64,000 bases of DNA from a virus. A model generated the notes under the pieces. The model was not told the DNA's origin and did no database searches. It worked only from the letters and a program-made list of their open reading frames with translations. Below, piece after piece: positions 1 to 64,000 of this stretch. A program made the translations under genes and the position numbers. The DNA lies in the IMG/VR virus record IMGVR_UViG_3300042691_036206, positions 2,655-66,654 of that record. One strand, given 5' to 3'. Every line of letters starts with the position of its first letter. Positions within the stretch are counted from its first letter, which is position 1.

Positions 1-247
1 CGTGAGCCACCGCGGTATCCCGTAAATCTCTTCAAGCTTCAGGGCCAATCCCAGGCGACATTTTCGAAGGCCCGCGATGTAGTGCGAGACATCACCCTGG
101 TAGATGCCGAGCTTGGCGGCCAGGGCGTCCTGAGAGCCGGCCATAGCGACGGCCTTTTTCCAGCCAGGGTGGGGTGTGTGAGGGATTTTTCGTTTCGGGG
201 GCACCATATCCCCGGAGCATGACACATTGACGCATGATGCGCAAGCG

Positions 248-589
248 TTACTGTAGTTTGACCGTCCTCGGTCGAGGCCCTCTCCTGACAAGCTTCGCGT
301 CGAGCTCATCACCGATGAAGCGCCGAATCCCTCGCTTGAAAGCCTCGGAGTCGTTTGAGAGGTACTCCGCGATTGACGAGAAGGAGTAGAGGTGGGCCCT
401 GTCCTTGGCCTTATCGTCGAAGTATCGCCGCGACGTTCGCCTGTCCTCTTTGCTCGCCGCCCCAATCCTGTCGAATATGGCCCTTCCCAGCACCGCCCAC
501 ATGAGCCGCCTTTCCGGCGTGTCGAGGATGACGGCGAATTCGTCCCAGTGGGTCGGGTCGATGGGGGAGTGTTTGGGGTCGCGGGTCAT
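248..589 (-). CDS. hypothetical phage protein
   Basis: 113-aa ORF; its start overlaps the stop of the VRR-NUC gene (ATGA coupling). Confidence 0.6.
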   Translation of the reverse strand: MTRDPKHSPIDPTHWDEFAVILDTPERRLMWAVLGRAIFDRIGAASKEDRRTSRRYFDDKAKDRAHLYSFSSIAEYLSNDSEAFKRGIRRFIGDELDAKLVRRGPRPRTVKLQ

Positions 590-1017
590 CGCTGGATGGT
601 TACCTCAAAGCCAAGGTAGTCCGCCCACACCTGGAGGGCCGCTTCCGCCGACCTCACAACCTCGCACCGGTAGCCGAGCCGCTCCATCTCATCCATGAAC
701 TTCTCCTGCTCCTTCGTGAGCTCATTCCGCCCGACCTTGAATTCGAGCCAAAGGCCCGGAAAGGGATGCATGGGGAACGCCGTGAAAACATCGAGCACCC
801 CAGCGCGTACGCCCTCTCGCCAGGCCCGAATCCGCATCGCCTTAGTTCGTAGGAAGCCGTTGGGGATCGCAAAGGTGCAAAGCACAGCGGGATGGTTCAC
901 GTGGGTCAGGTACGCGAAGAATCGGGATTGCTCGGCGTGCTCTGAGGACGGGCCAGTGGGCGGCATGGCGCCGCGACGTGGGGAGTTGGGTGGTGAGGAA
1001 CGGCGACGAAAGGCCAT
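586..1017 (-). CDS. VRR-NUC domain nuclease
   Basis: SEHAEQ...FAIPNG...EGVRAGVLDV...LWLEFKVGRNELTKEQ..F...GY pattern of phage VRR-NUC proteins; true start may be 966. Confidence 0.85.
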   Translation of the reverse strand: MAFRRRSSPPNSPRRGAMPPTGPSSEHAEQSRFFAYLTHVNHPAVLCTFAIPNGFLRTKAMRIRAWREGVRAGVLDVFTAFPMHPFPGLWLEFKVGRNELTKEQEKFMDEMERLGYRCEVVRSAEAALQVWADYLGFEVTIQR

Positions 1018-1070
1018 CTCTCGCGGAGTGTAGAGCAGGCTCAGGAATGGCGGAAGGGGGTAAAGTGCTC

Positions 1071-1360
1071 TCTGCGATTAAGCCCCTTAATCGCAAAAGG
1101 CATGTCGATTAAGGGTCGAGAGAAAATTGAATAAAATGAAAGATATATATATTAAGTAATACCTTAATATACATAATCTACTTAATAGCAGTGGGTCATA
1201 CCCTAGAAACAACAATGCGCTCCAGGAGGATGCCCTTGCGATTAAGTTGATTATGTCGATTAAGGGGGTTAAGACCCCGAGATGCTTGAAGAAGTCGTTT
1301 TGCGATTAAGGGTGCGATTAAGTCGATTAAGTCGATTAAGGGTCTGCATGGCGATTAAGG
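1071..1360. repeat. CGATTAAG iteron cluster flanking an AT-rich tract; probable replication origin
   Basis: Direct copies at 1075, 1106, 1239, 1257, 1303, 1315, 1324, 1333, 1352; inverted copy at 1086; AT-rich 1125-1190; lies at the 3' end of the primase gene. Confidence 0.7.
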
Positions 1361-3534
1361 GTGCCCACATAGCGATAGAGCACCTGCGCTCGACCATTCG
1401 TTTCCTTGACGACGCTTTCAATTGTTCCTTCTTCCTTGAGTTGGTCGAGATGCTCTTGCCGTTTGAACTTCGCCATCCCCCGAGTCTTCTTGTAGATGTC
1501 ACTTTTTGATACCCAGTCAGGCTGGGCCTCTCGAATGACCCGAAGGACCACGTTCAGTTCGGCGTGAATTTGATTATCTGCTATCTGCTCTCTGGCAGCA
1601 ACGATCATCTTCCGGCAAAGCTGCGTCACGAGTTCCACCGCCCAAGACGCTGATTCCTTGCCGATCTCCGGGCCATCTTCCACCGTAAGTGCCACTTTCG
1701 TCGCCTGTTCGTAAGCCCGGCCCCAGATGCTCTCTTCCGCCTGCCGCTTCCCTTTGATGGCCCTGTTCTTGAGCGTCTCGAACTTTCGACCAGCTTCCTT
1801 GAGAATGACTCGCGCCTCGGGGGAATAGGGAACGACCACCGCATTCGGGACCACAAGCGCCCCTGACAGATTGCCGCCCGTCTTGGGAACATCATCCCCC
1901 GACATCTCACGAACCTTCTGAACCAAGTCAGCCGGTGCGGAGGATGGCCTTACCGACTGCCGCTCCGCAAAGTAGTCGTGCGTCTCGAAAATAAGCAGCC
2001 GAGCGGCGAAGCCGTTCACTGCCTCCACGCTGGAGAAGGCCCCGAAGATGCCCTCCTGTGTCGTTGTCCCGTAGAGGCAAAGGCACGGCTGATGAAGGTC
2101 CACTCTCGGCGTCTTCCCGTCAGCGTTTGCGTACTGCATGCCAAGGACGGTTTCATCGGCCATGCTGTAGAGCTTCAGGATGAGTCGAACTATCCCCGCT
2201 CGCCAGTTGGGTGCCCCTTGCTGGAGAATCCCTTTGAACGCGAGCCCGATTTCGTCCCACGGGATAAACGCTTTATGACCGGCCTCAATGAGCCCCTTCA
2301 CCATTCCCTGCTCTGACGTTGGCTCACCGCAGAGGTATTTCGACAACTCTGCCTGCCGGGCGAGGGCCTGGATGCGTTTCAGCGGCCCCGTCTTCCCCGA
2401 TGTCGATGGCCCTACGGCGATGGTCAAGAGATTCGTCCTACCACCTTCTGGCGTCTGCACCCGATGCCCTTTGAGCATCCCCACGAACGCCAAGGCCGCG
2501 GCGAGCGAATACGACGGTTGCCAGTAAAAGTTCGATTCTGTCAGCCAGTTCGCGATCTCCCCCGTGAGGCCCGGTGCGGAGATGAGAAGCTCAATAGGCA
2601 GGGCGAGAGAGCCGCTTCCTTCGCTGGGTGCCTCTGGGGATGGTTCTTCCACCTGGGCCGCGACAACTTCCTCCCCTTTCTTCACCAACGCCGCCATATC
2701 GTCCACGGGAGCCACTTCCCGCATTGCGAACTTCACCATGTCGGTGATTTCTTTCAGTGGCTTCGGCGACGAACAGTAGGTGTGATTGATGCCCTGCACG
2801 AAGGCGAGCACCTCGGCCTCGCTATAGCCGGAGGCTGCGTACCTGATCGCAAACCCGACGAGCATTGCATGACGATTGCCCTCCGTGATGGACCCCGGCG
2901 CCAGGCCGTTCAAGTCGGGGAGCGTTCGCTGATTCTCCACTCGGACTTGAGCTTCCAGTGGAGCAAGGTCGAGAGCGTCGACGAGGTGTGCCAGGGGGAC
3001 GGGCATGCTGGCTTCAAGCTTCACTGTCCGCACCCTGAAGGGCTCATCGGTCTTGCGATGAAAGAACCCAGGGATTCTCATGACGCGGGCGAGATCCTGA
3101 ACGCTGGAATCGCCCCCGAAACGCTTGGCAAGTGCGATTTGAAGGCCCCGGAATCGCTCTGTTGGGCAGTCGTCAACGAGCCAGTATGCCTGAAACTTTC
3201 CCGGAGAAGATTCCACGATCACATGCGGCTCGATGGGGCAGGCTCGCACTGGTTCTAGCGGAGCACCGTCGAGGTCGAGGAAGAGGGCCCGAACTTTCGT
3301 GACGTTCTCCGCGCTTCTTCCGGCTCCATCGCCCCAATTGACCATGAAGTAGATGCCGCCACGGGCCTCATTTCGCAGGCAGAGGACCTTCTGAAAGTCG
3401 CTCAGGTGTCCGCAGAAATGACCGGCAGAACCGCCCTTCTTCGAGTCATCGAAGTATTGGAACGCATGCGGCTCTCCCTCACCGAAGAGATCGAGAAACC
3501 GCCCGGCTTCTGCCAAGTCGAAATTCAGGGCCAT
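1336..3534 (-). CDS. primase (RepB-like primase + PriCT + DUF3987-like helicase domain)
   Basis: RALFLDLDG, VESSPGKFQAYW, D.ARVMRIPGFFH.K primase motifs; EGNRH PriCT; P-loop GPSTSGKT and WDEIG. Confidence 0.85.
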   Translation of the reverse strand: MALNFDLAEAGRFLDLFGEGEPHAFQYFDDSKKGGSAGHFCGHLSDFQKVLCLRNEARGGIYFMVNWGDGAGRSAENVTKVRALFLDLDGAPLEPVRACPIEPHVIVESSPGKFQAYWLVDDCPTERFRGLQIALAKRFGGDSSVQDLARVMRIPGFFHRKTDEPFRVRTVKLEASMPVPLAHLVDALDLAPLEAQVRVENQRTLPDLNGLAPGSITEGNRHAMLVGFAIRYAASGYSEAEVLAFVQGINHTYCSSPKPLKEITDMVKFAMREVAPVDDMAALVKKGEEVVAAQVEEPSPEAPSEGSGSLALPIELLISAPGLTGEIANWLTESNFYWQPSYSLAAALAFVGMLKGHRVQTPEGGRTNLLTIAVGPSTSGKTGPLKRIQALARQAELSKYLCGEPTSEQGMVKGLIEAGHKAFIPWDEIGLAFKGILQQGAPNWRAGIVRLILKLYSMADETVLGMQYANADGKTPRVDLHQPCLCLYGTTTQEGIFGAFSSVEAVNGFAARLLIFETHDYFAERQSVRPSSAPADLVQKVREMSGDDVPKTGGNLSGALVVPNAVVVPYSPEARVILKEAGRKFETLKNRAIKGKRQAEESIWGRAYEQATKVALTVEDGPEIGKESASWAVELVTQLCRKMIVAAREQIADNQIHAELNVVLRVIREAQPDWVSKSDIYKKTRGMAKFKRQEHLDQLKEEGTIESVVKETNGRAQVLYRYVGTLNRHADP

Positions 3535-3542
3535 ACGCCCCC

Positions 3543-3761
3543 TTACTGATTGATAGCCCTGTCGTGAACGGCTTTGATGAAGGGAATTGTGATCCCGTAC
3601 TCTTTCCCCAGTGCTTCAAGGTTTGGCCAGTACTTCTCTGGAATCCCCGTCTTGTTCTTTGGCCAGCGCTTCACCGTGGCTGGGTCCACGTTAACGTGAG
3701 TCGCCACACGACGGGCCCCGCCCAAAATCTTGATGATGTCTATGATTTCGCTTGTAGTCAT
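3543..3761 (-). CDS. Cro-like HTH protein
   Basis: LGGARRVATHVNVDPATVKRW...GIPEKYW; divergent from the AAA gene. Confidence 0.75.
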   Translation of the reverse strand: MTTSEIIDIIKILGGARRVATHVNVDPATVKRWPKNKTGIPEKYWPNLEALGKEYGITIPFIKAVHDRAINQ

Positions 3762-3852
3762 GATTGACAGTTGTAAGCGATTTCAAGTATGTTTGTCAAC
3801 GATATGATGAGTAACAGGTTGCAGAGGATGCAATCAGCACTTTTGGAGGGAT

Positions 3853-4704
3853 ATGGGTTTCACGTTAGATAGCATTATCACAGGCAAGGAAAAGAAGCCG
3901 CCAATCATTTTGTTCTATGCCCCGCAAGGCGTCGGAAAAACGACGTGGGCATCTCAAGCCCCAAAGCCCATCTTTATTCCATGCGAAGACGGCATCGGCG
4001 AACTCAAATATGACCGTTTCTCGAAACCGAGAACATTCGAGGACGTGCTCAGTTGTATCACCGAGGTCGGGAGCAAGCAGCACGACTTCAAGACGCTGGT
4101 AATCGACACCATCAGCGCGATGGAGAAGATCATCCACTCCGACATTCGGAAGCTGAAAGGAGACAACATCTTCGCGAGCTTTGGAAAGGGGCACACTCTA
4201 GCCGAGAGCTATTTCGACAACCTCACCACCTACCTTACTCGCTTGCGGGATGCGAAGGGCATGATGATTGTGCTCTTGGCCCACTGCGACATCGCAACGT
4301 TCTCTCCGCCAGGCAGTGACCCGTACGACACGTACACCATTCGCTGTCACAAGAAGATTCAGCCGAAGCTCTACGACTGGGCGGACATCGTGCTTTTTGG
4401 AAATTACAAAGACACCGTCGTGACCGAAGACGGAGAGTACGGCCGCAAGCGAAGTACTGCCGTGGGGGACGAGACGCGAGCGATCTACACCCGCCGCCGT
4501 CCAGCCTTTCTCGCAAAGAACCGTTACGAACTTCCGTTTGAAATGCCGCTTGAAAGACAGTTCGACTGGAAGGGATTTCTCAAACTCATCTACCGAAATC
4601 TTTCCGACGCGGTAGCGCCAGAGGAATTCGGCAGTAATGAGTTTGCGACGGTGGGACCACAGCAACCGACGCAGGAGCAAGAAGAAGAGCAAGCTAACGA
4701 ATAG
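3853..4704 (+). CDS. AAA_24 (Sak4-like) ATPase
   Basis: YAPQGVGKTT Walker A, TLVIDT Walker B, WADIVLF, AKNRY. Confidence 0.85.
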   Translation: MGFTLDSIITGKEKKPPIILFYAPQGVGKTTWASQAPKPIFIPCEDGIGELKYDRFSKPRTFEDVLSCITEVGSKQHDFKTLVIDTISAMEKIIHSDIRKLKGDNIFASFGKGHTLAESYFDNLTTYLTRLRDAKGMMIVLLAHCDIATFSPPGSDPYDTYTIRCHKKIQPKLYDWADIVLFGNYKDTVVTEDGEYGRKRSTAVGDETRAIYTRRRPAFLAKNRYELPFEMPLERQFDWKGFLKLIYRNLSDAVAPEEFGSNEFATVGPQQPTQEQEEEQANE

Positions 4705-4714
4705 TGGAGGACAT

Positions 4715-5176
4715 ATGGGAAACTTAGGACAGACAATTGATTCTGAAGAGACACCGCCAAGCACATACGGGCAACCGATGCCGCGAGGCAGTTACTTGGT
4801 GCAAATCATCGAGAGCGAGGTGAAGGCAACGAATGGAAAGGGCGGACCTGGCTCTCAAGTCGTCATGAAAGTGCAGGTTGTGGACGGACCGTATAAGGGC
4901 CGAACAGCCCGTGGACGATTCACTCTCACCAATACGAGCGAAAAGGCCGCCAAGATTGGCAAGGCGGATCTATCGGGCATCGGCGTCGCTTGCGGAAAAC
5001 CGCATTACGACGACACTCGGTTAGTTCACAACATCACCTTCGAGGCGTTCATCGATGTCGAGGGGGAGTGGAACGTCTTCAAGCGAGCCAACTGGAGGAA
5101 AACGGCGGGAGCAGCCCCGGCGCCAGCAGCGGCCTCCAAGGGCGTTCCGCTCTCAGACGATGATATCCCGTTCTAG
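4715..5176 (+). CDS. DUF669-type ssDNA-binding protein
   Basis: PRGSYLVQI...GPYKGR; acidic DDDIPF C-terminus; GGAGG RBS before ATG 4715; sits between AAA_24 and helicase. Confidence 0.8.
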   Translation: MGNLGQTIDSEETPPSTYGQPMPRGSYLVQIIESEVKATNGKGGPGSQVVMKVQVVDGPYKGRTARGRFTLTNTSEKAAKIGKADLSGIGVACGKPHYDDTRLVHNITFEAFIDVEGEWNVFKRANWRKTAGAAPAPAAASKGVPLSDDDIPF

Positions 5177-5185
5177 TCGAGGGTT

Positions 5186-6886
5186 GTGGAGTTACGCGGT
5201 TATCAAAGAGAGAGCGTTTTAGCCTCCTGGGATTGGTTCCGAAAGAACCCCCAGGGGGCACCTTTGATTGTCCTGCCGACAGGTGCGGGCAAAAGCCTGG
5301 TCGCTGCCGAGCTGGCAAAGCAGGTCGCGAGCAAGGGCGGCGACAGGCGGGTTCTCATCCTCGCCCACAGGCGTGAGCTGCTCTCGCAGAATTACGAGAA
5401 GCTCTCCCTTCTCATGCCTTGGGGCCGACTCGGGCTCTATTCTGCTGGGTTGAATCGTCGGGATACCGCGGCACAGATCGTCGTCGGAGGTGTTCAGTCC
5501 GTCTACAAGAGGGCCGCCGAACTCGGTGCCTTCTCCCTGGTTCTCATCGACGAAGTGCACCTCGTTCCGCCGGATGGGGAAGGCCGGTATCGGACCCTCA
5601 TCGATGGCCTGAGAGCAGTTAATCCCGCCGTCCGCTTCCTGGGCATGACGGCGACGCCTTACCGTTTGGGCAGCGGCCTTCTTACAGCGACGGGAGACAT
5701 CTGGACCGACGTCGCCTATGAGGCGAATATTCGCGACCTCATCGACCAGGGGTATCTTGCCCCGCTGGTCTCAAAGAGCGGTCGTTCCAAGGCGAACCTA
5801 TCCACTGTTGCCATCAGGGCCGGCGAGTACGTCGCGGCCGACATGGAGCGGGCATTCAACCGCCTTGACCTCGTCGAAGCCGCACTTGAAGAGGTAGTCA
5901 AGCACGGAGTCGACAGAAGAAGTTGGCTCCTTTTCGCCTCGGGTGTTGCCCATGCAGAGACCATCGCCGCGGTTCTGAACAGGGTTGGTGTTCCATGCGG
6001 CGTTGTCACGGGCGAGACGCCACCGCTATTGCGGCAGCAGGTGTTAGATGATTTTAAGGACGGGCGATTACGGGCCCTGGTCAACGTGGATGTCCTTTCC
6101 GTCGGCTTCGACCATCCCGCCATCGACCTGATCGCCGTTCTTCGGGCCACGCAGAGCACGGCCCTCTGGGTGCAGATCTGTGGGCGAGGCTGCCGACTAT
6201 CTCCCGGCAAGGTGGATTGCCTTGTATTGGATTTTGGAGGGAATGCACTTCGCTTCGGACCGATCGACCGCATCAAGATCGCTTACCGCAAGAACCCCAT
6301 TACCGGGAAGGATGAGAGCACCGTCTCGACCGCCCCTGTGAAGGAGTGCCCTGAGTGCCGGAGCGTCATTCCGTTGTCCTCGAAGGATTGCCCAGACTGC
6401 GGACACCATTTTCCTGAGGTCATGAGGCTGAACCACGAGGCCGAGGCGTCTTCCGCTCCCATGCTCTCCGTCCCGGAGCCGCCTCTTGAAATTGAGGTCT
6501 ACAAAACGAACTACGACCGGCACAAGAGGGCCGACAAGCCGATACCGACGCTTCGGGTGGACTACTCGATCGTGATGATCGACGGCCAGGACGTGAAGAA
6601 GGTGTCCGAATGGGTCTGCCTGGAGCACGAGGGATTCGCTTACAAGAAGGCCGCCGATTGGTGGCGAGTGAGAGCCGGCGACGAAGACGCGGTAGCGCCC
6701 GAGACCATCGAGGAGGCCCTTACCCGAGTTGCTGAGCTTCGCAACCCCAAGCGTCTTCGCATTCAACGCGACGGCAAATTCTGGCGGGTCCTGAAAGTCC
6801 TGGAGTACCACGTCGACGGCGAGGGAGGCGACAACGCCGCCCAGGAGGAAGAGGAGTTGATGGCTCTCACGGGCGTGAATATCTAA
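5186..6886 (+). CDS. SF2 DEAD/DEAH-box helicase with Zn ribbon
   Basis: LPTGAGKS, DEVH, MTATP, QICGRGCR, CPEC..CPDC. Confidence 0.92.
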   Translation: MELRGYQRESVLASWDWFRKNPQGAPLIVLPTGAGKSLVAAELAKQVASKGGDRRVLILAHRRELLSQNYEKLSLLMPWGRLGLYSAGLNRRDTAAQIVVGGVQSVYKRAAELGAFSLVLIDEVHLVPPDGEGRYRTLIDGLRAVNPAVRFLGMTATPYRLGSGLLTATGDIWTDVAYEANIRDLIDQGYLAPLVSKSGRSKANLSTVAIRAGEYVAADMERAFNRLDLVEAALEEVVKHGVDRRSWLLFASGVAHAETIAAVLNRVGVPCGVVTGETPPLLRQQVLDDFKDGRLRALVNVDVLSVGFDHPAIDLIAVLRATQSTALWVQICGRGCRLSPGKVDCLVLDFGGNALRFGPIDRIKIAYRKNPITGKDESTVSTAPVKECPECRSVIPLSSKDCPDCGHHFPEVMRLNHEAEASSAPMLSVPEPPLEIEVYKTNYDRHKRADKPIPTLRVDYSIVMIDGQDVKKVSEWVCLEHEGFAYKKAADWWRVRAGDEDAVAPETIEEALTRVAELRNPKRLRIQRDGKFWRVLKVLEYHVDGEGGDNAAQEEEELMALTGVNI

Positions 6887-7119
6887 ATCTTCCCACTCGC
6901 CTCTAGCACATCCTCCACGCTCTTCCCCGTCATCTCTGCGATCGCCGGCGTGCAGGCATCAGAGACGCCTCGCATTCTCCAGTTGTAGACGGCCCGCAGG
7001 GTGAGAGTGATTCCGTATTCTTCGTCGAGGCGGGAGACAATGTTTGACGCTGGCATGAGTGGAGCTAAGAGGGTGTTGATTGCTTTCCAGCGTTTGTTGT
7101 GAGGGGCCTTTTTCTTCAT
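6883..7119 (-). CDS. small Cro-like HTH protein
   Basis: ITLTLRAVYNWRMRGVS; ATG at 7119, divergent from the promoter at 7129. Confidence 0.6.
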   Translation of the reverse strand: MKKKAPHNKRWKAINTLLAPLMPASNIVSRLDEEYGITLTLRAVYNWRMRGVSDACTPAIAEMTGKSVEDVLEASGKI

Positions 7120-7128
7120 TGGTTTATG

Positions 7129-7158
7129 TTGACACGAAAACGAATGATGTGCAACTAT
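7129..7158 (+). promoter_or_regulatory. sigma70-like early promoter, repeated motif copy 1
   Basis: TTGACA-18 nt-AACTAT; spacer resembles the copies at 8666, 14976 and 16064. Confidence 0.6.
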
Positions 7159-7204
7159 CGGGATGCTGGGTTGTATGACGCGGTCCAGGTATAGCAGGAG
7201 GCAA

Positions 7205-7405
7205 ATGAACGAGAGTGAATTCAGAGCAGAACAAGAAGCCGAGCAGCGAAAGTTCATGCGGGCAATCATCGCGGGGATGATGATGACGAAGCTGTCGCTC
7301 GAAGGACATACCTACTTTACTGAGGCAGCATCCGACGCAGTCAAAGCCGCCGACGCCCTGCTGGCCGAGTTGGAGCGGACGGAGAAGGAGGCCCATGACA
7401 TTTAG
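7205..7405 (+). CDS. hypothetical phage protein
   Basis: AGGAGG RBS; C-terminal AVKAADALLAELE motif common in small phage proteins. Confidence 0.7.
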   Translation: MNESEFRAEQEAEQRKFMRAIIAGMMMTKLSLEGHTYFTEAASDAVKAADALLAELERTEKEAHDI

Positions 7406-7589
7406 CGACGATCTGGAATACTACCTGCAATTACGCGATGCCATGCGGTTCGAGAGCGGCAAGTCGATACCCTCGCAGAGAGAATTAGCCAGTCTTCAGA
7501 AACAAATAACCCGGTTCGCCCTGGTCCTGAATGAGTATTTCCCAGAGAGGGAGATGACAGAGCGGACGGAGGAAGAAAATGGAGACTGA
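7395..7589 (+). CDS. hypothetical protein
   Basis: GGAGG RBS; overlapping operon arrangement. Confidence 0.6.
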   Translation: MTFSDDLEYYLQLRDAMRFESGKSIPSQRELASLQKQITRFALVLNEYFPEREMTERTEEENGD

Positions 7590-8040
7590 AGAAGTAAAAG
7601 CGCGACTCTGCCTAAACTCGCTCTACGAGTTCGCACTTCAGGCCGGAAAACAGCCTGAGGTTGCCGCCGAGGAGTTTTGCATCGTGCAGGACTTCATCAA
7701 CCGCCTAACGCGACGCAGGGACAGAATTAACTGGCGACATCCGTTGGAGCACCTGCCCGAGAATCGGCAAAAGGTCTTCTACATCGACTGGCACTGGAAG
7801 CGCTACGTGCCTGGTAGCTATCAGATTATTGGCGGCACGTTCTACAAGGCCACGCCAGAGATGCTCGCCAAGGGTCTCTACCACCGTGTCGAAGAGGACG
7901 ACGAGCACGGCGGAGGGAGTTATTCGTACAACTGGCCCACCGACGAGTGGCAGAGCCGGGATTCTAATTTCATCGGTGCCTGGGTCCCAGCGGAGGAAAT
8001 TGATTTGCCGGAGTGGCTAACGACGAGGGAGGGCCGATGA
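7579..8040 (+). CDS. hypothetical phage protein
   Basis: 153-aa ORF with RBS, overlaps both neighbours. Confidence 0.65.
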   Translation: METEEVKARLCLNSLYEFALQAGKQPEVAAEEFCIVQDFINRLTRRRDRINWRHPLEHLPENRQKVFYIDWHWKRYVPGSYQIIGGTFYKATPEMLAKGLYHRVEEDDEHGGGSYSYNWPTDEWQSRDSNFIGAWVPAEEIDLPEWLTTREGR

Positions 8041-8209
8041 CCTGGACCATCATCGGCCCCGACGGCCAACCCAGAGCGAGAGCGGCGACGGAGGGACAGG
8101 CGTGGATGGGTATGTTATCCCCGTGGGGTTGCTGCCGTGGATTCCGACTGTTTATTGCGTGTGTGGAGTACGCGAAGTTGAACGGCTATAGAGCGATTCA
8201 GGAGATCTC

Positions 8210-8416
8210 ATGACCCCCACCTACGAAAGCAGACAAAGAACCCTCCGGGCCGAAGCCCTTCGATTGAAAGCGACCGCCTCCCAAACCCCCACCGCGGAAT
8301 GGGTCGACCAGCTTCTTGCAATCGTGGAGCGGGAGAGAGCGTTCGCGGAAGAGCGAACGAAGGAGCGATGTTTCCCTGGGAAGATCTTGGGGTGCAAGGC
8401 CGTGGAGGTGCGATAG
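8210..8416 (+). CDS. hypothetical protein
   Basis: AGGAG RBS; ATGA coupling. Confidence 0.5.
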   Translation: MTPTYESRQRTLRAEALRLKATASQTPTAEWVDQLLAIVERERAFAEERTKERCFPGKILGCKAVEVR

Positions 8417-8665
8417 CTCTCCGTGGCCCAACTACTCATCCTCCCCATCGCCAACCACTGGCCGCCGAGACCCTCCCCGAAGAACGGCCCGGCGAAGATC
8501 ATCTGCCTTTCGGAGCATGAAGTCCGCCTTGGGCCGTACTGGCACCAAGGAGTGAAGGTGCTCGTGTGTCGGCGATGTGGGATGCAATGGGGGCCGGACG
8601 GATTGCTGGATGAGGGGGTGGCGGTGGATGCTGTCGGAGTTTGGAACAAATTGTTTTGAAAGTTG

Positions 8666-8695
8666 TTGACACGGAAACGCATGTCGTGAGATGGT
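8666..8695 (+). promoter_or_regulatory. repeated promoter motif copy 2, upstream of the tRNA-like RNAs
   Basis: TTGACACGGAAACGCATGTCGTGAGATGGT; predicted start about 8702. Confidence 0.6.
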
Positions 8696-8701
8696 GCGGA
8701 T

Positions 8702-8782
8702 GCGGGGAGTGACGAGAGAATATCGTAGTGGCGAGTTTTGAACCTCACCCCACAAGGCCGGGGTAATGTCCGGTCTCCCCGC
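8702..8782 (+). ncRNA. tRNA-like RNA, non-canonical
   Basis: GCGGGGAG/CTCCCCGC closing stem, ACGA/TCGT D-like arm, middle arm, GCCGG/CCGGT T-like arm; no TTC T-loop and no CCA. Confidence 0.5.
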
Positions 8783-8839
8783 TCTTATGGCCCCCTCGCA
8801 GACGGGACCTCTCGCAGTGCCCTTCACGGAGGGCAGTTC

Positions 8840-8974
8840 GAGCGGCGGAAGCGGCGTGGAAGGACACGCAGAGGTCGAGGGTGGGGCACCCGAGCCTCCC
8901 TGTACGGCACTGAAGTCGGGACCAAAGCCCCCAAAGCGCAGATAGCCGGTATCAAGCCCGGCCTTCCGCCGCTC
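8840..8974 (+). ncRNA. tRNA-like RNA with an expanded central domain
   Basis: 12-bp GAGCGGCGGAAG/CTTCCGCCGCTC stem, GCGTG-GAAGGA-CACGC D-like arm, GCCGG-TATCAAGC-CCGGC T-like arm. Confidence 0.6.
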
Positions 8975-9460
8975 AATGACAACAGGAGGCAAATGGATCC
9001 ACAGATAGCACTGGTAATCACACTTTTCGTCGCATTCGTTTTTTGGGCCATCACTATCTGGCTAGCGGCACGATAGCAGGACACATGCACGACAGAAGAA
9101 CCGCCCGCACTTCCAAAGCCCCTGATGACCTCCCGCCCGGCGTCACCCTCTTCGCCGAGGCCGTCGAGAGCGTCATCGAGAGATTGCGAACAAGGATGAT
9201 CTCTCCAGAGGACGCCAAGGGCGCCATTATCAAACGGCACGTCGAAGAGATTTCGAGGTATGAGGCCATCGCAATGGGATTTAGCAAGGAGGAAGCGTGA
9301 ATAGGAACATTCTAATCATACACCTCCAAAACGCTATCGACGATTGCGAGTGTGAGTTCAAAGCGGAATGCCTCGACTTTGACGACGACACCGTGATCTC
9401 GGTCGAAGTCACGATAGGCGAGGCACGAGAGATAATCGACGCATTACGCAAGGAGGAACC

Positions 9461-9673
9461 ATGAGAACTGCAATGACAGCAACATCACTTCTACCGGAGC
9501 CGCCCGCGGCCCTGGAAACACTTCTGACGCCGTCGAGGGCCGTTTGGTCGGTGTACCTCATGACAGAGATTGAAGCCTTACTGGAACGCCCCCTCAGCAA
9601 CATCGAGAAGGCCGGAGAGCTTTGCAAGATTGTCGAGCGAGAGCAGCGGCGACCCGTCGCCGAGGAGAGGTGA
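9461..9673 (+). CDS. hypothetical protein
   Basis: AGGAGG RBS; in operon. Confidence 0.55.
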   Translation: MRTAMTATSLLPEPPAALETLLTPSRAVWSVYLMTEIEALLERPLSNIEKAGELCKIVEREQRRPVAEER

Positions 9674-10144
9674 TGGGCATGAGTGACGAAGAAGCACCGT
9701 TTAGAGCAGATTACGACGAGGCTACATCGCAACCGACAGAAGCCGAGTTACGGGCAATAGCGGAAGTGAGGTTACAAGACCTATTCGACAGTGGGGCAAT
9801 CAACGCCGTGGATGATGTCCGCAGATACATCGCCCAACTTGAGCGAGAATTGAGCACCGCGAGGGCCGTCGAACGCGACCGATGGGAGAACGCCGGTCGT
9901 GCATTTAGACGCGAGTGGCCACGGAGGGTATCGTGATTAGTGAGGAGAAGCGACGAAAGGTATGGATGAAGTTGTCCCCTGGCGAGCGCCGAGGCGTTTT
10001 ATGCGGGGTGATTGATTCCCTCATTAACGTCGAAGGCATTAGCTTGGAGCAGTCGATTCAGCGGTGCATCGACACCTTTGTTTGTGAGCACCAGGAGGTA
10101 ATTGAGGCGCTGAAGGAATTGGGCGAGCGACAGGAGGTGGCGGT

Positions 10145-10447
10145 ATGACATCATCGTTAGGATTACGAGTATTTCGATGGCAAGCAGAAGATCCACCCCC
10201 GAATCCCGAGCAATGCGGTCAGTACTACGGCGGCTTTTGCTTCGAATGTGATCTAGCGGCAGAGGCTCACCCTGCGGCGACAACTGAAGAGGGGACGTGG
10301 TTGACCAAGCGTGAGTTTGACGACTTGCTCTGGCAATGTGAGCAGTACAAGAAGGCCGCCGAGGGATGGGAACGTGAATGCGACATACTCAAGGCCAAGT
10401 ACGAGCCGGGAGTGCTTGAGTTGAGCGATGCGGCGGGGAAGATATGA
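10145..10447 (+). CDS. hypothetical protein (cassette array)
   Basis: GGAGG RBS; ATGA overlaps; ends AAGKI in the junction motif. Confidence 0.6.
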   Translation: MTSSLGLRVFRWQAEDPPPNPEQCGQYYGGFCFECDLAAEAHPAATTEEGTWLTKREFDDLLWQCEQYKKAAEGWERECDILKAKYEPGVLELSDAAGKI

Positions 10448-10758
10448 ACAAGAAAGCAAAGGCAGCAAGGTTCGACGCAATCGGTGGGCGGTCCGGGATA
10501 TCGGCACGAGTCCTCGAAATAGCTCGCGAGATCGTCGCAGAAGGTTCCTACAAACGAGCCATCATAGGGGCCGGGCAGATCAGAGCACTCGCAGAGGTTT
10601 CCGAAGCGGACACCTATTGGGACGAGAAGTGCGATTACGGCTATCAGACTGAGCAGCGGATATTGAACGGCGCTCGAAAAGTCTCGTTCACTTCGGAAGG
10701 GTCGATGATCTTCGAGGAGCCTATCCCGGTTGAACCAGACGCAGCGGGGAAGGCATGA
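10444..10758 (+). CDS. hypothetical protein (cassette array)
   Basis: Bounded on both sides by the junction motif; ends AAGKA. Confidence 0.65.
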   Translation: MNKKAKAARFDAIGGRSGISARVLEIAREIVAEGSYKRAIIGAGQIRALAEVSEADTYWDEKCDYGYQTEQRILNGARKVSFTSEGSMIFEEPIPVEPDAAGKA

Positions 10759-10937
10759 GCAGCGACGAAAAAGACCGCGAAGTGTATTGGGATGAGAATG
10801 AGGGGAAGTGGTACTACACAGCGGCACTGCATATCAGAGGTGCCGTCATGAGTTTTTACCCCGCCGTATCCTTTGGCCCTTACGACACGGAAGAACAGGC
10901 GACGGAAGCTATGAGATTGCATGGTCTTGAGGAGTAG
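10755..10937 (+). CDS. hypothetical protein (cassette array)
   Basis: Starts in the junction motif; GPYDTEEQA motif. Confidence 0.6.
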   Translation: MSSDEKDREVYWDENEGKWYYTAALHIRGAVMSFYPAVSFGPYDTEEQATEAMRLHGLEE

Positions 10938-10939
10938 GC

Positions 10940-11206
10940 ATGAGCGAGAAGAGTGAGAAGAGTGAGAAGATGCTGAGAGCGAAAGTCACATACAACCTGA
11001 ATCAAATGTTGGGTGGCTTAGCGTTCCCGAGCGACCTAACAGCCTATCGAGATGCGGTTGATGAACTCATCACCTTCCTGGATGCGAAGTGCGAGCGAGC
11101 GTTTGAGGCGGGGAGGCTTGAAGGTGTTCTTCAACAACACTTCGCTGAAAAAAGCATGCCTAGAACGGACATGACCTACGCCGATTGGAACAAGGAGCAG
11201 GGATGA
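10940..11206 (+). CDS. hypothetical protein, paralogue of 12593..12799
   Basis: MSEKSE start and LITFLDAKC shared with the downstream ORF. Confidence 0.65.
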   Translation: MSEKSEKSEKMLRAKVTYNLNQMLGGLAFPSDLTAYRDAVDELITFLDAKCERAFEAGRLEGVLQQHFAEKSMPRTDMTYADWNKEQG

Positions 11207-11541
11207 CGCAGGAAGCATTTGAAGACAGCCTAGCGCGATTAGTGTGTGAGGGTATGAGTATGCGCGAGGCCGAGAGGCATTCTGACATTATTTACGCCCA
11301 CGTCGAGGCGAAGGATAAGCGCATCGCAGAGTTGGAGAAGGAGATCGCTTTGTGGAAACGACTCCGTGATGAAGAAAAGGCGCAGGCGATCGTCCTCCGT
11401 GCTCGCATCGAGGGGGCAGAGAAGGTGCATCTGGGATTCAATGGCCAGTGGAGCACTAACGCTGGTGAACTCTTTAGCACTAGTTACAAAACAGTCTACG
11501 CGGTGCCGGTTGAGGTTGAGACGTTTGGGGGCGAGGGATGA
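11203..11541 (+). CDS. hypothetical coiled-coil protein
   Basis: AKDKRIAELEKEI; ATGA coupling at both ends. Confidence 0.6.
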   Translation: MTQEAFEDSLARLVCEGMSMREAERHSDIIYAHVEAKDKRIAELEKEIALWKRLRDEEKAQAIVLRARIEGAEKVHLGFNGQWSTNAGELFSTSYKTVYAVPVEVETFGGEG

Positions 11542-11675
11542 GCAGCGCTAAATTCTTTTTTCGTGTCGAGCTGTCCTCTAAGGCGGAGGACGACGTACGA
11601 GTGGAAACCTGGTACCACGGTATCGATATATCTGGGCCTTCAACACGAAGCATATCTGATTGGGTTAGGGATTCG
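11534..11675 (+). repeat. 142-bp direct repeat copy 1 (truncated 5' part of gene 12867..13187)
   Basis: Identical by eye to 12863-13004. Confidence 0.9.
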
Positions 11676-11761
11676 CAAACAAGCCACCCCCACCGCGCAG
11701 GGCGAAGAGACAGAATAACCACAGTAGAAGTAGTTAACTTTAATAGAAAAAAAGCAGACAT

Positions 11762-12076
11762 ATGCCGACCAAAAAGAAAGCAACAAAATCGAAGGGTAAG
11801 TACGTAATCGTTAGAACTTATAGCGCTGGTGTCTTTGCAGGGACAATCGCTGCGCGCAAAGGCCAAGAGGTAGTGCTGAAAAATGCACGGCGCATCTGGA
11901 AATGGGCAGGCGCGGCAAGCTTGTCGCAGCTTGCGCAGCAAGGAACAAGCGCACCGGGAGAGTGTATGTTCCCCTGTGCGGTAGACCGGGTAGAGCTTTT
12001 ACAAGCAATCGAAATCTTGGACGTAACGCCGATAGCTCGTAAGTCGATCGAAGGAGTTCCGGTATGGCAAAAATAG
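11762..12076 (+). CDS. DUF6948-like phage protein
   Basis: KYVIVRTYSAGVFAG...LKNARRIWKWAGAASLSQLA. Confidence 0.75.
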   Translation: MPTKKKATKSKGKYVIVRTYSAGVFAGTIAARKGQEVVLKNARRIWKWAGAASLSQLAQQGTSAPGECMFPCAVDRVELLQAIEILDVTPIARKSIEGVPVWQK

Positions 12077-12351
12077 GCTACGGCTACGGCGACGGCGACG
12101 GCTACGGCGACGGCGACGGCTACGGCTACGGCGACGGCTACGGCTCCGGCTCCGGCGACGGCTACGGCTACGGCTACGGCTCCGGCTACGGCGACGGCTA
12201 CGGCTACGGCTACGGCTCCGGCTACGGCTACGGCGACGGCGACGGCTCCGGCTCCGGCTCCGGCTACGGCTCCGGCTCCGGCTACGGCTACGGCGACGGC
12301 GACGGCGACGGCTTTAACGCCCCCACCGCGCAGGGCGAAGAGGAGATATGA
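12064..12351 (+). CDS. Gly-rich (G-Y/D/S)n repeat protein
   Basis: Array of GGCTAC/GGCGAC/GGCTCC hexamers at about 12076-12312. Confidence 0.7.
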   Translation: MAKIGYGYGDGDGYGDGDGYGYGDGYGSGSGDGYGYGYGSGYGDGYGYGYGSGYGYGDGDGSGSGSGYGSGSGYGYGDGDGDGFNAPTAQGEEEI

Positions 12352-12596
12352 GCGAGCAGTTCGAGAAGTGGAACGGTGACTATGAGAAGCGACCATACGA
12401 GGTGAAGGTTTGGCCTGGTGACATTGTCACTTGCTATCCCAATGCAGGACGCATGATTGACCTGAAGACGGGGCGTTCGTATGGGCCAGAGGACGTAGAG
12501 GGAATCAGGCCGATTACGTGGGATGAGTATTGGAAGAATACCGAGGGAATTACGAGCCCCACAGACGACAAGCAGTTAGCAGCGGGGAAGGCATGA
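12348..12596 (+). CDS. hypothetical protein (cassette array)
   Basis: GAGGAG RBS; ends AAGKA in the junction motif. Confidence 0.65.
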   Translation: MSEQFEKWNGDYEKRPYEVKVWPGDIVTCYPNAGRMIDLKTGRSYGPEDVEGIRPITWDEYWKNTEGITSPTDDKQLAAGKA

Positions 12597-12799
12597 GCGA
12601 GAAGAGTGAGAGCGAGTTGAGACAAGGGTTCATGTCAGCAATGCGCCTGTTATCGTGGAACACGAACCACACAGACAAACAGCTTACAGAGATTCATGAT
12701 GCTGCATTTGCTCTTGTCACCTACCTTGATGCCAAGTGCGGGCGATTAGAGACGAAGGCTAGACAAGCGTTCAAGCGTGGGGGTGAGGGATGGACCTAG
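12593..12799 (+). CDS. hypothetical protein, paralogue of 10940..11206
   Basis: MSEKSE...LVTYLDAKC. Confidence 0.6.
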   Translation: MSEKSESELRQGFMSAMRLLSWNTNHTDKQLTEIHDAAFALVTYLDAKCGRLETKARQAFKRGGEGWT

Positions 12800-12866
12800 G
12801 GTTTGCCATGTTCGGATTGTTGGTGATTGGGTACGTGTGCCTTCTTTTTATAGCAGTGGGGAAGGG

Positions 12867-13187
12867 ATGAGCAGCGCTAAATTCTTTTTTCGTGTCGAGC
12901 TGTCCTCTAAGGCGGAGGACGACGTACGAGTGGAAACCTGGTACCACGGTATCGATATATCTGGGCCTTCAACACGAAGCATATCTGATTGGGTTAGGGA
13001 TTCGTTTTCCGAACTACCTCAGTATCCTGACGATTGGTGGGAAGTATTTGAACTCGACCCAAATAAAAATTGGCAGATTGTAGGACAAGCAAAAATACAA
13101 GGACATACCAATTATTGGGGCGAATATGACGAGCATATCGATATTTTGGAATGCGAAAAAGCTGAAGTAGTAGAGGTGAAACCATGA
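12867..13187 (+). CDS. hypothetical protein (full-length copy of the duplicated gene)
   Basis: Starts in the junction motif; contains 142-bp repeat copy 2 (12863-13004). Confidence 0.65.
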   Translation: MSSAKFFFRVELSSKAEDDVRVETWYHGIDISGPSTRSISDWVRDSFSELPQYPDDWWEVFELDPNKNWQIVGQAKIQGHTNYWGEYDEHIDILECEKAEVVEVKP

Positions 13188-13438
13188 CCGAGCAAGAGCC
13201 CGAGTTGAAGGCGTGCCCGTGGTGCGGTTTGTCCATGCAGATTTATTACGTGGACGATGAAGAGTGCTATCACGTCGCTCATGCAGAGCCGTTTACCTGT
13301 CCGATACAGGTGAAAGTTCACTCGGGTTACCGGCTCACGTCGGAAGCTCAACGAGACAAGGTGATTCGCCAGTTCATCAAAGAGCTTCGAGAACAGCTCG
13401 ATAAGGTTGACCAGTTGAAAACGAAGAAGGCTGCATAA
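13184..13438 (+). CDS. Lar-like Zn-finger protein
   Basis: ELKACPWCG N-terminus. Confidence 0.55.
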   Translation: MTEQEPELKACPWCGLSMQIYYVDDEECYHVAHAEPFTCPIQVKVHSGYRLTSEAQRDKVIRQFIKELREQLDKVDQLKTKKAA

Positions 13439-13440
13439 AC

Positions 13441-13716
13441 ATGACCGACCTACTCACCATCCTCCAACAACGTGGCAGCCGCTACGGTTCCTTCGCCGAC
13501 AATGCTCGGATCTCTCAGAGGTTGGAGGCCGTGTGCGTCAGTGAGCCGGGCTGGGAGCGTCTGTCCGACGTGCAGAGAGAGGCCATTAAACTGATATTCA
13601 TGAAGCTCTCGCGTGCTTTGAGCGGCGACCCGACCTACCCCGACAATTTCCACGATGTCGCTGGATTTGCTCAGTTGGTGGTAAACGACTTAACGACACG
13701 GCAAAAGGCCCCATGA
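13441..13716 (+). CDS. DUF6378-like phage protein
   Basis: RGSRYGSF...KLSRALSGDPTYPDNFHDVAGFAQL. Confidence 0.8.
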   Translation: MTDLLTILQQRGSRYGSFADNARISQRLEAVCVSEPGWERLSDVQREAIKLIFMKLSRALSGDPTYPDNFHDVAGFAQLVVNDLTTRQKAP

Positions 13717-14273
13717 TCTCCGACCGACGCTCTCCCTTCCCTAACCACCTTCCGCCCGTCCACTACGTCGGCTTCCGCTTGCCCCAGCACGACGACGCCG
13801 CCATTGTGGTGAAGGTGATGGATGCCTTGACCGTACCGAAGTACCTCAACCCTCGGTACGACATCATGGAGTTCTCGGACCTGGGGTTCTCTTGGGGCCC
13901 GGCCGGCGATGATAAGCTCATCGCACAGACGGCCCTGGCGATCACCACCGACGTTCTGGGCGACGCCCACGGCGTGGAGACCTACGTCGATTTCAAGCTC
14001 GACGTGATTCGGCGGATGCCGTACGAAGGCTGGCGAATATCCTCATTTGCAATCGACGAGTGGGCCGAGAAGCTGGCGAGGACGGGGCTGTCGTTCGCCG
14101 ACGCACTCATCCTTGGCGAGTTCAATTTTCTGAAGACGCCCCCGGACTGGATGGAGTTCATGCCGAGCGATCCACCGCCGACGAAGTGGCTGCGGAAAGG
14201 GAAGAAGACAGAGGGTGATGAAAGCGACGGGAGGGTGAGACATGAGGAGGGACGTGGACGAGAAGGAGCTTGA
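13713..14273 (+). CDS. DUF6166-like protein
   Basis: LNPRYD...GFSWG...AQTALAI..DVLGD...YVDFK. Confidence 0.6.
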   Translation: MISDRRSPFPNHLPPVHYVGFRLPQHDDAAIVVKVMDALTVPKYLNPRYDIMEFSDLGFSWGPAGDDKLIAQTALAITTDVLGDAHGVETYVDFKLDVIRRMPYEGWRISSFAIDEWAEKLARTGLSFADALILGEFNFLKTPPDWMEFMPSDPPPTKWLRKGKKTEGDESDGRVRHEEGRGREGA

Positions 14274-14865
14274 AGAATTGAACAATCTCAGGGCAGAGAA
14301 TGCCAGGCTGCGGACGGACTACCAGGTCATGAAGGCCGCTCTCATCCGTTGCCAAAACGAAATCCTCTCCAAGGCGCCGTCAGGCCCGCTGATTCCGGCC
14401 CAACCATCGGGCGTGAATTTCCGCGACCGCTTCGGCAAGCGTTCTGCCACGGCCCGAGAGAACGTCTCTTTCTGCAGTGTCGTAGATCTGCACGAGCCAC
14501 CACGCCTTCGGGATCCGAAGGCCATCGAAGTGGATGCAGATTTGCCGCCCGTTTTCGAGGGCGAAGGCGTGGAGGTTGCTCAGGCGGTCGGCGGTTTGCA
14601 CGTCGAAGAGGCGAGCGTTCATAATTCTGATTGTCGCACGGATGGAGGGAGCGTGGAGAGAGCGGAAGTGGAGAAGATGCTGGATGAGGAATATGTTGTC
14701 GTCATTTTTGAGATCGAGACCCTCGTGCGCGGTGAAGTCGAGAAGAACAACACGGAACTCGTGCGGATGATGGCGGCCAGTAAACAGGCGTGGATGATCG
14801 AAGCGGCGTTGGGCCTTCGGAATCGCCTCCTTGCCCGCCTCTCAAAAGATTTCTCGCAGAAATAA
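14242..14865 (+). CDS. hypothetical protein
   Basis: 207-aa ORF with an N-terminal coiled coil; followed by a terminator-like hairpin. Confidence 0.6.
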   Translation: MRRDVDEKELEELNNLRAENARLRTDYQVMKAALIRCQNEILSKAPSGPLIPAQPSGVNFRDRFGKRSATARENVSFCSVVDLHEPPRLRDPKAIEVDADLPPVFEGEGVEVAQAVGGLHVEEASVHNSDCRTDGGSVERAEVEKMLDEEYVVVIFEIETLVRGEVEKNNTELVRMMAASKQAWMIEAALGLRNRLLARLSKDFSQK

Positions 14866-14915
14866 GCCTCCTGCGAAAAGGCGGTGTGTCGGGCTCCCGT
14901 CGTCAAGAAAGCCCG

Positions 14916-14936
14916 GCCCCTTTCGGGGGTGTTTTC
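14916..14936 (+). terminator. putative intrinsic terminator
   Basis: GC-rich hairpin with a TTCG-containing loop followed by GTTTTC. Confidence 0.45.
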
Positions 14937-14975
14937 AGGGGGTTAGCGAGGGGTTAAAAAAGACGCTGCTTTTTG

Positions 14976-15005
14976 TTGACACACGAACGCATATCGTGCC
15001 ATTAT
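14976..15005 (+). promoter_or_regulatory. repeated promoter motif copy 3
   Basis: TTGACA-CACGAACGCATATCGTGC-CATTAT. Confidence 0.7.
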
Positions 15006-15058
15006 CCCCAGACAACGAGGCGGCGGGGTGACACCCACTGCCCCATCCACAGAGGCTT

Positions 15059-16018
15059 ATGGATTCCGAAACGATTCGCCGTCAGGCAGAGCACGCAGCA
15101 AAACAGGCTGAAGAAGCCGCCCGCAATTCTGAATATCCGAGGTTCGGCAAGGCCGTTTACACGGACCTCTCTCAAGCACTTGCAAATCTCGCTGATACCG
15201 TTGACGCCCCGTCCACCGCACCACGGGCAGATAACGCCTTCGAGCAGCGAAGGGCCGCACGTATCGACCGCATGAAGGCGAGAGCGGCACGTTTTCGCGT
15301 GGAGGCAGCACGGGCCGATTGTCGTTCACATGACATCGGGCGGGTCATTCCTTTCGGTCAGCCGATTCTCGTGGGGCACCACTCCGAGCGTGGACACCGA
15401 AACGCCATTAGAAAAATGCGTTCGGCGTCGGACAGAGCGGCGAAACTCCGACAACTCGCAGCACGGGCCGAGGCATCTGTGGAGGCAGCCCAGACGAATC
15501 GCACCATTTCGTCCGACGACCCCCAGGCTATCGCGAAGCTCCGCGAGAAACTTACCGCCATGGAGCACGAACGCGACACGATGAAGGCAGCGACGAAGCT
15601 CGCCGCGAAGGATGACGCCGAAGGTTTGAAGGCCTTGGGATACCGTGACGAGCAGGTTTACAGGCTTCTCAACCCCCGCGAGACCTACCAGCGGAAGGGA
15701 CATCAGGCGTGGGAAATCACGAACCTCTCCGGCAACATTCGCCGGGTCAAGGACCGTATTGCCGAGCTTGAGCAGAACGCCACACGGCCCGCCGAGGCTC
15801 GCCTCGACCTCACCGGCGAAGGCTTCAAGGTGTTCGAAGACGCTGAAGACAATCGAATCTGTTTCGAGTTTACCGGGAAGCCTTCGGAAGCGGTAAGGAA
15901 GGAACTGAAATCGAGAGGATTCAAATGGTCGCCGACTCGCGGGCTTTGGGTTCGGCAGTTGAACGAGGCGGCACGCTGGGCAGCTCGGCATGCGGTTGAG
16001 GCGATCGGTAAACCCTGA
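15059..16018 (+). CDS. DUF3560 domain protein
   Basis: IPFGQPILVGHHSERGHR signature; ISSDDP.AI.KL.EKL; C-terminal F.GKPSEAVRKELKSRGFKWSP. Confidence 0.85.
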   Translation: MDSETIRRQAEHAAKQAEEAARNSEYPRFGKAVYTDLSQALANLADTVDAPSTAPRADNAFEQRRAARIDRMKARAARFRVEAARADCRSHDIGRVIPFGQPILVGHHSERGHRNAIRKMRSASDRAAKLRQLAARAEASVEAAQTNRTISSDDPQAIAKLREKLTAMEHERDTMKAATKLAAKDDAEGLKALGYRDEQVYRLLNPRETYQRKGHQAWEITNLSGNIRRVKDRIAELEQNATRPAEARLDLTGEGFKVFEDAEDNRICFEFTGKPSEAVRKELKSRGFKWSPTRGLWVRQLNEAARWAARHAVEAIGKP

Positions 16019-16029
16019 CCCGAAAACAC

Positions 16030-16053
16030 GGGGCCTTCAGCCCCTTTTTTCTT
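16030..16053 (+). terminator. intrinsic terminator
   Basis: GGGGC-CTTCA-GCCCC followed by a T-run. Confidence 0.7.
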
Positions 16054-16063
16054 CTCCTGTCTG

Positions 16064-16093
16064 TTGACACGCGAACGCATACCGCGCTATTCT
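16064..16093 (+). promoter_or_regulatory. repeated promoter motif copy 4
   Basis: TTGACA-CGCGAACGCATACCGCGC-TATTCT. Confidence 0.75.
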
Positions 16094-16149
16094 CTCCCTA
16101 CAACGAGGCCGGAAGCCTGACAACTTCCGGCCCTATTTCAAAGAGGCTT

Positions 16150-16329
16150 ATGAACGAACTCGAAATCAAAAACTACCTCTCCCGAAACGACTGGGACGGC
16201 ATCGCCAGGACCGCCGACTACCTCGCTTTCCACCACCACATGAGCTTCGACCAGATCCTGGGCCTCTTCGAGCGGCTCGGCGGGGACCGCTCGCTCATCG
16301 CTCAAGAGTTTTTCTCGGTGGAGGCGTAA
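16150..16329 (+). CDS. 59-aa hypothetical protein (not in the ORF track)
   Basis: MNELEIKNYLSRNDWDGIART...; same AGAGGCTTATG start context as the DUF3560 gene. Confidence 0.7.
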   Translation: MNELEIKNYLSRNDWDGIARTADYLAFHHHMSFDQILGLFERLGGDRSLIAQEFFSVEA

Positions 16330-16334
16330 ACATC

Positions 16335-16586
16335 ATGGGAGGCATGTTTGAATGCAGAATGTGCGGCGGATTCAAGCACTCGGACGACGGCTACCGCGTA
16401 GCCTACGAGCCGGGGAAGTCTAAATGGTCCGACGCCTTCGAGTATTGCGAGGCTTGCGAGGTTGACGTGCTCGAAGCAGTCCACAACGGCAAGCTCGAAC
16501 TCGCGGTAATCGACGGCAAGGACATGAAGGATCATTTCATCGACGAGGACCTGGAGATCCGAAAGATCCCGCAGCCGAAGGACTGA
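16335..16586 (+). CDS. small Zn-finger protein
   Basis: CRMC...CEAC; followed by a hairpin at 16594-16619. Confidence 0.6.
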   Translation: MGGMFECRMCGGFKHSDDGYRVAYEPGKSKWSDAFEYCEACEVDVLEAVHNGKLELAVIDGKDMKDHFIDEDLEIRKIPQPKD

Positions 16587-16707
16587 AAACAAAAGCCTGG
16601 GTCCGAAAGGGCCTGGGCTGTAAATCGATGAACGCTCTTCGCACTCGCGTTTTTCGCGGGAGCGTGGTACGCGAAGCTGAAAACCGAATACTTGACTTAC
16701 GAGGCTT

Positions 16708-18966
16708 GTGACTGACGAAAACACATCTGAATACACTTCATTTCTGGCTGCAAAAACCCATCGGGCACCAGCCACAGGGCTGACCGAAATCCCCGAGTTA
16801 AACGATAAGCTTTTCCCGTTCCAACGAGACATTGTCGAGTGGGCCTTGAAGAAGGGCCGAGCCGCGGTCTTCGCCGATTGCGGCATGGGAAAGACCGCCA
16901 TGCAACTCGAATGGGCGAGGCATGTTCCCGGCCGCGTCTTGGTTCTAACCCCGCTTGCCGTCGCACGTCAGACCGTCGCGGAAGGCGTGAAGTTCGGCAT
17001 CCCTTGTGAGTACTCCCGCGGAACGTTCTCGCCCGATTCAAAGATCGTCATCGCTAATTACGAGATGCTCGAAAACTTCGAGCTCTCGCAGTTTACTGGC
17101 GTCGTGCTCGATGAATCCAGCATCTTGAAGAGCTACGACGGGAAATTCCGCACGCTCATCATCGATTCCTTCAAGCAATACCGATGGAAGCTCGCATGTT
17201 CGGCAACCCCCGCCCCGAACGACTTCATGGAGCTCGGCAACCACTCCGAGTTCTTGAACGTCATGTCCCGGACGGAAATGCTGTCGATGTACTTCGTTCA
17301 CGATGGCGGTGAGACGCAAAAATGGAGACTCAAAGGACACGCAGAGGATACCTTCTGGAAGTGGATGTGCTCATGGGCGGTAAACGTTCGATCGCCCTCC
17401 GACCTCGGATACGACAACGGAAAGTTTACGCTTCCGCCTTTGCGACTTCAGCAAGTATCCGTTCAGTCAACCCATCGCCTTGACGGCTTCCTTTTCCCGG
17501 TTCAAGCGGCCACGTTGCAAGAGCGGCTCGATGCTCGCCGGAAAACCATCAAGGAAAGGACCGAGAAGGCGGCAGATATAATCCGTTCTCGCCCCGACGA
17601 ACAGTGGATCGTTTGGTGCAACCTAAACGCCGAAGCATCCGCCGTGTGCGAGCTTGTCGAGGACGCTGTAAACGTCGAGGGCAGCGACACGCCAGAGTTT
17701 AAGAGCAGCACTATGCTCGCGTTTTCCGAAGGCAAGGTTCGCATCATCGTGACGAAACCATCGATCGCTGGTTTCGGCATGAACTGGCAGAACTGCCACA
17801 ACGTCGTCTTCCTTGGGCTTTCTGACTCTTACGAGGAGTTTTATCAGGCTGTCAGGCGATGCTGGCGATTCGGCCAGGATAGCCCCGTTGATGTTTACTG
17901 CGTCACGTCAGACCTTGAGGGCGCCGTCGTCAAGAACATAGAGAGGAAGGAAACGGACTCGCGGACGATGTCCGACAAAATGGCCGAGCACATGTGCGAG
18001 TACCTGAGAAGAGAGATTAAAGGAACGACCAGGGAGATTATGGAATACAAGCAGAAGAAAGAGACCGGAAACGGATGGGAGATGTATCTCGGAGATTGCG
18101 TCGAGACGGTAAAGGCCATGGAGAGCGAGAGCGTTCACTTTTCAGTCTTCAGCCCACCATTCGCATCGCTCTACACCTACTCGAACTCTGAACGGGACAT
18201 GGGCAACTGCACCGACTACGACGAGTTCGTGACGCACTTTCGCTTTCTTGTTCACGAGCTTTTCAGAGTCTTGAAGCCCGGACGACTCGTGAGCTTTCAC
18301 TGCATGAACCTTCCCACGTCGAAGACCCATCACGGCTACATCGGCGTTCAGGACTTTCGCGGTGACCTCATCCGGCTCTTTCGAGAATGCGGATTCATTT
18401 ACCACTCCGAGGTCTGCATCTGGAAAGACCCCGTTACCGCCATGCAGCGAACGAAAGCCCTCGGACTTCTTTACAAGCAGCTTCGAAAGGATTCGTGCAT
18501 GTCGCGACAGGGTATCCCTGATTACCTCGTGACCATGCGTAAACCCGGCGAGAACCCCGAGCCCGTTAGCCACGATCCCCAAGACTTCCCGGTCCATGTT
18601 TGGCAACGGTACGCTTCGCCAGTCTGGATGGACATCAACCCATCCGACACTTTGCAGTATCGGTCAGCCCGCGAGGAAAAGGACGAGAAGCACATCTGCC
18701 CGCTTCAGCTCACCGTCATTCGACGGGCGCTTGAGATGTGGAGCAACCCCGGCGACGTTGTACTATCCCCGTTCGGCGGCATCGCGAGCGAGGGGTACGT
18801 GGCCTTAAAGATGGGCCGAAAGTTCATCGGCGTCGAGCTCAAAGAGAGTTATTGGCGGCAGGCTTGCGGTAATCTTCGAGTGGCTCACCAGGAAAATCAG
18901 GACATGTTTACTGCTGCCGACGAGTCTCAAGTTGAGGATGATGCTGATGTCGCTGAGTACGTCTGA
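16708..18966 (+). CDS. SNF2-like helicase fused to a beta-class N4/N6 DNA methyltransferase
   Basis: DCGMGKT, LDESS, SATPAPND, QAVRRCWRFGQ; then FSPPF (motif IV) and SPFGGIASEG (motif I) in a single frame. Confidence 0.9.
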   Translation: MTDENTSEYTSFLAAKTHRAPATGLTEIPELNDKLFPFQRDIVEWALKKGRAAVFADCGMGKTAMQLEWARHVPGRVLVLTPLAVARQTVAEGVKFGIPCEYSRGTFSPDSKIVIANYEMLENFELSQFTGVVLDESSILKSYDGKFRTLIIDSFKQYRWKLACSATPAPNDFMELGNHSEFLNVMSRTEMLSMYFVHDGGETQKWRLKGHAEDTFWKWMCSWAVNVRSPSDLGYDNGKFTLPPLRLQQVSVQSTHRLDGFLFPVQAATLQERLDARRKTIKERTEKAADIIRSRPDEQWIVWCNLNAEASAVCELVEDAVNVEGSDTPEFKSSTMLAFSEGKVRIIVTKPSIAGFGMNWQNCHNVVFLGLSDSYEEFYQAVRRCWRFGQDSPVDVYCVTSDLEGAVVKNIERKETDSRTMSDKMAEHMCEYLRREIKGTTREIMEYKQKKETGNGWEMYLGDCVETVKAMESESVHFSVFSPPFASLYTYSNSERDMGNCTDYDEFVTHFRFLVHELFRVLKPGRLVSFHCMNLPTSKTHHGYIGVQDFRGDLIRLFRECGFIYHSEVCIWKDPVTAMQRTKALGLLYKQLRKDSCMSRQGIPDYLVTMRKPGENPEPVSHDPQDFPVHVWQRYASPVWMDINPSDTLQYRSAREEKDEKHICPLQLTVIRRALEMWSNPGDVVLSPFGGIASEGYVALKMGRKFIGVELKESYWRQACGNLRVAHQENQDMFTAADESQVEDDADVAEYV

Positions 18967-19216
18967 TATCATTCCCTACCCTCGCCCAGCAAAGGACATT
19001 AGTGGGCGAGGGGTCGGCGCCTTGCGAGTGCTCGGCTTTCTCGGTCACGACGGCCACTTCACGGAATGGTGGCTCTGTCGTTGCGGGGTGTGCCTTGAGC
19101 TAGTTCCGCAGCGGGGCAATCATCTTCGGGCGGAAGAGGTTCGAACGTGCGGCGGTGTCGGATGCCGGGGGCTTGGCCGCAAGCGGGCGTTTACTGCCAA
19201 CGCTACTGAGCCCTGA
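18932..19216 (+). CDS. small Cys-rich protein resembling the DNA-binding repeat of HNH endonucleases
   Basis: KDISGRGVGALRV...WLCRCGVC...HLR...TCG; start uncertain. Confidence 0.5.
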   Translation: MRMMLMSLSTSDIIPYPRPAKDISGRGVGALRVLGFLGHDGHFTEWWLCRCGVCLELVPQRGNHLRAEEVRTCGGVGCRGLGRKRAFTANATEP

Positions 19217-20150
19217 TCACCTCGAAAAGCACCGAACTTCGCTCCCGGCTCCAGTAGAACCGGAGCCACCAGGCCCCGAGCGTTTTCGGCTTGAACCCCT
19301 TCTCGTTCGCCCAGCCAGAGCTTCCATCGCCCGTGTCGTCCTTGTAGCCGGGGCAGCCGAGGTGCGTCTGGGTATCCTGGTAAACAGTTCCACCACGACC
19401 GAACCGCTGCCGACCGACGAACTCGCACCAGAAATTATGTGCATGCCCGGTGATGAGCACGTCGGTGTCGGGGAGGAAGGCCGCACGCTTTTCGTGCGAG
19501 AGAATATTCGATGTCGTTTTCCCGCTGCTTGATCCGTGGTGATAATTCGCCACCACGGTGGAGGTCCGCCCCCTACCTCCCTCAGCGAGTGTCTGGAACG
19601 CGAACTCTAGCCACCCCGAATATCCGCCGTTGTAAATGCGAGATCGCGTCTTTGAGTTGAGCAGCGTCACCAAGCGTTCGATCGGATTGAACTCATGGCG
19701 GTTCGTCATCGCCGTCTCATGATTCCCCTGGGCCAGCACGAAAAAGTTCTGGGCGTACGGCGTAAACCATTCCGCGGCGTCTTCCACGACGGCGTCGAAA
19801 TAGTGCGGCACGTTGTGCTCCGACCGAATGCCGCTCTTCACGGCCCGAGGGTCGTACCGCCCGCCCATGAGGTCGAGCATGTCGCCGTTGCTGAAGATGA
19901 TCGCCTCGCGTTCGAGCGCCTGATCGAGATGCTGCTTGAGGAGTTTACGGTTGCAATGCGGGTTGTCCCAGTGAATATCCGAGGTGATGAGAGCCCATTG
20001 CTCCCAGGAGGCACCTTGCTGGAAGGGCACGCTGACGCGGAAAACGTTTCGACCCAGCTGCGAGGCCGTCCACGGAATGACACGCGATCGCCGGGCCGTC
20101 TTCGCCCGTTGTTTACCTTGAGGAACCCGTTGCTTTTTCGCTTTCGGCAC
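19203..20150 (-). CDS. calcineurin-like metallophosphoesterase
   Basis: SDIH, NGDMLD, GNHE, HHG, GHAH motifs. Confidence 0.85.
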   Translation of the reverse strand: MPKAKKQRVPQGKQRAKTARRSRVIPWTASQLGRNVFRVSVPFQQGASWEQWALITSDIHWDNPHCNRKLLKQHLDQALEREAIIFSNGDMLDLMGGRYDPRAVKSGIRSEHNVPHYFDAVVEDAAEWFTPYAQNFFVLAQGNHETAMTNRHEFNPIERLVTLLNSKTRSRIYNGGYSGWLEFAFQTLAEGGRGRTSTVVANYHHGSSSGKTTSNILSHEKRAAFLPDTDVLITGHAHNFWCEFVGRQRFGRGGTVYQDTQTHLGCPGYKDDTGDGSSGWANEKGFKPKTLGAWWLRFYWSRERSSVLFEVIRAQ

Positions 20151-20293
20151 TCGCCCTCGCCTGCGGCCAGTTTGCCATGGGCGGGCGTTTACGGGCTAGG
20201 GGCGAATGTGGCGGGGGGCACCATCTTGCTGATGCTGCTGGTTCTGAAAATCGCTAAAACTCCGGTGTTCGATCCCTGCCAACAGGAGAGCAC

Positions 20294-21286
20294 TTGAGCA
20301 AGTCGACGAAGAAATCAGGCGGCGTCGTACACCCTCTGGACGATTTCCTACCCGCTGGTCTGGGCGACCTGTCCGACAACCAGCGAGCCATTCCGCGGAT
20401 CGCGAAAAATGAGAAGCTGACGGACCTCATCACCGCGACCCTTCCCCAGATTCCGACCACCCACCAGCTCCGCCTGGGCGATGCCCGCGTGATGCCTGAA
20501 CTGAAGGACAACAGCGTTCACCTGATCGTCACCTCGCCACCGTATTGGACCTTGAAGGAGTACAACAAGTCGCCGAATCAGATGGGTGCCATCGTCGCTT
20601 ACGAGAAGTTTCTCGATGAACTCGACCGCGTGTGGCGTCGGTGTTACGACGCACTCGTTCCGGGCGGTCGCGTTGTCTGCGTCGTTGGCGATGTTTGCCT
20701 CTCCCGAAGGAAGAACAACGGACGGCACACGGTGGTCCCGCTTCACTCCTCCATCCAGGAGCGATGCCGGGCCATCGGATACGACAACCTGGCTCCCATC
20801 ATCTGGCACAAGATTTCAAACGCGAAATTTGAAGCGGAAGGGAACGGCTCCCCGTTCCTCGGGAAACCCTATGAGCCGAACTCGGTCATCAAGAACGACA
20901 TCGAGTTTCTTCTGATGGAACGCAAATCCGGTGGCTATCGAGGGCCAAGCCTCACCACGAGAATCCTGAGCATCATCCCGGCGAAGTGCCACGGAGAATG
21001 GTTCCAACAGATCTGGTTCGGCCTGACCGGGGCCTCCACGAAACATCACCCGGCACCGTACCCGCTAGAACTGGCTACGCGGCTCATCAGGATGTTTTCT
21101 TTCGTGGGGGACACCGTGCTCGATCCGTTCCTCGGGACGGGCACCACGACCCTTGCCGCCGCCAACTGTGGTCGTTCCAGCATCGGCTACGAGATCGACC
21201 GCGAGTACTTGAAGCTCGCGGAGAAACGGCTCACTAGTGGCACCAGCGACTTGTTCGCTGCGGCTGAGGTCACGGTGACCCGGTAG
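20294..21286 (+). CDS. site-specific DNA methyltransferase (beta class, probably N4-C)
   Basis: VTSPPY motif IV, HPAPYP, VLDPFLGTGTT motif I. Confidence 0.92.
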   Translation: MSKSTKKSGGVVHPLDDFLPAGLGDLSDNQRAIPRIAKNEKLTDLITATLPQIPTTHQLRLGDARVMPELKDNSVHLIVTSPPYWTLKEYNKSPNQMGAIVAYEKFLDELDRVWRRCYDALVPGGRVVCVVGDVCLSRRKNNGRHTVVPLHSSIQERCRAIGYDNLAPIIWHKISNAKFEAEGNGSPFLGKPYEPNSVIKNDIEFLLMERKSGGYRGPSLTTRILSIIPAKCHGEWFQQIWFGLTGASTKHHPAPYPLELATRLIRMFSFVGDTVLDPFLGTGTTTLAAANCGRSSIGYEIDREYLKLAEKRLTSGTSDLFAAAEVTVTR

Positions 21287-22115
21287 GGGGAACGGGAGTC
21301 GCGACTCCCATCATCTCAAGCAGTGCCCGTACCTCTGCTTCGATCACCAGGTCGTCATCGTTGGCGAACACCAGACCGTCGATGTTCGCGGAGAGAGCTC
21401 TCGCCCTGAAGTCCGCTTGGTCGTCCGGGAACGGGTAGTAAATCACGACGCCGAATCTTCCAGCCGGAAAAGCCGTCTTGAATTTGAACGCCTTGTTCAC
21501 GATCTCGTCGATCCGCTTGTGCTTATCCCGCTTTGCCTCACACCGCTTCACGTCAATCCCCACTTCGATCGCCGTCGGAATTCCCGCCGCAGCGTCCAGC
21601 TCATACGAGTCCACCCCGCAGGTGAATTTTCCCTTCTTGTATTTTTTCGGAGCCCCGTGCTTGTTCGCGGCAAGACAGATGGCCTTCTCCCAACCTCCCT
21701 TGTCCTTACGAACCTCTTTGTCGATGAAGGCGATTCTGTCCAGCAGCGTCAGTGCAGGCAGCGGTAGCTTGTCGGGCAGGAAGAGCTTCAAGAACTCCGC
21801 CAGCTTCAGCGCTTGCCCTTGGGAGAAGCGAGGGTTGTACGTGTCGAAATTCTTGATACCGAGATCTCGCTCGATTGCCCGTCCGGCGACGTTACAAGCA
21901 GAGAGAACCGCTTTCACGATCGATGGGTGCTTTTCAAGAATGTCGGCCAGCTGGTTGGCATCGAGCACGAGGAGATCAATCACCTCAACTTCTTCCTTCT
22001 CCGTCGCTGACGCGAAGGCCTTCCGAAGCTCGGCCTCGATCCTCCCGGAACGGGTCTCGGCGGCGGCTTCCACTTTCGCCATGTAGTCCCGGTGCGAGCT
22101 GAATTGCTCGGACAT
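21270..22115 (-). CDS. putative type II restriction endonuclease
   Basis: Convergent with and overlapping the MTase; E...ELDAA...GIDVK resembles a PD-(D/E)xK core. Confidence 0.6.
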   Translation of the reverse strand: MSEQFSSHRDYMAKVEAAAETRSGRIEAELRKAFASATEKEEVEVIDLLVLDANQLADILEKHPSIVKAVLSACNVAGRAIERDLGIKNFDTYNPRFSQGQALKLAEFLKLFLPDKLPLPALTLLDRIAFIDKEVRKDKGGWEKAICLAANKHGAPKKYKKGKFTCGVDSYELDAAAGIPTAIEVGIDVKRCEAKRDKHKRIDEIVNKAFKFKTAFPAGRFGVVIYYPFPDDQADFRARALSANIDGLVFANDDDLVIEAEVRALLEMMGVATPVPPTGSP

Positions 22116-22247
22116 GAGCTGCCGCCTTTCGCCTCAACAGCGGGGCATTCCCACTGGGCCTTAAAAATCTGATAAAGGTATGATCGGGCGCGAGGGGGTG
22201 AGCGGCCAGGGGCTTGTGTCGTTCGCTGAGTCTGCTATTCTGCGGCC

Positions 22248-22460
22248 GTGAAAAAGACAGTGACCACGGACCACATTCTTCTCTACCTCGAAACCCTCGT
22301 TCGAACTTCCACTCTTAGAGCGGCGGCAGCCAAAATCGGCATCTCGACGGCCTACCTCCACGATGTCATCAATCGACGACGGCACGTAAGCGAGCCACTC
22401 GCCGCGAAGCTCGGGTACGAGCAAGAAATCCGTTGGAAGCGAATCGGCGAGGGTAAGTGA
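22248..22460 (+). CDS. HTH DNA-binding protein
   Basis: TLRAAAAKIGISTAYLHDVINRRR. Confidence 0.75.
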   Translation: MKKTVTTDHILLYLETLVRTSTLRAAAAKIGISTAYLHDVINRRRHVSEPLAAKLGYEQEIRWKRIGEGK

Positions 22461-22969
22461 AAATCAGGTACTACGACATTCCAGGCAAGTGGACGAAGAG
22501 GATTCAGCCCCACCTTGGCGACGAACACCTCAATCAGATTATCATCCGCGACTTCAACAAGTACACGTATGGGAGATGGCGTCGGAAGTTCATGCCGGGC
22601 ATGTTCCCCGCCGACTTCGAGAGTTGCCTTTGGGACATTTCTCACCGAGGTCGCAAGCCGCGATACTGGCGATACGTAAAGCATGCCGCCTGCCACTGGC
22701 TCGTGAATTTCAACCTCCGATTAGCCCAACTCGCGGAGCCGTCGCATCCGTGGCGCATCTTGACGAGTCAGGATCACTCCACTGTTTGGGACGGCGACGC
22801 GATCCTCTTTGACATGAATTTTCTCGCGCTCGGCGTCGCTCCTGACGAAGCATTCACTCTTGCCAGCGAGAAAGAACTTCCGATCGGGAAGCAGCTGCGG
22901 ACCTATTTCGCTGAACACTTTTCGGTTGATGTGAAGCGACTCGCGGAGGAACGTGCTGGCGGAGGGTAA
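22457..22969 (+). CDS. hypothetical protein
   Basis: 170-aa ORF; ACHW...HSTVWD may be a Cys-His-Asp-type catalytic set (inference). Confidence 0.6.
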   Translation: MKIRYYDIPGKWTKRIQPHLGDEHLNQIIIRDFNKYTYGRWRRKFMPGMFPADFESCLWDISHRGRKPRYWRYVKHAACHWLVNFNLRLAQLAEPSHPWRILTSQDHSTVWDGDAILFDMNFLALGVAPDEAFTLASEKELPIGKQLRTYFAEHFSVDVKRLAEERAGGG

Positions 22970-23513
22970 GAACGAGGCGAGGCTGGTCATTGTCGAAGGC
23001 AAGCAGGTAGTGGAAGTAATCCTCACCCAGGGGAAAGTGACCATCATTGATCTGGACGATTGGGAATTGATCCGTGCTCGAACGTGGGGCACTGCCTACA
23101 GTAGACAATCTCGAACGCCCTACGCTCTCACGAGCGTACCCCTCCGTGATGGGCGTTGGACGAAGATCTATCTTCACCGCTTTCTACTCAAGCCCAAACC
23201 GGGCGTTCGGGTCGATCACAAGAATCACGACGGGCTAGACAACCGCCGCTCCAATCTTCGATTCGCCACGGCAGCCGAAAGTGCCCGGAATACCCGGTCC
23301 CGAGAGGGAAGCTCCTCAAAATATAAAGGAGTGACGTGGGACAAGAACCGGAAGAAGTGGAACGCATGTATCAAGCTCGGCCCGACGACCTACATGCTCG
23401 GTCGCTTCGACTCCGAAACGAAGGCAGCGCTCGCTTATAACAAGAGGGCTCGCGAAGAATACGGCGAATTCGCTTACCTGAATTCAATCGAAGAAGCCGT
23501 TGATGCCCCCTGA
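22953..23513 (+). CDS. HNH-AP2 homing endonuclease
   Basis: LHRFLL...VDHKNHDGLDNRRSNLR; SSKYKGV.W...LGRFDSE..AALAYN..A...YGEFAYLN. Confidence 0.9.
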   Translation: MLAEGKNEARLVIVEGKQVVEVILTQGKVTIIDLDDWELIRARTWGTAYSRQSRTPYALTSVPLRDGRWTKIYLHRFLLKPKPGVRVDHKNHDGLDNRRSNLRFATAAESARNTRSREGSSSKYKGVTWDKNRKKWNACIKLGPTTYMLGRFDSETKAALAYNKRAREEYGEFAYLNSIEEAVDAP

Positions 23514-23559
23514 AGATCTCGCAAACCCGTATAAAAGACAGAAGGAAACGCGGGACCGC

Positions 23560-23987
23560 TCGGGTACTCTGCCGTGTACTCTCAGCGTGGAAAGTGTGCC
23601 GAATCGTGCCATCTATAGAAATTGTGCTCGTTCCGCAAAATCATGAGGTCAAAGATTTTACGGCAAATGGCCATTGAAGAACGGTACTGGCACGGTAACT
23701 GCCATCGCCGTGAACCTGACGCCTCGAACGCAAAGTATTGGTTCCGCCGAGTCGGTGACCATCCCGTCTTTTCTTCCCTTCGAGAACAAGCTCCTCCACT
23801 TGGCTACGATTACACGAATCCCTTTGATTTTGTGGACTTTTGCGAGCGTCATCGAGGTACTGGCTCGCCCGAAGAAATGATCGCTCGCAAGGTTCAGCAG
23901 CTTGAATGGCAGCTCCTTTTCGACCACTGCTACCGCCTCGCCGTGACGGGATAATTCGCTCTTCGGGTACTTTGATCGGGTACTTTG
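23560..23987. other. putative attP with arm-type repeats on both sides
   Basis: TCGGGTACTCTG 23560, CGTGTACTCT 23573, TCGGGTACTTTG 23963 and 23976; immediately upstream of the integrase. Confidence 0.65.
23685..23954 (+). pseudogene. 3' fragment of a conserved bacterial hypothetical gene (attB replacement fragment)
   Basis: YWHGNCHRREPDASNAKYWFRRVGDHPVF...EWQLLFDHC recalled as the C-terminal half of a bacterial protein; no credible N-terminus or RBS. Confidence 0.6.
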
Positions 23988-24038
23988 CCCGCTATAATGC
24001 ACTCGTGCCCTTTTCCCGTCGCACGAGGAGCGTCCGCC

Positions 24039-25139
24039 ATGCGAGCCAACAAAGTCTGGAAGCGAAAAGACACCGGCTGGTTCTACACGAAGATCGACCG
24101 CAAGCGAATTCGCCTCTCGAAGAATCGGGGCGAAGCCGAGCAGATGATGCACGAGCTTCTTTCCGAGCGGAAAAAGAAGGCGGAGGACGAGTCTCTCGGG
24201 ACGAAGGCGTTTCCGTCTTTCCGAAAAATCGCCGATCTCTTTCTTGAAAACTCCGTCACGGAGAACAAGCCGACCACGTACCGTGCTCACAGGATGTTCC
24301 TGCAATCCGCCTGCGACTCCTTTGGGAAGAAGAGAATTAACGACCTCAAGGTTCATCACGTCACCGCCTGGCTCAAGGAGGAGCGAAAGGCTCAACCTCG
24401 CGAGCCGAAACTCGACGAGAAGGGCAACGTCAAGAAGCAGGCGACCGCTCGAAAAGGGAAAAAGGGCCCGTGGGGAGCGAGCACGGAATGCTCCGCGAAA
24501 GGCACCATCTTGGCGGCGTTGAATTGGGCCGTCGATCAGGGCTACATCTCGTCGCACCCGCTGAAGAAACTGAAGCGTGGCACCCACAAGAGACGCGAAC
24601 GTGTCTTCACCGCCGATGAGTTGAAGAAAATCCAGGACTTCGTGAAACCCGACTTCCGGGATTTCCTTCGGGCCTTGGAACTGACCGGCGCCAGGCCATT
24701 CTCGGAACTCGCCACCCTGACCGCAGAGATGATCCACTGGGACGCCGAAATCATTCCATTCGATGAACATAAGAACGAGGCGAAGGGGAAATCACGCACG
24801 ATCTACATTGTGCCGGAGCTGATGGAAATTCTGAAGCGGCTGGCAGCGAAGCATCCAAAGGGGCTTCTCTTTCGCAACTCTCGAAATAAGATCTGGACCT
24901 CTCACGACGCCACTCGCCGACTGCACTACGCGACCCGGAAACTCGGGATCCCGAAGGGGACGATCTATGCGGTGAGGCACAAATTTATATCTGATGGCCT
25001 AGAAAAAGGGCTGAACGCGAATGTCATTGCGGAGCTATGCGGCAACAGCAGCATCACGATCGCAAGGCACTATGATCACGTATCGAAGCGAAAAGCCGCC
25101 ATGCTGGAGGCGGCCAGGAAGGTCGTCGCGGTGAGCTAG
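24039..25139 (+). CDS. int: tyrosine integrase
   Basis: TGARPFSE (R), HKN (K), YAVRH, RHYDH (Y); N-terminal arm-binding-like domain; GAGGAG RBS. Confidence 0.92.
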   Translation: MRANKVWKRKDTGWFYTKIDRKRIRLSKNRGEAEQMMHELLSERKKKAEDESLGTKAFPSFRKIADLFLENSVTENKPTTYRAHRMFLQSACDSFGKKRINDLKVHHVTAWLKEERKAQPREPKLDEKGNVKKQATARKGKKGPWGASTECSAKGTILAALNWAVDQGYISSHPLKKLKRGTHKRRERVFTADELKKIQDFVKPDFRDFLRALELTGARPFSELATLTAEMIHWDAEIIPFDEHKNEAKGKSRTIYIVPELMEILKRLAAKHPKGLLFRNSRNKIWTSHDATRRLHYATRKLGIPKGTIYAVRHKFISDGLEKGLNANVIAELCGNSSITIARHYDHVSKRKAAMLEAARKVVAVS

Positions 25140-25363
25140 AACGGAATCGGCTCGTCCCATCCATAGACGTTCATTCGAGGCTTGTCGGGCCCCACGTCGG
25201 TCACGTAGATGTCGACCTGGCATCGAGGCATGACCACCTCAGCGCCTTCGTTCCCGAAGTGAAGCTCCACGCCTTGAGCGGTGATGAAAACCTCGGTTCG
25301 ACCGTTAGCCTTCCGCATGTCGATCGTGACCCTCGGCGTCTTTCTGAAAAACCATCCCCACAT
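25136..25363 (-). CDS. hypothetical protein
   Basis: AGGAGG RBS before GTG; last gene of the minus-strand operon. Confidence 0.55.
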   Translation of the reverse strand: MWGWFFRKTPRVTIDMRKANGRTEVFITAQGVELHFGNEGAEVVMPRCQVDIYVTDVGPDKPRMNVYGWDEPIPF

Positions 25364-25375
25364 TTCGCACCTCCT

Positions 25376-25591
25376 TTACCGGATATGTTTCAACGGTCCG
25401 TCATCCACACCACAAGGATCCTCCACGCGGCACGACGCCAGCATCACCGTGATATCCTCATCCTTGAGGAGAATCTTCCCCTTACCATGCACGCCGACGC
25501 GGTAGTACGGCAGTTTTCCTATTCGACACAGCTCGTAGAGCAGCGACTTTGAGAGCGGGTACTTCTTTGCGGCGTCGGCAATGGTCATCAT
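25376..25591 (-). CDS. excisionase-like HTH protein
   Basis: MTIADAAKKYPLSKSLLYELCRIGKLPYYRVG...GKILL; adjacent to int. Confidence 0.8.
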   Translation of the reverse strand: MMTIADAAKKYPLSKSLLYELCRIGKLPYYRVGVHGKGKILLKDEDITVMLASCRVEDPCGVDDGPLKHIR

Positions 25592-25626
25592 CTGGCACCT
25601 CTCCTTCTTCTCTGGGCCGACATCCC

Positions 25627-26379
25627 TCACGCCACCACCAACTCCAGCCGCCGTGGCCTCGGGAACTCCTGCACCACCGCCCCGTCAAGCATCGGCTCCT
25701 CGCAAGGAACGCCCTTATCGTCTAGGTACGCCTGCTTGAAGAAGTGCGTCTTCCCAGCTTCCTTGCACTGGTTGTCGATGTCACGAACCCAGTCCATGTC
25801 CATGATGCGTCGGGTGCCTTTCGCCGCACGCTCGCAGCCCGTGATGACCCAATCGATCCATGAAAGGTGTTCGCGGAAGTCCATGCGTTCAATGAGTGGT
25901 TCGGCCGAGACGAACTTCACCGCTGCCGGGACCGCCTTCAGGAGCGGCAAGCGATACAGCGACTTCGAGCAACCACAGGTGACGCCGAGCCATACGTTCG
26001 GATAGCCTTCGACCCAATCTGCCGGTAGGCGGTCGGGGATGAGATGTGGACGCTTCGTGAGGATGAGCCAATCGAGGTTCTGGCAGTCCTTGATGATCTT
26101 CCAGACGTCGGGCCGCCAGGCATCGGCGCCTTGATGGAAGAAGTCGGACATGCTGCACGTGAAGACGCGATGACGCTCGCCGAGTTTCGCGGCCTCACGA
26201 TCCCAGGCATAAGGAGCACGCCAGGTTTTTGTCTTCATCGGGCCATTGAAGGGCTCGTACCCTCCACGGCGCATGATGCTGTCGATGTAACAATGGTCGC
26301 ATTCTGGGGTGACTTTGTTACAGCCCCACCAAGCGTTGAAAGAATGATGCGTCCAACCGATCTTCGAATTCTTTGGCAT
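25627..26379 (-). CDS. DUF5131 (Gp37/Gp68-like, radical-SAM-like) protein
   Basis: SKIGWT..SFNAWWGCNKVTPECDHCY, VFTCSMSDFFH, LILTKRP, FVSAEPL, DWVITG.E, FFKQ. Confidence 0.9.
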   Translation of the reverse strand: MPKNSKIGWTHHSFNAWWGCNKVTPECDHCYIDSIMRRGGYEPFNGPMKTKTWRAPYAWDREAAKLGERHRVFTCSMSDFFHQGADAWRPDVWKIIKDCQNLDWLILTKRPHLIPDRLPADWVEGYPNVWLGVTCGCSKSLYRLPLLKAVPAAVKFVSAEPLIERMDFREHLSWIDWVITGCERAAKGTRRIMDMDWVRDIDNQCKEAGKTHFFKQAYLDDKGVPCEEPMLDGAVVQEFPRPRRLELVVA

Positions 26380-26452
26380 GGTAGTTCTCCTGTATGGTGG
26401 CTTAGATTCTGGTACTTCTAGTCCCGTCTGTAAACGCCTCAACTGCCTCCAT

Positions 26453-26650
26453 TCAATTCTCCGACGGTCGACACAGCCGCTGATTTTCCAACGCTCGCAG
26501 TTCCTTCCACTTCTCGATCGCGTCGACGATCACGTGGTAGAAGAGATCGACCGCATCGTCGAATTCCCCTCCACGCTTCCTCAAGGCACGGGCCAAGGCA
26601 TGAGCGGTGCCCCAGGCGATGTCGTGGGTCAATCGCGTGTCATTGTTCAT
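26453..26650 (-). CDS. hypothetical protein
   Basis: GGAGG RBS; 65 aa. Confidence 0.55.
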   Translation of the reverse strand: MNNDTRLTHDIAWGTAHALARALRKRGGEFDDAVDLFYHVIVDAIEKWKELRALENQRLCRPSEN

Positions 26651-26666
26651 GGCGCCCCTCCCTTTC

Positions 26667-26963
26667 TTACCCACGGTGTTCGTCGAGGTACTTCTCAAGC
26701 CAAGCAGTTGACCTTTCACCGAATCGATCCATGCCCCGTTCAAAAGCCTTGCCCAGCACCTTGATCGTGTGGGCCAATATCGCCGCCGCGATAAACACCG
26801 CCAGGGCGAAGAATGGAGAACTTCCATCGCTGGATTTTTCAGTCGCAATTCGAATGCTTCCGGTGAACACCACCATCAGCACGATCCAGCAGTCGATGAC
26901 CACCAGGGTCGTAAACCCCTTGTCGTAAGCGTTTTTGAGAAACTGTTTGATGCTCTGCCACAT
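26667..26963 (-). CDS. small membrane protein (2 TM)
   Basis: Two hydrophobic segments; AAGGAG RBS. Confidence 0.6.
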   Translation of the reverse strand: MWQSIKQFLKNAYDKGFTTLVVIDCWIVLMVVFTGSIRIATEKSSDGSSPFFALAVFIAAAILAHTIKVLGKAFERGMDRFGERSTAWLEKYLDEHRG

Positions 26964-26999
26964 GACAAACTCCTTGGAAAAGGGATGCAAAAAAACCAC

Positions 27000-28388
27000 C
27001 TATTCGCGACTCGCTCTCACCACTTCAGCGGGGAAATTCAAACGAGTCGTCCATTCACGATCTTCGATGTCTTCGAGTACTTCCCACTCTGGCGGGACGG
27101 GCTTGCCCTCCGACGCCGGGGGGACACCGTCGTAAACGTGGAGGAAGGGGATCGAGAACTTGAAAGGGCCATCTGGGAAGTCGGCATAGCCCTCAATGAA
27201 GTCCTTGCCCTTCTCAGGGCAAGCGCGACTGAGCCGCATCAATTCATCTGGCGACACGTTGGCCCAGTTTTTCACCGTGGTGTTTGCCTTGTCTGTCCTG
27301 GGTGCCGTCCAGGCCATGCCGGTGTAGACAGGATTCACGACCTCCAGCACATCGCAGCTTCCGAGGTACGCCGAGGCCCACTTCGCCATGTCCGGAGATC
27401 CGCACTTCATGAACGCCTTGAAGGCGAGAAGCGCTGCGATTTCTTCGGCAACGTTTTTTCCGTACTGCTCAGCGAGACCGAGGATTTCGTGCAACGTGAC
27501 CACAGGGCACATTCCACTTTTCCTCCCACGACGGCAAATTTTCAAAAGACCTTCCAGCGGCACCATCGATGCGATTTCGTCGCAGCCGAACCAATGTCGT
27601 GTCTGCGTGACGCGGGAGAGCCCGTAATCGGCGATGGTGTCGAGAGCAAAAGAGAACAGGCCCGATTGCACGCTGGCGTAGCGGTCGACCCAGCGGAAGA
27701 CGTTCCAACCCTTGCCCGTGAGAAGGGGCTCCAGGAAGCTCGCCTTTTTTGGGGCTTTCTCTGACAGGGCGGCGTATACGGACAACTGCATCAGTTTGGT
27801 CGCGACCGTTGCCTGTACGTCCCTGCTGGTATCGCCAGCGTGGCCCAGAGGGGCGTAAACATCGCCCACGCCTGGAACCAACTTCCCCGCCTCCGAAATT
27901 AAACGATGGTCCTTTGCCAACCGCACAACATCCGCCAGGCGCCACTTCTTCGGAGCGAAGTGATGGAGGATATGAAGTGCCGCGATGAGGATGATCTGGG
28001 CCCAAGCATCGAAGAAGTTGTTCTTTCCGCGATTCTCCTGCGGGGCCATCTTTTGGGCGAAGCGGACTCGCTCGGTCTGCGTCGTAATGTCCGCCGCCAG
28101 GTCCATTGCCGTCCCACCCTCACAGTGAACTTGGAACTCATTTACCTCGACTCCGTTAGCCTTCAGCAGCGGCGTGAGACTTCCGTCGGCATCCACGGCA
28201 GAGCCGGAGTCGCCATTTCTCGCAGCCGCTCTGAAGAGCATTGCGGCCAGCGAGCTTTTGCCGCAGCCGGGAGCGCCGGTGAGGAGGAAGCCCAGCGACT
28301 GCAAGGCGCTGATGACCCACCGGCCGCAGAACGGAACGGATAGCGGTGGAACTTCCAGAGGCCTTTCGCGAAAAATATTTCTAAACAT
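27000..28388 (-). CDS. type IV coupling protein (TraD/TrwB/VirD4-like ATPase)
   Basis: LTGAPGCGKS Walker A, NNFFDAWAQ, CDEIAS Walker B, RGRKSG, EQYG..VAEEI, AKWASAYLG, VSPDELMRL; next to the relaxase. Confidence 0.8.
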   Translation of the reverse strand: MFRNIFRERPLEVPPLSVPFCGRWVISALQSLGFLLTGAPGCGKSSLAAMLFRAAARNGDSGSAVDADGSLTPLLKANGVEVNEFQVHCEGGTAMDLAADITTQTERVRFAQKMAPQENRGKNNFFDAWAQIILIAALHILHHFAPKKWRLADVVRLAKDHRLISEAGKLVPGVGDVYAPLGHAGDTSRDVQATVATKLMQLSVYAALSEKAPKKASFLEPLLTGKGWNVFRWVDRYASVQSGLFSFALDTIADYGLSRVTQTRHWFGCDEIASMVPLEGLLKICRRGRKSGMCPVVTLHEILGLAEQYGKNVAEEIAALLAFKAFMKCGSPDMAKWASAYLGSCDVLEVVNPVYTGMAWTAPRTDKANTTVKNWANVSPDELMRLSRACPEKGKDFIEGYADFPDGPFKFSIPFLHVYDGVPPASEGKPVPPEWEVLEDIEDREWTTRLNFPAEVVRASRE

Positions 28389-28698
28389 TGGAGTCTCCTT
28401 TCTTCAGCCCATCGCCGCGAATGACGATCTGTCCGACGCCGTGAGGCTTCGGTCGGCTCCACTCCGTGATGGCCTGTAAGATCGAAATCAAAACGAATTC
28501 AAAAAACACCACGCTTGCGATGACGATCGCCCCCATCACAAACGGATGCCTTTGAATGAACGTGGGGTCGATGGCCCTACTGATTGCCAGCGGCGCCACG
28601 ATCGCCACAGCGAGAGTGACCCACACTGACAACTCCAGAACGACTCTGAAGAAGAACCACTTCAGCGGCCTGAGAAAAATCACCCGGAGAATCTCCAT
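28381..28698 (-). CDS. membrane protein (2 TM), possible separate anchor for the coupling protein
   Basis: Two TM segments; overlaps the start of the T4CP, which has no TM of its own. Confidence 0.6.
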   Translation of the reverse strand: MEILRVIFLRPLKWFFFRVVLELSVWVTLAVAIVAPLAISRAIDPTFIQRHPFVMGAIVIASVVFFEFVLISILQAITEWSRPKPHGVGQIVIRGDGLKKGDSNV

Positions 28699-28718
28699 GA
28701 CGCACCTTCCCTTTCTGG

Positions 28719-30158
28719 TTAATGGCGATTTCTGCGTTCTTGCCTGCGACTCTGAATCAAGGGCTCATCCTGTCCCTTCACGTAAACAGCGACGTTATGC
28801 TTCTCCGCTGCGATGCGGAGCTTCTGAAGTTCTTTCGAGGTCATCGCGGTCGCGGCGGCTTTCGAGAGGACGACACGATCGCCGCTTTTGAGCTTGATAT
28901 GGGGCTCTCTCGCTCGCTGATACGCATACTCGGCGCGTAGCAGGGCTTCTCTGAGGGTGTGAAACGGATTGCCTTGGTACAGCGATCGGATCGCGGCTCT
29001 GTGAGCTTCTGGGCGCGATCGCTTCTTGATGTCATCCAGAAAAGCGGGAACGCTCTTCACCCGGTAATCACGTGAAGCTCCGAGGTTGACGACCTTGACC
29101 GCCGCACCGATGACTCGCAACGGAAGCACGACAAACTCATCAAGGAGCCTTTGCAACCGACCGGGTGTCTTGAATTCTTTTTCTGGTTGGCTTTTTGCCG
29201 CGACCGTTGCCGCTGTCTTTCTAAACGAAGGTTTCTGCGCACCCTTCGCGGCATCCTCTTTTGCGGAAGGCTCGTCTTTGATCCAGCCCTGGCTCCGCCC
29301 ATGTTGCAACAGAGCTTGTCCCGCGAGCGGCTTCCACGTCTCGACCAGTTCCGCACGTGTATACGCAACGGGCGGGCACGTGCGAGTGTTCAATGCGGCG
29401 TAGGCTTTCGCCTGCGGTGTCGGCTCGATGCCCTTGCTCTCCAGGTAGTTCTTGATTTGTTCGCTGCGTTTACCGACCAACGCCATCAGCTCAGGGGGCA
29501 CGCCTTGCACCACAGCCACGCCGCGATTGAAGCCGATGTTCCACTTAAATTCCTGGGCGAGTTCTTTACCGAGGGCCGCTTGGAACGCCATCTGATACAG
29601 CTTGTCGATGCGGTAGTACTGGCGGAGGTCGCCAAGCTTCAACGTCTTGCCGGTTGCGGTAACGCCGTACCGTGAGAGCCGACGGTGAATGTGCCAATGA
29701 ATCCCGCCACCGTTGTCGGTCGCGTGGATGACGCGGCGGACCACTGGAATCGCAGGAACGATTTTCTTTCCCTGGGCGCCAGAGCGTACGTGCCAACCCT
29801 TCGCCATCACTACCTTGAAGGCCACGTCATCCGCTCGCTTCAAGCAGTCCGCCATCTTCTGGAACGCCGCGGGGCCTTCCATTACCAGGACCACGAGGAA
29901 CATTGCGTTTACTGACTTGTCCGTGCCGCTGACCATCTCGAAGGGGCGCGTGTCTTTGCGGTTCTTCTGAACGCGGATGGCCGGACTTCCGTCTCCCCGC
30001 TTCTCCTGAGCGTGAAGGCGGTTTTGCTCTGGATCGTTGGCGTCGGTGAAGCCAATCAGAGCGGCCGGGCCCATGAAGTCGGCCCCACCACCATGCTCGA
30101 TTGCGTCCTGGTTGTACTTCTCAGAGAGGGAGTACTTCTTCGTCGTGCGAGTTATCAC
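28719..30158 (-). CDS. MOBF (TrwC-family) relaxase, divergent, without helicase domain
   Basis: FEMVSGTDKSV (D.TFSAPKSV equivalent), IHATD....IHWHIH 3H motif, FQAALGKEL, GVPPELM...KRSEQI, AALNTR. Confidence 0.8.
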   Translation of the reverse strand: MITRTTKKYSLSEKYNQDAIEHGGGADFMGPAALIGFTDANDPEQNRLHAQEKRGDGSPAIRVQKNRKDTRPFEMVSGTDKSVNAMFLVVLVMEGPAAFQKMADCLKRADDVAFKVVMAKGWHVRSGAQGKKIVPAIPVVRRVIHATDNGGGIHWHIHRRLSRYGVTATGKTLKLGDLRQYYRIDKLYQMAFQAALGKELAQEFKWNIGFNRGVAVVQGVPPELMALVGKRSEQIKNYLESKGIEPTPQAKAYAALNTRTCPPVAYTRAELVETWKPLAGQALLQHGRSQGWIKDEPSAKEDAAKGAQKPSFRKTAATVAAKSQPEKEFKTPGRLQRLLDEFVVLPLRVIGAAVKVVNLGASRDYRVKSVPAFLDDIKKRSRPEAHRAAIRSLYQGNPFHTLREALLRAEYAYQRAREPHIKLKSGDRVVLSKAAATAMTSKELQKLRIAAEKHNVAVYVKGQDEPLIQSRRQERRNRH

Positions 30159-30565
30159 GGTTGCACCGCCTTCTCCTCCGCCATGAACTTCGCAATGTCG
30201 CCTGAGAGATAGACCTCATTCACGAGCGCCACCGCCGTAGCGGTGTCGAGAGATTCCCCGCGACGTTGTTGTGTCGAGAGCAGGAGCACGGCCAGCTCGG
30301 CCAACAGGGCTTTCATCTCTGCGGGCTGAATCCCCACGTGAGGCGGCGGCAGTGGCGCGTTTCCGTCCGGCAAGCAGCGGTGTTCGAGGGCCCACGAAAT
30401 GAGATCGTGGCCGAGCGTGCTCTCGGTGGTCTCAAGTTCCTTCGCCAACGCTCGAAATGCTGCCTTCATCTTGAGCGGCACTCGCACGCTGATAGTCGTT
30501 GTCGGCTCACTGTTGCCGATGATGGTTTCACGCGGGTCAGGCTTGATGGTGTCATCACTGTCCAT
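30155..30565 (-). CDS. RHH relaxosome accessory protein (TrwA/MobC-like)
   Basis: TTISVRVPLKMKAAFRALAKELETTESTLGHDLI; coupled to the relaxase by ATGA-type overlap. Confidence 0.65.
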   Translation of the reverse strand: MDSDDTIKPDPRETIIGNSEPTTTISVRVPLKMKAAFRALAKELETTESTLGHDLISWALEHRCLPDGNAPLPPPHVGIQPAEMKALLAELAVLLLSTQQRRGESLDTATAVALVNEVYLSGDIAKFMAEEKAVQP

Positions 30566-30776
30566 GGTCGCTACTCCGAAAGCGGTTGAGGAAGCGGGTG
30601 AAGATTGTCGGCGAGGACTGCGGGGCGGGCGACGAGGACCAAAGAAAGTCTTCGAGGCGCTTGTGAGCTTCGATCTCTTCCGGCGTCCGGCGAGCGTCGA
30701 AGAACGCCTGGATGGGATCGTCGGGCTCGTAGGGAGCCTGGTAGCCCTCGAAAAAGTCCCTGATGGGATCTGACAT
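30555..30776 (-). CDS. hypothetical protein
   Basis: 73 aa; internal DPI..FF repeat; RBS present. Confidence 0.45.
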   Translation of the reverse strand: MSDPIRDFFEGYQAPYEPDDPIQAFFDARRTPEEIEAHKRLEDFLWSSSPAPQSSPTIFTRFLNRFRSSDHGQ

Positions 30777-30973
30777 GGGTGTTTGCCTTTCAGTTTGCGT
30801 AAACCTGTGGCAGCTTTCGACCGGCCGAATTCTTACCACCGAATGCAAGAAAGCCAAGTTTTGGAGTGAGCAGTTTTGAGCGCAACTCTAGGCGCATCAT
30901 CGAGATAATTTTCTTGAGATTTATTTCTGTAACTCTAAGAGGGCCAATGGCTTAAAGGGCATTCGGTTGGCCG

Positions 30974-31071
30974 GGCGAGGACATCAAGATTAGCGTTTCG
31001 GCCTGTGGAATGTGTTGCCCCGGCGAGGACATTAAGAACAGCGTTCGCCCGCCTCGGCGAGGACATGAAGA
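30974..31071. repeat. three GGCGAGGACATNAAGA direct repeats; candidate oriT/ori region
   Basis: Copies at 30974, 31022, 31056; AT-rich tract at about 30900-30940; intergenic, upstream of the relaxase operon. Confidence 0.7.
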
Positions 31072-31176
31072 TCGATGGGTGGAGAGGTGGTCATCTGTCA
31101 ATGAACCTTTTTGAAAACCTCTCCTGAACTGTCGTGTGCCAATCCTGGCATCCCATCCGTGGGCATCCATTCTGGA

Positions 31177-31542
31177 CTAGAAGCGATCGCCGACGTCGTT
31201 GCCGTCGTCACTTCCACTTTCGCCACCGCCGCCGACGTTGGTTCCGTTCTGCTGAGCGAGCCAGATCCACGCCATGCGTGAACACTCAGCGACAACGAGC
31301 AAATCGTCCCGACCGAAAGTTGTCGCCGACTTCCACTGTCCTTGGCCGTCCTTGTAGTTCCGCGTCATCGTGACGCTGTACCACACGCCTTCCTTGCTCT
31401 CGTTCTCCCAGATTGTCGCCTTGATGCGACCGCATCGGATCTCGTGAGCGGGAGGTCGACGACCATTCCCTTGATCGCGGTTCTGCTGCTGCTGCGGGGC
31501 GTCGTTGCGACCGACCGTCTGCGTTCTCTTTTGAGGAGCCAT
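31177..31542 (-). CDS. putative ssDNA-binding protein of mobile elements
   Basis: IKATIWEN...YSVT.TRNYKD..GQWKSATTFGRDDLL; acidic tail ending in F. Confidence 0.65.
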   Translation of the reverse strand: MAPQKRTQTVGRNDAPQQQQNRDQGNGRRPPAHEIRCGRIKATIWENESKEGVWYSVTMTRNYKDGQGQWKSATTFGRDDLLVVAECSRMAWIWLAQQNGTNVGGGGESGSDDGNDVGDRF

Positions 31543-31681
31543 GACGGCACCTCTCCTTTCTTGAAAGTTCGTGACATGGAGATGTTCCAGACACAAGGAA
31601 AAGAAAAACAGCGGCCTCGCTCCGAGCGAAATGCCGCTGAGAAATCCACGGCCCGGCATCCGTTCCGGGGGTTGTGCGTTG

Positions 31682-32425
31682 CTACACCGCGAGGGAGCGA
31701 TCCGGCAGCATGAGACCATTCAGGCGAATGGTTTGCGAGACGAACACTTGCGGCGCCGTGATGGCACGTTCCTTCAGAACTTCCGTGAAGGCATTGAAAA
31801 GGCCCCAGCCTGTGCGGGCCCGGAACTCTTCATGTGGCGGATTCTCCCACTGCTCGCAGACCTTGGGAATCTGAAGCGTCGAGATGATTCCGCGGTGAAA
31901 GGCCTGAAGGATGATGTGACTTGCCGCCTCCGGCGTGAGTTCCATCTCCATCATTCGCTTGATGCGGTGTTCCTCGGCATCCTTGAACGACGCAAGCGAC
32001 GTGACTGCGGTACCGATCGCCGTGCCGAAGGCCCGCATGCCATTGATCGTGTGTTTTCTGCGGACGAGCAACTCGGCTCGGAATGCCAAATTGTCACAGC
32101 AAAAAACTCTTGATCCAGCCGCGAAGCCGAGCGGAAAGGACTTGTCGGTACTGTTGCGGATCCCGACCGAAAGACTGACGCCCTGAGCGAGCGGAGTTGT
32201 CAGGTCGAGAACGCCGAAGAAGCGTGCTCCATCACGAGCGAGCGCGAGCTTTTGACTCGCGATCTGGTATCCCGCTCCTGAGAGCGTTTCACGAACAGTC
32301 GCTAGCACTGTCGTGTGGGCCGTAGGATGCCACCGCCCTTCGGGCGGTGGAGTCCTGCAAGCCTTCAGCTCGTCGAGCGTGACGAGCCGCCCGCCCGCGT
32401 GAAGCACGAGCGCTCCTTGAGACAT
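31682..32425 (-). CDS. DUF932 domain protein
   Basis: GIRNSTDKSFPLGFAAGSRVFCCDNLAF...RKHT...TGWGLFNAFTEVLK. Confidence 0.85.
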   Translation of the reverse strand: MSQGALVLHAGGRLVTLDELKACRTPPPEGRWHPTAHTTVLATVRETLSGAGYQIASQKLALARDGARFFGVLDLTTPLAQGVSLSVGIRNSTDKSFPLGFAAGSRVFCCDNLAFRAELLVRRKHTINGMRAFGTAIGTAVTSLASFKDAEEHRIKRMMEMELTPEAASHIILQAFHRGIISTLQIPKVCEQWENPPHEEFRARTGWGLFNAFTEVLKERAITAPQVFVSQTIRLNGLMLPDRSLAV

Positions 32426-32810
32426 TGCAATCCCTCTTGGGTGAGGGGCTGGCGCACTTCTGAAAACCTTCAGTGCTGATGACCAACCTCTCTCCCGGTC
32501 GGGGACAGAGGTCGCGTGATGTGTCTTCTACCCAACAAGCTCAACGTTGACACAGGTTGCAATGACAGGCAAGGGGAGGCATAAGCCGGATGTGGTGAGC
32601 GCGGGACGGTCACCGACAAAAGTGGAATGGAGCGGCTGCTTGCAAGAAGAACCTTTGGAACTCCCAGCCGCGAGAGCTAAGTACCATAAGAAAAACTGCC
32701 GTGAAAGAAGGGCATTCCTCCCTCCACGGCACTCAGGGCTCACCGCCACCGGACGCCGGTATTCCTTGGATTAGTCATTCTAATCCTCCGCTTCCCGGCG
32801 CCCTGAGAAA

Positions 32811-33473
32811 CTACCTCCGCCCAGCCTCATACCGCAAGAGGTCCGCAATCTCTTTCGGCGTCTCGATGAAGACCGGCTCCGGCGTAAACTTCTTCCGCAC
32901 ACATCGTTTCCAATCGACCGGGGCTTTCTTCAGCAGGCGGCGGCATTCATTTAGGTGTCGGATGAGCGAGAAGAGGCCGTCCCTAACGCCGGCGAACGGC
33001 AAAAATGGAAACTCCCGCACCGTGGTTTCGCAGGCGCTAAGAGTTTCCTTTGCTAACTCGGTAAACTCCCTTTTCAACCGTCGCTGGGCCTCGGGATGGA
33101 GCCTCACGGAGACCTTCTCCGTCTGGCGATTGACGCTGATGGAATAGCCTTCGAGATGGAGCGGGGCTTCTCGAATATCCTTCCAAGCTTCGCGGTTGAA
33201 GAAGGACGAGCGGCCTTTGGTTGCGATGATGATGCAGAGTTGCCCGCAGCGGAGGTACTTCACCTTCGCGAACCCAGCCTTTGAACGGCGATACTGTTTT
33301 TCTTTGCTGAGATGCGCGTCGTACAGCATCAGCAACCTAGCGTCGATTATGAGCGGATCCTTATTATCGGGAATCCATGACGTGCTGTAAAACACATACT
33401 TTTTCGTCAGTAAATTGCACGCCAGATAGCGAACCATCGCATCGGGTGATTTAATAATATACTGGACGGTCAT
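32811..33473 (-). CDS. hypothetical protein of mobile-element type
   Basis: YVFY...IP..KDP..ID.RL...Y...SK....RR.KAG.A.V.YLR...ATKG pattern recalled from Planctomycete mobile elements; start uncertain. Confidence 0.6.
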   Translation of the reverse strand: MTVQYIIKSPDAMVRYLACNLLTKKYVFYSTSWIPDNKDPLIIDARLLMLYDAHLSKEKQYRRSKAGFAKVKYLRCGQLCIIIATKGRSSFFNREAWKDIREAPLHLEGYSISVNRQTEKVSVRLHPEAQRRLKREFTELAKETLSACETTVREFPFLPFAGVRDGLFSLIRHLNECRRLLKKAPVDWKRCVRKKFTPEPVFIETPKEIADLLRYEAGRR

Positions 33474-33489
33474 AGAGGCATGATGACAT

Positions 33490-33514
33490 AAAAAAGGCGG
33501 GGTTGCCCCCGCCT
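33490..33514 (-). terminator. intrinsic terminator on the minus strand
   Basis: AGGCGGGG-GCAA-CCCCGCCT followed by a T-run. Confidence 0.7.
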
Positions 33515-33697
33515 CCATACCTTAGATTGTCCTGCCTTGCCATGGCTCACCGATCCGCATCCAACCTTAGCCCGCCAAGCCGAGCTAATCCGTACCTAAC
33601 CTTGAGTCACCTTACCGCGATCGGATAAATTCAGGCACCGGGGAGGTTGATTTTGGGCAGAGTGACTCAAAAGTTACGCGATCGCACAGATTCTCTG

Positions 33698-34503
33698 TTG
33701 GGGGGATTCTGTCTCTCGACAAGGCTCCCCCCAGGCCCACCGACATAACCTTCTCCGCACGTGTTGGTGCTTTCCAACCCTTCCAGGTGACACCAACCCT
33801 ACGGCCATCCTCCTCGGTGAGCACTGTCGTTCTTCCAGAGCGGAAACGACGGAATTGACTGCCCTGCCATCCGTCGAGCCTATAAACCTCCTTTCTAAAA
33901 CCTTGGGCCCCGCCTTTAGCCGGACAACCTCCTACAGAACTTTGCGCGTCCTACCCGTGCTCGCTCTCCCCTCTGCCAGAACCTTCTGTCCTTGAAGGGC
34001 AGAGGCTCCCGAATTGTCGACGGCTGTCATGTGGTGGTCACGTCGTCGAGCGGCGTATTCGACCGCACGGCGGGCGGGTGCTCCAGAAGTTCCCCGCTAG
34101 AACACTCACCCCTCGGTAGCCCGAGGGCTTTCACCCTTGGAACGCACAAGACAGGGTTACCGCCCCGCCCGCGTTCTGAACTATTTGGCACCGTCTCCGT
34201 CCACACGTACTCGATTGCAGTTGCCTGCGTGACCCTTTGCGCTACTTGCCCGTCATCCCTCGCGGGTGACTGGTTCCAGGGTCGAGCGAGGTTGAGGCGA
34301 CCACGTGGGTCATCCGCCCCCTCGGCGGCGCAATGTATATTTGGCTATACAAGAACCACTGGTCTTGCATACTCCAGTAGACATTACGCCGCTTCAGCCG
34401 CCATCCCATCGTCGCACGCGAATCGGTATTGATTCTTCCCCACTGAACAAGGGCCTCTCGACCCATTCAGCGAGCCCGATTTGGTGGTGAAGGGGCGTCG
34501 GTG
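33698..34503 (-). ncRNA. large (~810 nt) structured non-coding RNA candidate
   Basis: No credible ORF; 5'/3' closing helix; more than ten hairpins, several with GNRA loops; G-U pairs favour the minus strand; upstream TTCCCA-16-TATCCT promoter. Confidence 0.7.
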
Positions 34504-34508
34504 TGCCC

Positions 34509-34536
34509 AGGATAGGCCGGGGCCGAGATATGGGAA
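34509..34536 (-). promoter_or_regulatory. putative promoter of the large ncRNA
   Basis: TTCCCA-16 nt-TATCCT; the predicted start coincides with the first base pairs of the closing helix. Confidence 0.45.
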
Positions 34537-34550
34537 ACAGACGAAACCGG

Positions 34551-35270
34551 TCAGGACTTTGCCTTGCTGACACGCTCGTAAAGGATTCCCGCAAGGCGAC
34601 TCATTGCGTCATCAGCGTACTTATCGGCCTCCTCGCCGCCGCCGTTGTATCGCCGGAACACCTCGCGGATACGGACCGTTGGATCCTTAATCCCGTCGAT
34701 CTCCTTGGACTTTTGCTGCACGATAAGAGCCGAGCACCGAGCGGCCGTCCACACGTCGTACAGACGGCTCCAGTGGAGGTTGCAATAGTCTTTTGCGGAA
34801 TAGCCCATGACGTGAAAGACGCCGTGACTCGATGCGATCATTCGCAATTCATTGGTGGAGGTCGTGCGGTATTTCTTATTGTTCCTCAATTCTTCGAACT
34901 TCTTCGCTTCAAATGCGTAAAGGCTATTCTGATCCCCGCCGCGGCTTTCCTTCTCCGCTAAGACCATCAGGATTAGAGGGTCTACATCGAACTCCTTCGC
35001 GGTCTTAACAATGATGTCCCCAAGCGTGGCATCATCCACTTCACGGTACTCCGTGATCGTCTTCACGACCGTGACTTTCTCCAGCAGCGCGTCCCTCGCT
35101 CGCATGGCATGCACCGATGCAACTTCAAAGGCAAGATCGACAAGACGAGAAACGCAGAGGCAGATACACAAGAAGAAAGTAAGTTTTAGGCCGAAGATGA
35201 TCAGCTTGAACTTTCGTGCGTGGCGTTGTGATTTGTTTTTTTCTGTGGCTTCCATGACGTGTTTTTCCAT
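34551..35270 (-). CDS. lytic transglycosylase (SLT-like) with N-terminal TM segment
   Basis: AKEFDVDPLILMVLAEKESRGG, SSHGVFHVMG, RRYNGG. Confidence 0.75.
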   Translation of the reverse strand: MEKHVMEATEKNKSQRHARKFKLIIFGLKLTFFLCICLCVSRLVDLAFEVASVHAMRARDALLEKVTVVKTITEYREVDDATLGDIIVKTAKEFDVDPLILMVLAEKESRGGDQNSLYAFEAKKFEELRNNKKYRTTSTNELRMIASSHGVFHVMGYSAKDYCNLHWSRLYDVWTAARCSALIVQQKSKEIDGIKDPTVRIREVFRRYNGGGEEADKYADDAMSRLAGILYERVSKAKS

Positions 35271-35301
35271 ACGGCGGGCCCGAAGGCCCGCCTTTTAGGC
35301 G

Positions 35302-35535
35302 TTAGTATTTTCGTCGGCTCGATGCAGGCACCATTCGCTCGTCCCCATCTTCCGGGCCGTAGTCATTAGCAAGGCGCGTCTGAACCCGGTCGTCTCTACC
35401 TGTCCTGCCATGCCATCCCGTCTCGACCTTGAAACTGCACCCACTCATCGCAAGCCCCACCAGGGCGAGCACCGCCCCGAGAAAACCATAACTAATCGTG
35501 GTCTTCTTCGCTGAATCGTTCCTGTATTCCTTCAT
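35302..35535 (-). CDS. small lipoprotein
   Basis: Hydrophobic stretch followed by the lipobox-like AMSGC. Confidence 0.6.
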   Translation of the reverse strand: MKEYRNDSAKKTTISYGFLGAVLALVGLAMSGCSFKVETGWHGRTGRDDRVQTRLANDYGPEDGDERMVPASSRRKY

Positions 35536-35545
35536 AACCTTCCTT

Positions 35546-35773
35546 TTATTGCTTAACCTTAGTTGACATTTCTACGCGCCGATGCACGGTGAGAATCGTA
35601 TCCGCGACCTTGAACGCTCTGAGGCCGGCCCGGTGCCAGCCCTCGAAATCGTAGTCCGGAAAGTCCTTCATCGTGAACCCGTCGATAGAGAGAAGCTCCT
35701 CGACTCGCTTTTTCCATTCCGGGTAGGTGATTCGGAAAAGCCGAACCTTTGCTACCTCTGCACTGTTTCCCAT
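35546..35773 (-). CDS. hypothetical protein
   Basis: GGAGG RBS; downstream of a TTGACAC promoter. Confidence 0.6.
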   Translation of the reverse strand: MGNSAEVAKVRLFRITYPEWKKRVEELLSIDGFTMKDFPDYDFEGWHRAGLRAFKVADTILTVHRRVEMSTKVKQ

Positions 35774-35830
35774 GTTGCCTCCCTGCTGTTGTCAATGATG
35801 CGCGTCAATACGCATCAGTCAGTCAGAGGT

Positions 35831-35860
35831 ATGATTCGTCAGTATGCTATTTTGTGTCAA
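35831..35860 (-). promoter_or_regulatory. promoter related to the repeated early motif
   Basis: TTGACA-CAAAATAGCATACTGACG-AATCAT, 18-nt spacer. Confidence 0.5.
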
Positions 35861-35924
35861 CGATTATTGACGAGATCGGCAAAGAAAGTTGTAAGCGTGC
35901 GGAATGACGCGAGAAAAAACGGCG

Positions 35925-36215
35925 TTATTTCGCGTCTGGGAGCTTGGCCTTGACGTACTTACGGGCCAGGCCGACCGTCAGGAAGCCATAACCGAGAGAT
36001 TCCAACGCGCCTTTCACGCTATCGAGCCCCTGCGAGATCGCATCACGAGCGGCGATGATGGTGACCTGATACTCAGGAAAGAGCGGCGCGATGAGATTCA
36101 GGAAGTCAGCGAAGTAGGCGATGGCGAGAAGAACGCCACCAATCAAACTTTTGTAGCCATCTAAAAACGCTCCCAGCCGCGTCATCGAAAGTAGGTAGTG
36201 AAGTGCTTTTGCCAT
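35925..36215 (-). CDS. holin-like membrane protein
   Basis: LDGYKSLIGG TM1, second TM segment, basic C-terminus; end of the lysis cassette. Confidence 0.6.
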   Translation of the reverse strand: MAKALHYLLSMTRLGAFLDGYKSLIGGVLLAIAYFADFLNLIAPLFPEYQVTIIAARDAISQGLDSVKGALESLGYGFLTVGLARKYVKAKLPDAK

Positions 36216-36266
36216 GCGCCGAGTCTATCACGCTGACGAAGTAGGCCGCTATAAGGCAGTTGTTGT

Positions 36267-36285
36267 GTATCTCATTGTGAGATAC
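36267..36285. promoter_or_regulatory. palindromic operator upstream of the RHH gene
   Basis: GTATCTCA-TTG-TGAGATAC perfect 8-bp inverted repeat. Confidence 0.6.
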
Positions 36286-36295
36286 CATCGGAGGC

Positions 36296-36502
36296 ATGAA
36301 AAAAAAGTGGATGAGTTTTCGAGTGAGTAGTCGCGGGGTTGAATGCCTTGACGATCTGTCGCACTCACTAGGGTTATCAAAAACTAGCGTGTTAGAACTC
36401 GCACTTCGGCAACTTTGGAAAACTAATGGCATCGAAACACAAGGACTTACTCGGGAAAAGATTCGGCCGACTTGTAGTGACAACAAAAGAGCCAATTCGT
36501 AA
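36296..36502 (+). CDS. CopG-like RHH protein
   Basis: MSFRVS....ECLDDLSHSLGLSKTSVLELALR; GGAGG RBS. Confidence 0.65.
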   Translation: MKKKWMSFRVSSRGVECLDDLSHSLGLSKTSVLELALRQLWKTNGIETQGLTREKIRPTCSDNKRANS

Positions 36503-37247
36503 GTGGAGATCGTACCTCTGGGGCTGTACGTGCGACTGCGGGACAACGAAATTCGTTTATGCCTCCACGTTAATTCAAGGAACAACTCGATCCTGCGGAT
36601 GTCTTCGAAGGGTAGTGGCAGGAAGGAAACGCCTTGATCTTCGCGGACATCGCTTCGGAAAACTGTTCGTCGTGGAGGTTACCGACATTCGTAGGGGTTC
36701 GGCAGTCGTATGGAAATGCAAATGCGATTGCGGACGCGAGACCCTTGTCGGGGCTGGGCAACTAACGCTTGGCTTAACAAAATCATGCGGATGTTATCGT
36801 AGGGACAAAGCTCGGGAAAAAGCCATTCATGGAATGGCAGACACTCCCGAATACCGTGCCTGGATTGCAATGCGTCGAAGATGTCAGATTCCAACAGAGC
36901 AAAATTACGGCAATTACGGGGGAAGGGGGATAACTGTTTGCGATGAATGGTCGAAGTCTTTTGTGGACTTCTATGCCCACGTAGGCTCTCGCCCCTCCCC
37001 AGAACACTCGCTCCACCGGATTAATAACGATGGCAACTACGAACCGGGAAATGTGAAATGGGGTACATCTCAGGAGCAACAGAACGCCCGCCGATGTACT
37101 ATTTATCTCACCTTAGACGGGCAACGGCGCACTGCGATGGAATGGTCTCGTCACCTTGGGGTGTCGCACCATGTAATTACAAACCGGGCGTGGCGATATA
37201 CGACAACAGCAGAGTTCTTAAAATCGTGCAGGAAGCGTATAGCGTAA
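36426..37247 (+). CDS. HNH-type homing endonuclease with two Zn-ribbon repeats
   Basis: Two DL.G.RFG.L.V...C.CDCG...SCGC repeats; YGGRGITVCDEW; SLHRINNDGNYEPGNVKW. Confidence 0.88.
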   Translation: MASKHKDLLGKRFGRLVVTTKEPIRKWRSYLWGCTCDCGTTKFVYASTLIQGTTRSCGCLRRVVAGRKRLDLRGHRFGKLFVVEVTDIRRGSAVVWKCKCDCGRETLVGAGQLTLGLTKSCGCYRRDKAREKAIHGMADTPEYRAWIAMRRRCQIPTEQNYGNYGGRGITVCDEWSKSFVDFYAHVGSRPSPEHSLHRINNDGNYEPGNVKWGTSQEQQNARRCTIYLTLDGQRRTAMEWSRHLGVSHHVITNRAWRYTTTAEFLKSCRKRIA

Positions 37248-37248
37248 A

Positions 37249-37443
37249 TCAAAACACCCACGTCGACCAAAGAAGCACACCCTTACCGTCCCGGCAAAAG
37301 CCTCGCTCCCAGTATCCGTTCCCGTAGTCTTCAGCTTCTCGGCATTCGCCCGGCTTATGGTCCCAGGCCCAGAACGAAACAGACGCCCCGCACCCCGCCA
37401 GGAGCGCCAAGACGGGCACCAGTAGCCTAACGAAACGAACCAT
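37249..37443 (-). CDS. small lipoprotein (possible spanin-like)
   Basis: MVRFVRLLVPVLALLAGC lipobox. Confidence 0.55.
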   Translation of the reverse strand: MVRFVRLLVPVLALLAGCGASVSFWAWDHKPGECREAEDYGNGYWERGFCRDGKGVLLWSTWVF

Positions 37444-38623
37444 GACGATACGCCGGATGGAAGGGGCCGAAGCACCTACCGCCTTCCTTGAGGACGACGT
37501 AGGGCGAGCCAGACAGCTTTTCAGCTTTCTCTGCCATCTCGATCCCGTAGAGGTTGACGCCGAGTCCGGAATAGTACCGGAACGTGCCGCCCTCAAAAGG
37601 CCCATAGTATTCCAAGGCCCCAATCGGCAGAGCTCCGACCGCCGTGAAGGCGTTGACGGCTTCCCCGTGAAATGGCGTGATCCAAAGCGGCTTGTTCGCC
37701 CGAATATCCCCCGTGCCCTTGTCCTCGGCACTCGTTTTAAAAAGCCTCGGTGGAAGTATGCCACCCGTGCAGCCATCGATCAGTGGCGAGTACGGCAGCG
37801 GCTCTGCGTATCTTAAAAGCGTCCTGAGCTGCTCAGTAGTCGCCACCCGCTTGCGTTTACGAGGGTCGATGAACGGCCCATCGCCGAGACGCAGATTGTA
37901 AACCAGGCCCCAGATGTAATGTCGGCACTCACCATTGCTCGCCAGGAAGGCGGGAATGTTCGAGTCGAAAGCATCGTTACCGTCCAGCGACACACTGCAC
38001 GGCGCTTTCAGTCCCCGAACTGCCGTGCCGTGACGCTCGATCTTAAAAGCCCCCGAGCTTCGAACACCGCCGACAGGATTCTCGACAATGACCGCCCGAG
38101 GGCAGTGCTGGGCAATGACCGCCGCTTGTTTGCGAAACGCACGGGAACTGAGGTTGTGCTCTAACGTTGGCGAGAACTCGATCGCCACATTGGGATAATT
38201 CGCGAAGAAGTCGCAGTAGAGCCGCACGCGGTCCCGAAGATGGCGCCGGAGCTTGCCGCCGCCGCTTTCCCACATCGCGTTAAATGCTGCGATGGTCATA
38301 CCGAAATACGGCTCGTAGCGACCGCAATTTCCCCCGCGAATGCATGGGCCGTTGAAGAAATCAACCTGCCAGTCCGTCACCTTCCCGGAATCAAGAATCT
38401 TCTTGAGATTGGTCAGCCGAGTCGCAAATGTCCAATCAAGATGACTGCCGCAGAATTTCTCTGGTAGGAGCGGAACAAGATCATCGACCGGGAACTTCTC
38501 GCTCAGGAGGCCAATGATGTCCTGGCAGACGGGAGGAGGTTCCTGCCCCTCGCTGGCCTTCGTGAATCCGAGGATGCAGCCAATTAGAAACGGTACCAGG
38601 AACCAGCGAAAGAAATCACGCAT
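37427..38623 (-). CDS. secreted protein of unknown function (398 aa)
   Basis: Signal peptide MRDFFRWFLVPFLIGCILGFTKA; start overlaps the lysozyme stop; GAGGAG RBS. Confidence 0.65.
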   Translation of the reverse strand: MRDFFRWFLVPFLIGCILGFTKASEGQEPPPVCQDIIGLLSEKFPVDDLVPLLPEKFCGSHLDWTFATRLTNLKKILDSGKVTDWQVDFFNGPCIRGGNCGRYEPYFGMTIAAFNAMWESGGGKLRRHLRDRVRLYCDFFANYPNVAIEFSPTLEHNLSSRAFRKQAAVIAQHCPRAVIVENPVGGVRSSGAFKIERHGTAVRGLKAPCSVSLDGNDAFDSNIPAFLASNGECRHYIWGLVYNLRLGDGPFIDPRKRKRVATTEQLRTLLRYAEPLPYSPLIDGCTGGILPPRLFKTSAEDKGTGDIRANKPLWITPFHGEAVNAFTAVGALPIGALEYYGPFEGGTFRYYSGLGVNLYGIEMAEKAEKLSGSPYVVLKEGGRCFGPFHPAYRHGSFR

Positions 38624-39095
38624 AAGGCCACTCCTCTCGAACGATGAGAGACAAGACCCGCTCTGCCCGTGACCCAACCTGGCCGAACCATTTCGAGCCG
38701 CGAAGATGGGCCTCAACCGCGGGCCAGTTTTCGCGTTTCGCGAACTGCAAAGTGTTGTGAAAAGCGAGAAGCCTTGCCTTGCCGAGATTAAAGGCGAGGT
38801 TGCACCAGCCGAGTTGTCGATGGAGAGACCACCGGTTGAAGAGTGCGGCACCGAAGATCTCCTCACAGTCTTTGCGAGCCCTTCTGAAATCTTCCTCAAG
38901 CCATGCCATCGCCGTTTCGCGAGAGATGCCGACCGTTCGGTACCAGAGCAGCTTCGTTCCAGTAATACCCCTGGCGGAGAGGTTTCGACCAACGCCAATC
39001 GTCCAGAGACCGACCGAATCCTTGTAGGCTTTGAGGCGCAGCCCTTCGTCTCTTACGAGCATGACCTGATGTTTCATGGCAGGCGTCGGCGTCAT
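38616..39095 (-). CDS. endolysin, T4-type/GH24 lysozyme
   Basis: DEGLRLKAYKDSVGLWTIGVGRNL (E-8-D-5-T triad), AFNLG, SKWFGQVGSRA. Confidence 0.9.
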   Translation of the reverse strand: MTPTPAMKHQVMLVRDEGLRLKAYKDSVGLWTIGVGRNLSARGITGTKLLWYRTVGISRETAMAWLEEDFRRARKDCEEIFGAALFNRWSLHRQLGWCNLAFNLGKARLLAFHNTLQFAKRENWPAVEAHLRGSKWFGQVGSRAERVLSLIVREEWPYA

Positions 39096-39107
39096 TCTCC
39101 TCCGAAG

Positions 39108-39383
39108 TTAAGGACGGGCGTGTGTTTCTTGCAGTAGCCGGTCGATCTTCTGCTCGATGCGCTCGAAGCGGCTGTCAACCCGGTCGAGGAGCTTGGTCTG
39201 CCCCTCGTCATGGGCCGTCAGGGCCGATTGCTGCTGGGAAAGGACCGTGACATCATGCCGCAGATCGTTGATGGAGCCCGTCAGAACGGAGAGCCAGAAG
39301 CCGCCGATAAGCGAGAACACACTGAAAACCGCACCGAGGATCCAACGAAATGTATCCCCGTCGACTTTGCCCGCCATCATCAC
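39108..39383 (-). CDS. TM + coiled-coil protein (holin/antiholin-like)
   Basis: Single TM then RFERIEQKIDRLL; directly upstream of the endolysin. Confidence 0.65.
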   Translation of the reverse strand: MMMAGKVDGDTFRWILGAVFSVFSLIGGFWLSVLTGSINDLRHDVTVLSQQQSALTAHDEGQTKLLDRVDSRFERIEQKIDRLLQETHARP

Positions 39384-39466
39384 CGCCGCAATTCCCCCAT
39401 GAGTCCGCTATACGGGACAAGGGTACCACGGAGGGTTTGGGGGGTGCATCGTAGAAAAGACCGGGG

Positions 39467-39799
39467 CTAGGCATCGACGACGTTCAAATTGCACTCGGCA
39501 ATGAGCGTTTGTGCCGGGGAGGAGGTGGTGCTGCAAGAGACAGTAATCTGATACGGCGTGCCCACCGTGCCGCTTGAAACACGGAATTGAACCGCTCGCC
39601 CCTCGGCGACCGAAACTCCGTTAATGGTCAATGCGCCTACATTTACCTTTACGTTGTCGATCGTTAGGCCAGATGGTGCGGACGTGACAGTCGGCGTGCC
39701 CGTAAGCTCTTCGGCGACCTCAAGAAGATCGTCGAAAGAAACGGCAGCGTTTTGAGCCGCGAGCGGATGCTTTGAATGAACTTGCGGTGCTTTAGCCAT
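39467..39799 (-). CDS. fibre-tail adaptor-like beta protein
   Basis: KHP......VSFDDLL...RVSSGTVGTPYQITVSCSTT; overlaps the end of the repeat protein. Confidence 0.6.
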   Translation of the reverse strand: MAKAPQVHSKHPLAAQNAAVSFDDLLEVAEELTGTPTVTSAPSGLTIDNVKVNVGALTINGVSVAEGRAVQFRVSSGTVGTPYQITVSCSTTSSPAQTLIAECNLNVVDA

Positions 39800-42590
39800 T
39801 GCCCCTCGGGGTCCAGTGTAACCGATGTCCGGCCTTAAAGAGTAGAGGAGAACCGCCACGCGGTGCGTATTCGAGCCGGTTTCTGGTCTGATAGTGCAGC
39901 CAAAGCGGAAGCGGGGCCCAGTGGAGGAAGTTGCCGCCGAGCGGGGCCCAGTCAAGCGAGCTACTGCTGAGAGGAATCCCGACAAAGGAGGCGTAATCGT
40001 CGGCACCAGTCAATAACTCATCGAGCAAGCCCTCGAAGGTTGCCGACACACTCGGCTGCTCGTCGCTTGCGATCTGGTCGTCAGCTATCGAGGCCACAAG
40101 CGTAGCTAGGGCCGTAAAGGCACCCGCAACCGTTCCCGCCTCAAGGACAGCGAGAACCATGTGGCTTTGGCACGCGATGGACTCGCCCGCGCTGGCCGAC
40201 TCCGAGCAGGTGCTCGACATGCTGTTTGCGGCCGTCTGTGCCGCAGCAATGGTGAGGGTTTCCGAAAGGGGAGCACTTGCAGTCATTGCGGCCGAGAGGC
40301 TTTCCGCAATCGTAGCGCCTTCCGACAATGCAGGTACTGCCGTCAACGCCACCGCAAGGGCATCACCCACGGAGGCACTATCGGAATACGAGACGTTATA
40401 GACTTGAGCGCCGCCGTCTGTAACATCATCCGCCGCCGTCACGCTCTCGGTCAATGGAGCCGCAAAGGTCGCAACCGCTGCTAGTGTCTCTGCCCCAGAT
40501 ACGGCCCCGGAGACTGTCGCTGAAGCCGTGAGAGCCGCCGCGATAGACTCGCCAGATGCGACGATTTCAGTCACTGCCCCAGATGTCGTAAACGCCGGGA
40601 TAACTGATTCCGTTGCAGTGGTAGATTCCGAGTTGGTGACAACGCAATTGGCGGCAACTGCCAGAGTGTCGGCACCGGTTAACGTGTAGGAAATCGGATC
40701 AATAAAGATCAAACCACTCGTGAACTGATCGCCAGAGGTTACAGCATCGGAGAAGGTAGCCACGAACGTTGTAGCGTTGGCGACAGACTCGATTACAGTG
40801 ACTGTTTCGGTCCCCGTGGCGTTGAATGTTACGGCTGCGGAAAGATTCTCCGCCGCAGTGCCCGACTCGCTAAACGTGCTAGTGATTAAGAGGCCCGCCG
40901 ATAACGACTCTGCCGCAGTCCCAGATTCCGAGAGTGTCGGGGCGAGCGTTGCTACTACCGCAAGGCTTTCAGCCCCTGCTACTGACTCCGAGAAAGTCGG
41001 AATAAACGTTGCCGTTGCTGCGAGGGATTCCGCACCTGTCACAGGCTCAGAGATCGTCAGGACGAGTGTCGCCGAAACTGAGAGGCTTTCCGCTACAGTG
41101 CCCGCCTCACTTATGATCACCGGCATCGTCAGTGCAGGCACCATGGACTCCGCACCCGTGACCGAATCTGAGGATGTCGGGACGAACGTGGCAGAGGCGG
41201 CGAGGTTTTCAGCCCCTGTTACTGGCTCCGACAATGTCGTCACCGCCGTGACGACGGCCGCGAGCGACTCTGCACCCGTGAGGGGTTCCGTGACCGTCGA
41301 CGAAAGGAGAAGTCCGCCGCTCGTGCTCTCCGCCGCCGTGACTGGCTCGCTCAGCGTCGTAACGAAAGTGGCAGCAGCCGCGTTGCTCTCGGCACCCGCT
41401 ACCGACTCGCTACACGTAGGGGCAACCGTCGCCACAACAGCCTGACTCTCAGCACCGGTAACGGATTCCGTCAGGGTATCGTTATAAACGTTTCCGGTTG
41501 ACGGCACGTAATCCACGGACAGAATCATCGTCGTACACCGGACGGTCGTGATAGACGCGGTGTCGATCACTCCGGCCTCGATGCCATCTAGATCCGAAGT
41601 CGTCCAGGCAGAGGAATCAGCCGGGTCGGTACCGAGACACCGACCTTGCCATACATATGAAGTCGATCCGTTCCTGGTGCTACTATCAGAGTTCGTTGAG
41701 CCCGATCGAATTCTGACGCCCGACGCTGACGTGCTGTTCGAGCTTTCGCGAATGCGGGCCATGAACTTCACGGCGTTAATCGTGCCGCTGATTCCAGCTG
41801 AACTTGAACTCTCGAAAGCTACAAGATGCGTCTGCGAAGCGGCCGATGACTTTTGAATGTAATCGGTGTCCGTGTTGGTCGGTATTTCATCGACATCGGT
41901 GTAGTCACCAGTTCCCGCACCTCCGGCACCCACGGTCCATTGGGCCGTGCTGCCTTCTCCGTTTGGCAGCATGACCTTGCATTCACCGATTCCCGGATAT
42001 GCCGCATCATCGAGGTAGACATCGTCGAAGTAGTATTCGATGGCCCAGCCATCCGTATTGACCGCCTTCCCGATTCGGAGCTTCGCGTTGTTATTCGTGC
42101 CCAGATCGCCCGTACCAGAAACTTCCGACGTGCCGTCGATCTTGAGTTCGTAATTGGCCGACGCGCCCGTGCCGCAGCGGAACTCAATCCGATACCACGT
42201 GTTTGCTGTAAGTGTCGTACTTCCCGTCGCGAGAACTCCCGCCGCGTTTCTGTAGGTCAGCACGCCGGTTGAGGTAAGCGCGATAGCTCCTTTGACTGTG
42301 TTTCCGCTATCGAGAGATGCCGCGATGATCTCGGACCCCGAGCCGGCCTTAGTCGCGTATTGAAAATAGAAGCGATGGTAGACGGTGGCAACGCTGTAGA
42401 CAGCGAACGTTCCATCAGCAGCATATCCGGTTAATTCACCGTAGGTGGCCGCGTTCGCGGTGGCCGAAAGAATTTTTAGGCCGTATCCGCCGGTTCGCTT
42501 TGTCGTGCTCTGAACCGTCGTGCCGCCAGCGGTGGCATTCAACTCAGAGGTATCGCCGTGCTCGAAGCCCGTAAAAGCAACTACAGCCAT
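39792..42590 (-). CDS. virion fibre protein: N-terminal lectin-like domains plus about 25 tandem 20-aa repeats
   Basis: WYRIEF...ELKIDG...YFDDVYLD LamG-like region; repeat T.SE.VTGAESLA..AT. Confidence 0.75.
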   Translation of the reverse strand: MAVVAFTGFEHGDTSELNATAGGTTVQSTTKRTGGYGLKILSATANAATYGELTGYAADGTFAVYSVATVYHRFYFQYATKAGSGSEIIAASLDSGNTVKGAIALTSTGVLTYRNAAGVLATGSTTLTANTWYRIEFRCGTGASANYELKIDGTSEVSGTGDLGTNNNAKLRIGKAVNTDGWAIEYYFDDVYLDDAAYPGIGECKVMLPNGEGSTAQWTVGAGGAGTGDYTDVDEIPTNTDTDYIQKSSAASQTHLVAFESSSSAGISGTINAVKFMARIRESSNSTSASGVRIRSGSTNSDSSTRNGSTSYVWQGRCLGTDPADSSAWTTSDLDGIEAGVIDTASITTVRCTTMILSVDYVPSTGNVYNDTLTESVTGAESQAVVATVAPTCSESVAGAESNAAAATFVTTLSEPVTAAESTSGGLLLSSTVTEPLTGAESLAAVVTAVTTLSEPVTGAENLAASATFVPTSSDSVTGAESMVPALTMPVIISEAGTVAESLSVSATLVLTISEPVTGAESLAATATFIPTFSESVAGAESLAVVATLAPTLSESGTAAESLSAGLLITSTFSESGTAAENLSAAVTFNATGTETVTVIESVANATTFVATFSDAVTSGDQFTSGLIFIDPISYTLTGADTLAVAANCVVTNSESTTATESVIPAFTTSGAVTEIVASGESIAAALTASATVSGAVSGAETLAAVATFAAPLTESVTAADDVTDGGAQVYNVSYSDSASVGDALAVALTAVPALSEGATIAESLSAAMTASAPLSETLTIAAAQTAANSMSSTCSESASAGESIACQSHMVLAVLEAGTVAGAFTALATLVASIADDQIASDEQPSVSATFEGLLDELLTGADDYASFVGIPLSSSSLDWAPLGGNFLHWAPLPLWLHYQTRNRLEYAPRGGSPLLFKAGHRLHWTPRGNG

Positions 42591-42656
42591 AGAACCTCAG
42601 GCAACGGGAAAGGACTTTGATGGGATGCCCGAGGGAGGCTCATTTGCCTCCGCTTG

Positions 42657-43205
42657 TTAGCTCACGCTGAGAGTAGGGGTAACGTTCAAGGTATCGCCTG
42701 AAGCAACCGAGCGACTCGCCGCGAAATCTCCGGCAGAGTACAAAGTGCCCGACGTGCCGGTGTTAACCGAGGACACGAACGCACCTGCAACCGTCTGCGT
42801 GGCGTTGATGGAGATTGAAACGGCCGTTGCGGTGTTGGACCCGGAAGACGTTGTTCCCCAAGTGATTGCAGGCCGGTTACCGGCATATGGGGTAACTTCG
42901 GACCAGCCCGCGTGGGAAGCGAGGGTGTCGCCCACTGCCGCTGAACCGGTGCCTTTGAGGCCAAGATACCACGCGGCGGTGTAAGCAGATCCCTTCAGGT
43001 ACTTGTCGACAATATCGGTCTTTCCTGCCGTGGTGACGAGGTTGTGGAATTCCTCAGACCACTTCAAAACCCCGTCCGGGCCGACACAATCGACGCGGTA
43101 GGTAATGCTTGGGGCTTCAATGCCTTCGGGGGAGAGACCTGAAGACGCGATCAACCCAGCATCAATTCGAGAGGATAAGGCAGCATTTTCATTCATACGC
43201 TTCAA
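42657..43205 (-). CDS. tail/fibre structural protein
   Basis: NLVTTAGK...WYLGL...GTLYSAGDF..SRSVASGDTLNVT, typical small beta-rich fibre subunit. Confidence 0.7.
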   Translation of the reverse strand: MKRMNENAALSSRIDAGLIASSGLSPEGIEAPSITYRVDCVGPDGVLKWSEEFHNLVTTAGKTDIVDKYLKGSAYTAAWYLGLKGTGSAAVGDTLASHAGWSEVTPYAGNRPAITWGTTSSGSNTATAVSISINATQTVAGAFVSSVNTGTSGTLYSAGDFAASRSVASGDTLNVTPTLSVS

Positions 43206-43289
43206 AGCAGGATAGAAATTATGCCGCCATCATAACCCCGCCCGAAGGCGGGACGCTATAGGGCAAGTTTAGGCTTCAATAACGACCAC

Positions 43290-43838
43290 CTATGCGGTAA
43301 TGAAGAAGCCACTCACCCAGATGATGCGGCCGGTGCTCAAGGCGAAGTTACTACCATCGGCCTTCCTTACCCTGAATTTTGTTGTAGACGAAGATATGCA
43401 CGCCCCTGGTGCAGCGGACCCACCATCGGCGTACCACGCTGTAAGAACTTGTTGACTGACTTGGGTCAAAGGCGATGCAAACTCTATCTCATTCGATGCT
43501 GACCCGCTTGTCGTTCCGGTGTCTACAATGTGAAAGAAGCATAGCTTGCCCATGCGGATATAGTTCGCATAGCTGAGCGAAGTCGAGGTGAAAGTCATAC
43601 CGCCGACTGCCGTATAGGTCGGAGTAAAGGAGGTGACTGCGGTCGGCAAGGCGTTCACCCAGGACGACCCGTTCCAAGAATCCAGAATCTTGTTCGTTGA
43701 GTCGTATCGCACGGTACCCGTCGGAATATTCGTATCCGAGGAGAAGTCCATCTTTGCACACGAGGAGATCTTGCCGTTCAACGCTGTCAGCACGGCGGTA
43801 TAGAGAGATGAGTTTGTCGGGGTGTTAAAGTCAGTCAT
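43290..43838 (-). CDS. minor tail / receptor-binding protein
   Basis: SFTPT...YIRMGKLCFFHI C-terminal domain; follows the tail tip gene. Confidence 0.65.
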   Translation of the reverse strand: MTDFNTPTNSSLYTAVLTALNGKISSCAKMDFSSDTNIPTGTVRYDSTNKILDSWNGSSWVNALPTAVTSFTPTYTAVGGMTFTSTSLSYANYIRMGKLCFFHIVDTGTTSGSASNEIEFASPLTQVSQQVLTAWYADGGSAAPGACISSSTTKFRVRKADGSNFALSTGRIIWVSGFFITA

Positions 43839-43850
43839 ATTCCTCCAGTC

Positions 43851-46800
43851 TTATATCACGGCCTGCACTCCTCGTGCAGTCCACCGAACGTCAGCCGTGG
43901 CCCGAGAGCCAGCGGAGTTAAACAGCAGTACCTTGAAAGATGTCGGGTTGGCGATGTCGGTAAAGTCCACCACGGGTTTCAACTCCGTTGTTCCCTGCGG
44001 CGTGACGACGATTGCCGAAACGTCCAGGAAGCTCTTCGTGAAGGAGATTGTCGTTCCTCCAGCATCTCCCGAATTCGCCGTCGTGGTTCCCGAGTCGGTG
44101 ATTTCTTTCACGTTCACGGTACAGGAGACATCGGTCACCACGCACCAGTCTGTTTGCGTGCGGGGCGTTACGACGAGGGTGAGCTTCAGGTACCGGTAGT
44201 TATTGGGCGAGGCGTTCTTGTTGCCGGACTGCCCAGCGATCCACGGATCTCCGACGAGCTTCTTCCACGAGACGGTCGGCACGGGCTGAAGGCCGGAGCC
44301 GAAGGCCACATAATCGAATTTGACCGTTGCCTGCGGGAGCACTTCACCGAGGTCCACCGTGATGTCGATCTGCCCCGTGAGCATGTCGTTCGGCGTGAGC
44401 CAGTAAGAGAAACCCAGGTCAATGAGACCCTGAATGGTCGTGACGCCATTCTGCGTGAAGTGTTGGTCGAACGTCTCGGTCGTGTCGTAGGGTGCCCAGA
44501 CCGAGCCGCCGGTCGTGGTGAACGTTGCCGTGCCCGTTCCGCCCGTGATGGGCTCGAGCCAGTAGGAATACCCCGCCGTGATGAAATCCTGGATCGTCGT
44601 TTTCGAGTTGCTCGTGAAATGCTGGTCAAACGTCTCCGCAGAGTTCGCCGCCGCTTGTACGCTGTAGGTCTCCGCAATGTAGGCGGCATTGGCGAGAGTT
44701 GCCCCTGAGAGAGTAATGCTGGGGCTTGCCCGAAACACGAAATCAGCAGGCGGATACACCGTGGTGGACACCTCAGCGACGGGGCCCTCGTTCCCGGCGA
44801 CATCCACCGCGGAAACGCGGAACGTGTACGCTGACGAAACCAGTTCCACGTAGGTGAAGAACGTTCCCGTGACGGTTCCCAGGTCATCGGATCTCGTGGC
44901 GGTCTTTCGCGTCACCCTGTAATAGGCGACCGGGAAAGTCGTCGTTGTCGGCACTTCCCACCGGAGCATCACGTTGTTGTCGATGAGGTTAACCGAAAAG
45001 TTTTGCGGCACTCCGGGGGCCGACACCACTAGGTCGGCAGTGGCGTCATTTACGGAGTAGTTCCCCGTCGTATCAAGTGCCCGGACGATGAATCGCACTG
45101 TTCCGGCCGGAAGGGCCTGATAGGAATGGGTAGTCGATCGAACCCTGACCGCAGTCGCCGGAACGTCGTTGAAGCCTGTGAAGACCGTGCCGTACCGAAT
45201 CTCGTACTCTCGCACATCGAGGTCCGTCACGGCGTTCCACGACACCTTCACCCGTTGCCCCTCGACGACGGCAACGACTCCCGTCACGTTGCTTGGTGCC
45301 GCCGTTTTGCCGATGACGGTGTGGCCCGTTGTGGTCACCCAGTTGCCCCGAGCGCCGAGGGCATTCACCGAGCGGATTCGAACATCGTACGACGAGCCAT
45401 CCCGCACATCGAGTATGTAGTAGTTGGACGAGCTTCCGGGCACATCGCCCGCGTCCTGCCAGGTCGAACTGGAGGTGAGTTTGAATTGAAGCTCGTAATA
45501 CCCACCATTCTGAACGAAAGCGTCGGAAGCCATTACCCAGGAAGCGTAAAGCCGCGAGAAGACCGTGCCGTCGCTTCGGATGTAGAGATAGTTCGTGCCT
45601 GACGCGAGCGTGAGCGACGTGGGATCGGCGACGATAAACGGGTTCGGCAGGTTGGTGTTCGGATTCGTGTCGTACGTCGTCTCCATCCCGGAGTTCCAGT
45701 CGTATACTGCCGCCGCGGTCTCCCGGAGCAACAGCCGCACGGTGAACATCGGGGAGCCTTCCGGGCTGTCTTCGATCTGAAGAGCCGAGCGCACCACTTC
45801 GAACGTTTTCGCCGACCATCCAAACTCTGAGAATGTAACGTTCACCCATTCGCCTGGCTCTGCCTGGTACGCGGCCATGGTCGCTGTGAATTCGACGGTG
45901 ATGCCCTGGCGGTTTTGCTCAAGCTCGATCTTGGCGAGCCGCTGGCATCGCTGGTGCGACGTGACGAGGTTGTACGTGAGATCTTCGTAAATCGTCACGC
46001 CACTGTCGGCGGTGACATAGCTTGAATTCGTGACGACCGGGAAATCTGATTCCTCAAAGCCATTCGTCTCCGAGACGAACGTGCCCCGTACGCTGTTGAA
46101 GCTCTCCGCCCGAGGAGCCTTCGTCATCACCTGAATGTCCGAGAGGATCATGTCTTCCGTGAGCGTCATGACCGCCGTGCGGGATTCGCCGACGTAGAGC
46201 GAGTACTTTCCTTCGGAATACACAAGCCTTCCGGCCATGCTGGCGAGCATGTCATCAATTAGAGAGCCGGGGGCCTCGTCCACCCCGGCGTGGAAGTCGA
46301 GCCAATAGCGTGGCTCTGTGCCGCCGCCCGCAAGGGAGACCGTCCCGCCAGCGGTGGTGACTGCCGCGTTCAATCGTGTCGAATTAAAATCCGAAAGCGA
46401 AAGGCCAAGGCCGTAGCGCGAGCTTCTCATGTAATCGAGCAGAACCATTGCCGCGTTGCCGGAAACTTCCGTGCCTGTGGTTACGGGATTGTAAACATCG
46501 TACTTTCCCGTGAGCCGAAAGGTGATGTCGGGCGTGCCGTTCTTGAAAACCGTTTCATTCCATTTGAGCCGCAGGTACACGTGAGCGTGCCCACGTTGGC
46601 GATGGTTGCTGGTCCATTTCGTCGGCACATCGGCAACCAACTCTGAGAGAGCGGCCTGGGCATCGGTGCCGTAATTGATCTGCATCTTCACGTACCCGGC
46701 AAAGATGCCGGTCGCGTTCACCACTCCGGTCGGGCGGGTCAGAAGGTTCGTGTCCCACTGCACGTCATATCCGTCGAAGTAAACATTTCTGAGGTACGTG

Positions 46801-47153
46801 ATTTCGTGGGCTGCGAGTGTGATGACCAGATGAAGATAAAGGTCCTTCATGTACGAGCCATCGGGCTGTACCGCCCCGTCGCTCGTGTGGATGAAGGTGA
46901 CGGCACCGCCGACTTGAACGGTCCCGAACATGATCTGCCACGGGTTGGTCGGGTCAGTCGCGGCTTCCTCTTTCCCTTTGAGGTATCGCTTGATCTCGTT
47001 TCGCTTTCGGAGCTTGGCGATGTAATGCTTGCGGCTTTCTAGGTCGCTCGGCTTGTTATGTTTGCGTAGATACTTGAAGGCCTTGTCGGTCTCTGCCTTC
47101 GTGATCGGGCCTTGCCCCAACCAATATCGTTCACCGCTCGTGAGCTTCGTCAT
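43851..47153 (-). CDS. tail tip / central fibre protein (gpJ-like) with FN3 domains
   Basis: HRQRGHAHVYLRL, FNSVRGTF, QRLAKIELEQNR, YDVRIRSVNALG, GKTAAPSNV. Confidence 0.88.
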   Translation of the reverse strand: MTKLTSGERYWLGQGPITKAETDKAFKYLRKHNKPSDLESRKHYIAKLRKRNEIKRYLKGKEEAATDPTNPWQIMFGTVQVGGAVTFIHTSDGAVQPDGSYMKDLYLHLVITLAAHEITYLRNVYFDGYDVQWDTNLLTRPTGVVNATGIFAGYVKMQINYGTDAQAALSELVADVPTKWTSNHRQRGHAHVYLRLKWNETVFKNGTPDITFRLTGKYDVYNPVTTGTEVSGNAAMVLLDYMRSSRYGLGLSLSDFNSTRLNAAVTTAGGTVSLAGGGTEPRYWLDFHAGVDEAPGSLIDDMLASMAGRLVYSEGKYSLYVGESRTAVMTLTEDMILSDIQVMTKAPRAESFNSVRGTFVSETNGFEESDFPVVTNSSYVTADSGVTIYEDLTYNLVTSHQRCQRLAKIELEQNRQGITVEFTATMAAYQAEPGEWVNVTFSEFGWSAKTFEVVRSALQIEDSPEGSPMFTVRLLLRETAAAVYDWNSGMETTYDTNPNTNLPNPFIVADPTSLTLASGTNYLYIRSDGTVFSRLYASWVMASDAFVQNGGYYELQFKLTSSSTWQDAGDVPGSSSNYYILDVRDGSSYDVRIRSVNALGARGNWVTTTGHTVIGKTAAPSNVTGVVAVVEGQRVKVSWNAVTDLDVREYEIRYGTVFTGFNDVPATAVRVRSTTHSYQALPAGTVRFIVRALDTTGNYSVNDATADLVVSAPGVPQNFSVNLIDNNVMLRWEVPTTTTFPVAYYRVTRKTATRSDDLGTVTGTFFTYVELVSSAYTFRVSAVDVAGNEGPVAEVSTTVYPPADFVFRASPSITLSGATLANAAYIAETYSVQAAANSAETFDQHFTSNSKTTIQDFITAGYSYWLEPITGGTGTATFTTTGGSVWAPYDTTETFDQHFTQNGVTTIQGLIDLGFSYWLTPNDMLTGQIDITVDLGEVLPQATVKFDYVAFGSGLQPVPTVSWKKLVGDPWIAGQSGNKNASPNNYRYLKLTLVVTPRTQTDWCVVTDVSCTVNVKEITDSGTTTANSGDAGGTTISFTKSFLDVSAIVVTPQGTTELKPVVDFTDIANPTSFKVLLFNSAGSRATADVRWTARGVQAVI

Positions 47154-47154
47154 A

Positions 47155-47784
47155 TCACCGATTCTTTTTTGGCGACCCTTTCGGCTTTCGTGTCGCCCGT
47201 CGATCTTCCTTGCTCAGCTTCTTCTTTTGCCCGCTCCAGGTTCCGTGCCAGTTTGCCGCGGCCTGAACGTACTGAAATCCCAAGTCACCGGCGAATAGCT
47301 TTGTCTGACAATCGTGCGTCCACCGCTGCTCCCGTGGTCGTTCCATATCCATTAGAGGAGAATCATACATGAGCCGCACTTGGGGCGCGTCAGGCGAATA
47401 GTCAAGTTCTGCGTGACTGTAGACGCCTTTCCACCAGAGGTATGGGTCGGCGATGACAGCACCCGAGGCATTTAGAAAGCCGATGTAAAGAGACCCCGCC
47501 GCCCCTTGCTTCTGATCGGAAAGGATGAGCGAGATGACTGCCGAGGGAACGGCGGATAGCACGATCGTCATGTCGACCGCTTCCACTTCCGTCGTCTCGT
47601 CGCCCCCTTCCATGCTCCGAAACCAGCCATTACCGAGCCATGTTTGTGCGTTCCACGTGAGATCTCCCCATCCGTTCCAGAGGCGGATGGTGGAGCTTGC
47701 GAAAACGCCTTCGAAAAGCACGATAGGACGGTTATTCGCGGCGATTGCCTCTGCAATGAACCCAGCGGTTAGGTTTCTCGCCAC
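47155..47784 (-). CDS. minor tail protein (hub/gpL-like)
   Basis: RLWNGWGDLTWNAQTWLGNG...RWTHDCQ..FAGDLGFQYV; GTG start at about 47784. Confidence 0.75.
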   Translation of the reverse strand: MARNLTAGFIAEAIAANNRPIVLFEGVFASSTIRLWNGWGDLTWNAQTWLGNGWFRSMEGGDETTEVEAVDMTIVLSAVPSAVISLILSDQKQGAAGSLYIGFLNASGAVIADPYLWWKGVYSHAELDYSPDAPQVRLMYDSPLMDMERPREQRWTHDCQTKLFAGDLGFQYVQAAANWHGTWSGQKKKLSKEDRRATRKPKGSPKKNR

Positions 47785-47785
47785 A

Positions 47786-48406
47786 CTAGATCGCCTCCAC
47801 CGCAGTGAATGCAATGCTGTAGATTCTCTCGATGTCGAGATCGAAGAGCGGCACCTCGACAGAGTTCAGGCGGAAGAGCCCCTTGGGACTTGCCGTGATG
47901 ATCGAGGTGTTGTTCGCCGGGCTTTCCCGCAGGCGTGGCCGGATTTCGAGCGTTGCGTTTCCGCTGCCGTCGGAGTTGGCGTCCTGCTTCACCTTGTAAA
48001 GCCGCTGGCCGATCTGGATGTAATCTCCCGCCTTCAGGATGCCCGTGATGTTGATTGTCCATCCTTTTGTGAGGAGGGTTTCTCCCGTTTGACTGCCGCC
48101 GTTCACGAGCGGTGTTCCGGTTGCCGTGCCACGAGGGTTCTTTCCCCACGGATCACCCATCAGAAACGTTCCGACCGGGCCCTTGAGCGATTCGAGAAAG
48201 CCGACCCACGGCTCTGCCTTTGCCCGTTGGCATGGGGCGATGGAGACATCGCACGCCCAAAGCTGCCCAGTGTGCTCCTGTACCTGCGTGGCAAAGCTCC
48301 ACGGGGAGCGAAGCATCGCGACTGACTCCATGAGCCGCAAGGAAAACCCATCGATTCCCGACGCCGTTGGGGTTGTTGGAAGATTGAGGGGAAACGATAC
48401 CGCCAT
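47786..48406 (-). CDS. distal tail protein
   Basis: SPWSFATQVQ..GQLW...FLESLKG...LKAGDYIQIG...I.PRLR; follows the tape measure. Confidence 0.75.
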   Translation of the reverse strand: MAVSFPLNLPTTPTASGIDGFSLRLMESVAMLRSPWSFATQVQEHTGQLWACDVSIAPCQRAKAEPWVGFLESLKGPVGTFLMGDPWGKNPRGTATGTPLVNGGSQTGETLLTKGWTINITGILKAGDYIQIGQRLYKVKQDANSDGSGNATLEIRPRLRESPANNTSIITASPKGLFRLNSVEVPLFDLDIERIYSIAFTAVEAI

Positions 48407-48409
48407 GGC

Positions 48410-51400
48410 CTACACCGACCTCCTGCGTTGGCTGTTTATGCTTCGGAGTATTCCGCGGGAGACCCGTTCCTCCGATTCGCGAATCGCGGCACGAATGCGG
48501 CCCTCCACTCCAGGAGCGGCACCTCGGGCGTCGATGTTCACGACGTACCCGCCGCCACCGCCATTGATGCCGTGCAGGGAAACGCCGAGCTTTCCGTTTC
48601 GCCGCGTGAGTGGGAGAATCGCCTCGGGGCCTGCCTCTCCCATGAGTGCCCGCGTGGGGCCTCTCACGATGCCGCCGCTTGCGAAAGCTTCTTCAGTGTC
48701 TTCGTCCGGTGATGCCGGAGGGGCCTTGCCGGCCATTGCGAAAAGAGCCCGTGTGTTCTCCATCGTGGCCGACGTGTTGCTCGACGTTGCAGAATTCAGG
48801 CTCCCCACGGCATCGGCCATCTTGTTACCCGTCTCCTGAAACTTCACGCCTGCCGCTTGCATGTCGGCGACGAAGCCGCCTGCGGTTCTATCGTCGAGCT
48901 TCATGCCGGCTTCGATGCTTGTCACGCCACGCTGATTAGCCGCTGCGAAGAACGCATCCACGGTTTTTGGGTCGTAGGTCTTGAGCATCTCCTCGCGAAG
49001 CTGCGTCATGGTCTTGATGCCTTTCTCGCCTGCCTCAATGAAAATGTCCCGGACGCTTTGAATGGCTTCGAACCCTTTCGCGCCTGAGTTAAGCAGGTTT
49101 TGCATCGCCTGGTTCCAGTCGCCAACCGCCGTCAGCCCAGGCTTGAACGCTTCAGCCGCCCCTTGAATTCCCGTCTCAATCTCAAGCCAGGTTTTTTCGC
49201 CGCGCTTGCCCATCTCGACGAGCTTGTCCTGAATCTCTTCGAACGATAGGCCGAGCTGTTGCACCATGTGGCGGGCGTTGTCGACGTTATTCGCGAGGTT
49301 CTCACCAAGCATTGCCGCAATTTGCCCACCCACGTCCTCGGTAATGCCCAAGATCTCTTTGAGGCCCATGCCGAGCCCGCTGAAGGTGGCGGCACCGGGC
49401 TTTTTGTTGAACTCGTCCGCCCAGCCCGGCTTGTTGAACCTGCTCGAAGATCCCTCCATGAAATTCGTCATGCGGGAAAAGCTGCCGTCCTGCTGACGAA
49501 CCTGGAAGCCGCCGATCTTCTTTAGCTGGTCCTCCATCCAATTCGCGAAGGTGTGGCGGGCTTGGGTCTCGGCGTTTTGCGGGCCCCATTTGAACATGCC
49601 GCCGATGGTCTTACCGAGAGCGCCACCGATTGCAGCGCCGAGAGGAGCCGCTAGACCGGCAGAGAGAGCACCGGCAATTGCAGCGCCACCCAAAGCCCCC
49701 GCCGCTTGGCCGGTTCCGCTGTTGTCCTTTCCAGCCTTGTCTTGCCCTCGTGCATTAAGAGCGTTTCCAATAACGGCAGTGGCACCCGAGATCCATCCGT
49801 CCCAGTTTTGCCCACCGTTGAATTGGCCGTTCTGCATTCCAGGGCCTTGAATGCCCGCCCCGTGAGCCTGATCGGTGGTCATTCCGTTGCCGAGCATCGA
49901 CCCAACACCGGAGAAGATCGAGCCGAGACCGCCGCCCGATTGTGTCGTGCCGTCACCGAAGAGATAGTTCAGGCCATCACCGACACCGGCCGCGATCGTC
50001 TGTCCGAGGCCAAACAGACCGCCTTGATTCTCCTGCATTGAGGAGAACATGCCCGCTGCAATCTGAGAGCCAAGGTTCGAGAGATTATTGGACACCTCGG
50101 GGTCAAGCCCGATCGAGGTGAACGCGAAGCCTAGAAGCCCTTCCCAGTCCTTGGCGCTCTTCTCCACTAGTGCTTTTTGGTCCTCGTACTGCTCTCGCAT
50201 GAGGCGTCCGGCTTGCTCGGACTTTTCTTTCTCAATCTCCTGAAGGGCTTTAAGTTCTTCCTTTTTGCGATCATCGACGACTTCGCGTGTGATCTTCTTT
50301 TCTGCGGCAATGCGTGGTGCTGTTTGAATCACGCCCGTGGAGCTTGGAGCGACGATAGGCTTCGTCCCGCTCACCGCCTGGCCCATGAACGCATCCATTC
50401 CGTCCGCGTTCTTTAGGTTTTGAAGCGCTCGTTCCGTATCCTTGATCTGCTGTCGAAGTTCTTCGGCTCGCTTATTGGCGGCCCCATCGAAAAGCCAATC
50501 GGCAAACTGGTTTTTCCCAGCCGCTTCAGACTTTGCAAGTTCGTTTTTAAGGTCCGCGAGTTTCTTGAGACCTTGCTCTGCGGGTGAGAGATTTCCAGTG
50601 AGGTATCTGAGACCAAGAGAAATGTTGTTGATTTCCCCCGCAACGGTCTTCAGTGATGGCAGAACGCTTGCAATGCTACTGACCATCGAAGCAATGTCTG
50701 AACCTACTTGCCTCCAATCAATTGAATTGACCGCCTGCTCAAGCTCGCGATAAACATTCTGGAGTTCTGCGCTCTCATTGATCCCGATGCCCATCGTCTT
50801 CCAGGCATCTTCCATCGCCGTTGAAAACGCCTTGTGAGCGTTGCTGACGGAATCAGTGATGGGAGCCATTAGCTCCATCTTGACGCGGAACGCTTCAATT
50901 GCCGCAGCGGCATTGCCTGTCTTGCTGCCGGTATCGGCGATGGTGATCCCGAAATCCTTTAAAGCCTTCGTCGAGCCCTTCCCAATAGCGTCCGTGATAC
51001 CTTGAAGGACTTCAACGGTATCTCGGCCCGTAGCGTTGGCGAATCTTCCGGCGAAATCGGCGAGCATGCCGAAGCTGTCATTCAACTTGGGGATTCCACG
51101 AAGCATGCCCTCGTTGGCGATCTTCATGAGATCGAACGACGACACCATTCCGAGCGTGGCTTTTCGAGCGGATTCGATTGCCGAGGAGCTTCCGCCAAGT
51201 TGCTTGAAACTGTCAGCGATTGAGCCGACTTCTTCCCCAGCGTCGGCGAGGTTTCCCAACAGCGTGGGCAACTGCCGAAGTTGCGTCATGAACTCGCGGG
51301 AAAGCCCTTGACCAAGCCCCTCGAAAAATCCACGGGTAACCGATCCCATTTTGCCGGTCGCCCGTGAGAGAATCCCCACGGCCTTGTCCATGTCCTGCTG

Positions 51401-51460
51401 GAGCTGAGCGGTGTTCGCTCGAAGGTCTACGAGAAGCGAGTAAAGTGCCTTATCAGCCAT
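48410..51460 (-). CDS. tail tape measure protein
   Basis: SLLVDLRANTAQ N-terminus; Ala/Gly-rich; FASGGIV.GPT...MGEAGPEAILPL. Confidence 0.92.
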   Translation of the reverse strand: MADKALYSLLVDLRANTAQLQQDMDKAVGILSRATGKMGSVTRGFFEGLGQGLSREFMTQLRQLPTLLGNLADAGEEVGSIADSFKQLGGSSSAIESARKATLGMVSSFDLMKIANEGMLRGIPKLNDSFGMLADFAGRFANATGRDTVEVLQGITDAIGKGSTKALKDFGITIADTGSKTGNAAAAIEAFRVKMELMAPITDSVSNAHKAFSTAMEDAWKTMGIGINESAELQNVYRELEQAVNSIDWRQVGSDIASMVSSIASVLPSLKTVAGEINNISLGLRYLTGNLSPAEQGLKKLADLKNELAKSEAAGKNQFADWLFDGAANKRAEELRQQIKDTERALQNLKNADGMDAFMGQAVSGTKPIVAPSSTGVIQTAPRIAAEKKITREVVDDRKKEELKALQEIEKEKSEQAGRLMREQYEDQKALVEKSAKDWEGLLGFAFTSIGLDPEVSNNLSNLGSQIAAGMFSSMQENQGGLFGLGQTIAAGVGDGLNYLFGDGTTQSGGGLGSIFSGVGSMLGNGMTTDQAHGAGIQGPGMQNGQFNGGQNWDGWISGATAVIGNALNARGQDKAGKDNSGTGQAAGALGGAAIAGALSAGLAAPLGAAIGGALGKTIGGMFKWGPQNAETQARHTFANWMEDQLKKIGGFQVRQQDGSFSRMTNFMEGSSSRFNKPGWADEFNKKPGAATFSGLGMGLKEILGITEDVGGQIAAMLGENLANNVDNARHMVQQLGLSFEEIQDKLVEMGKRGEKTWLEIETGIQGAAEAFKPGLTAVGDWNQAMQNLLNSGAKGFEAIQSVRDIFIEAGEKGIKTMTQLREEMLKTYDPKTVDAFFAAANQRGVTSIEAGMKLDDRTAGGFVADMQAAGVKFQETGNKMADAVGSLNSATSSNTSATMENTRALFAMAGKAPPASPDEDTEEAFASGGIVRGPTRALMGEAGPEAILPLTRRNGKLGVSLHGINGGGGGYVVNIDARGAAPGVEGRIRAAIRESEERVSRGILRSINSQRRRSV

Positions 51461-51829
51461 GGTCCTCCTTTACTTCGCGTGGAGGAAATGCGGCCTTGAG
51501 GTAGGTGAGAATTGCATCGGGCGACATGTCGCCGGGAGTGGCTTGAGCCTCTTCTTCTGCCGCGTAGGACGGCATGAAGTCTTTGGGCGTGTAGGGCTTC
51601 GGTCGGGACTTCTCGTCCCGGTGGCAGTTGGCAATGATGGATGCGACGTTGGCGGAATAGAACTCGTCCCGCTGGTTCCTGTCGTCGTGCCGGTCAGAGA
51701 GGGCAGCGAATTGCGGTGGAGTGAGGTCCCAGAACTGTTCGCTCGAAAGCCCAAAATCGTACACACCGATCGCCCACAACGTTAACCAACAAACCGAGTC
51801 TTCCTCGCCGCCGTCTACGCGGCTTCGTC
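51453..51829 (-). CDS. tail assembly chaperone, frameshifted C-terminal part (gpT)
   Basis: The -1 frame is open from the A7 run: ...RRSRVDGGEEDSVCWLTLWAIG..FGLSSEQFWDLTPPQF. Confidence 0.8.
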
Positions 51830-52144
51830 TTTTTTTGCGGCCTCTGGCACCTGGGCCCGCTTGAACATGACCGCGAGAAGCTCTTGAACTGTGGAAAGGT
51901 CCTTTCCATCGACTTCCTCGGCCACGTCATCGATGCTTTTCCCGAGCTTCTCACCGCCGAGCGCTGCCCAGATGAAGGTCACCATGTCCAAGGCTGATGC
52001 CATGAGCCAAGTTGACTGTGCCATCGCGTTCTTTCCCGTCGCCTTTTCGAATCGGCAGAATGTGCCGAACGTTGGCGAGAGTTTGTGCGGTGCGCCAAAG
52101 ACTTGAAGCGTAATTTCAGGGATCGCCTTATCTGCGTTGTCCAT
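51815..52144 (-). CDS. tail assembly chaperone (gpG)
   Basis: Between tail tube and TMP genes; ends with slippery GCA AAA AAA GAC. Confidence 0.8.
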   Translation of the reverse strand: MDNADKAIPEITLQVFGAPHKLSPTFGTFCRFEKATGKNAMAQSTWLMASALDMVTFIWAALGGEKLGKSIDDVAEEVDGKDLSTVQELLAVMFKRAQVPEAAKKDEAA

Positions 52145-52168
52145 AAACCTCCATTACCCCAGAGAGCA

Positions 52169-52573
52169 CTATGCCCAGGTCGGCCATCCGGTGAGCTTGA
52201 TGGTGACGTTTGCACCAACCGCCTGCTCAAGCTCTGCCGAGATCTCAAAGCCCGTCACGATACCGGTGAAGGACATCGAGATGGAGTTTGGAAAATCCAG
52301 CTTCCATGATTGATTAGTGCCGGAAAGCATGTCGCTCACGAGGAGCTGATGCGCCGTGCCGCCGGCGTTTGGAATGTAGTTGATGGAGAACGAGACTGTC
52401 CCGCCATCTTTCAAGGTCGAAAGAAACTCTCTGACATCGTTTGCCGAGTCAAAGCTTGTTGTCTCTGTCGTCGCTGCCTGAAGGCTTGGCCCCCTGACGC
52501 CTTTCACCTCGGCAATTGCCGTTGTGATTCGCTTTAATGTACATCCACCGCCGAAAATTGCTCCTGAAGGCAT
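52169..52573 (-). CDS. tail tube protein, short paralogue
   Basis: IAEVKGVRGPSL...ETTSFDS...REFLSTLKDGGTVSF. Confidence 0.85.
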   Translation of the reverse strand: MPSGAIFGGGCTLKRITTAIAEVKGVRGPSLQAATTETTSFDSANDVREFLSTLKDGGTVSFSINYIPNAGGTAHQLLVSDMLSGTNQSWKLDFPNSISMSFTGIVTGFEISAELEQAVGANVTIKLTGWPTWA

Positions 52574-52597
52574 ATTTTCTTATTGCACCCCCTTACG

Positions 52598-53365
52598 TTA
52601 ATACCAAGTAGGCCAACCGCTGATCTTCAGCGATACGTTGGCCTGAACTGCTTGTTCCAACTCTGCCGATACTTCGAAACCCGTCACCACCGCAGCAAAC
52701 GACATCGTGGTTCTCTTCGTGTCATCGAACTGAAGCTCGAAATTCCTGACCGTCCCCGCGAGCATGTCCGCGACGAGGTACTGGTGCCCATTACTGGAGG
52801 CGTTGGGGATGTAGTTGATTGCGAAGGAGACCGTACCGCCATCCTTCAGCGTTGAAATGAATTCACGAATCTTATTCGAGTCGAAGCTCGTCACTTCCGA
52901 CGTTGCTGCTTGAAGGCTTGGGCCTCTAACGCCTTTGACTTCAGCGACCGCTGTGAACGTTTCGCCCGCGATACCACCGGAGAGGGAGGAAGAGCCTGCT
53001 GCCGCAATCGTGCCGGTACCGTCGCCGACGCCGAAGGAGGCATCCCAGTTGGCCCGAAAAACGCTGTCCGCGTAGAGCGCGTCTACGATTTGAGTGACTG
53101 TTGAGGTTGCGGACCCGCCGCCGTTGGTGGCCGAGTTGATTGTTACCGCCGAGGTGGTAACGACCACGGAGAGTGCGGTGTTGAGACCCGAGACGACAAT
53201 CGAGCATGTCTTCGAGTTGCCCGCCGTTCCGCCCGTTCCCCAGTAAATGATGATCTGCGAATTGGTGGTGCCCATTGTACGGGAGGCACGAACTGCCGTA
53301 GTGCCGGAATCACCGTTACCCCTACGAAATGCACATCCTGCTCCCGCGCTTGCTGCCGACGCCAT
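52598..53365 (-). CDS. tail tube protein, long paralogue with inserted domain
   Basis: Same core motifs plus an insertion of about 115 aa after the first strand. Confidence 0.85.
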   Translation of the reverse strand: MASAASAGAGCAFRRGNGDSGTTAVRASRTMGTTNSQIIIYWGTGGTAGNSKTCSIVVSGLNTALSVVVTTSAVTINSATNGGGSATSTVTQIVDALYADSVFRANWDASFGVGDGTGTIAAAGSSSLSGGIAGETFTAVAEVKGVRGPSLQAATSEVTSFDSNKIREFISTLKDGGTVSFAINYIPNASSNGHQYLVADMLAGTVRNFELQFDDTKRTTMSFAAVVTGFEVSAELEQAVQANVSLKISGWPTWY

Positions 53366-53392
53366 TGGCCTCCGCTACTGATTAATTCAACA

Positions 53393-53782
53393 TCATGAAT
53401 ACCAGACCCTACACGAGCCCGCTACGTGGTAAATCTCGGTGTCATCGTCGTAAAGCGATGCTGTCGACCACTCAAGCACATTGGTGACGGTCACGTCGCT
53501 GTAGGTCCATGACGCTCCGATGAGAGCATCCCTCACGAGAAGGGCGAGAGCGTTCGCCGCTGCCGCAGATCTTGCCCACGAGTGAATACTCACGATGGGA
53601 TTCGAAAGAGACGAGTACCCCGTGAAACTCTCGACCTGATCACCGACCGATACCTCGAACGTGATTGCCGGAAGCGTTGGGTTTTCCGGCATTTTGAGCT
53701 GATAAATGCGAGTGCCTACGATAGCCGTAATCGCCGAAGTACTTGAAAGCTTGTTGTGAATCGCCTCTTCAATCGTTGCCGT
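53393..53782 (-). CDS. tail terminator (DUF3168-like)
   Basis: ATIEEAIHNKL....ITAIVGTRIY...PENPTLPAITF; apparent start codon is ACG. Confidence 0.75.
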   Translation of the reverse strand, partial: TATIEEAIHNKLSSTSAITAIVGTRIYQLKMPENPTLPAITFEVSVGDQVESFTGYSSLSNPIVSIHSWARSAAAANALALLVRDALIGASWTYSDVTVTNVLEWSTASLYDDDTEIYHVAGSCRVWYS

Positions 53783-53800
53783 AAACCGTCCCTATCCTCT

Positions 53801-54286
53801 CTAAATTTTCGGCATTTTGCTTCGAAGCCGATCCAGCGCTTTCTTCACGCCCTCGGCAAAGCCCCTCCGCATCTCTTCCAGTGCCGCTTCCTTGTTCGTT
53901 TCAAACGTCTGGCGAATAAATGGATTGGGCGGAACGTGCCCGATAACCTCCCTGTCCATCTTCTTTCCATGACTCTTCAGCGTATGGCCTTCTTCAACCC
54001 ACCTCGCATAAAAAGCTCCCGTGATACCCGCAGCCGCTTCCTGTCGTGTGCCTCTCCGGCGCTTTGCCTTGATGCTCTTTTTCAAAGTTCCCGGCAGATA
54101 CTTCGCCATTCTCCCGCCCTTCGGCGGGTACCCCGAGGAGATGGGCGCCGCGTCTTTGATCTTGTCCCGAAGGAGCTGAGCCCCGCGAAATAGACCCGTC
54201 CTGAGAGACGTTTTCTCAATGTTGCCGGGTAGGTCTTTAAGCGCCGCTAAAAGATCGTCGAGCCCTTTAACGAAATCGTCTGCCAT
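53801..54286 (-). CDS. HK97 gp10-like tail component
   Basis: VKGLDDL...GTLKKSI...AFYARWVEEG...PPNPFIRQTF. Confidence 0.88.
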   Translation of the reverse strand: MADDFVKGLDDLLAALKDLPGNIEKTSLRTGLFRGAQLLRDKIKDAAPISSGYPPKGGRMAKYLPGTLKKSIKAKRRRGTRQEAAAGITGAFYARWVEEGHTLKSHGKKMDREVIGHVPPNPFIRQTFETNKEAALEEMRRGFAEGVKKALDRLRSKMPKI

Positions 54287-54290
54287 ACCG

Positions 54291-54611
54291 TCAGTAGACC
54301 ACCTCCGCCGTCACATCGAGTTCGTCCTGGTAGCCCACCTCCGCGATGCCCGTGATTCTCCACGTCTGGTTGTCCCAGACGATCACCATCGTCGGCGTGA
54401 TGTCATCCCGCCAGTAGATCCGGAAGTTCCCTGTCCGGAGGGAGTGCTTCGCCGCGGATTGGTTTCGCTCGTCCATTCTCAGGGGCCGGAAATCAGCCCA
54501 CACCCTCGCCACCGTGGCGTAAGTCTTGTCGAGACTGCCCGAGGTGTTCGTCTCCGTCACCGACTTCAGCGTGATGAGTCGGTTCTTTTTCCCAGGATCC
54601 CCACCCATCAC
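54291..54611 (-). CDS. head closure protein
   Basis: GKKNRLITL...VWA...FRIYWRDDITPTM. Confidence 0.85.
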   Translation of the reverse strand: MMGGDPGKKNRLITLKSVTETNTSGSLDKTYATVARVWADFRPLRMDERNQSAAKHSLRTGNFRIYWRDDITPTMVIVWDNQTWRITGIAEVGYQDELDVTAEVVY

Positions 54612-55195
54612 GCCCTCCAGAGCTTGTAGGCGTCGATCACGTACTGGAGTGTTTTCGGAACATCAGTCATCGTGCCGTTCACAACCGGCGTTCTCGTCGT
54701 GTAGGCGTGGGCCGCAAGGAAGAAGACTCCCAGGCGGATGCCCTCGGGGATGTCCTCGTACGTGTCCCCGTACCCAGCGACAAAGGTGACCTGAACAGCG
54801 TTAGGCCTTCCCGTCTGCGTGGAGGGAAAAAGGTAATTCGGCGCGACTGTCACCCTCGGGAAGTGGCTCGTGAGATCCATAATGTACTCCTCGTCGTCCC
54901 AAGTCTGAAGCACGCCCGCGGTGTCGAAGTATTTGATGTGGGTAATCTCCTCCGCCGGGGCGAAGGGAAGCTCGATGCCGCAAGGGTCCGCCGACGCTGG
55001 AAACGCCGGGAGGTCGAGTCGAAAGCTCCGAGAAATGAGCCTCCGGTTCGTCTTGATCTCGAACAACTGGCCCGCAGCCTTGGCGTACAGCTCAATCGTG
55101 GCGTCTTCGTTGTTCGTCGTGACGCGAAGGTGTCCTTTCAACTCTTCAAGGTCGACCGGCGCCGCCGTGGGTGCCTCAAGCTCAATCCAAGACAT
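54608..55195 (-). CDS. head-tail connector (gp6-like)
   Basis: PVDLEELKGHLRV...AVQVTFVAGYG...IPEGIR. Confidence 0.88.
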   Translation of the reverse strand: MSWIELEAPTAAPVDLEELKGHLRVTTNNEDATIELYAKAAGQLFEIKTNRRLISRSFRLDLPAFPASADPCGIELPFAPAEEITHIKYFDTAGVLQTWDDEEYIMDLTSHFPRVTVAPNYLFPSTQTGRPNAVQVTFVAGYGDTYEDIPEGIRLGVFFLAAHAYTTRTPVVNGTMTDVPKTLQYVIDAYKLWRA

Positions 55196-55265
55196 CGGCC
55201 TCCAAATGGAAAAATGGGCGACGGCACCCGAAGAGCACCGTCGCCGTTACTGCGAAACCCGTCGC

Positions 55266-55733
55266 TTAGATTGCGGCAGGTTGTGTCAAGCCGCCAAAGC
55301 GAGGACCTGACAAGAGCGCGATCACGCATCCGTTAACTGGGTCGTTCGCGGCCTCGGTGGCTTTGAGGTGCACCCACGGCTTGCCGTCGGGCAGCTCGGA
55401 CGAGAGTACCTCGATCTCATAGATGCTGTCCTGGTTCGCGGTGGTGTCGAACCCGGTGTCGGCCACGGCTGTGACGGACCCGAGTGTGTCGCTCGTACCG
55501 GTCGTCATTTTGCGGTAGCGGAACGGGAGCGCCACGGCCCCCGTGCGGGCGTCGTCGCTCGACGCGAGCACCGTCACGGTCGCCTTACCGGTCGTCCCGC
55601 CTTCCTGGTACACCAGGAACGTGAGCCGGTTGTGGTTTTTCAGGTTGATGGAATCGGTGACGGGGTCCGTGTTCCATCGATCTGCTGCCGGAGCCAGTGC
55701 CTTGATGGGCTTTGCTGTAAATTCACTCAACAT
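55266..55733 (-). CDS. capsid-associated / decoration-like protein
   Basis: Beta-rich 155-aa protein directly after the MCP. Confidence 0.6.
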   Translation of the reverse strand: MLSEFTAKPIKALAPAADRWNTDPVTDSINLKNHNRLTFLVYQEGGTTGKATVTVLASSDDARTGAVALPFRYRKMTTGTSDTLGSVTAVADTGFDTTANQDSIYEIEVLSSELPDGKPWVHLKATEAANDPVNGCVIALLSGPRFGGLTQPAAI

Positions 55734-55814
55734 ATTTCCTCTTAAAAATCTCCTTTCGTGTTCTCTGTACTGGCAGAGCGGGGGCAAAACATAACCCCCG
55801 ATTCCGCCAATTCA

Positions 55815-57179
55815 CTAACTTCGGGTTGCAACTACGACATACGGGCTGAGCGTGGCCGACCCCTTAAACGGCGTCAGACCAACTCTCCACGATGGCTGTC
55901 CGTCCACGCGGTACGTGAACTTGAAACAGTTCTCGTCGTAGAGGAACCGGACATGAACCGACTGAGCCGATTTGATTCCACCCTTGTCGATCGCAATGTA
56001 TGACTGCGTATCGACGAGGATGATGTCGTTCACGGTCCCCAGCGCTGCACAGTGCTCACTGGCGAACGCAGGAATGCCGAGAATCGTGTTCACCGGAATG
56101 CCGCTGGCAACGTTCCCCGTGACCCCACCCTGAATCATTGCCGGGTAGCTGTTCGATCCGACCGTAATGGCGAGCGTCATGAGCTGCGCCTTACAAGCCT
56201 GGTTGTACAGCCAGACGCAGCCCGGAAGATTTGCTTCCGGTACGCGAGCCAGCATGTTTGCCAGGTTGTTAACGGTGATCGTAGCAGCCACTTGTGAGGT
56301 GTCCTTGGCCACCGACACGAGAGCGCCACTGTTTAGAACGCCTAAAGGCTTTCCGGAACCATCGCCGTTGATGAAGGCATCGTCGAGCTTAAACGCGAAC
56401 TCACGCTGGAACGCCTGGGTAACCCACGAGCCGAGCACGCCAGCATCCTGGAGCAACTCATCAGTGATGTACGCCGCACCAATGAGCTTCTTCAAGTTCA
56501 GCTCCATGAGCCCGAACTTGCCCTTGCTCGCCGTATAGGTTGCTGCTTCCTCTTCCCAGTACGCTTGAATGCCGCCCTGACGCGAACCGTCAGCCCGCGA
56601 AGACTCGTCCACGTACGGGATCTTGATGCCGTTGGCGCCACTGGTCAGGCCGTAACGCTTCACTCGGCTCGAAAACGGAGCCAAGAGGTATGCCTTGTCC
56701 AGAATCTCGGACGCGAAATCCGTGATGACCAATGCACCACCATCGGCAGCGACGGTCTCATTGTGACCAGAGGCCGCACGGGTTATCTTGTTTGCAAGAT
56801 CAACACGCTTCCGCACCTCGGCAGTACTCGCGGAGTAGGGGTCTTTCGCAAGGGCCGCAACGTCGCGGAGCTGGGCTCCGAACGATGGGTAAACGATACA
56901 CTTTCCGTCATCGTCGCAGCCTTCTTCACGAGTAACCTTGATCGACGCTCCTGCGTTGACCGGCTCAGTCGTTGCCTTGCTGCGTTCCTCGCTCAGCTTC
57001 TCCAACCGCTCAGCCGCGGAGATTGAACGCTTAAGGTTCTCGACTTCCTTCTCAATGCCCTCAAACTTCGCAAGCTCATCTTCTGAAAGACCTCGATTCT
57101 CCTTCTTTGCTTCTGCCGCAATGTCATCCATCCGACCGATGGCGCCTGCGAGAAGTTTCCTAAGTTCCTGAATATCCAC
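55815..57179 (-). CDS. HK97-fold major capsid protein
   Basis: Coiled-coil delta domain, DGGALV, ITDELLQD, FINGDGSGKPLGVLN, FKFTYRVDG. Confidence 0.95.
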   Translation of the reverse strand: MDIQELRKLLAGAIGRMDDIAAEAKKENRGLSEDELAKFEGIEKEVENLKRSISAAERLEKLSEERSKATTEPVNAGASIKVTREEGCDDDGKCIVYPSFGAQLRDVAALAKDPYSASTAEVRKRVDLANKITRAASGHNETVAADGGALVITDFASEILDKAYLLAPFSSRVKRYGLTSGANGIKIPYVDESSRADGSRQGGIQAYWEEEAATYTASKGKFGLMELNLKKLIGAAYITDELLQDAGVLGSWVTQAFQREFAFKLDDAFINGDGSGKPLGVLNSGALVSVAKDTSQVAATITVNNLANMLARVPEANLPGCVWLYNQACKAQLMTLAITVGSNSYPAMIQGGVTGNVASGIPVNTILGIPAFASEHCAALGTVNDIILVDTQSYIAIDKGGIKSAQSVHVRFLYDENCFKFTYRVDGQPSWRVGLTPFKGSATLSPYVVVATRS

Positions 57180-57361
57180 TTTTCCTCATTACATACACGA
57201 ATAGACGTTTCCCTCCGTAGTCACGGGGGTTCTTTGGGTACAACTCTGCTAATGCGTTGGGTAACGTGAGACGGCCGTCGGGCCGTTGGTTGGTTACGTG
57301 CTGCGGTGCTGTGTTCGACGGAACACGCGGGGCCGCAGCGCCTAAAGTGATGGTGCCAGAG

Positions 57362-58018
57362 TTAGAGAGAGGCTCGCAAGGTGCGAACTTTCAAGAGATA
57401 GGGCTCAGGGGAAATGATGGTGATCGGCTCGGTGGGCCTGTTGCGATCTTCCCACTCCTTCTTCGCGGCGAGGTACGCCGAAGCTGAAGGATCGTCTTTT
57501 TCTGATCGAACACCGACCGACGTCTCTTCGTAAGCAGGGAAAAGAACCGGGCCGGCTTCAAACAGTTCGACTTCCATGATGACGCGCTTATCGAGTTCGC
57601 CCTTCTTCTCGGCGAACGTCCACTCCTCTCGCGTGATCGTGAACATGAAGGACTGACCGACAACATCCCCGCGGCGAATGTACTCGACGACATCGCGACC
57701 GACTTGAGTATCGGGCGGCGTGACCTCGATCCAGAGGCCACGCTCGTCCTCTTTGAGCGTCATAGTCTGGCCTGACGTGCTCCCGAGAACGTAATTTACG
57801 TCGTGATTGAAGAGCGAAACGACCCGCTTTCCAGAATCGATACTGCTCTTAAATGCCCCACGGGCGATTGACTCCTTAAAGCTGCCGTACCACCCTCGGA
57901 TTTCGGTCTCAGCATCGAAAAGAGCGGCGTATCCCTGGATCTTGGGAGAGGAATCATCCTCGCGAGTCTCAAGCTTTACCGGCTCAAGTAAGCTTCGTTT
58001 CTCACGCCGCACAACCAT
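57362..58018 (-). CDS. HK97-family prohead protease
   Basis: GYAALFD...FKESIARGAF, LFNHD, LKEDERGL, SFMF, FPAYEET. Confidence 0.93.
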   Translation of the reverse strand: MVVRREKRSLLEPVKLETREDDSSPKIQGYAALFDAETEIRGWYGSFKESIARGAFKSSIDSGKRVVSLFNHDVNYVLGSTSGQTMTLKEDERGLWIEVTPPDTQVGRDVVEYIRRGDVVGQSFMFTITREEWTFAEKKGELDKRVIMEVELFEAGPVLFPAYEETSVGVRSEKDDPSASAYLAAKKEWEDRNRPTEPITIISPEPYLLKVRTLRASL

Positions 58019-58019
58019 A

Positions 58020-58661
58020 CTACGCAGCTCCCTTAATGATTCCCGCACTGACAAGCGCTGTTCGGAGGCCATTGGCGAGCGTCTCGACCGCCTGTACTGC
58101 GGCAAGAACCGCGGCTGCGTCCACCGTATCCGATCCCGTGAGGTCCGTACTCGGCGTCACTGCGGCTTGAGCGGCACCTGCCGGTTGAACAACCGGCGTG
58201 GCGTCCCAGAATCCCAGTTTCTGATCGGTTCCGGTGCCAATCTTGCTGCCGGTCGTCGTGCCGAGTGAAAGATCTTCGGAATCTGCCAACGTGAGCGCAA
58301 TCGACTCGGAATATTTGATGCGGCCTGCGCTGTCAATGCAATGAAAGCCTTGGCCAGCGACGTACTGGAGAGTCTCACCGGCAGCGAGGGTCCCGACCCA
58401 GAGTTTGCGAGTACTCGCACCATCCACGAAATTGATCGTCAGTGTGGCCGAAGCGTTATCAGCATTGTGAATCGACATGAGTTCTACAGAGAAAAACTCG
58501 CTCACTGGCGCAGGGACTATCGTCGCTGCGGTGTTAGATAGTGTCCCATTGCTCGCCCTGCGGTTCGGTCCCGAGCTGTACGCTGTCAGGTACGTTGGCG
58601 CTGGTGTTGCGACATCCGCTAGAACCGCTGTAATGGTCTGTGAGGAAGTTACTAGATACAT
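58020..58661 (-). CDS. virion structural/decoration-like protein
   Basis: Beta-rich N-terminus; QKLGFWDATPVVQP and LRTALVSAGII C-terminus. Confidence 0.6.
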   Translation of the reverse strand: MYLVTSSQTITAVLADVATPAPTYLTAYSSGPNRRASNGTLSNTAATIVPAPVSEFFSVELMSIHNADNASATLTINFVDGASTRKLWVGTLAAGETLQYVAGQGFHCIDSAGRIKYSESIALTLADSEDLSLGTTTGSKIGTGTDQKLGFWDATPVVQPAGAAQAAVTPSTDLTGSDTVDAAAVLAAVQAVETLANGLRTALVSAGIIKGAA

Positions 58662-58667
58662 ACGCTC

Positions 58668-61541
58668 CTATGCCGCTTCAATTAGATCGTTTCCACTGTA
58701 CCCCAAAAGTCGCTCCGCCCAATAGATGGCAAGTTCGTCCTCACGGTGGTTGTACCCACTGGCCGGTTCTGCCTTCCATGCGTCTACGCGATCACGAATG
58801 CTCATACGATACTCATCAAGCATGACGGGAAGCACGAGATCGACATCCAGGCCCCTGAGCGAGCAGTATGCACGCGCCATTTCTCGCAAGCATTCAGCGG
58901 AGTATGCACGATGGTCGGTGACAAACTCGTCGAACCACGGGTCAAAGTCGTCGCCCTTCTTCCGGGCCGCCGCCTTGACCGCATTTATCTCCTTTCTAAC
59001 GACCCGCTGCCAGGTCTCCAGAAAAGCGCCTCGAAATGCGTCATTTACACGAGATTTCTCGTCTTTTTCGGGCTTTTCTTCGGTTTTGGGGGCGTTTTGT
59101 GCCGGTTTTTGTGCCGGTTCCTGAGGGTCTTTTCCTTCCTCGCCAGCCGGAACCATGTTCATTGGAGACAGGTAAATGTCGCCTTCCGGACCGATCGGAT
59201 TCATGTCTTCTAGCCCACGTACGTCATTCTTGCTGAGATAGCCCCACTGAATGCCCTGGCTGTAGAACTGCGAACGGGCGGCAGAATCTCCTCTGAGGAG
59301 AGCGTTCGCCACATGCTTCACGAAGTACCGCTCATCGTCCCCATCGAGAAGATCCCGAACGATGGCCTGCTCCCATCGCTCCATCCAAGGGCGAAGGCAG
59401 TAGGTCAGGAACTCCTGAGACTGCGTTTCGATATTTGAGTTATGAACGACCACACCGTTTGCAATAAATGAATGAGTCTCTTCAACTTCCAGGTCGTAAA
59501 CCAGTTCAGGGGTTTCCGATTCCTCGATCTCTTGAATAAGATGGATACTCAGACCATCACCAATGTCGCTCTGCCGTTGCTCGCAAGGATCCATTGGATT
59601 CTCGCGCCAATGACGCTTCTTTAAAGCTCGTACTACTCGCCTTGTATACTCAGGCGTATGGGTTCCAAGAAGTATCGCATCCGCCGGGCCGCTCAGCTGT
59701 AGAATATGCAGAATGTGCGTGTAAGCCTTGCCGTTGAAGGCGCTATCAACTTCCGACTCAAAGATATTTGCCACGCCTAGTCCAACAGAGATCGCTAAAT
59801 GGCGAATCTGAGACATCATGGACTTATTAACTGAGCAGAACCGCACTCTTCCACTCGGCGAAACGGTACCATCTGCGTCGAGGTATCCTCTGAGAAACGC
59901 CAACTTCAGCTTACGGTTGAGCTTAAATACCCAAGCCGGTACGCGCTTGGTATGACTGGTGCCAATCATTCCAAGCTCTTCCAGCTCCCTATAAGCCAAT
60001 CCAGACCAAAATGTTGTGGTGTTTTTGTCGCGTAGGGAATGAGTAATCGGGGCAGTCTCCGCATACCGCTGCCCATACGGGCCGCAGTACTGCCGAAATT
60101 CCGCTTCGACTGCCCGGACGTAGTATGGCATATACGAAGCGTTCTCAGCATGCGAGATGCCGAAACCTCCAGGCCCCTTTTTGCTCTTGAAGAAGAAACC
60201 GTCACCGAGCAACATGCCCAGTACTTCCATGAACTGCTCTGTCACGACCTCCCGAGTAGGGCAACTTGCAATATCCTCGTCGGGCAAACACTCCGCTCCT
60301 ACGAGATAGTCCCCGGTTTCGATCTCACCTGCCGGGACGTATTCCAACTCCCATCCCCGGCGATACTTCTTGCCTTCAATCGTGAGGTATTTGCCCTGCC
60401 CACCTTCATATTGCAAATGAACTTCGCGGCGTACGAGTAGACGATGCCGAGCGTTACATCTGACGGTTCGCCCGCGTGCGTGGAAAGTCAGTACCTTGTC
60501 TTCGCCTGAACACGCAGACCTCAATACTCGTGATTTCTTCCATCCGCCCTTTGGATCAAGGCTCCAAACCAGGTCCCCAGCCTTCACACTTGCAATCGAT
60601 ACCGGCCCGTTCTCGGTAAATACTTCCTGATCGGCTGGCAGGCAAAACGTCGATCTCGTCAAATCCCCGAGCAGATGCGGCGGAACGCCGTAGATTCGCG
60701 CAATTTCTTCGACACTAAAGCGCCGTTGCTCAAGGAACTGGGCGTCCGCCTGCGGAATGCCCATCGGTTTCCACTTGACGTTAGCCTCAAGGACCGCGAC
60801 CTTCTTACCGCGATTCTTTCCACCATGGAGCTTTTCCCAGCTAGTGCGAAGGTTTTCCCTCGCCTCGTCTGGCATCGCGCCTTCGTATTCCAGCACGCCG
60901 GTCGGGAACGCTCCACTTGAAAAGAAGTTGGTACCGAAGCTCTCTAGGGCCAGGCCCGCCTCGATGGCCTTACGGGCCGCAGCAATTACCGAAATGCCTT
61001 CCAGGCCGCCATCGCGAAAACCGCGAACATGAAGCACCTCGTCACCAGGCAGGATGACCGTCTCACCGTTGTCGGCCTTCACCTCGTACACGATCTCGCC
61101 GTTCTTCATCTTCGGCGTGACCCGTGAAGGGTGCATCGGAATAAGCTCCAGTGGATCACCCTCCATGTTTCTCAGGATCTGGGCGTAGCCGTTCCCCCAA
61201 AGAAGCATGTGCCCGGTCAGCATCTCCCGGAACTCGAAACTCGTCGTCTTTCGCTTGTTGGGCGTGGTCTTTAGAATCTTGTAGAGCGGGTGCCGTACCG
61301 CCTTATCCTTGCCACCGTCCTTCTGGCGCTTGTAGGTGATGAGTGGCAGCCCCGCGAGGTTGCCCGCAATGACCCGCACCGCCGCAAAGACTGGCGTGAA
61401 GCAGAGTGCCGTATCCGGTGTAATGGGCATTTCACCGTCGGAGATGTAACCCCACGGGAACGCAAAAAACTTGTCGTCCGGAATGATGGCCGCACTGCGC
61501 TTCTTAGAGATAAAAGGAATGCGAAAACTGGGTAGCTTCAT
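58668..61541 (-). CDS. HK97-family portal protein containing an intein
   Basis: VFAAVRVIA..LAGLP, LLWGNGY, EVLHVRG, DAQFLEQR..SVEEIARIYGVPPHLLG. Confidence 0.95.
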   Translation of the reverse strand: MKLPSFRIPFISKKRSAAIIPDDKFFAFPWGYISDGEMPITPDTALCFTPVFAAVRVIAGNLAGLPLITYKRQKDGGKDKAVRHPLYKILKTTPNKRKTTSFEFREMLTGHMLLWGNGYAQILRNMEGDPLELIPMHPSRVTPKMKNGEIVYEVKADNGETVILPGDEVLHVRGFRDGGLEGISVIAAARKAIEAGLALESFGTNFFSSGAFPTGVLEYEGAMPDEARENLRTSWEKLHGGKNRGKKVAVLEANVKWKPMGIPQADAQFLEQRRFSVEEIARIYGVPPHLLGDLTRSTFCLPADQEVFTENGPVSIASVKAGDLVWSLDPKGGWKKSRVLRSACSGEDKVLTFHARGRTVRCNARHRLLVRREVHLQYEGGQGKYLTIEGKKYRRGWELEYVPAGEIETGDYLVGAECLPDEDIASCPTREVVTEQFMEVLGMLLGDGFFFKSKKGPGGFGISHAENASYMPYYVRAVEAEFRQYCGPYGQRYAETAPITHSLRDKNTTTFWSGLAYRELEELGMIGTSHTKRVPAWVFKLNRKLKLAFLRGYLDADGTVSPSGRVRFCSVNKSMMSQIRHLAISVGLGVANIFESEVDSAFNGKAYTHILHILQLSGPADAILLGTHTPEYTRRVVRALKKRHWRENPMDPCEQRQSDIGDGLSIHLIQEIEESETPELVYDLEVEETHSFIANGVVVHNSNIETQSQEFLTYCLRPWMERWEQAIVRDLLDGDDERYFVKHVANALLRGDSAARSQFYSQGIQWGYLSKNDVRGLEDMNPIGPEGDIYLSPMNMVPAGEEGKDPQEPAQKPAQNAPKTEEKPEKDEKSRVNDAFRGAFLETWQRVVRKEINAVKAAARKKGDDFDPWFDEFVTDHRAYSAECLREMARAYCSLRGLDVDLVLPVMLDEYRMSIRDRVDAWKAEPASGYNHREDELAIYWAERLLGYSGNDLIEAA
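59439..60644 (-). mobile_element. intein (402 aa) with LAGLIDADG homing endonuclease
   Basis: F/CLPADQEV N-junction; VYDLEVEETHSFIANGVVVHN/S C-junction; LGMLLGDG and LRGYLDADG. Confidence 0.95.
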
Positions 61542-61685
61542 CCCGCGACGTGAAAACTAGGGTTGTCAATCGACATTCTGGCACAAGTGAGCGGGCTGGC
61601 GATAGCCAGACAGTGAGGGCCGTATAGGAGGAGAAATGGTTCGCAGAAAATGAGCGAGTTTCGTGCGATGATCCTGTCTTGACTG

Positions 61686-63467
61686 TCAGACACTTAGAAT
61701 CCCCCTCGTGAGGTAGGGGTTGATCGGCTTCGGAGGTTGGACCATCGCCCGGCCCAGGCCCATTATTACGGCCGTGATGATGTCAATCTTGTCGGCACTG
61801 GCATCCTTGTCGGGGGCGATCATGTTGTTCCGAGACTTCGCCACGGCGTTGGCGGCCTGCCATCGAACAATCGGGTGCCCGTCGTGATGAATGCGACGCA
61901 GCTTGATTAGCTCCAGGAGTTCACGGTACGGCGCGTTCATCGACATGATGGTCTGAGGGAAGGCGACTACCCTCTTCTCACCGAAATGCTTGATGAGGTT
62001 CGTCGCCGTCTGATGTCCTTGAAAGCCCCGGTCGATCGCTATTTCGAGAAAGGAGTAGAGGTTTGCGAGCTGGGCAATGTCGTCGACCACGGTGTCGTAA
62101 TCGACCACATCCCCCGGTGTCGTCTTCACGAAACCCATCCGGCGCCAGAAGGCGATCTTCTGTTCCATCGCCTCGTCACGCTTCACAGGATGCTCCGGTA
62201 GCCAGAGCCGGGCCAGAAAGGTGTAACTGCGACGAATCAGCTTCCGGCTTTCCTCTCCGTCCTTTTCCTTCAGCTCGATGACCTCCTCATCGTCATGCGG
62301 GAACAGAAGAGCGAACGCCGTGAAGTCACTGGTCGCTCCAATGTCCAAGGCCCCGAAGCAATCCCGCTTGAGAAGGGCCTCAGTGTCGATTTCCCTCTTG
62401 CAAGCGTCCCACCGGTCCATCGGAATGGCACGGGTGACGCCCTCCGTCCACAGGCAGAAGTTGAGACGCTTGACGATTCCCTCCTTCGAGGGCATCCCCT
62501 TCGCTTCAGTGAGCTGTTCCCGGATGTAGGACCGGGGCAGAATGGTGTCGATCCCAGGATTCGCTTTCTCCCAACACGCCTCGTCTTCCCAGTTGTCGCA
62601 GTCAGGACAGCCATCCTTCGGCTGAATCTGCCCTTCCGCCCGGCACTTCTCGCACGGGTCAAGCTGACAGACGTAGGCGAACCAGGCGTCGTTCTCGACA
62701 TGCCCTTCCACCACCTTGGAAGAGTAGTCGTGATGGTGCCAGCAAACGGAGTTCCTGTCGTGCCCGGAGTTGGTGATCTCAAAAATGAGGGCCTGCTTGC
62801 GATTCTTGGTCCCCGCCCGAAGTTTGTCCACTACATGCGGAGTCGGGTGCTCGTGAACCTCATCAATCAATGCCATATGCGGGCGGGGGCCGGAAAGCTG
62901 ATTGTGCTCGCTACTGACCGGGCGAAAGAACGAGTCAGTCTTCAGGTACGCGATGTTGTGCTGGCCGACATTCAGCCGCGACCGCAGGGCCGGGGATGCT
63001 TCAGCCATTCGTCGGGCGTCACGAAAGAGGATCCCAGCCTGAAAGGATGTAGTCGCAGCGGAGTATATTTCGGCGGCAACTTCCCCGTCCGCGGTCATCC
63101 CGTAAAGACCGATGCCGCCGGCCAGAGGAGACTTGCCCGAACCCTTCCCCATCTCGATGTAGGCGGTTCGAAAACGGCGGGTACCGTCGGCCTTCTTCCA
63201 GCCGAAGATGCTTCCGATGATGAACTTCTGAAATGGCTCAAGGTTGAACGCCTTACCGTCAAGCTCTCCGTCTGCTGGGAGTCGAAGGTGGGAGAAGAAC
63301 TCGAATACACGAGCTGCCGCGTCATGGTCAAAGTACAATCCGCGTTCGTGACCACGTTCGAGATCGTCAAGATGTCGCTTGCATGCCAGCCGAACGAGTC
63401 GACCAGCGACGATATCGCCCGCAAGGACAGCTCGGGCATAACCTTCAACAGGGCATTCAACCGACAC
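61686..63467 (-). CDS. terL: terminase large subunit
   Basis: LEPFQKFI, MGKGSGKS Walker A, LIDEVHEH, ITNSG, ALDIGATSDFTA, KIDIITA. Confidence 0.95.
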   Translation of the reverse strand: MSVECPVEGYARAVLAGDIVAGRLVRLACKRHLDDLERGHERGLYFDHDAAARVFEFFSHLRLPADGELDGKAFNLEPFQKFIIGSIFGWKKADGTRRFRTAYIEMGKGSGKSPLAGGIGLYGMTADGEVAAEIYSAATTSFQAGILFRDARRMAEASPALRSRLNVGQHNIAYLKTDSFFRPVSSEHNQLSGPRPHMALIDEVHEHPTPHVVDKLRAGTKNRKQALIFEITNSGHDRNSVCWHHHDYSSKVVEGHVENDAWFAYVCQLDPCEKCRAEGQIQPKDGCPDCDNWEDEACWEKANPGIDTILPRSYIREQLTEAKGMPSKEGIVKRLNFCLWTEGVTRAIPMDRWDACKREIDTEALLKRDCFGALDIGATSDFTAFALLFPHDDEEVIELKEKDGEESRKLIRRSYTFLARLWLPEHPVKRDEAMEQKIAFWRRMGFVKTTPGDVVDYDTVVDDIAQLANLYSFLEIAIDRGFQGHQTATNLIKHFGEKRVVAFPQTIMSMNAPYRELLELIKLRRIHHDGHPIVRWQAANAVAKSRNNMIAPDKDASADKIDIITAVIMGLGRAMVQPPKPINPYLTRGILSV

Positions 63468-63469
63468 AC

Positions 63470-63940
63470 CTAGTTACCACCCTCCAAAAACGCGTCGAAG
63501 GGATCCTTCTCGTCCTTCGTTCCCTTGATCTTGATTCGGGAGCGGGACGACGGGTCTAGCCCGAACATCGCCGAATACATCTTCATTGTAGTCCAGGCCG
63601 AGCGTTGCTGAGCCACGGCCGGGTGGGGAGTGAGGTAACCGGTCTCCGTCGCCTTCGTCCTGCCTTCAGCCTGAAGCGTCTCAGTCGAGAGCTTGAACTC
63701 GGCGTATGCCTGGCAGTAGGCCGCGAGCGCGTCACCGTCCACTGAAGTGAGAATCCCGAGGCGAATCAGTTCTGGAGCCAGCATGGCCCATTTCGCCTTC
63801 GCCTCATCGTCGAGCCAGGTCGGGCAGACCGGTGGCGTCGTGTCGGGCTGGGGCTCCTGGTCGTTAATAGCTCGCTTGCCCGGATTGCCCAGCAATTTCG
63901 TAAGGTTTGATGGTCGTGGTGCAGGTCCTCTTAATCCCAT
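63470..63940 (-). CDS. terS: terminase small subunit, P27 family
   Basis: RGPAPRP...GNPGKR...P.WLDDEAK..W...YCQAY...HPAV...FGLDPSSRSRI. Confidence 0.95.
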   Translation of the reverse strand: MGLRGPAPRPSNLTKLLGNPGKRAINDQEPQPDTTPPVCPTWLDDEAKAKWAMLAPELIRLGILTSVDGDALAAYCQAYAEFKLSTETLQAEGRTKATETGYLTPHPAVAQQRSAWTTMKMYSAMFGLDPSSRSRIKIKGTKDEKDPFDAFLEGGN

Positions 63941-64000
63941 AAATCACGTTCTAGTAGACAAAACCCTCTAACCCCTTAACTTGCGGTCGCGTGTAAACAG

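Follow-up and report, generated by a model that had tools for sequence, protein, structure and literature searches.

Does the group of plasmid-type transfer genes in the middle of this phage genome belong to the phage, and might it allow the phage to move by conjugation in addition to its virion? The window analysed is a stretch of 64,000 nt (record positions 2,655-66,654) that makes up most of the 66,654-bp IMG/VR virus record IMGVR_UViG_3300042691_036206, which is classified as linear in topology and as 86% complete by CheckV. Family matches revealed head, tail and replication genes of the siphovirus type surrounding a cassette at 25.1-33.5 kb. PHROG profiles identified TerS and TerL, portal, protease, major capsid, adaptor and neck proteins as well as major tail, tape measure, distal tail, hub and fibre proteins, with E-values across the virion genes ranging from 1.9e-143 (TerL) to 4.6e-7 (TMP), and the replication genes comprise a primase, two helicases, AAA_24, DUF669 and a weak VRR-NUC match. 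Judged by its terminase-to-fibre gene set, the record represents a temperate tailed phage of the siphovirus type. The first-pass annotation had considered head, tail, lysis and replication genes intact, which was confirmed by family matches for all but the lysis genes: for a lysis cassette (holin, endolysin, spanin), zero families were obtained at threshold. An ORF at 34551-35270 with an N-terminal TM segment gave a sub-threshold SLT match (E 0.12), a lipobox ORF at 35302-35535 lies near the candidate lysis region, and TM ORFs are present at 35925-36215 and 39108-39383. As the lysis genes lack family support, full autonomy of the phage is not proven.

The block truly belongs to this phage genome and is continuous with it. 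At the junctions where a chimera check had been proposed (23.4-23.6 and 33.5-33.7 kb), exact Logan contigs span both sites and come from samples other than those flagged as the source: the left edge is bridged by contigs covering 22963-24264 (run X4) and 23446-23909 (run X6), and the right edge by contigs covering 31989-33984 (run X3) and 32872-33727 (run X4), while a further contig from X3 (23983-25667) bridges the junction between int and the cassette. These bridges are short assembled contigs rather than raw or long reads, and runs X3 to X6 carry identical year and habitat labels and may stem from one campaign. The 2025 freshwater run X7 contained exact matches to parts of the cassette as well as to parts of the phage flanks. 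The depth in X3 was similar across flanks and block (about 6.5, 5.5 and 6.0, one depth figure per contig). The relaxase and the capsid protein each recur in several archives at 99.6-100% identity, the longest contigs having 66,810 and 51,138 bases, and contigs of 66,810, 66,654 and 51,138 bases bear the same proteins. For a linear, 86% complete metagenome contig, one might suspect that the assembly is chimeric or that a prophage with misplaced borders was joined to a neighbouring IME, and the consulted sections of Ares-Arroyo et al. (2023; PMC10123127) voice just such a suspicion of co-integration or assembly artefacts for the only six phage-plasmids with conjugation genes reported there, of about 175 kb each. 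However, the exact bridges from three other runs, the even depth and the recurrence on long contigs argue against an artefact, as does the layout of the record, in which an intact attP lies in the middle and the ends adjoin the terminase genes, contrary to what a prophage integrated beside an island would show. We therefore regard an artefact as highly improbable.

An attP-like region (23514-23987) lies upstream of a gene for a tyrosine integrase (23985-25139, plus strand; Pfam Phage_integrase 2e-12, phrog_1 1.4e-42). It contains the arm-type 12-mer TCGGGTACTYTG in three exact copies on the plus strand (23560-23571, 23963-23974 and 23976-23987), which occurs nowhere else in the window, and by its sequence the region looks like an intact attP, as had been proposed for the site beside int. 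A minus-strand ORF at 23658-24770 was rejected as int, since it overlaps the plus-strand integrase and has 0 family matches. The integrase is the sole recombinase found in the record (1 PF00589 match, 0 PF00239 matches), in accordance with the idea that the phage uses the adjacent integrase as its own. The presence of int and attP favours integration over a phage-plasmid state, and no plasmid Rep or Par family was found among about 70 proteins in a general family scan. Also the claim that no attL/attR repeats bound the block held: the longest word common to both edges amounted to 9 nt and was equalled in 185 of 200 shuffles, and an exact 12-mer search detected no arm repeat at the right edge of the block. 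The tetranucleotide distance of the block (0.141) falls within the range of 0.100-0.189 of the 59 segments tested, and a compositional seam between block and phage is absent.

All genes of the cassette are encoded on the minus strand, with stops overlapping starts, between hairpins at 33516-33493 and 25115-25094. Read in the direction of transcription, the order is DUF932, a small DNA-binding-like gene, repeats, an RHH-like gene, relaxase, anchor and T4CP, and DUF5131 and HTH_17 genes complete the cassette. Plasmids have the order leading region, oriT and Dtr operon, which the cassette order mirrors. A strong terminator-like hairpin (33493-33516, minus strand) marks the upstream edge of the block. 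The ORF at 32811-33518, with an unassigned product, probably starts further downstream because its first codons overlie this hairpin, and a 15-pair terminator-like hairpin (32697-32731) separates it from the DUF932 gene (31682-32425; 1.9e-5, 25 bits against a cut-off of 23). The latter is thus present as the first-pass annotation had said, and lies in this ORF rather than in the last one of the block. The next gene (31177-31545) encodes a 122-aa protein of four strands and one helix; its tail is acidic and terminates in DRF. It is predicted to be DNA-binding-like, obtained neither a family nor a significant fold match, and is not supported as an SSB. According to the part of PMC11541004 consulted, SSB and anti-defence genes of leading regions share a common orientation.

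The intergenic spacer at 30858-31176 contains three 17-nt direct repeats TCTTnATGTCCTCGCCG (minus strand) at 30959-31072 and an inverted repeat at 31081-31124, and is a candidate for oriT. A 72-aa ORF in the spacer was rejected as a gene; it reads as a low-complexity translation of the repeats. Against the oriT reading, neither a nic site nor oriT homology was identified, and the 17-nt repeats could alternatively be operator or iteron sites. Downstream follow a 100-aa ORF (30555-30857) without family match and the gene of an RHH-like protein (30155-30565; RHH_1 E 0.18, sub-threshold), a candidate relaxosome accessory, whose stop overlaps the relaxase start. At the other end of the cassette, a 110-aa predicted membrane protein (26667-26999; KD19 maximum 2.23; no family at threshold) is encoded directly 3' of the T4CP gene. 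An alternative ORF, 26453-26848, overlaps that of 26667-26999. Then come a DUF5131 (phage Gp37/Gp68-type) protein (25627-26442; 4.9e-55; phrog_2045; PDC-M41B/M30B), a predicted HTH_17 or excisionase-like DNA-binding protein (25376-25630; HTH_17 30.7 bits against a cut-off of 27; NCBIfam 'excise' 21.8 bits, below the cut-off of 28.8), a 75-aa ORF without family match (25136-25363) and the terminator-like hairpin at 25094-25115, which ends the cassette convergently with the end of int. Of the gene list given in the first-pass annotation, int, DUF5131, T4CP, relaxase, repeats, DUF932 and the HTH_17 excisionase-like gene were upheld with the family models, whereas the RHH and SSB-like assignments were not.

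The relaxase gene (28719-30158, minus strand) encodes a 479-aa protein of the TrwC fold (MOBF-like) with TrwC as its sole Pfam match (residues 55-277; 1.2e-11; 45.2 bits against a cut-off of 25); with NCBIfam MobF it scored 47.7 bits, below the cut-off of 100. In an alignment of 24 family sequences, Tyr9 and His156 were invariant and His145 and His158 were at least 90% conserved, the three histidines forming the triad H-x10-H-x-H with spacings of 11 and 2. The family profile matched TrwC 1omh with 2.9e-28, and the triad aligned with the HETSRERDPQLHTH stretch of TrwC. Similarly, an AF2 model (pLDDT 84.3) matched TrwC 1qx0_A in Foldseek (E 2.1e-14, TMt 0.77) with an rmsd of 3.6 over 297 columns and 18-19% identity to TrwC. 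The relaxase thus retains the catalytic tyrosine and the His triad. TrwC and TraI have two catalytic tyrosines in their N-terminal motif, and conjugative MOBF relaxases typically carry a C-terminal helicase domain. Here the second tyrosine (Tyr15) is not conserved across the 24 sequences, and no helicase domain was detected by Pfam or, for residues 334-479, among the fold matches listed; in the AF2 model these C-terminal residues form a conserved small alpha/beta domain.

The T4CP (27000-28388, minus strand) was recognised by TrwB_AAD_bind (8.4e-27) and TraG-D_C (3.9e-12), and its profile matched TrwB 1e9r with 1.8e-15; with NCBIfam TraD it scored 66 bits, below the cut-off of 521. Its Walker A (GAPGCGKS), DE Walker B and RRGRKSG motifs are invariant in 5 of 5 relatives. 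No TM segment of its own was found in the T4CP, the highest 19-residue hydropathy being 1.35, and in all five aligned relatives Walker A is preceded by no more than about 40 residues. The gene upstream (28381-28698), whose stop overlaps the T4CP start, encodes a 105-aa protein with two to three hydrophobic helices (KD19 maximum 2.65; no family), which is a candidate for a separately encoded membrane anchor of the T4CP. As claimed before, the record lacks T4SS genes of the four families searched, VirB4, AAA_10, TrbI/VirB10 and VirB11 (PF03135, PF12846, PF03743 and PF00437, each in 0 of 1 record). The proposed content, a mobilisation unit of relaxase and T4CP without a mating channel inside a full virion genome, was thereby supported.

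We interpret the block as a Dtr cassette of the plasmid/IME type carried by a phage, with helper-dependent conjugative transfer as a second route of spread, and give this reading a probability of about 50%. That the phage genome could be conjugated is plausible: gene content, conserved active sites, contiguity with the phage and the lack of both an own channel and IME-type borders are shown, and an oriT in 30858-31176, recourse to a helper and transfer itself are what we infer. Counting against this reading are the missing helicase domain and second conserved tyrosine of the relaxase, the scores of relaxase and T4CP below the MobF and TraD cut-offs, and the linear, 86% complete state of the record. 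The RHH-like protein would bind the 17-nt repeats in the spacer, and the relaxase would nick a nearby site via its N-terminal tyrosine and remain bound to the resulting 5' end. With the 105-aa anchor tethering it to the membrane, the coupling ATPase would then pass the relaxase-DNA complex to a type IV secretion channel provided by a co-resident conjugative element, and the circular 66.6-kb phage genome would enter the recipient as single-stranded DNA, led by the DUF932 and small DNA-binding-like genes. After re-circularisation, it might integrate at attP/attB via the phage's only integrase or begin a lytic cycle. If so, the phage would possess a receptor-independent route beside its virion and could spread both as a particle and by cell contact.

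The same genes might instead be a passenger or remnant, namely an IME-like element captured by recombination or by an old integration with decayed borders, of which only the integrase is useful to the phage, whereas relaxase and T4CP serve the passenger or are gradually being lost, and conjugation does not normally carry the entire phage. The clustering of int, excisionase-like gene, T4CP, relaxase and oriT-like repeats as in an IME and the insulation of the cassette by terminator-like hairpins agree with this possibility. So does the distribution of the genes, as expected for genes foreign to phages: relaxase and T4CP had zero matches in 50,697 GenBank phage records, and pattern scans of IMG/VR yielded no relaxase relative and one weak partial T4CP-like match only, without a full-length ORF. 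However, the block has no attL/attR-type bounding repeat, one att region holds all three arm repeats, catalytic and ATPase motifs are intact with reading frames open and coupled, and the composition does not differ from that of the phage; besides, an oriT in the circular phage genome would mobilise the entire molecule, whatever its origin. On balance a passenger seems rather unlikely. The earlier proposal of an IME absorbed by the phage gained no support, given that no compositional seam exists and the searches turned up no phage relatives, carrying the block or lacking it, for comparison; the capsid relatives in IMG/VR are at most 45% identical and all fragments, with relaxase or T4CP in 0 of 5.

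Doubtful, too, is a repurposing of the HUH relaxase and the FtsK/TrwB-like ATPase for a phage process other than conjugation: they might initiate rolling-circle replication, resolve or pump DNA, or interfere with conjugative elements already in the cell. HUH relaxases resemble rolling-circle initiators in mechanism, and the relaxase without helicase and without conserved second tyrosine, the T4CP without its own membrane segment and a weak match of the latter to the defence-candidate model mad8 (2.3e-8) would fit such a use. Yet for replication the phage already has its primase, two helicases, AAA_24, DUF669 and weak VRR-NUC match, the anchor gene is translationally coupled to that of the T4CP, the T4CP carries TraG-D_C, the domain with which, according to Pfam, TraD and TraG recognise TraM, and the gene order fits a Dtr operon with leading-type genes.

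Among known systems, the R388 proteins TrwA-TrwB-TrwC (MOBF prototype; PDB 1omh/1qx0, 1e9r) have the relaxase fold, the His triad and a TrwB-type ATPase in common with the block. As in R388, an RHH-like gene and repeats lie upstream. In contrast to R388, the block has a relaxase of 18-19% identity to TrwC with one conserved tyrosine, a different C-terminal domain and no helicase domain, its relaxase gene precedes that of the T4CP, and the candidate membrane segment of the coupling protein has a gene of its own. IMEs and mobilisable plasmids with relaxase and own T4CP (iMOB/pMOB) likewise combine int, excisionase-like gene, relaxase, T4CP and a repeat spacer upstream of the relaxase operon with the lack of a T4SS; CloDF13 is named as a T4CP-bearing example of mobilisable elements in the part of PMC11389934 consulted. 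The block shares with IMEs its own integrase and att site, the relaxase and the absence of mating-pair genes, but rather than forming a discrete element bounded by attL and attR, it is embedded in a 66.6-kb genome that also encodes terminase, portal, capsid and tail proteins. As in the phage-plasmids with conjugation genes described in the consulted parts of PMC10123127 and Pfeifer et al. (2021; PMC7969092), virion and conjugation-type genes occur in one replicon, although the element studied here has 66.6 kb and is integrative (int/attP). For Phi1207.3, a 'conjugative prophage' of Streptococcus pyogenes, the transfer mechanism is left open and the words 'relaxase' and 'coupling' have 0 occurrences in the text of the paper (PMC4260502), whereas here relaxase and T4CP are explicit and transfer is a prediction. 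Phage-ICE tandems (ICE::Phage, Phage::ICE) are, in the sections seen of Huang et al. (Sci Adv 2026; PMC13651849), accretions of a prophage and a complete ICE 'rather than a hybrid element'. In these tandems prophage DNA is proposed or shown to conjugate, and the phage integrase yields a transferable circle. Here, by contrast, the transfer genes lie inside a non-integrated phage genome without T4SS (the four families in 0 of 1 record) and without a second element border. The best reading of the block is a phage-borne mobilisation module, from which the phage-ICE tandems, as far as the consulted sections describe them, differ by their full ICE.

The mobilisation block consists of genes on a single strand (minus), running from 33518 down to 25136. 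It begins with an ORF without family assignment (32811-33518), followed by a DUF932 gene (31682-32425; 25 bits versus a cut-off of 23), a gene for a 122-residue protein (31177-31545), a spacer of 319 nt that contains three direct repeats (30858-31176), a 100-residue ORF, a 136-residue RHH-like ORF (30155-30565), the relaxase gene (28719-30158; TrwC, 1.2e-11), a 105-residue hydrophobic ORF (28381-28698), the gene for the coupling protein T4CP (27000-28388; TrwB_AAD_bind, 8.4e-27; TraG-D_C, 3.9e-12), a 110-residue membrane ORF, a DUF5131 gene (25627-26442; 4.9e-55), a gene for an HTH_17 excisionase-like protein (30.7 bits versus a cut-off of 27) and, as the last of the series, a 75-residue ORF. 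Stop and start codons overlap between the RHH-like ORF and the relaxase gene and between the 105-residue ORF and the T4CP gene. Since terminator-like hairpins of the minus strand stand at 33516-33493 and 25115-25094, the cassette appears to be insulated at both ends; another such hairpin is found at 32731-32697. In a search of the record for four T4SS families (VirB4, AAA_10, TrbI/VirB10 and VirB11), none of which matched, no mating channel of the phage's own emerged.

The first-pass annotation had placed int, xis, DUF5131, RHH and DUF932 genes and a T4CP in this region. T4CP and DUF5131 are borne out by their family matches, and the xis and DUF932 genes are retained at scores close to their cut-offs. 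The RHH-like ORF is present, but RHH_1 is reached at E 0.18 only, which is sub-threshold, and a PDB phmmer search with the protein gave no useful match. The tyrosine integrase (Phage_integrase, 2e-12; phrog_1, 1.4e-42) was located on the plus strand at 23985-25139, and the minus-strand ORF that overlaps it has no family match. It is the sole recombinase of the record (one match to PF00589, none to PF00239). The DUF5131 protein also matches the PADLOC candidate defence models PDC-M41B (4.9e-43) and PDC-M30B (1.3e-41), and its score for the NCBIfam 'radical SAM mobile pair protein A' is far under the cut-off.

A word-based search with the relaxase returned the protein itself only, and an exhaustive HMMER search of 1.84 billion representatives gave 104 proteins at E <= 1e-3 (103 of them non-self), 32 at E <= 1e-10 and 6 at E <= 1e-30, with 34% identity for the closest non-self relative. 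When the 24 best-scoring proteins are aligned, Tyr9 and His156 do not vary, and conservation is at least 90% for His145 and His158; the histidines are spaced by 11 and 2 as in the triad of TrwC. TrwC (1omh) is matched by the family profile at 2.9e-28, the triads falling in register, and so is TraI of F, R1, pKM101 and pCU1. Comparison of the AF2 model (mean pLDDT 84.3) with TrwC 1qx0_A gave an E-value of 2.1e-14 and a TMt of 0.77, and every structural match listed at E <= 0.001 is an entry for TrwC or TraI. In contrast to the TrwC prototype, the relaxase is without a helicase domain, its family does not conserve the second tyrosine, and a confidently modelled C-terminal domain (residues 334-479), common to most of the family, had no match among the structures listed. 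The NCBIfam MobF score amounted to 47.7, below the cut-off of 100. The MOBF designation of the first-pass annotation agrees with the fold, Tyr9 and the histidine triad but not with the lack of a helicase and the MobF score. Because triad and fold agree with the prototype whereas these other features differ, the protein is predicted from alignment and model to work like a MOBF relaxase, yet within an outlying helicase-less clade.

For T4CP, four relatives besides the protein itself were found (27-58% identity). All five aligned sequences share invariant Walker A, DE Walker B and RRGRKSG motifs and lack an N-terminal membrane segment; their profile finds TrwB at 1.8e-15. The start of the T4CP gene is overlapped by the 105-residue ORF, which encodes two or three hydrophobic helices. 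In Gram-positive plasmids (pIP501), coupling proteins that lack a transmembrane domain are recruited by a partner membrane protein, and we infer that the 105-residue protein, a candidate anchor, pairs with T4CP.

Within the spacer at 30858-31176, TCTTnATGTCCTCGCCG occurs three times on the minus strand with spacings of 34 and 48 nt, together with a 13-nt inverted repeat, and a 72-residue ORF called there is a low-complexity translation of the repeats. The spacer would be the oriT candidate, although no nic-site homology that can be claimed was found in it. The DUF932 gene and the gene for the 122-residue protein sit on the opposite side of the spacer from the relaxosome genes. In conjugative plasmids, leading-type genes, repeats and relaxosome genes follow one another in this order on one strand. 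A single orientation relative to oriT is described in the accessible text of PMC11541004 for SSB and anti-defence genes of leading regions.

The 122-residue protein had been called SSB-like. Its seven non-self relatives display the core GRIKATIWEN...FGRDDLLVVAE, and three of the eight aligned sequences close with an acidic stretch whose final residue is aromatic (DRF, IPY). Its model comprises four strands and a helix, with a core pLDDT above 90. A PDB phmmer search gave no match, Foldseek gave a weak best E-value of 0.15 (Pur-alpha, PC4 and SsbA rows), and the best VIA Z scores of 5.8 and 5.2 (YbaB/EbfC-type entries) fall short of what the tool itself treats as meaningful. As these fold matches are weak, the SSB-like label stays a guess.

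The surrounding record, a single contig of 66,654 bases of which the window covers 2655-66654, is classed as linear in IMG/VR and has a CheckV completeness of 86%; it lacks a terminal repeat, tRNA genes (ARAGORN) and Rfam families. PHROG matches reveal a complete siphovirus-type structural gene set, which occupies the minus strand between 63.9 kb and about 43 kb and encodes both terminase subunits (small, 2.7e-50; large, 1.9e-143), a portal (5.8e-115), a head protease (1.1e-47), a major capsid protein (6.5e-45), head-tail adaptor, neck and two major-tail-type proteins, a tape measure (4.6e-7), a distal tail protein (4.3e-36), a tail protein (2e-25) and a J-like fibre (1e-73). Replication and DNA-modification genes occupy the left third of the phage and encode a primase (1.7e-54), a helicase (8.3e-93), an AAA_24 protein (6e-40), DUF669, a weakly matching VRR-NUC protein, a methyltransferase fused to a helicase, and another methyltransferase; a weak Cro/CI-type HTH match lies just beyond the window edge. 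The two orphan DNA methyltransferase domains (16708-18966 and 20294-21286, one of them fused to a helicase) are likely to be anti-restriction functions that would be of use by either entry route. A DUF3560 protein is encoded in the early region (15059-16018; 9.6e-27). As the first-pass annotation links this domain to the polyvalent proteins that conjugative elements encode, the phage may have here a second gene of plasmid flavour.

Head, tail, replication and lysis genes had all been described as apparently intact, which is confirmed for the first three; for lysis, no gene reached any family threshold. The protein encoded at 34551-35270 combines an N-terminal TM segment with a sub-threshold SLT match (E 0.12); Pfam SLT gave no match over the whole record at E <= 1, and PDB phmmer with this protein gave no useful match. 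At motif level, a lipobox ORF (35302-35535) and TM ORFs (35925-36215 and 39108-39383) were recognized. By motifs alone, 34551-36215 together with 39108-39383 makes up a candidate lysis cassette of a holin-like TM ORF, the lipobox ORF, a TM and ES...YNGG transglycosylase-like protein and a TM and coiled-coil ORF. Between the upstream cassette terminator and the TM/SLT-like gene, about 1 kb (33519-34550) is without a convincing ORF and contains an imperfect hairpin of about 68 nt near 34327-34394 that belongs to no Rfam family. An Frpo-like structure was considered for the minus strand of 33519-34560 and is unsupported, since its ssDNA folding is no better than that of shuffles (z -1.14 and -1.49).

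Regarding the origin of the block, the 64 kb contain three exact copies of the 12-mer TCGGGTACTYTG, always on the plus strand (23560, 23963 and 23976), which bracket about 390 bp immediately upstream of int; inexact copies are about as frequent as expected by chance (10 versus 7.75). By its sequence, this layout appears to be that of arm-type sites around an intact attP, as had been proposed. No arm repeat was found at the right edge. The reported lack of attL/attR direct repeats is upheld, as no direct word longer than 9 nt is common to 23400-24050 and 33400-34650, and 9 nt were reached in 185 of 200 shuffles. The tetranucleotide distance to the rest of the genome was 0.141 for a block-centred 8.4-kb segment (range 0.100-0.189 for 59 segments). 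Because attP-like arms occur at one site, the edges share nothing and composition is within range, a recent insertion of an IME through its own int is unsupported; the phage may have captured the block at an older date. Two HNH endonuclease genes (22953-23513 and 36426-37247) lie just outside both edges of the att-int-cassette region. One carries an AP2 domain, and loose contig ends at 23324/23360, within the AP2 part, were seen in several runs, as expected of a repeated homing-type gene.

Relatives carrying the block were sought as had been suggested, and none emerged. No match was obtained with megablast of 23000-34500 against phages and plasmids, tblastn of relaxase and T4CP against 50,697 phage records, IMG/VR pattern scans with relaxase, T4CP and the alignment A2, or pattern scans of genome and metagenome contigs. 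One IMG/VR match to the alignment A3 was rejected as a T4CP relative, being weak (34% identity over residues 66-142) and without a full-length ORF. Neither relaxase nor T4CP was present in five IMG/VR records with distant capsid relatives, a result that is uninformative because these fragments are only 10-66% complete. For the nearest clusters, the Atlas names Pseudomonadota, Verrucomicrobiota and Planctomycetota, which serve as host leads only.

In view of the concern about a chimeric assembly at the block junctions, public sequencing runs were inspected. Words of the block occurred in 13 runs, in six of them half or more, and two runs were flagged as a possible source; contigs were compared for four unflagged runs (X3, X4, X6 and X7). 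Exact contigs span the left edge (X4, 22963-24264; X6, 23446-23909; no differences), the convergent junction of int and cassette (X3, 23983-25667) and the right edge (X3, 31989-33984; X4, 32872-33727), and X3 contigs continue exactly into phage genes (33968-34895 and 34884-36868). This bridging evidence consists of short assembled contigs, and X3-X6 may be one campaign. Depth in X3, at one figure per contig, was about 6.5 in the left flank, 5.5 in the block and 6.0 in the right flank. Run X7, from freshwater of another year, yielded exact pieces of flanks and block at low depth, and its bins without cover were not counted as a finding. X8-X13 carry small shares of block words, from which no habitat is claimed. 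Exact copies of the relaxase, of T4CP, of the DUF932 protein and of the capsid and terminase proteins are encoded on contigs of up to 66,810, 66,654, 51,138 and 45,597 bases from JGI, NCBI, ENA and Logan, and the cluster members are 99.6-100% identical. One X4 contig, left out of the contiguity evidence, links 32385 (inside the DUF932 gene) to 24208 (inside int) with 14 other letters in between; it could stem from a relative whose genes are arranged differently, from a graph artefact, or from a circle or duplication of 8.2 kb.

An artefact or chimeric assembly is very improbable, since exact contigs from other runs cross both edges and the int junction and the X3 depth is similar throughout. 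The mobilisation cassette is real and intact, and the temperate phage that carries it is apparently complete. We estimate a probability of roughly one half that the cassette is a working DNA-transfer (Dtr) module through which the circular phage genome would be mobilised via a helper T4SS; the estimate is not higher because the lineage is an orphan one, there are only leads to the host, and the transfer is a prediction. A captured passenger or remnant, with a relaxase of no service to the phage, is rather unlikely, and repurposing for a non-conjugative phage process is about equally so; other explanations share the remainder. In the mobilisation reading, the circular genome would be packaged into virions, a single strand led by the relaxase would be launched from the same circle through the mating channels of other elements, and the single integrase would serve both routes. 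That a tailed temperate phage routinely uses these two vehicles, virion and borrowed channels, is a more tentative proposal.

Host range of phages is commonly attributed to receptor recognition, conjugation is assigned to plasmids, ICEs and IMEs, and relaxase matches in viromes are usually read as contamination or misassembly. If our reading is true, a phage that forms virions and also carries a relaxase, a coupling protein and a transfer origin of its own blurs the division between phages and conjugation, the phage enters cells without its receptor, prophages gain a route to hosts beyond their infection range, and virome relaxase matches need a different reading. It would then be conceivable that 'mobilisable phages' form a class of their own, set apart from both phage-ICE tandems and phage-plasmids.

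The full-text literature search yielded no description of a tailed phage that encodes both a relaxase and a T4CP of its own, though supplementary lists may hold some (PMC7969092 Table S4, 122 phages with plasmid features; PMC10123127 Fig. S14; PMC13651849 data S2-S3). The accessible text of Huang et al. (2026; PMC13651849) reports 612 phage-ICE tandems, nested ICE::Phage forms included, and calls them functional interplay 'rather than a hybrid element'; complete ICEs are involved there, whereas the phage described here is without its own channel. In the available sections of Ares-Arroyo et al. (2023; PMC10123127), conjugation-related elements appear in six phage-plasmids only, with co-integrates or artefacts suspected, and Phi1207.3 is named a conjugative prophage in those of PMC4260502, which do not mention a relaxase. 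As far as these texts extend, the published cases in the literature searched are accretions of a prophage and a full ICE (PMC13651849), suspected artefacts (PMC10123127) and transfer without a known relaxase (PMC4260502). What is new here is the combination of two known kinds, a virion-forming phage and a mobilisation cassette.

What the first reader, a model, noticed from the sequence alone, without database searches (positions are those of the whole stretch)
33698..34503. Candidate giant (~810 nt) ornate non-coding RNA on the minus strand
Seen: about 1 kb without a credible ORF in an otherwise gene-dense phage. Read on the minus strand, the 5' end CACCGACGCC-CCTTCACC (34503-34486) can pair with GGAGAAGG-TTA-TGTCGGTG (33756-33738), about 750 nt away. 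A TTCCCA-16-TATCCT promoter places the start at that helix. The interior is almost all helices: CGCTGAAT-GGGTC-GAGA-GGCCC-..-GTTCAGTG; GCGGCGTAATGT...ACATTGCGCCGC enclosing further arms; GTCA-CCC-GCGA-GGG-ATGAC; GCAG-GCAA-CTGC; GGGT-GAAA-GCCC; CCTCGG-GCTA-CCGAGG; CCTCTGCC...GGCAGAGG; GTTGGTG...CACCAAC; and a 3' hairpin GGGGGG..TGTC-GAGA-GACA..CCCCCC. The GNRA loops and G-U pairs fit the minus strand. Established: phages carry large ornate RNAs of this size class (GOLLD ~800 nt, ROOL ~600 nt) with unknown function. Inference: this is either a divergent member of such a class or a new class; I cannot assign it from memory.
Basis: partly seen in the sequence, partly recalled or inferred. Interest (0 to 1): 0.9.

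Follow-up and report, generated by a model that had tools for sequence, protein, structure and literature searches.

The report
Permuted group II ribozyme in a phage
The gene-free kilobase encodes a real, large folded RNA, but it belongs to an already described class (circularly permuted group II ribozymes) rather than a new one; this phage-borne version has lost the branch-point domain and sits in front of its partner protein gene.

Summary
Window 34505-33698 (minus strand) is an ORF-free, about 810-nt structured RNA. It folds better than shuffles (z -5.1). Across six homologues, 104 of 200 consensus pairs carry compensatory changes, against 49 +/- 4.5 in shuffles.

It is not GOLLD or ROOL, and it is not a new class. 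It starts with a textbook 34-nt group II domain 5, and its two ends pair like a split domain 4. Its core matches a planctomycete plasmid RNA in which Rfam's group II D5-D6 model scores above threshold upstream of that core. That is the D5-first order of circularly permuted (CP) group II ribozymes ("T-large", Roth et al. 2021).

The gene directly downstream (32811-33473) is a distant homologue of AcpG, the known companion of that class (hhalign 94.9%, E 4e-8). Its best full-length structural matches are group II intron maturases (Z 7.3-8.6).

The unusual points are the virus record, a vestigial domain 6 (25-33 nt between D5 and the conserved GCGAC, against 80-112 nt between D5 and GGGCGA in four plasmid relatives), and unconserved first two intron nucleotides. 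Back-splicing by branching is therefore probably lost here.

This scan has reported CP group II ribozymes and the maturase-like AcpG fold before, on other DNA.

The parts
33698..34505 (-). Conserved structured RNA, about 808 nt: a circularly permuted group II-like ribozyme
   Evidence: nhmmer finds homologues in 4 of 5 loci that carry the partner gene. On the 6-sequence alignment A6, 200 pairs are 87.2% paired and 104 show changes on both sides. Fold z is -5.1.
34489..34505 (-). 5' strand of the terminal helix (5' half of a split domain 4)
   Evidence: Pairs with 33737-33753 in the MFE and in the consensus. 4 of the 13 pairs in helices 1-2 change on both sides.
33737..33753 (-). 3' strand of the terminal helix (3' half of the split domain 4)
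   Evidence: Passages of PMC13717195 describe 5'D4/3'D4 pairing in known CP group II introns.
34475..34487 (-). 5' strand of a second long-range helix that encloses D5 through D3
   Evidence: Helices 3-4 pair it with 33806-33818. 6 of 12 pairs change on both sides.
33806..33818 (-). 3' strand of the second long-range helix
34440..34473 (-). Domain 5 (34 nt): 9-bp lower helix with CGC triad at positions 2-4 and a G.U at position 3, 2-nt 3' bulge, 5-bp upper helix, GAGA loop
   Evidence: Read from the sequence. Model R2, built only from plasmid relatives, has its single hit in the whole 64-kb window here (34472-34441, E 4.7e-6). 11 of 14 pairs covary and 98.8% of cells pair.
34420..34435 (-). 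Short hairpin at the place of domain 6 (a vestigial D6, with no clear bulged adenosine in the window)
   Evidence: Only 25-33 nt lie between D5 and GCGAC in the six phage-type RNAs. The four plasmid relatives have 80-112 nt between D5 and GGGCGA, with a full D6. R2 aligns D5 only.
34411..34417 (-). 5'-splice-site-like motif. GCGAC is invariant in 6 of 6; the two bases before it are not conserved.
   Evidence: It corresponds to GGGCGA(C/U) in the four plasmid relatives and GGGCGAC in Thermus pTT8.
34018..34403 (-). Domain 1-like large domain, closed by 34403-34395 with 34026-34018
   Evidence: In closing helix 7, 6 of 9 pairs covary. Coordinates.
34005..34206 (-). Most conserved core inside the D1-like domain (source of model R1)
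   Evidence: R1 matches plasmid pK2D_1 (L040 2049-2302) over its full length, E 2.2e-5, downstream of that plasmid's D5-D6.
34325..34392 (-). Stem with an extension of variable length (about 100 nt longer in the window than in three homologues)
   Evidence: helix 8.
33969..34006 (-). Domain 2-like hairpin whose loop carries a conserved GAAGGUU
   Evidence: Helix 25; alignment.
33820..33961 (-). Domain 3-like branched domain containing the near-invariant GGCAGGGCAGU
   Evidence: Helices 26-33. The motif is also present in L040.
33755..33805 (-). Hairpin arm between the two 3' closing strands
   Evidence: Helices 34-37.
33702..33730 (-). 3' hairpin (G-run/C-run)
   Evidence: Helix 38.
33520..33697 (-). 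Lineage-specific tail between the ribozyme and the terminator, with no homologue in any other locus
   Evidence: blastn-short against the window and all loci found only itself plus chance 13-18-mers.
33493..33516 (-). Intrinsic-terminator-like hairpin plus U-run, 20 nt before the partner gene's ATG
32811..33473 (-). Partner gene: AcpG-like protein (220 aa) predicted to fold like a truncated reverse transcriptase/maturase
   Evidence: 22 homologues. The family has 1,201 representatives. hhalign against the AcpG profile gives 94.9%, E 4.2e-8. AF2 pLDDT is 93.8. The best full-length structural matches are group II maturases.

Best explanation
[quoted passage not shown] The order of elements is: 5' strand of a split domain 4, catalytic domain 5, a vestigial domain 6, a 5'-splice-site-like GCGAC, domains 1, 2 and 3, then the 3' strand of domain 4. 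The gene directly behind it encodes a diverged AcpG. That protein looks like a reverse transcriptase reduced to palm plus thumb and, by inference, lacks the YxDD aspartates. It most likely serves the RNA as a maturase-type folding and binding partner.

Shown here: the RNA is structured and conserved; D5 is canonical; the domain order is permuted; the protein is AcpG-related and RT-like in fold; and RNA and gene travel together.

Inferred: plasmid relatives with an intact D6, a GGGCGA(C/U) motif and 12-41-nt linkers back-splice, as published members do. In this phage lineage the branch-point domain and the first two intron bases have decayed. The RNA therefore probably no longer branches or makes circles. 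It keeps the catalytic core, either for hydrolytic self-cleavage at the D6/D1 junction or for work as a non-splicing RNA-protein particle. The benefit to the phage is unknown.
For: Domain 5. All six phage-type RNAs have the exact 34-nt D5 layout: 9-bp helix with (A/C)GC at positions 2-4, a 2-nt 3' bulge, a 5-bp helix and a GNRA loop. 11 of 14 D5 pairs covary. A strict D5 pattern scan of 12 loci on both strands found 9 hits. That is exactly one in each of the 9 loci carrying the partner gene, always on its strand and 0.74-1.36 kb upstream. There were none in L013, L014 or L038. R2, built only from plasmid relatives, hits the window once, at 34472-34441 (E 4.7e-6).

Rfam. RF00029 (group II D5-D6) scores 49.4 and 47.6 bits (gathering score 40) in plasmid relatives L040 and L039, 0.95-1.26 kb upstream of the partner gene. 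It scores 28.6 and 29.2 bits in phage-type L033 and L037.

Core homology. Model R1, from the phage-type core, matches L040 2049-2302 over its full length (E 2.2e-5), downstream of that D5-D6.

Splice-site features in relatives. The four plasmid relatives show the D6 strand UUCU-A-YYCA-AU, linkers of 12, 41, 15 and 21 nt, and GGGCGA(C/U). Thermus pTT8, a published member, reads the same way. Sections 8, 9 and 17 of PMC8637638 define the class.

End pairing. The 5'/3' pairing matches the 5'D4/3'D4 pairing described in passages of PMC13717195.

Protein. hhalign of the 41-member family profile against a 29-member AcpG profile gives 94.9%, E 4.2e-8 over 165 columns. VIA-align gives Z 8.6 (8h2h_D, 186 aligned) and Z 8.0 (8t2r_D, 8t2s_D). 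The Foldseek-independent search puts 7uim_D (Z 7.5, 180 aligned) and 6me0_C (Z 7.3, 180 aligned) at the top. A separately modelled Thermus-type AcpG also has 6me0_C as its best match (Z 8.2, 193 aligned).

Vestigial D6. 25-33 nt lie between D5 and GCGAC in the phage type, against 80-112 nt between D5 and GGGCGA in the plasmid relatives. The two bases before GCGAC are GU, AC, AG, CA, UA and AG.
Against: RF00029 gives no match at E <= 10 in the window itself. No Rfam group II D1-D4 model matched any locus.

R1 matched only 2 of 10 sources. The published Thermus RNA scored only E 0.44, and L039, L041 and L042 did not match. R2 reached E <= 1 in only 3 of the 6 phage-type sources.

The P1/P2 leader hairpins described for the published class are not present between the 5' end and D5. 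This may therefore be a separate sublineage.

The fold matches are middling (Z 7.3-8.6, below or at the tool's caution line of 8). No Foldseek row reached E <= 0.001. None of 41 family members matches RVT_1 or any maturase Pfam model at E <= 1. The family profile finds no reverse transcriptase in the PDB by sequence. The first two AcpG comparisons were negative (probability 0.2% and 1.6%).

Loss of D6 rests on six sequences. Two of them (L034, L035) can still form a 4-bp hairpin followed by an unpaired A, so a minimal branch site is not excluded.

A terminator stands between the RNA and the partner gene in the window. That does not fit simple co-transcription.
Confidence: 0.85

Rival explanations
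1. It is a fully active back-splicing CP group II ribozyme. A minimal domain 6 (a 3-5-bp hairpin followed by an unpaired A and YAC) supplies the branch point, and a 9-12-nt segment before GCGAC is released as a very small circle.
For: Five of six phage-type RNAs share an A-YAC motif 8-11 nt before GCGAC, after a short hairpin. L034 and L035 can draw a bulged A. Plasmid relative L039 has a canonical D6 with a linker of only 12 nt. Published circles are predicted to range from 15 to 86 nt (passage of PMC8637638).
Against: The first intron nucleotide, G in the plasmid relatives and in the published consensus GGGCG, is G, A, A, C, U, A in the six phage-type RNAs. The hairpin is not conserved in shape in the window, L033 or L037. 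No covarying exon-binding pairing was found for the segment before GCGAC, either with 6-mers in at least 4 of 6 sequences or with 5-mers in at least 5 of 6. R2's D6 and splice-site positions do not align.
Confidence: 0.2
2. The RNA acts mainly as a very long structured 5' leader that controls expression of the partner gene in cis. Its group II ancestry is incidental.
For: The RNA lies directly upstream of the partner gene on the same strand in 10 of 10 loci (window, L033-L037, L039-L042). In L034 and L035 it ends about 12 nt before the ORF. In the window a terminator lies 20 nt before the ATG, which could act as an attenuator.
Against: The catalytic D5, with triad, bulge and GNRA loop, is kept intact by compensatory changes in every member. 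A leader does not need that. For the wider class, Roth et al. report AcpG genes in divergent, convergent or distant positions relative to the RNA (section 17 of PMC8637638). Cis control therefore cannot be the class's general role.
Confidence: 0.1
3. It is a new class of ornate RNA unrelated to group II introns, and the D5-like hairpin is convergent.
For: No Rfam family reaches threshold in the window. There is no blastn match in the phage or plasmid collections.
Against: The D5 layout is exact in 6 of 6 RNAs. Relatives score above RF00029's gathering score with D6 and a branch A. The core is homologous to those relatives. The partner is AcpG-related.
Confidence: 0.03
4. The structure works at the DNA level, as a single-strand origin, an oriT-type site or a replication origin of the mobilisable element.
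For: The record carries a TrwC-type relaxase, a coupling protein and DUF932 close by. The plus strand also folds better than shuffles (z -3.57).
Against: GNRA loops and G-U pairs fit only the minus-strand RNA reading. The minus strand folds better. Homology is to a ribozyme class with demonstrated RNA activity (abstract of PMC8637638).
Confidence: 0.02

Closest known systems
Circularly permuted (CP) group II ribozymes, 'T-large' RNA (Roth, Weinberg, Vanderschuren, Murdock, Breaker 2021, PMC8637638; cryo-EM work in PMC13717195 and bioRxiv 10.64898/2025.12.30.696962)
   Same: D5 comes first, followed by D1-D3. The 5' and 3' ends pair as a split D4. A GCGAC core of the GGGCG(AC) 5'-splice-site motif is present. 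Size is in the 800-900-nt class. There is no ORF inside the RNA. It lives on mobile DNA and has an AcpG-family gene beside it.
   Different: There is no canonical D6 with a branch adenosine. The first two intron bases are not conserved. At most 9-12 nt remain where the published class has a 15-86-nt linker. There are no P1/P2 leader hairpins before D5. It sits in a virus record; the word 'phage' does not occur in the main text of any of the three papers I searched. The probable host phylum is Planctomycetota, which Roth's main text does not name (0 occurrences).
[quoted passage not shown] 2021, section 17)
   Same: Profile-profile homology (94.9%, E 4.2e-8, 165 columns). The order of secondary-structure elements is the same in the two AF2 models. 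It is adjacent to the RNA.
   Different: Sequence identity is about 16%, and single-sequence comparisons fail. In this subfamily the gene is always directly downstream on the same strand (10 of 10 loci), whereas Roth et al. report mixed orientations. Roth et al. state that no homology to a known protein class was detected. Here both subfamilies have group II maturases as their best full-length structural match.
Canonical group II introns with an intron-encoded reverse transcriptase/maturase
   Same: Catalytic D5 architecture, a large D1 scaffold, and a partner protein with an RT palm/thumb-like fold.
   Different: The domain order is permuted. The protein gene lies outside the RNA rather than in D4. 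The protein is about half the size, and the hairpin where YxDD would sit reads Y-x-R-x-G (alignment; the positional equivalence is inferred). There are no endonuclease or DNA-binding domains. No flanking exons of a host gene are evident.
HYER, hydrolytic group II-derived ribozymes (seen only in the listing and in passages of the bioRxiv preprint; the rest is recalled)
   Same: A group II-derived RNA proposed to act by hydrolysis rather than branching, with no ORF inside it.
   Different: As I recall it, HYER is not circularly permuted and acts without a protein. No sequence or model comparison was made here.
GOLLD and ROOL RNAs
   Same: Large, ornate, found in phages, no ORF.
   Different: No Rfam match to either family, at gathering score in the window or at E <= 10 in the region. 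The architecture here is that of a group II ribozyme.

Membership tests
CP group II ribozyme (T-large) | Domain 5 with catalytic triad, 2-nt bulge and GNRA loop | tested here: met
   Window 34473-34440 has the exact 34-nt layout. R2 hit at E 4.7e-6. 11 of 14 pairs covary. The triad is CGC in 5 of the 6 phage-type RNAs and AGC in 1 (for L033-L037; the window by hand).
CP group II ribozyme (T-large) | D5(-D6) placed 5' of D1-D4 | tested here: met
   D5 lies 32 nt from the 5' closing strand, and about 700 nt of conserved structure follow it. In relative L040, the RF00029 hit at 1620-1725 precedes the R1 core hit at 2049-2302.
CP group II ribozyme (T-large) | Domain 6 with a bulged branch-point adenosine | tested here: not met
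   Only a 5-bp hairpin without a bulged A is present in the window, and D5 to GCGAC spans 25-33 nt in the six phage-type RNAs. The feature is present in the four plasmid relatives.
CP group II ribozyme (T-large) | Reversed splice sites: 3' NU, then a 15-86-nt linker, then 5' GGGCG | tested here: not met
   GCGAC is invariant, but the two preceding bases vary (GU, AC, AG, CA, UA, AG). No covarying exon-binding pairing was found. The plasmid relatives meet the feature with 12-41-nt linkers.
CP group II ribozyme (T-large) | 5' and 3' ends pair to rebuild domain 4 | tested here: met
   34505-34489 pairs with 33753-33737. Compare passages of PMC13717195.
CP group II ribozyme (T-large) | P1 and P2 leader hairpins and their pseudoknots | tested here: not met
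Pseudoknots were not searched for.
CP group II ribozyme (T-large) | Sequence/structure homology to published members | tested here: inconclusive
   R1 against Thermus pTT8 gave E 0.44, on the right strand and in the right region. The link to the published class runs through plasmid relatives that share the D6 and GGGCGAC motifs with pTT8.
CP group II ribozyme (T-large) | Self-processing into a branched RNA and a circle | not testable with these tools
   No RNA run holds the stretch.
AcpG (TTHC007) family | Sequence homology to TTHC007-type proteins | tested here: met
   hhalign of profile A7 against profile A8 gives 94.9%, E 4.2e-8. Weaker set-ups failed.
AcpG (TTHC007) family | Encoded next to a CP group II RNA | tested here: met
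   10 of 10 loci examined.
Group II intron maturase / reverse transcriptase | RT palm-thumb fold | tested here: inconclusive
   Best full-length matches have Z 7.3-8.6 with 180-186 residues aligned. An independent AcpG model gives Z 8.2 with 193 aligned. These Z values are middling by the tool's own note, and there is no sequence-level support.
Group II intron maturase / reverse transcriptase | Catalytic YxDD motif | tested here: not met
   The invariant residues of the 41-member alignment are D47, Y76, R78 and R181, and the beta-hairpin 74-87 reads Y-x-R-x-G. That this hairpin is the motif C position is inferred, not superposed residue by residue.
GOLLD / ROOL / OLE / HEARO / raiA | Match to the Rfam covariance model | tested here: not met
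   0 matches at gathering score in the window. Only STnc40 and PrrB/RsmZ, both below threshold, appear at E <= 10 in 33300-34800.
Canonical (unpermuted) group II intron | Order D1-D6 with the protein ORF inside D4 | tested here: not met
   D5 is at the 5' end and no ORF lies inside the RNA.

The most novel reading that the evidence does not exclude
A phage-borne lineage of permuted group II ribozymes has shed the branch-point domain and the splice-site guanosines. It keeps, under purifying selection, the catalytic domain 5, the D1 scaffold and a catalytically dead partner protein derived from a reverse transcriptase. That would make it a domesticated group II ribonucleoprotein that no longer splices itself. 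It would instead use its active site hydrolytically or in trans on other nucleic acids, for the benefit of the phage or plasmid.
Probability: 0.25. Interest if true: 0.8.

Novelty: new variant of a known kind. Interest (0 to 1): 0.5.

Why it matters
[quoted passage not shown] Roth et al. wrote that intron-encoded-protein ORFs are never seen in or near them, and that AcpG resembles no known protein class (passages; section 17).

Two points here bear on that question. First, the partner family is large: 1,201 representatives at E <= 0.001. In two independently modelled subfamilies it looks like a stripped reverse transcriptase/maturase. That would restore the ribozyme-plus-maturase logic to the permuted class and gives a direct binding test.

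Second, a lineage in virus-like records keeps the catalytic core while losing the branch site and the splice-site bases. This natural experiment separates what the core does from circle-making.

Neither point was found in the open-access texts I could search. Both have been noted before by this scan on other DNA.

Tried and rejected
Rfam. There was nothing at gathering score in the window. Only two irrelevant sub-threshold rows appeared in the region.

DNA similarity. blastn of the 1,081-nt stretch against the phage and plasmid collections found no match.

Single-protein locus searches. The two flanking proteins, searched in viral contigs, returned none. Two genome-contig scans returned none.

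Upstream-gene route. Alignment A1 of the upstream gene gave 10 viral loci, of which only 1 (L002) held the RNA. The metagenome scan gave 19 loci, of which only 3 were true relatives of the upstream gene (L013, L014, L015) and none held the RNA. This showed that the RNA goes with the downstream gene, not the upstream one.

RNA motif patterns. Two patterns searched in viral contigs found only the L002 contig again.

Profile and model searches. An nhmmer profile of A4 detected only the D5 stretch of L039 among the plasmid loci. R1 did not reach L039, L041 or L042. R2 did not reach L034, L035, L036 or L038 at E <= 1.

Exon-binding search. A scan for covarying exon-binding pairing found nothing. 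The method was strict and the sample was six sequences, so this is weak negative evidence.

Protein searches without result. Pfam, PHROGs, PADLOC and NCBIfam gave no family for the partner protein. A PDB sequence search returned only Dynactin at E 1.3. In the Atlas, the nearest named cluster was RVT_1 at score 0.80, which is only a lead.

AcpG. The first comparisons were negative. Had I stopped there I would have wrongly called the protein a new partner family. A scan note made me build an AcpG profile.

Expression. No RNA holder is listed for the stretch.

Laid DNA contigs of four runs. The pieces are near-identical. One contig carries two differences, at 34390 and 34403. The one at 34403 turns a U-G pair of the D1 closing helix into the C-G pair seen in the other five homologues. 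There were no joints and nothing about transcripts.

Promoter.

Supplements. Data S1 of Roth et al. could not be read because supplements are closed. It may already list planctomycete, cyanobacterial or viral members, or AcpG genes of this subfamily.
Full report
WHAT IS THERE. The window is part of a 66.6-kb IMG/VR virus record. The record carries tail-like genes together with a TrwC-type relaxase, a coupling protein and DUF932. Between the stop of a 239-aa gene (34551) and the ATG of a 220-aa gene (33473), both on the minus strand, lie about 1,080 nt without a credible ORF. An intrinsic-terminator-like hairpin sits at 33516-33493. The plus strand gives z -3.57. Rfam has no match at gathering score anywhere in the window and nothing relevant at E <= 10 in the region. 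blastn finds nothing in the phage or plasmid collections.

FINDING RELATIVES. I first followed the upstream gene, which has 25 homologues. Of 10 viral loci that encode a relative, only one (L002) has the RNA (nhmmer E 1e-40). In L013 and L014 the upstream protein is 69% identical, yet both the RNA and the downstream gene are missing from this position. There the upstream gene is followed after about 190 nt by the DUF932 gene. In L002/L012 the order is upstream gene, RNA, downstream gene, DUF932. So the RNA travels with the downstream gene.

That protein has 22 close homologues. An alignment of them retrieved 5 viral loci. nhmmer finds the RNA directly upstream of the gene, on the same strand, in 4 of the 5 (E 3e-44 to 4e-19).

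IS IT A STRUCTURED RNA? On the six-sequence alignment A6, the RNAalifold consensus has 200 pairs.
- 87.2% of cells form standard pairs, against 73.2 +/- 0.8 after shuffling partners and 38-44% with partners slid by 1-3 columns.
- 104 pairs show changes on both sides, against 49.0 +/- 4.5 in shuffles (0 of 500 as high) and 24-35 when slid.
- An earlier, cruder alignment gave 73 of 138 pairs with compensatory changes.

The structure was derived from the same alignment, so the slid control flatters it somewhat. The excess of double changes is still large. There is no codon periodicity, and the neighbouring gene serves as a positive control.

WHAT IS IT? Relaxed Rfam searches of the homologous loci gave weak hits of RF00029, the group II intron D5-D6 model, at the 5' part of the RNA in L033 and L037 (28.6 and 29.2 bits, gathering score 40).

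Read by hand, all six RNAs carry the exact 34-nt architecture of group II domain 5. It has a 9-bp lower helix with (A/C)GC at positions 2-4, a G.U at position 3 in four of the six, a 2-nt bulge on the 3' strand, a 5-bp upper helix and a GNRA loop. In the window this is 34473-34440. The D5 helix has 11 of 14 covarying pairs.

[quoted passage not shown] About 700 nt of conserved structure follow it. That is the domain order of the circularly permuted group II ribozymes of Roth et al. 2021. I read the outline, sections 8, 9 and 17 and searched passages of that paper. A 2026 NAR paper, of which I saw passages only, describes pairing of 5'D4 with 3'D4 in these RNAs.

THE BRIDGE TO THE PUBLISHED CLASS. 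tblastn with the downstream protein found distant relatives (26-31% identity) on four kinds of plasmid: Leptolyngbya, a planctomycete (pK2D_1), Calothrix and Bacillus cereus. Each has 1.4-1.7 kb without annotation directly upstream on the same strand.
- RF00029 scores above its gathering threshold in two of them: L040 at 49.4 bits and L039 at 47.6 bits. The hits lie 0.95-1.26 kb upstream of the gene.
- A strict D5 pattern scan of 12 loci on both strands gave exactly one hit in each of the nine loci that carry the gene, always on its strand. It gave none in L013, L014 or Thermus L038, whose D5 loop is longer.
- After D5, all four plasmid RNAs show a D6 ending UUCU-A-YYCA-AU, a linker of 12, 41, 15 or 21 nt, and then GGGCGA(C/U). 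The RNA of Thermus pTT8, a published member, shows the same signature. The consensus 5' site GGGCG and predicted circles of 15-86 nt are given in the paper.
- Covariance model R1, built from the most conserved 200 nt of the phage-type RNAs, matches pK2D_1 over its full length (E 2.2e-5) downstream of that plasmid's D5-D6. It reaches Thermus only at E 0.44 and misses the other three plasmids.
- Model R2, built only from the four plasmid RNAs, has its single hit in the 64-kb window at 34472-34441 (E 4.7e-6). Only its D5 positions align.

WHAT IS DIFFERENT HERE. In the six phage-type RNAs only 25-33 nt separate D5 from the invariant GCGAC. In the plasmid relatives 80-112 nt separate D5 from GGGCGA. 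What remains is a 3-5-bp hairpin. An unpaired A followed by YAC can be drawn in five of the six, and a proper bulged A only in L034 and L035. The two bases that correspond to the first two intron nucleotides are GU, AC, AG, CA, UA and AG. I found no covarying pairing between the segment before GCGAC and any downstream loop.

The core that builds the active site (D5, GCGAC, the D1 core) is therefore conserved. The branch site and the scissile-site bases are not. I infer that back-splicing by branching is lost in this lineage, at about 55% confidence. The alternatives left are hydrolytic cleavage or a non-splicing role. The P1/P2 leader hairpins of the published class are also absent.

In the window, a unique 180-nt tail and a terminator separate the RNA from the partner gene. 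In L034 and L035 the gap is about 12 nt.

THE PARTNER PROTEIN. It matches no family in Pfam, PHROGs, PADLOC or NCBIfam. A profile search of 1.84 billion representatives finds 1,201 relatives at E <= 0.001 and 230 at E <= 1e-30, mostly 200-300 aa. None of 41 sampled members has a Pfam match of note.

AlphaFold2 on the 22-sequence alignment gives pLDDT 93.8.
- Foldseek's seven best PDB rows are group II intron reverse transcriptases or maturases (E 1.4e-3 to 6.4e-3; none at or below 1e-3), followed by retron and DRT enzymes.
- VIA-align on Foldseek's list gives Z 8.6 (LtrA in 8h2h, 186 residues aligned) and Z 8.0 (8t2r, 8t2s), with model residues 1-200 on RT residues of about 100-425.
- The Foldseek-independent search of 48,161 chains puts 7uim_D (Z 7.5) and 6me0_C (Z 7.3) first. 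Every match longer than 150 residues is a reverse transcriptase or Prp8.

These Z values are middling by the tool's own warning.

AcpG. Comparing the close-homologue profile with the pTT8 protein gave probability 0.2%, and I first took the protein for a new partner family. A note from this scan (e1-5245320) claimed that such proteins are diverged AcpG, so I tested it. A broader profile against the single sequence still gave 1.6%. Profile against profile, using 29 AcpG homologues, gave 94.9%, E 4.2e-8 over 165 columns. The protein is therefore a distant AcpG.

An independent AlphaFold2 model of the Thermus-type AcpG (pLDDT 91.6) has the same order of secondary-structure elements. Its best match is again a group II maturase (6me0_C, Z 8.2, 193 aligned). 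The invariant residues are D47, Y76, R78 and R181. The hairpin where a reverse transcriptase would carry YxDD reads Y-x-R-x-G, so polymerase activity is unlikely. That positional equivalence is inferred.

Roth et al. state that AcpG resembles no known protein class and that intron-encoded-protein ORFs are never found in or near CP group II RNAs. My searches found no later paper on AcpG. One search returned only Roth 2021 for AcpG/TTHC007. One search returned five papers on CP group II. AcpG has 0 occurrences in PMC13717195 and in the 2026 preprint.

MECHANISM, WITH ODDS. Identity as a CP group II-family RNA with an AcpG-family partner: 0.85. The protein binds the RNA as a maturase-like cofactor: about 0.5. 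This rests on fold plus strict adjacency in 10 of 10 loci and is untested. Branching and circle formation are lost in the phage lineage: about 0.55. What the particle does for the phage is unknown. No RNA run holds the sequence. DNA contigs from other samples are near-identical, with one structure-improving U-to-C change in the D1 closing helix.

VERDICT. This is a real RNA, correctly spotted, and wrongly thought to be possibly new. It is a new variant of a known kind. It has a viral carrier, a vestigial D6, decayed splice-site bases and no P1/P2. It adds independent support for the idea, already raised by this scan on other DNA, that AcpG is a dead maturase.

Noticed in passing
window 34551-35270 (-): The 239-aa gene upstream of the RNA has an N-terminal hydrophobic stretch and conserved E-S and S-S-H-G-x-F-H motifs. 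No family in Pfam or PHROGs matches it. From recall it resembles a lytic transglycosylase-type lysis enzyme. It has 25 homologues.
   Followed up: partly
L013/L014 3681-3871 versus window 32425-34551: In the closest relative of the upstream gene (69% identity), the RNA plus partner gene is absent from this site. A 62%-identical partner protein (P0034) is nevertheless recorded on the same 61-kb contig. The module therefore occupies different places in related elements. The other site could not be read because the record is not held.
   Followed up: partly
window 33520-33697 (-): The tail between the ribozyme and the terminator is unique to this record. It contains a long-range inverted repeat of about 11 nt on each side, around 33665 and 33600.
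   Followed up: partly
L033 about 2810-2840: One homologue carries an extra AT-rich perfect hairpin of about 25 nt, inserted just before the conserved GGAGACGG core.
   Followed up: no
window 34506-34520 (-) and the same place in L033-L036: A short motif (YAACGCU or UUACGCU; UAUCCU in the window) lies 7-13 nt before the 5' closing strand in five of six RNAs. It may be a -10-like promoter element or the true 5' end of the RNA.
   Followed up: no
window 33969-34006 and 33747-33753 (-): The heptamer GAAGGUU occurs twice: in the loop of the D2-like hairpin and in the 3' closing strand. In L036 the closing-strand copy covaries with its 5' partner while the loop copy stays unchanged. The loop copy must therefore pair, if at all, with something else.
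   Followed up: no
window 27000-32425 (-): A TrwC-type relaxase (479 aa), a TrwB-type coupling protein and DUF932 lie next to tail-like genes in a record classed as viral.
   Followed up: partly
L038 (Thermus pTT8) 5150-6050 (-): The published Thermus CP group II RNA gets no RF00029 hit at E <= 1, and no CP group II or T-large family showed up in Rfam 15. Routine annotation will therefore miss this class.
   Followed up: partly
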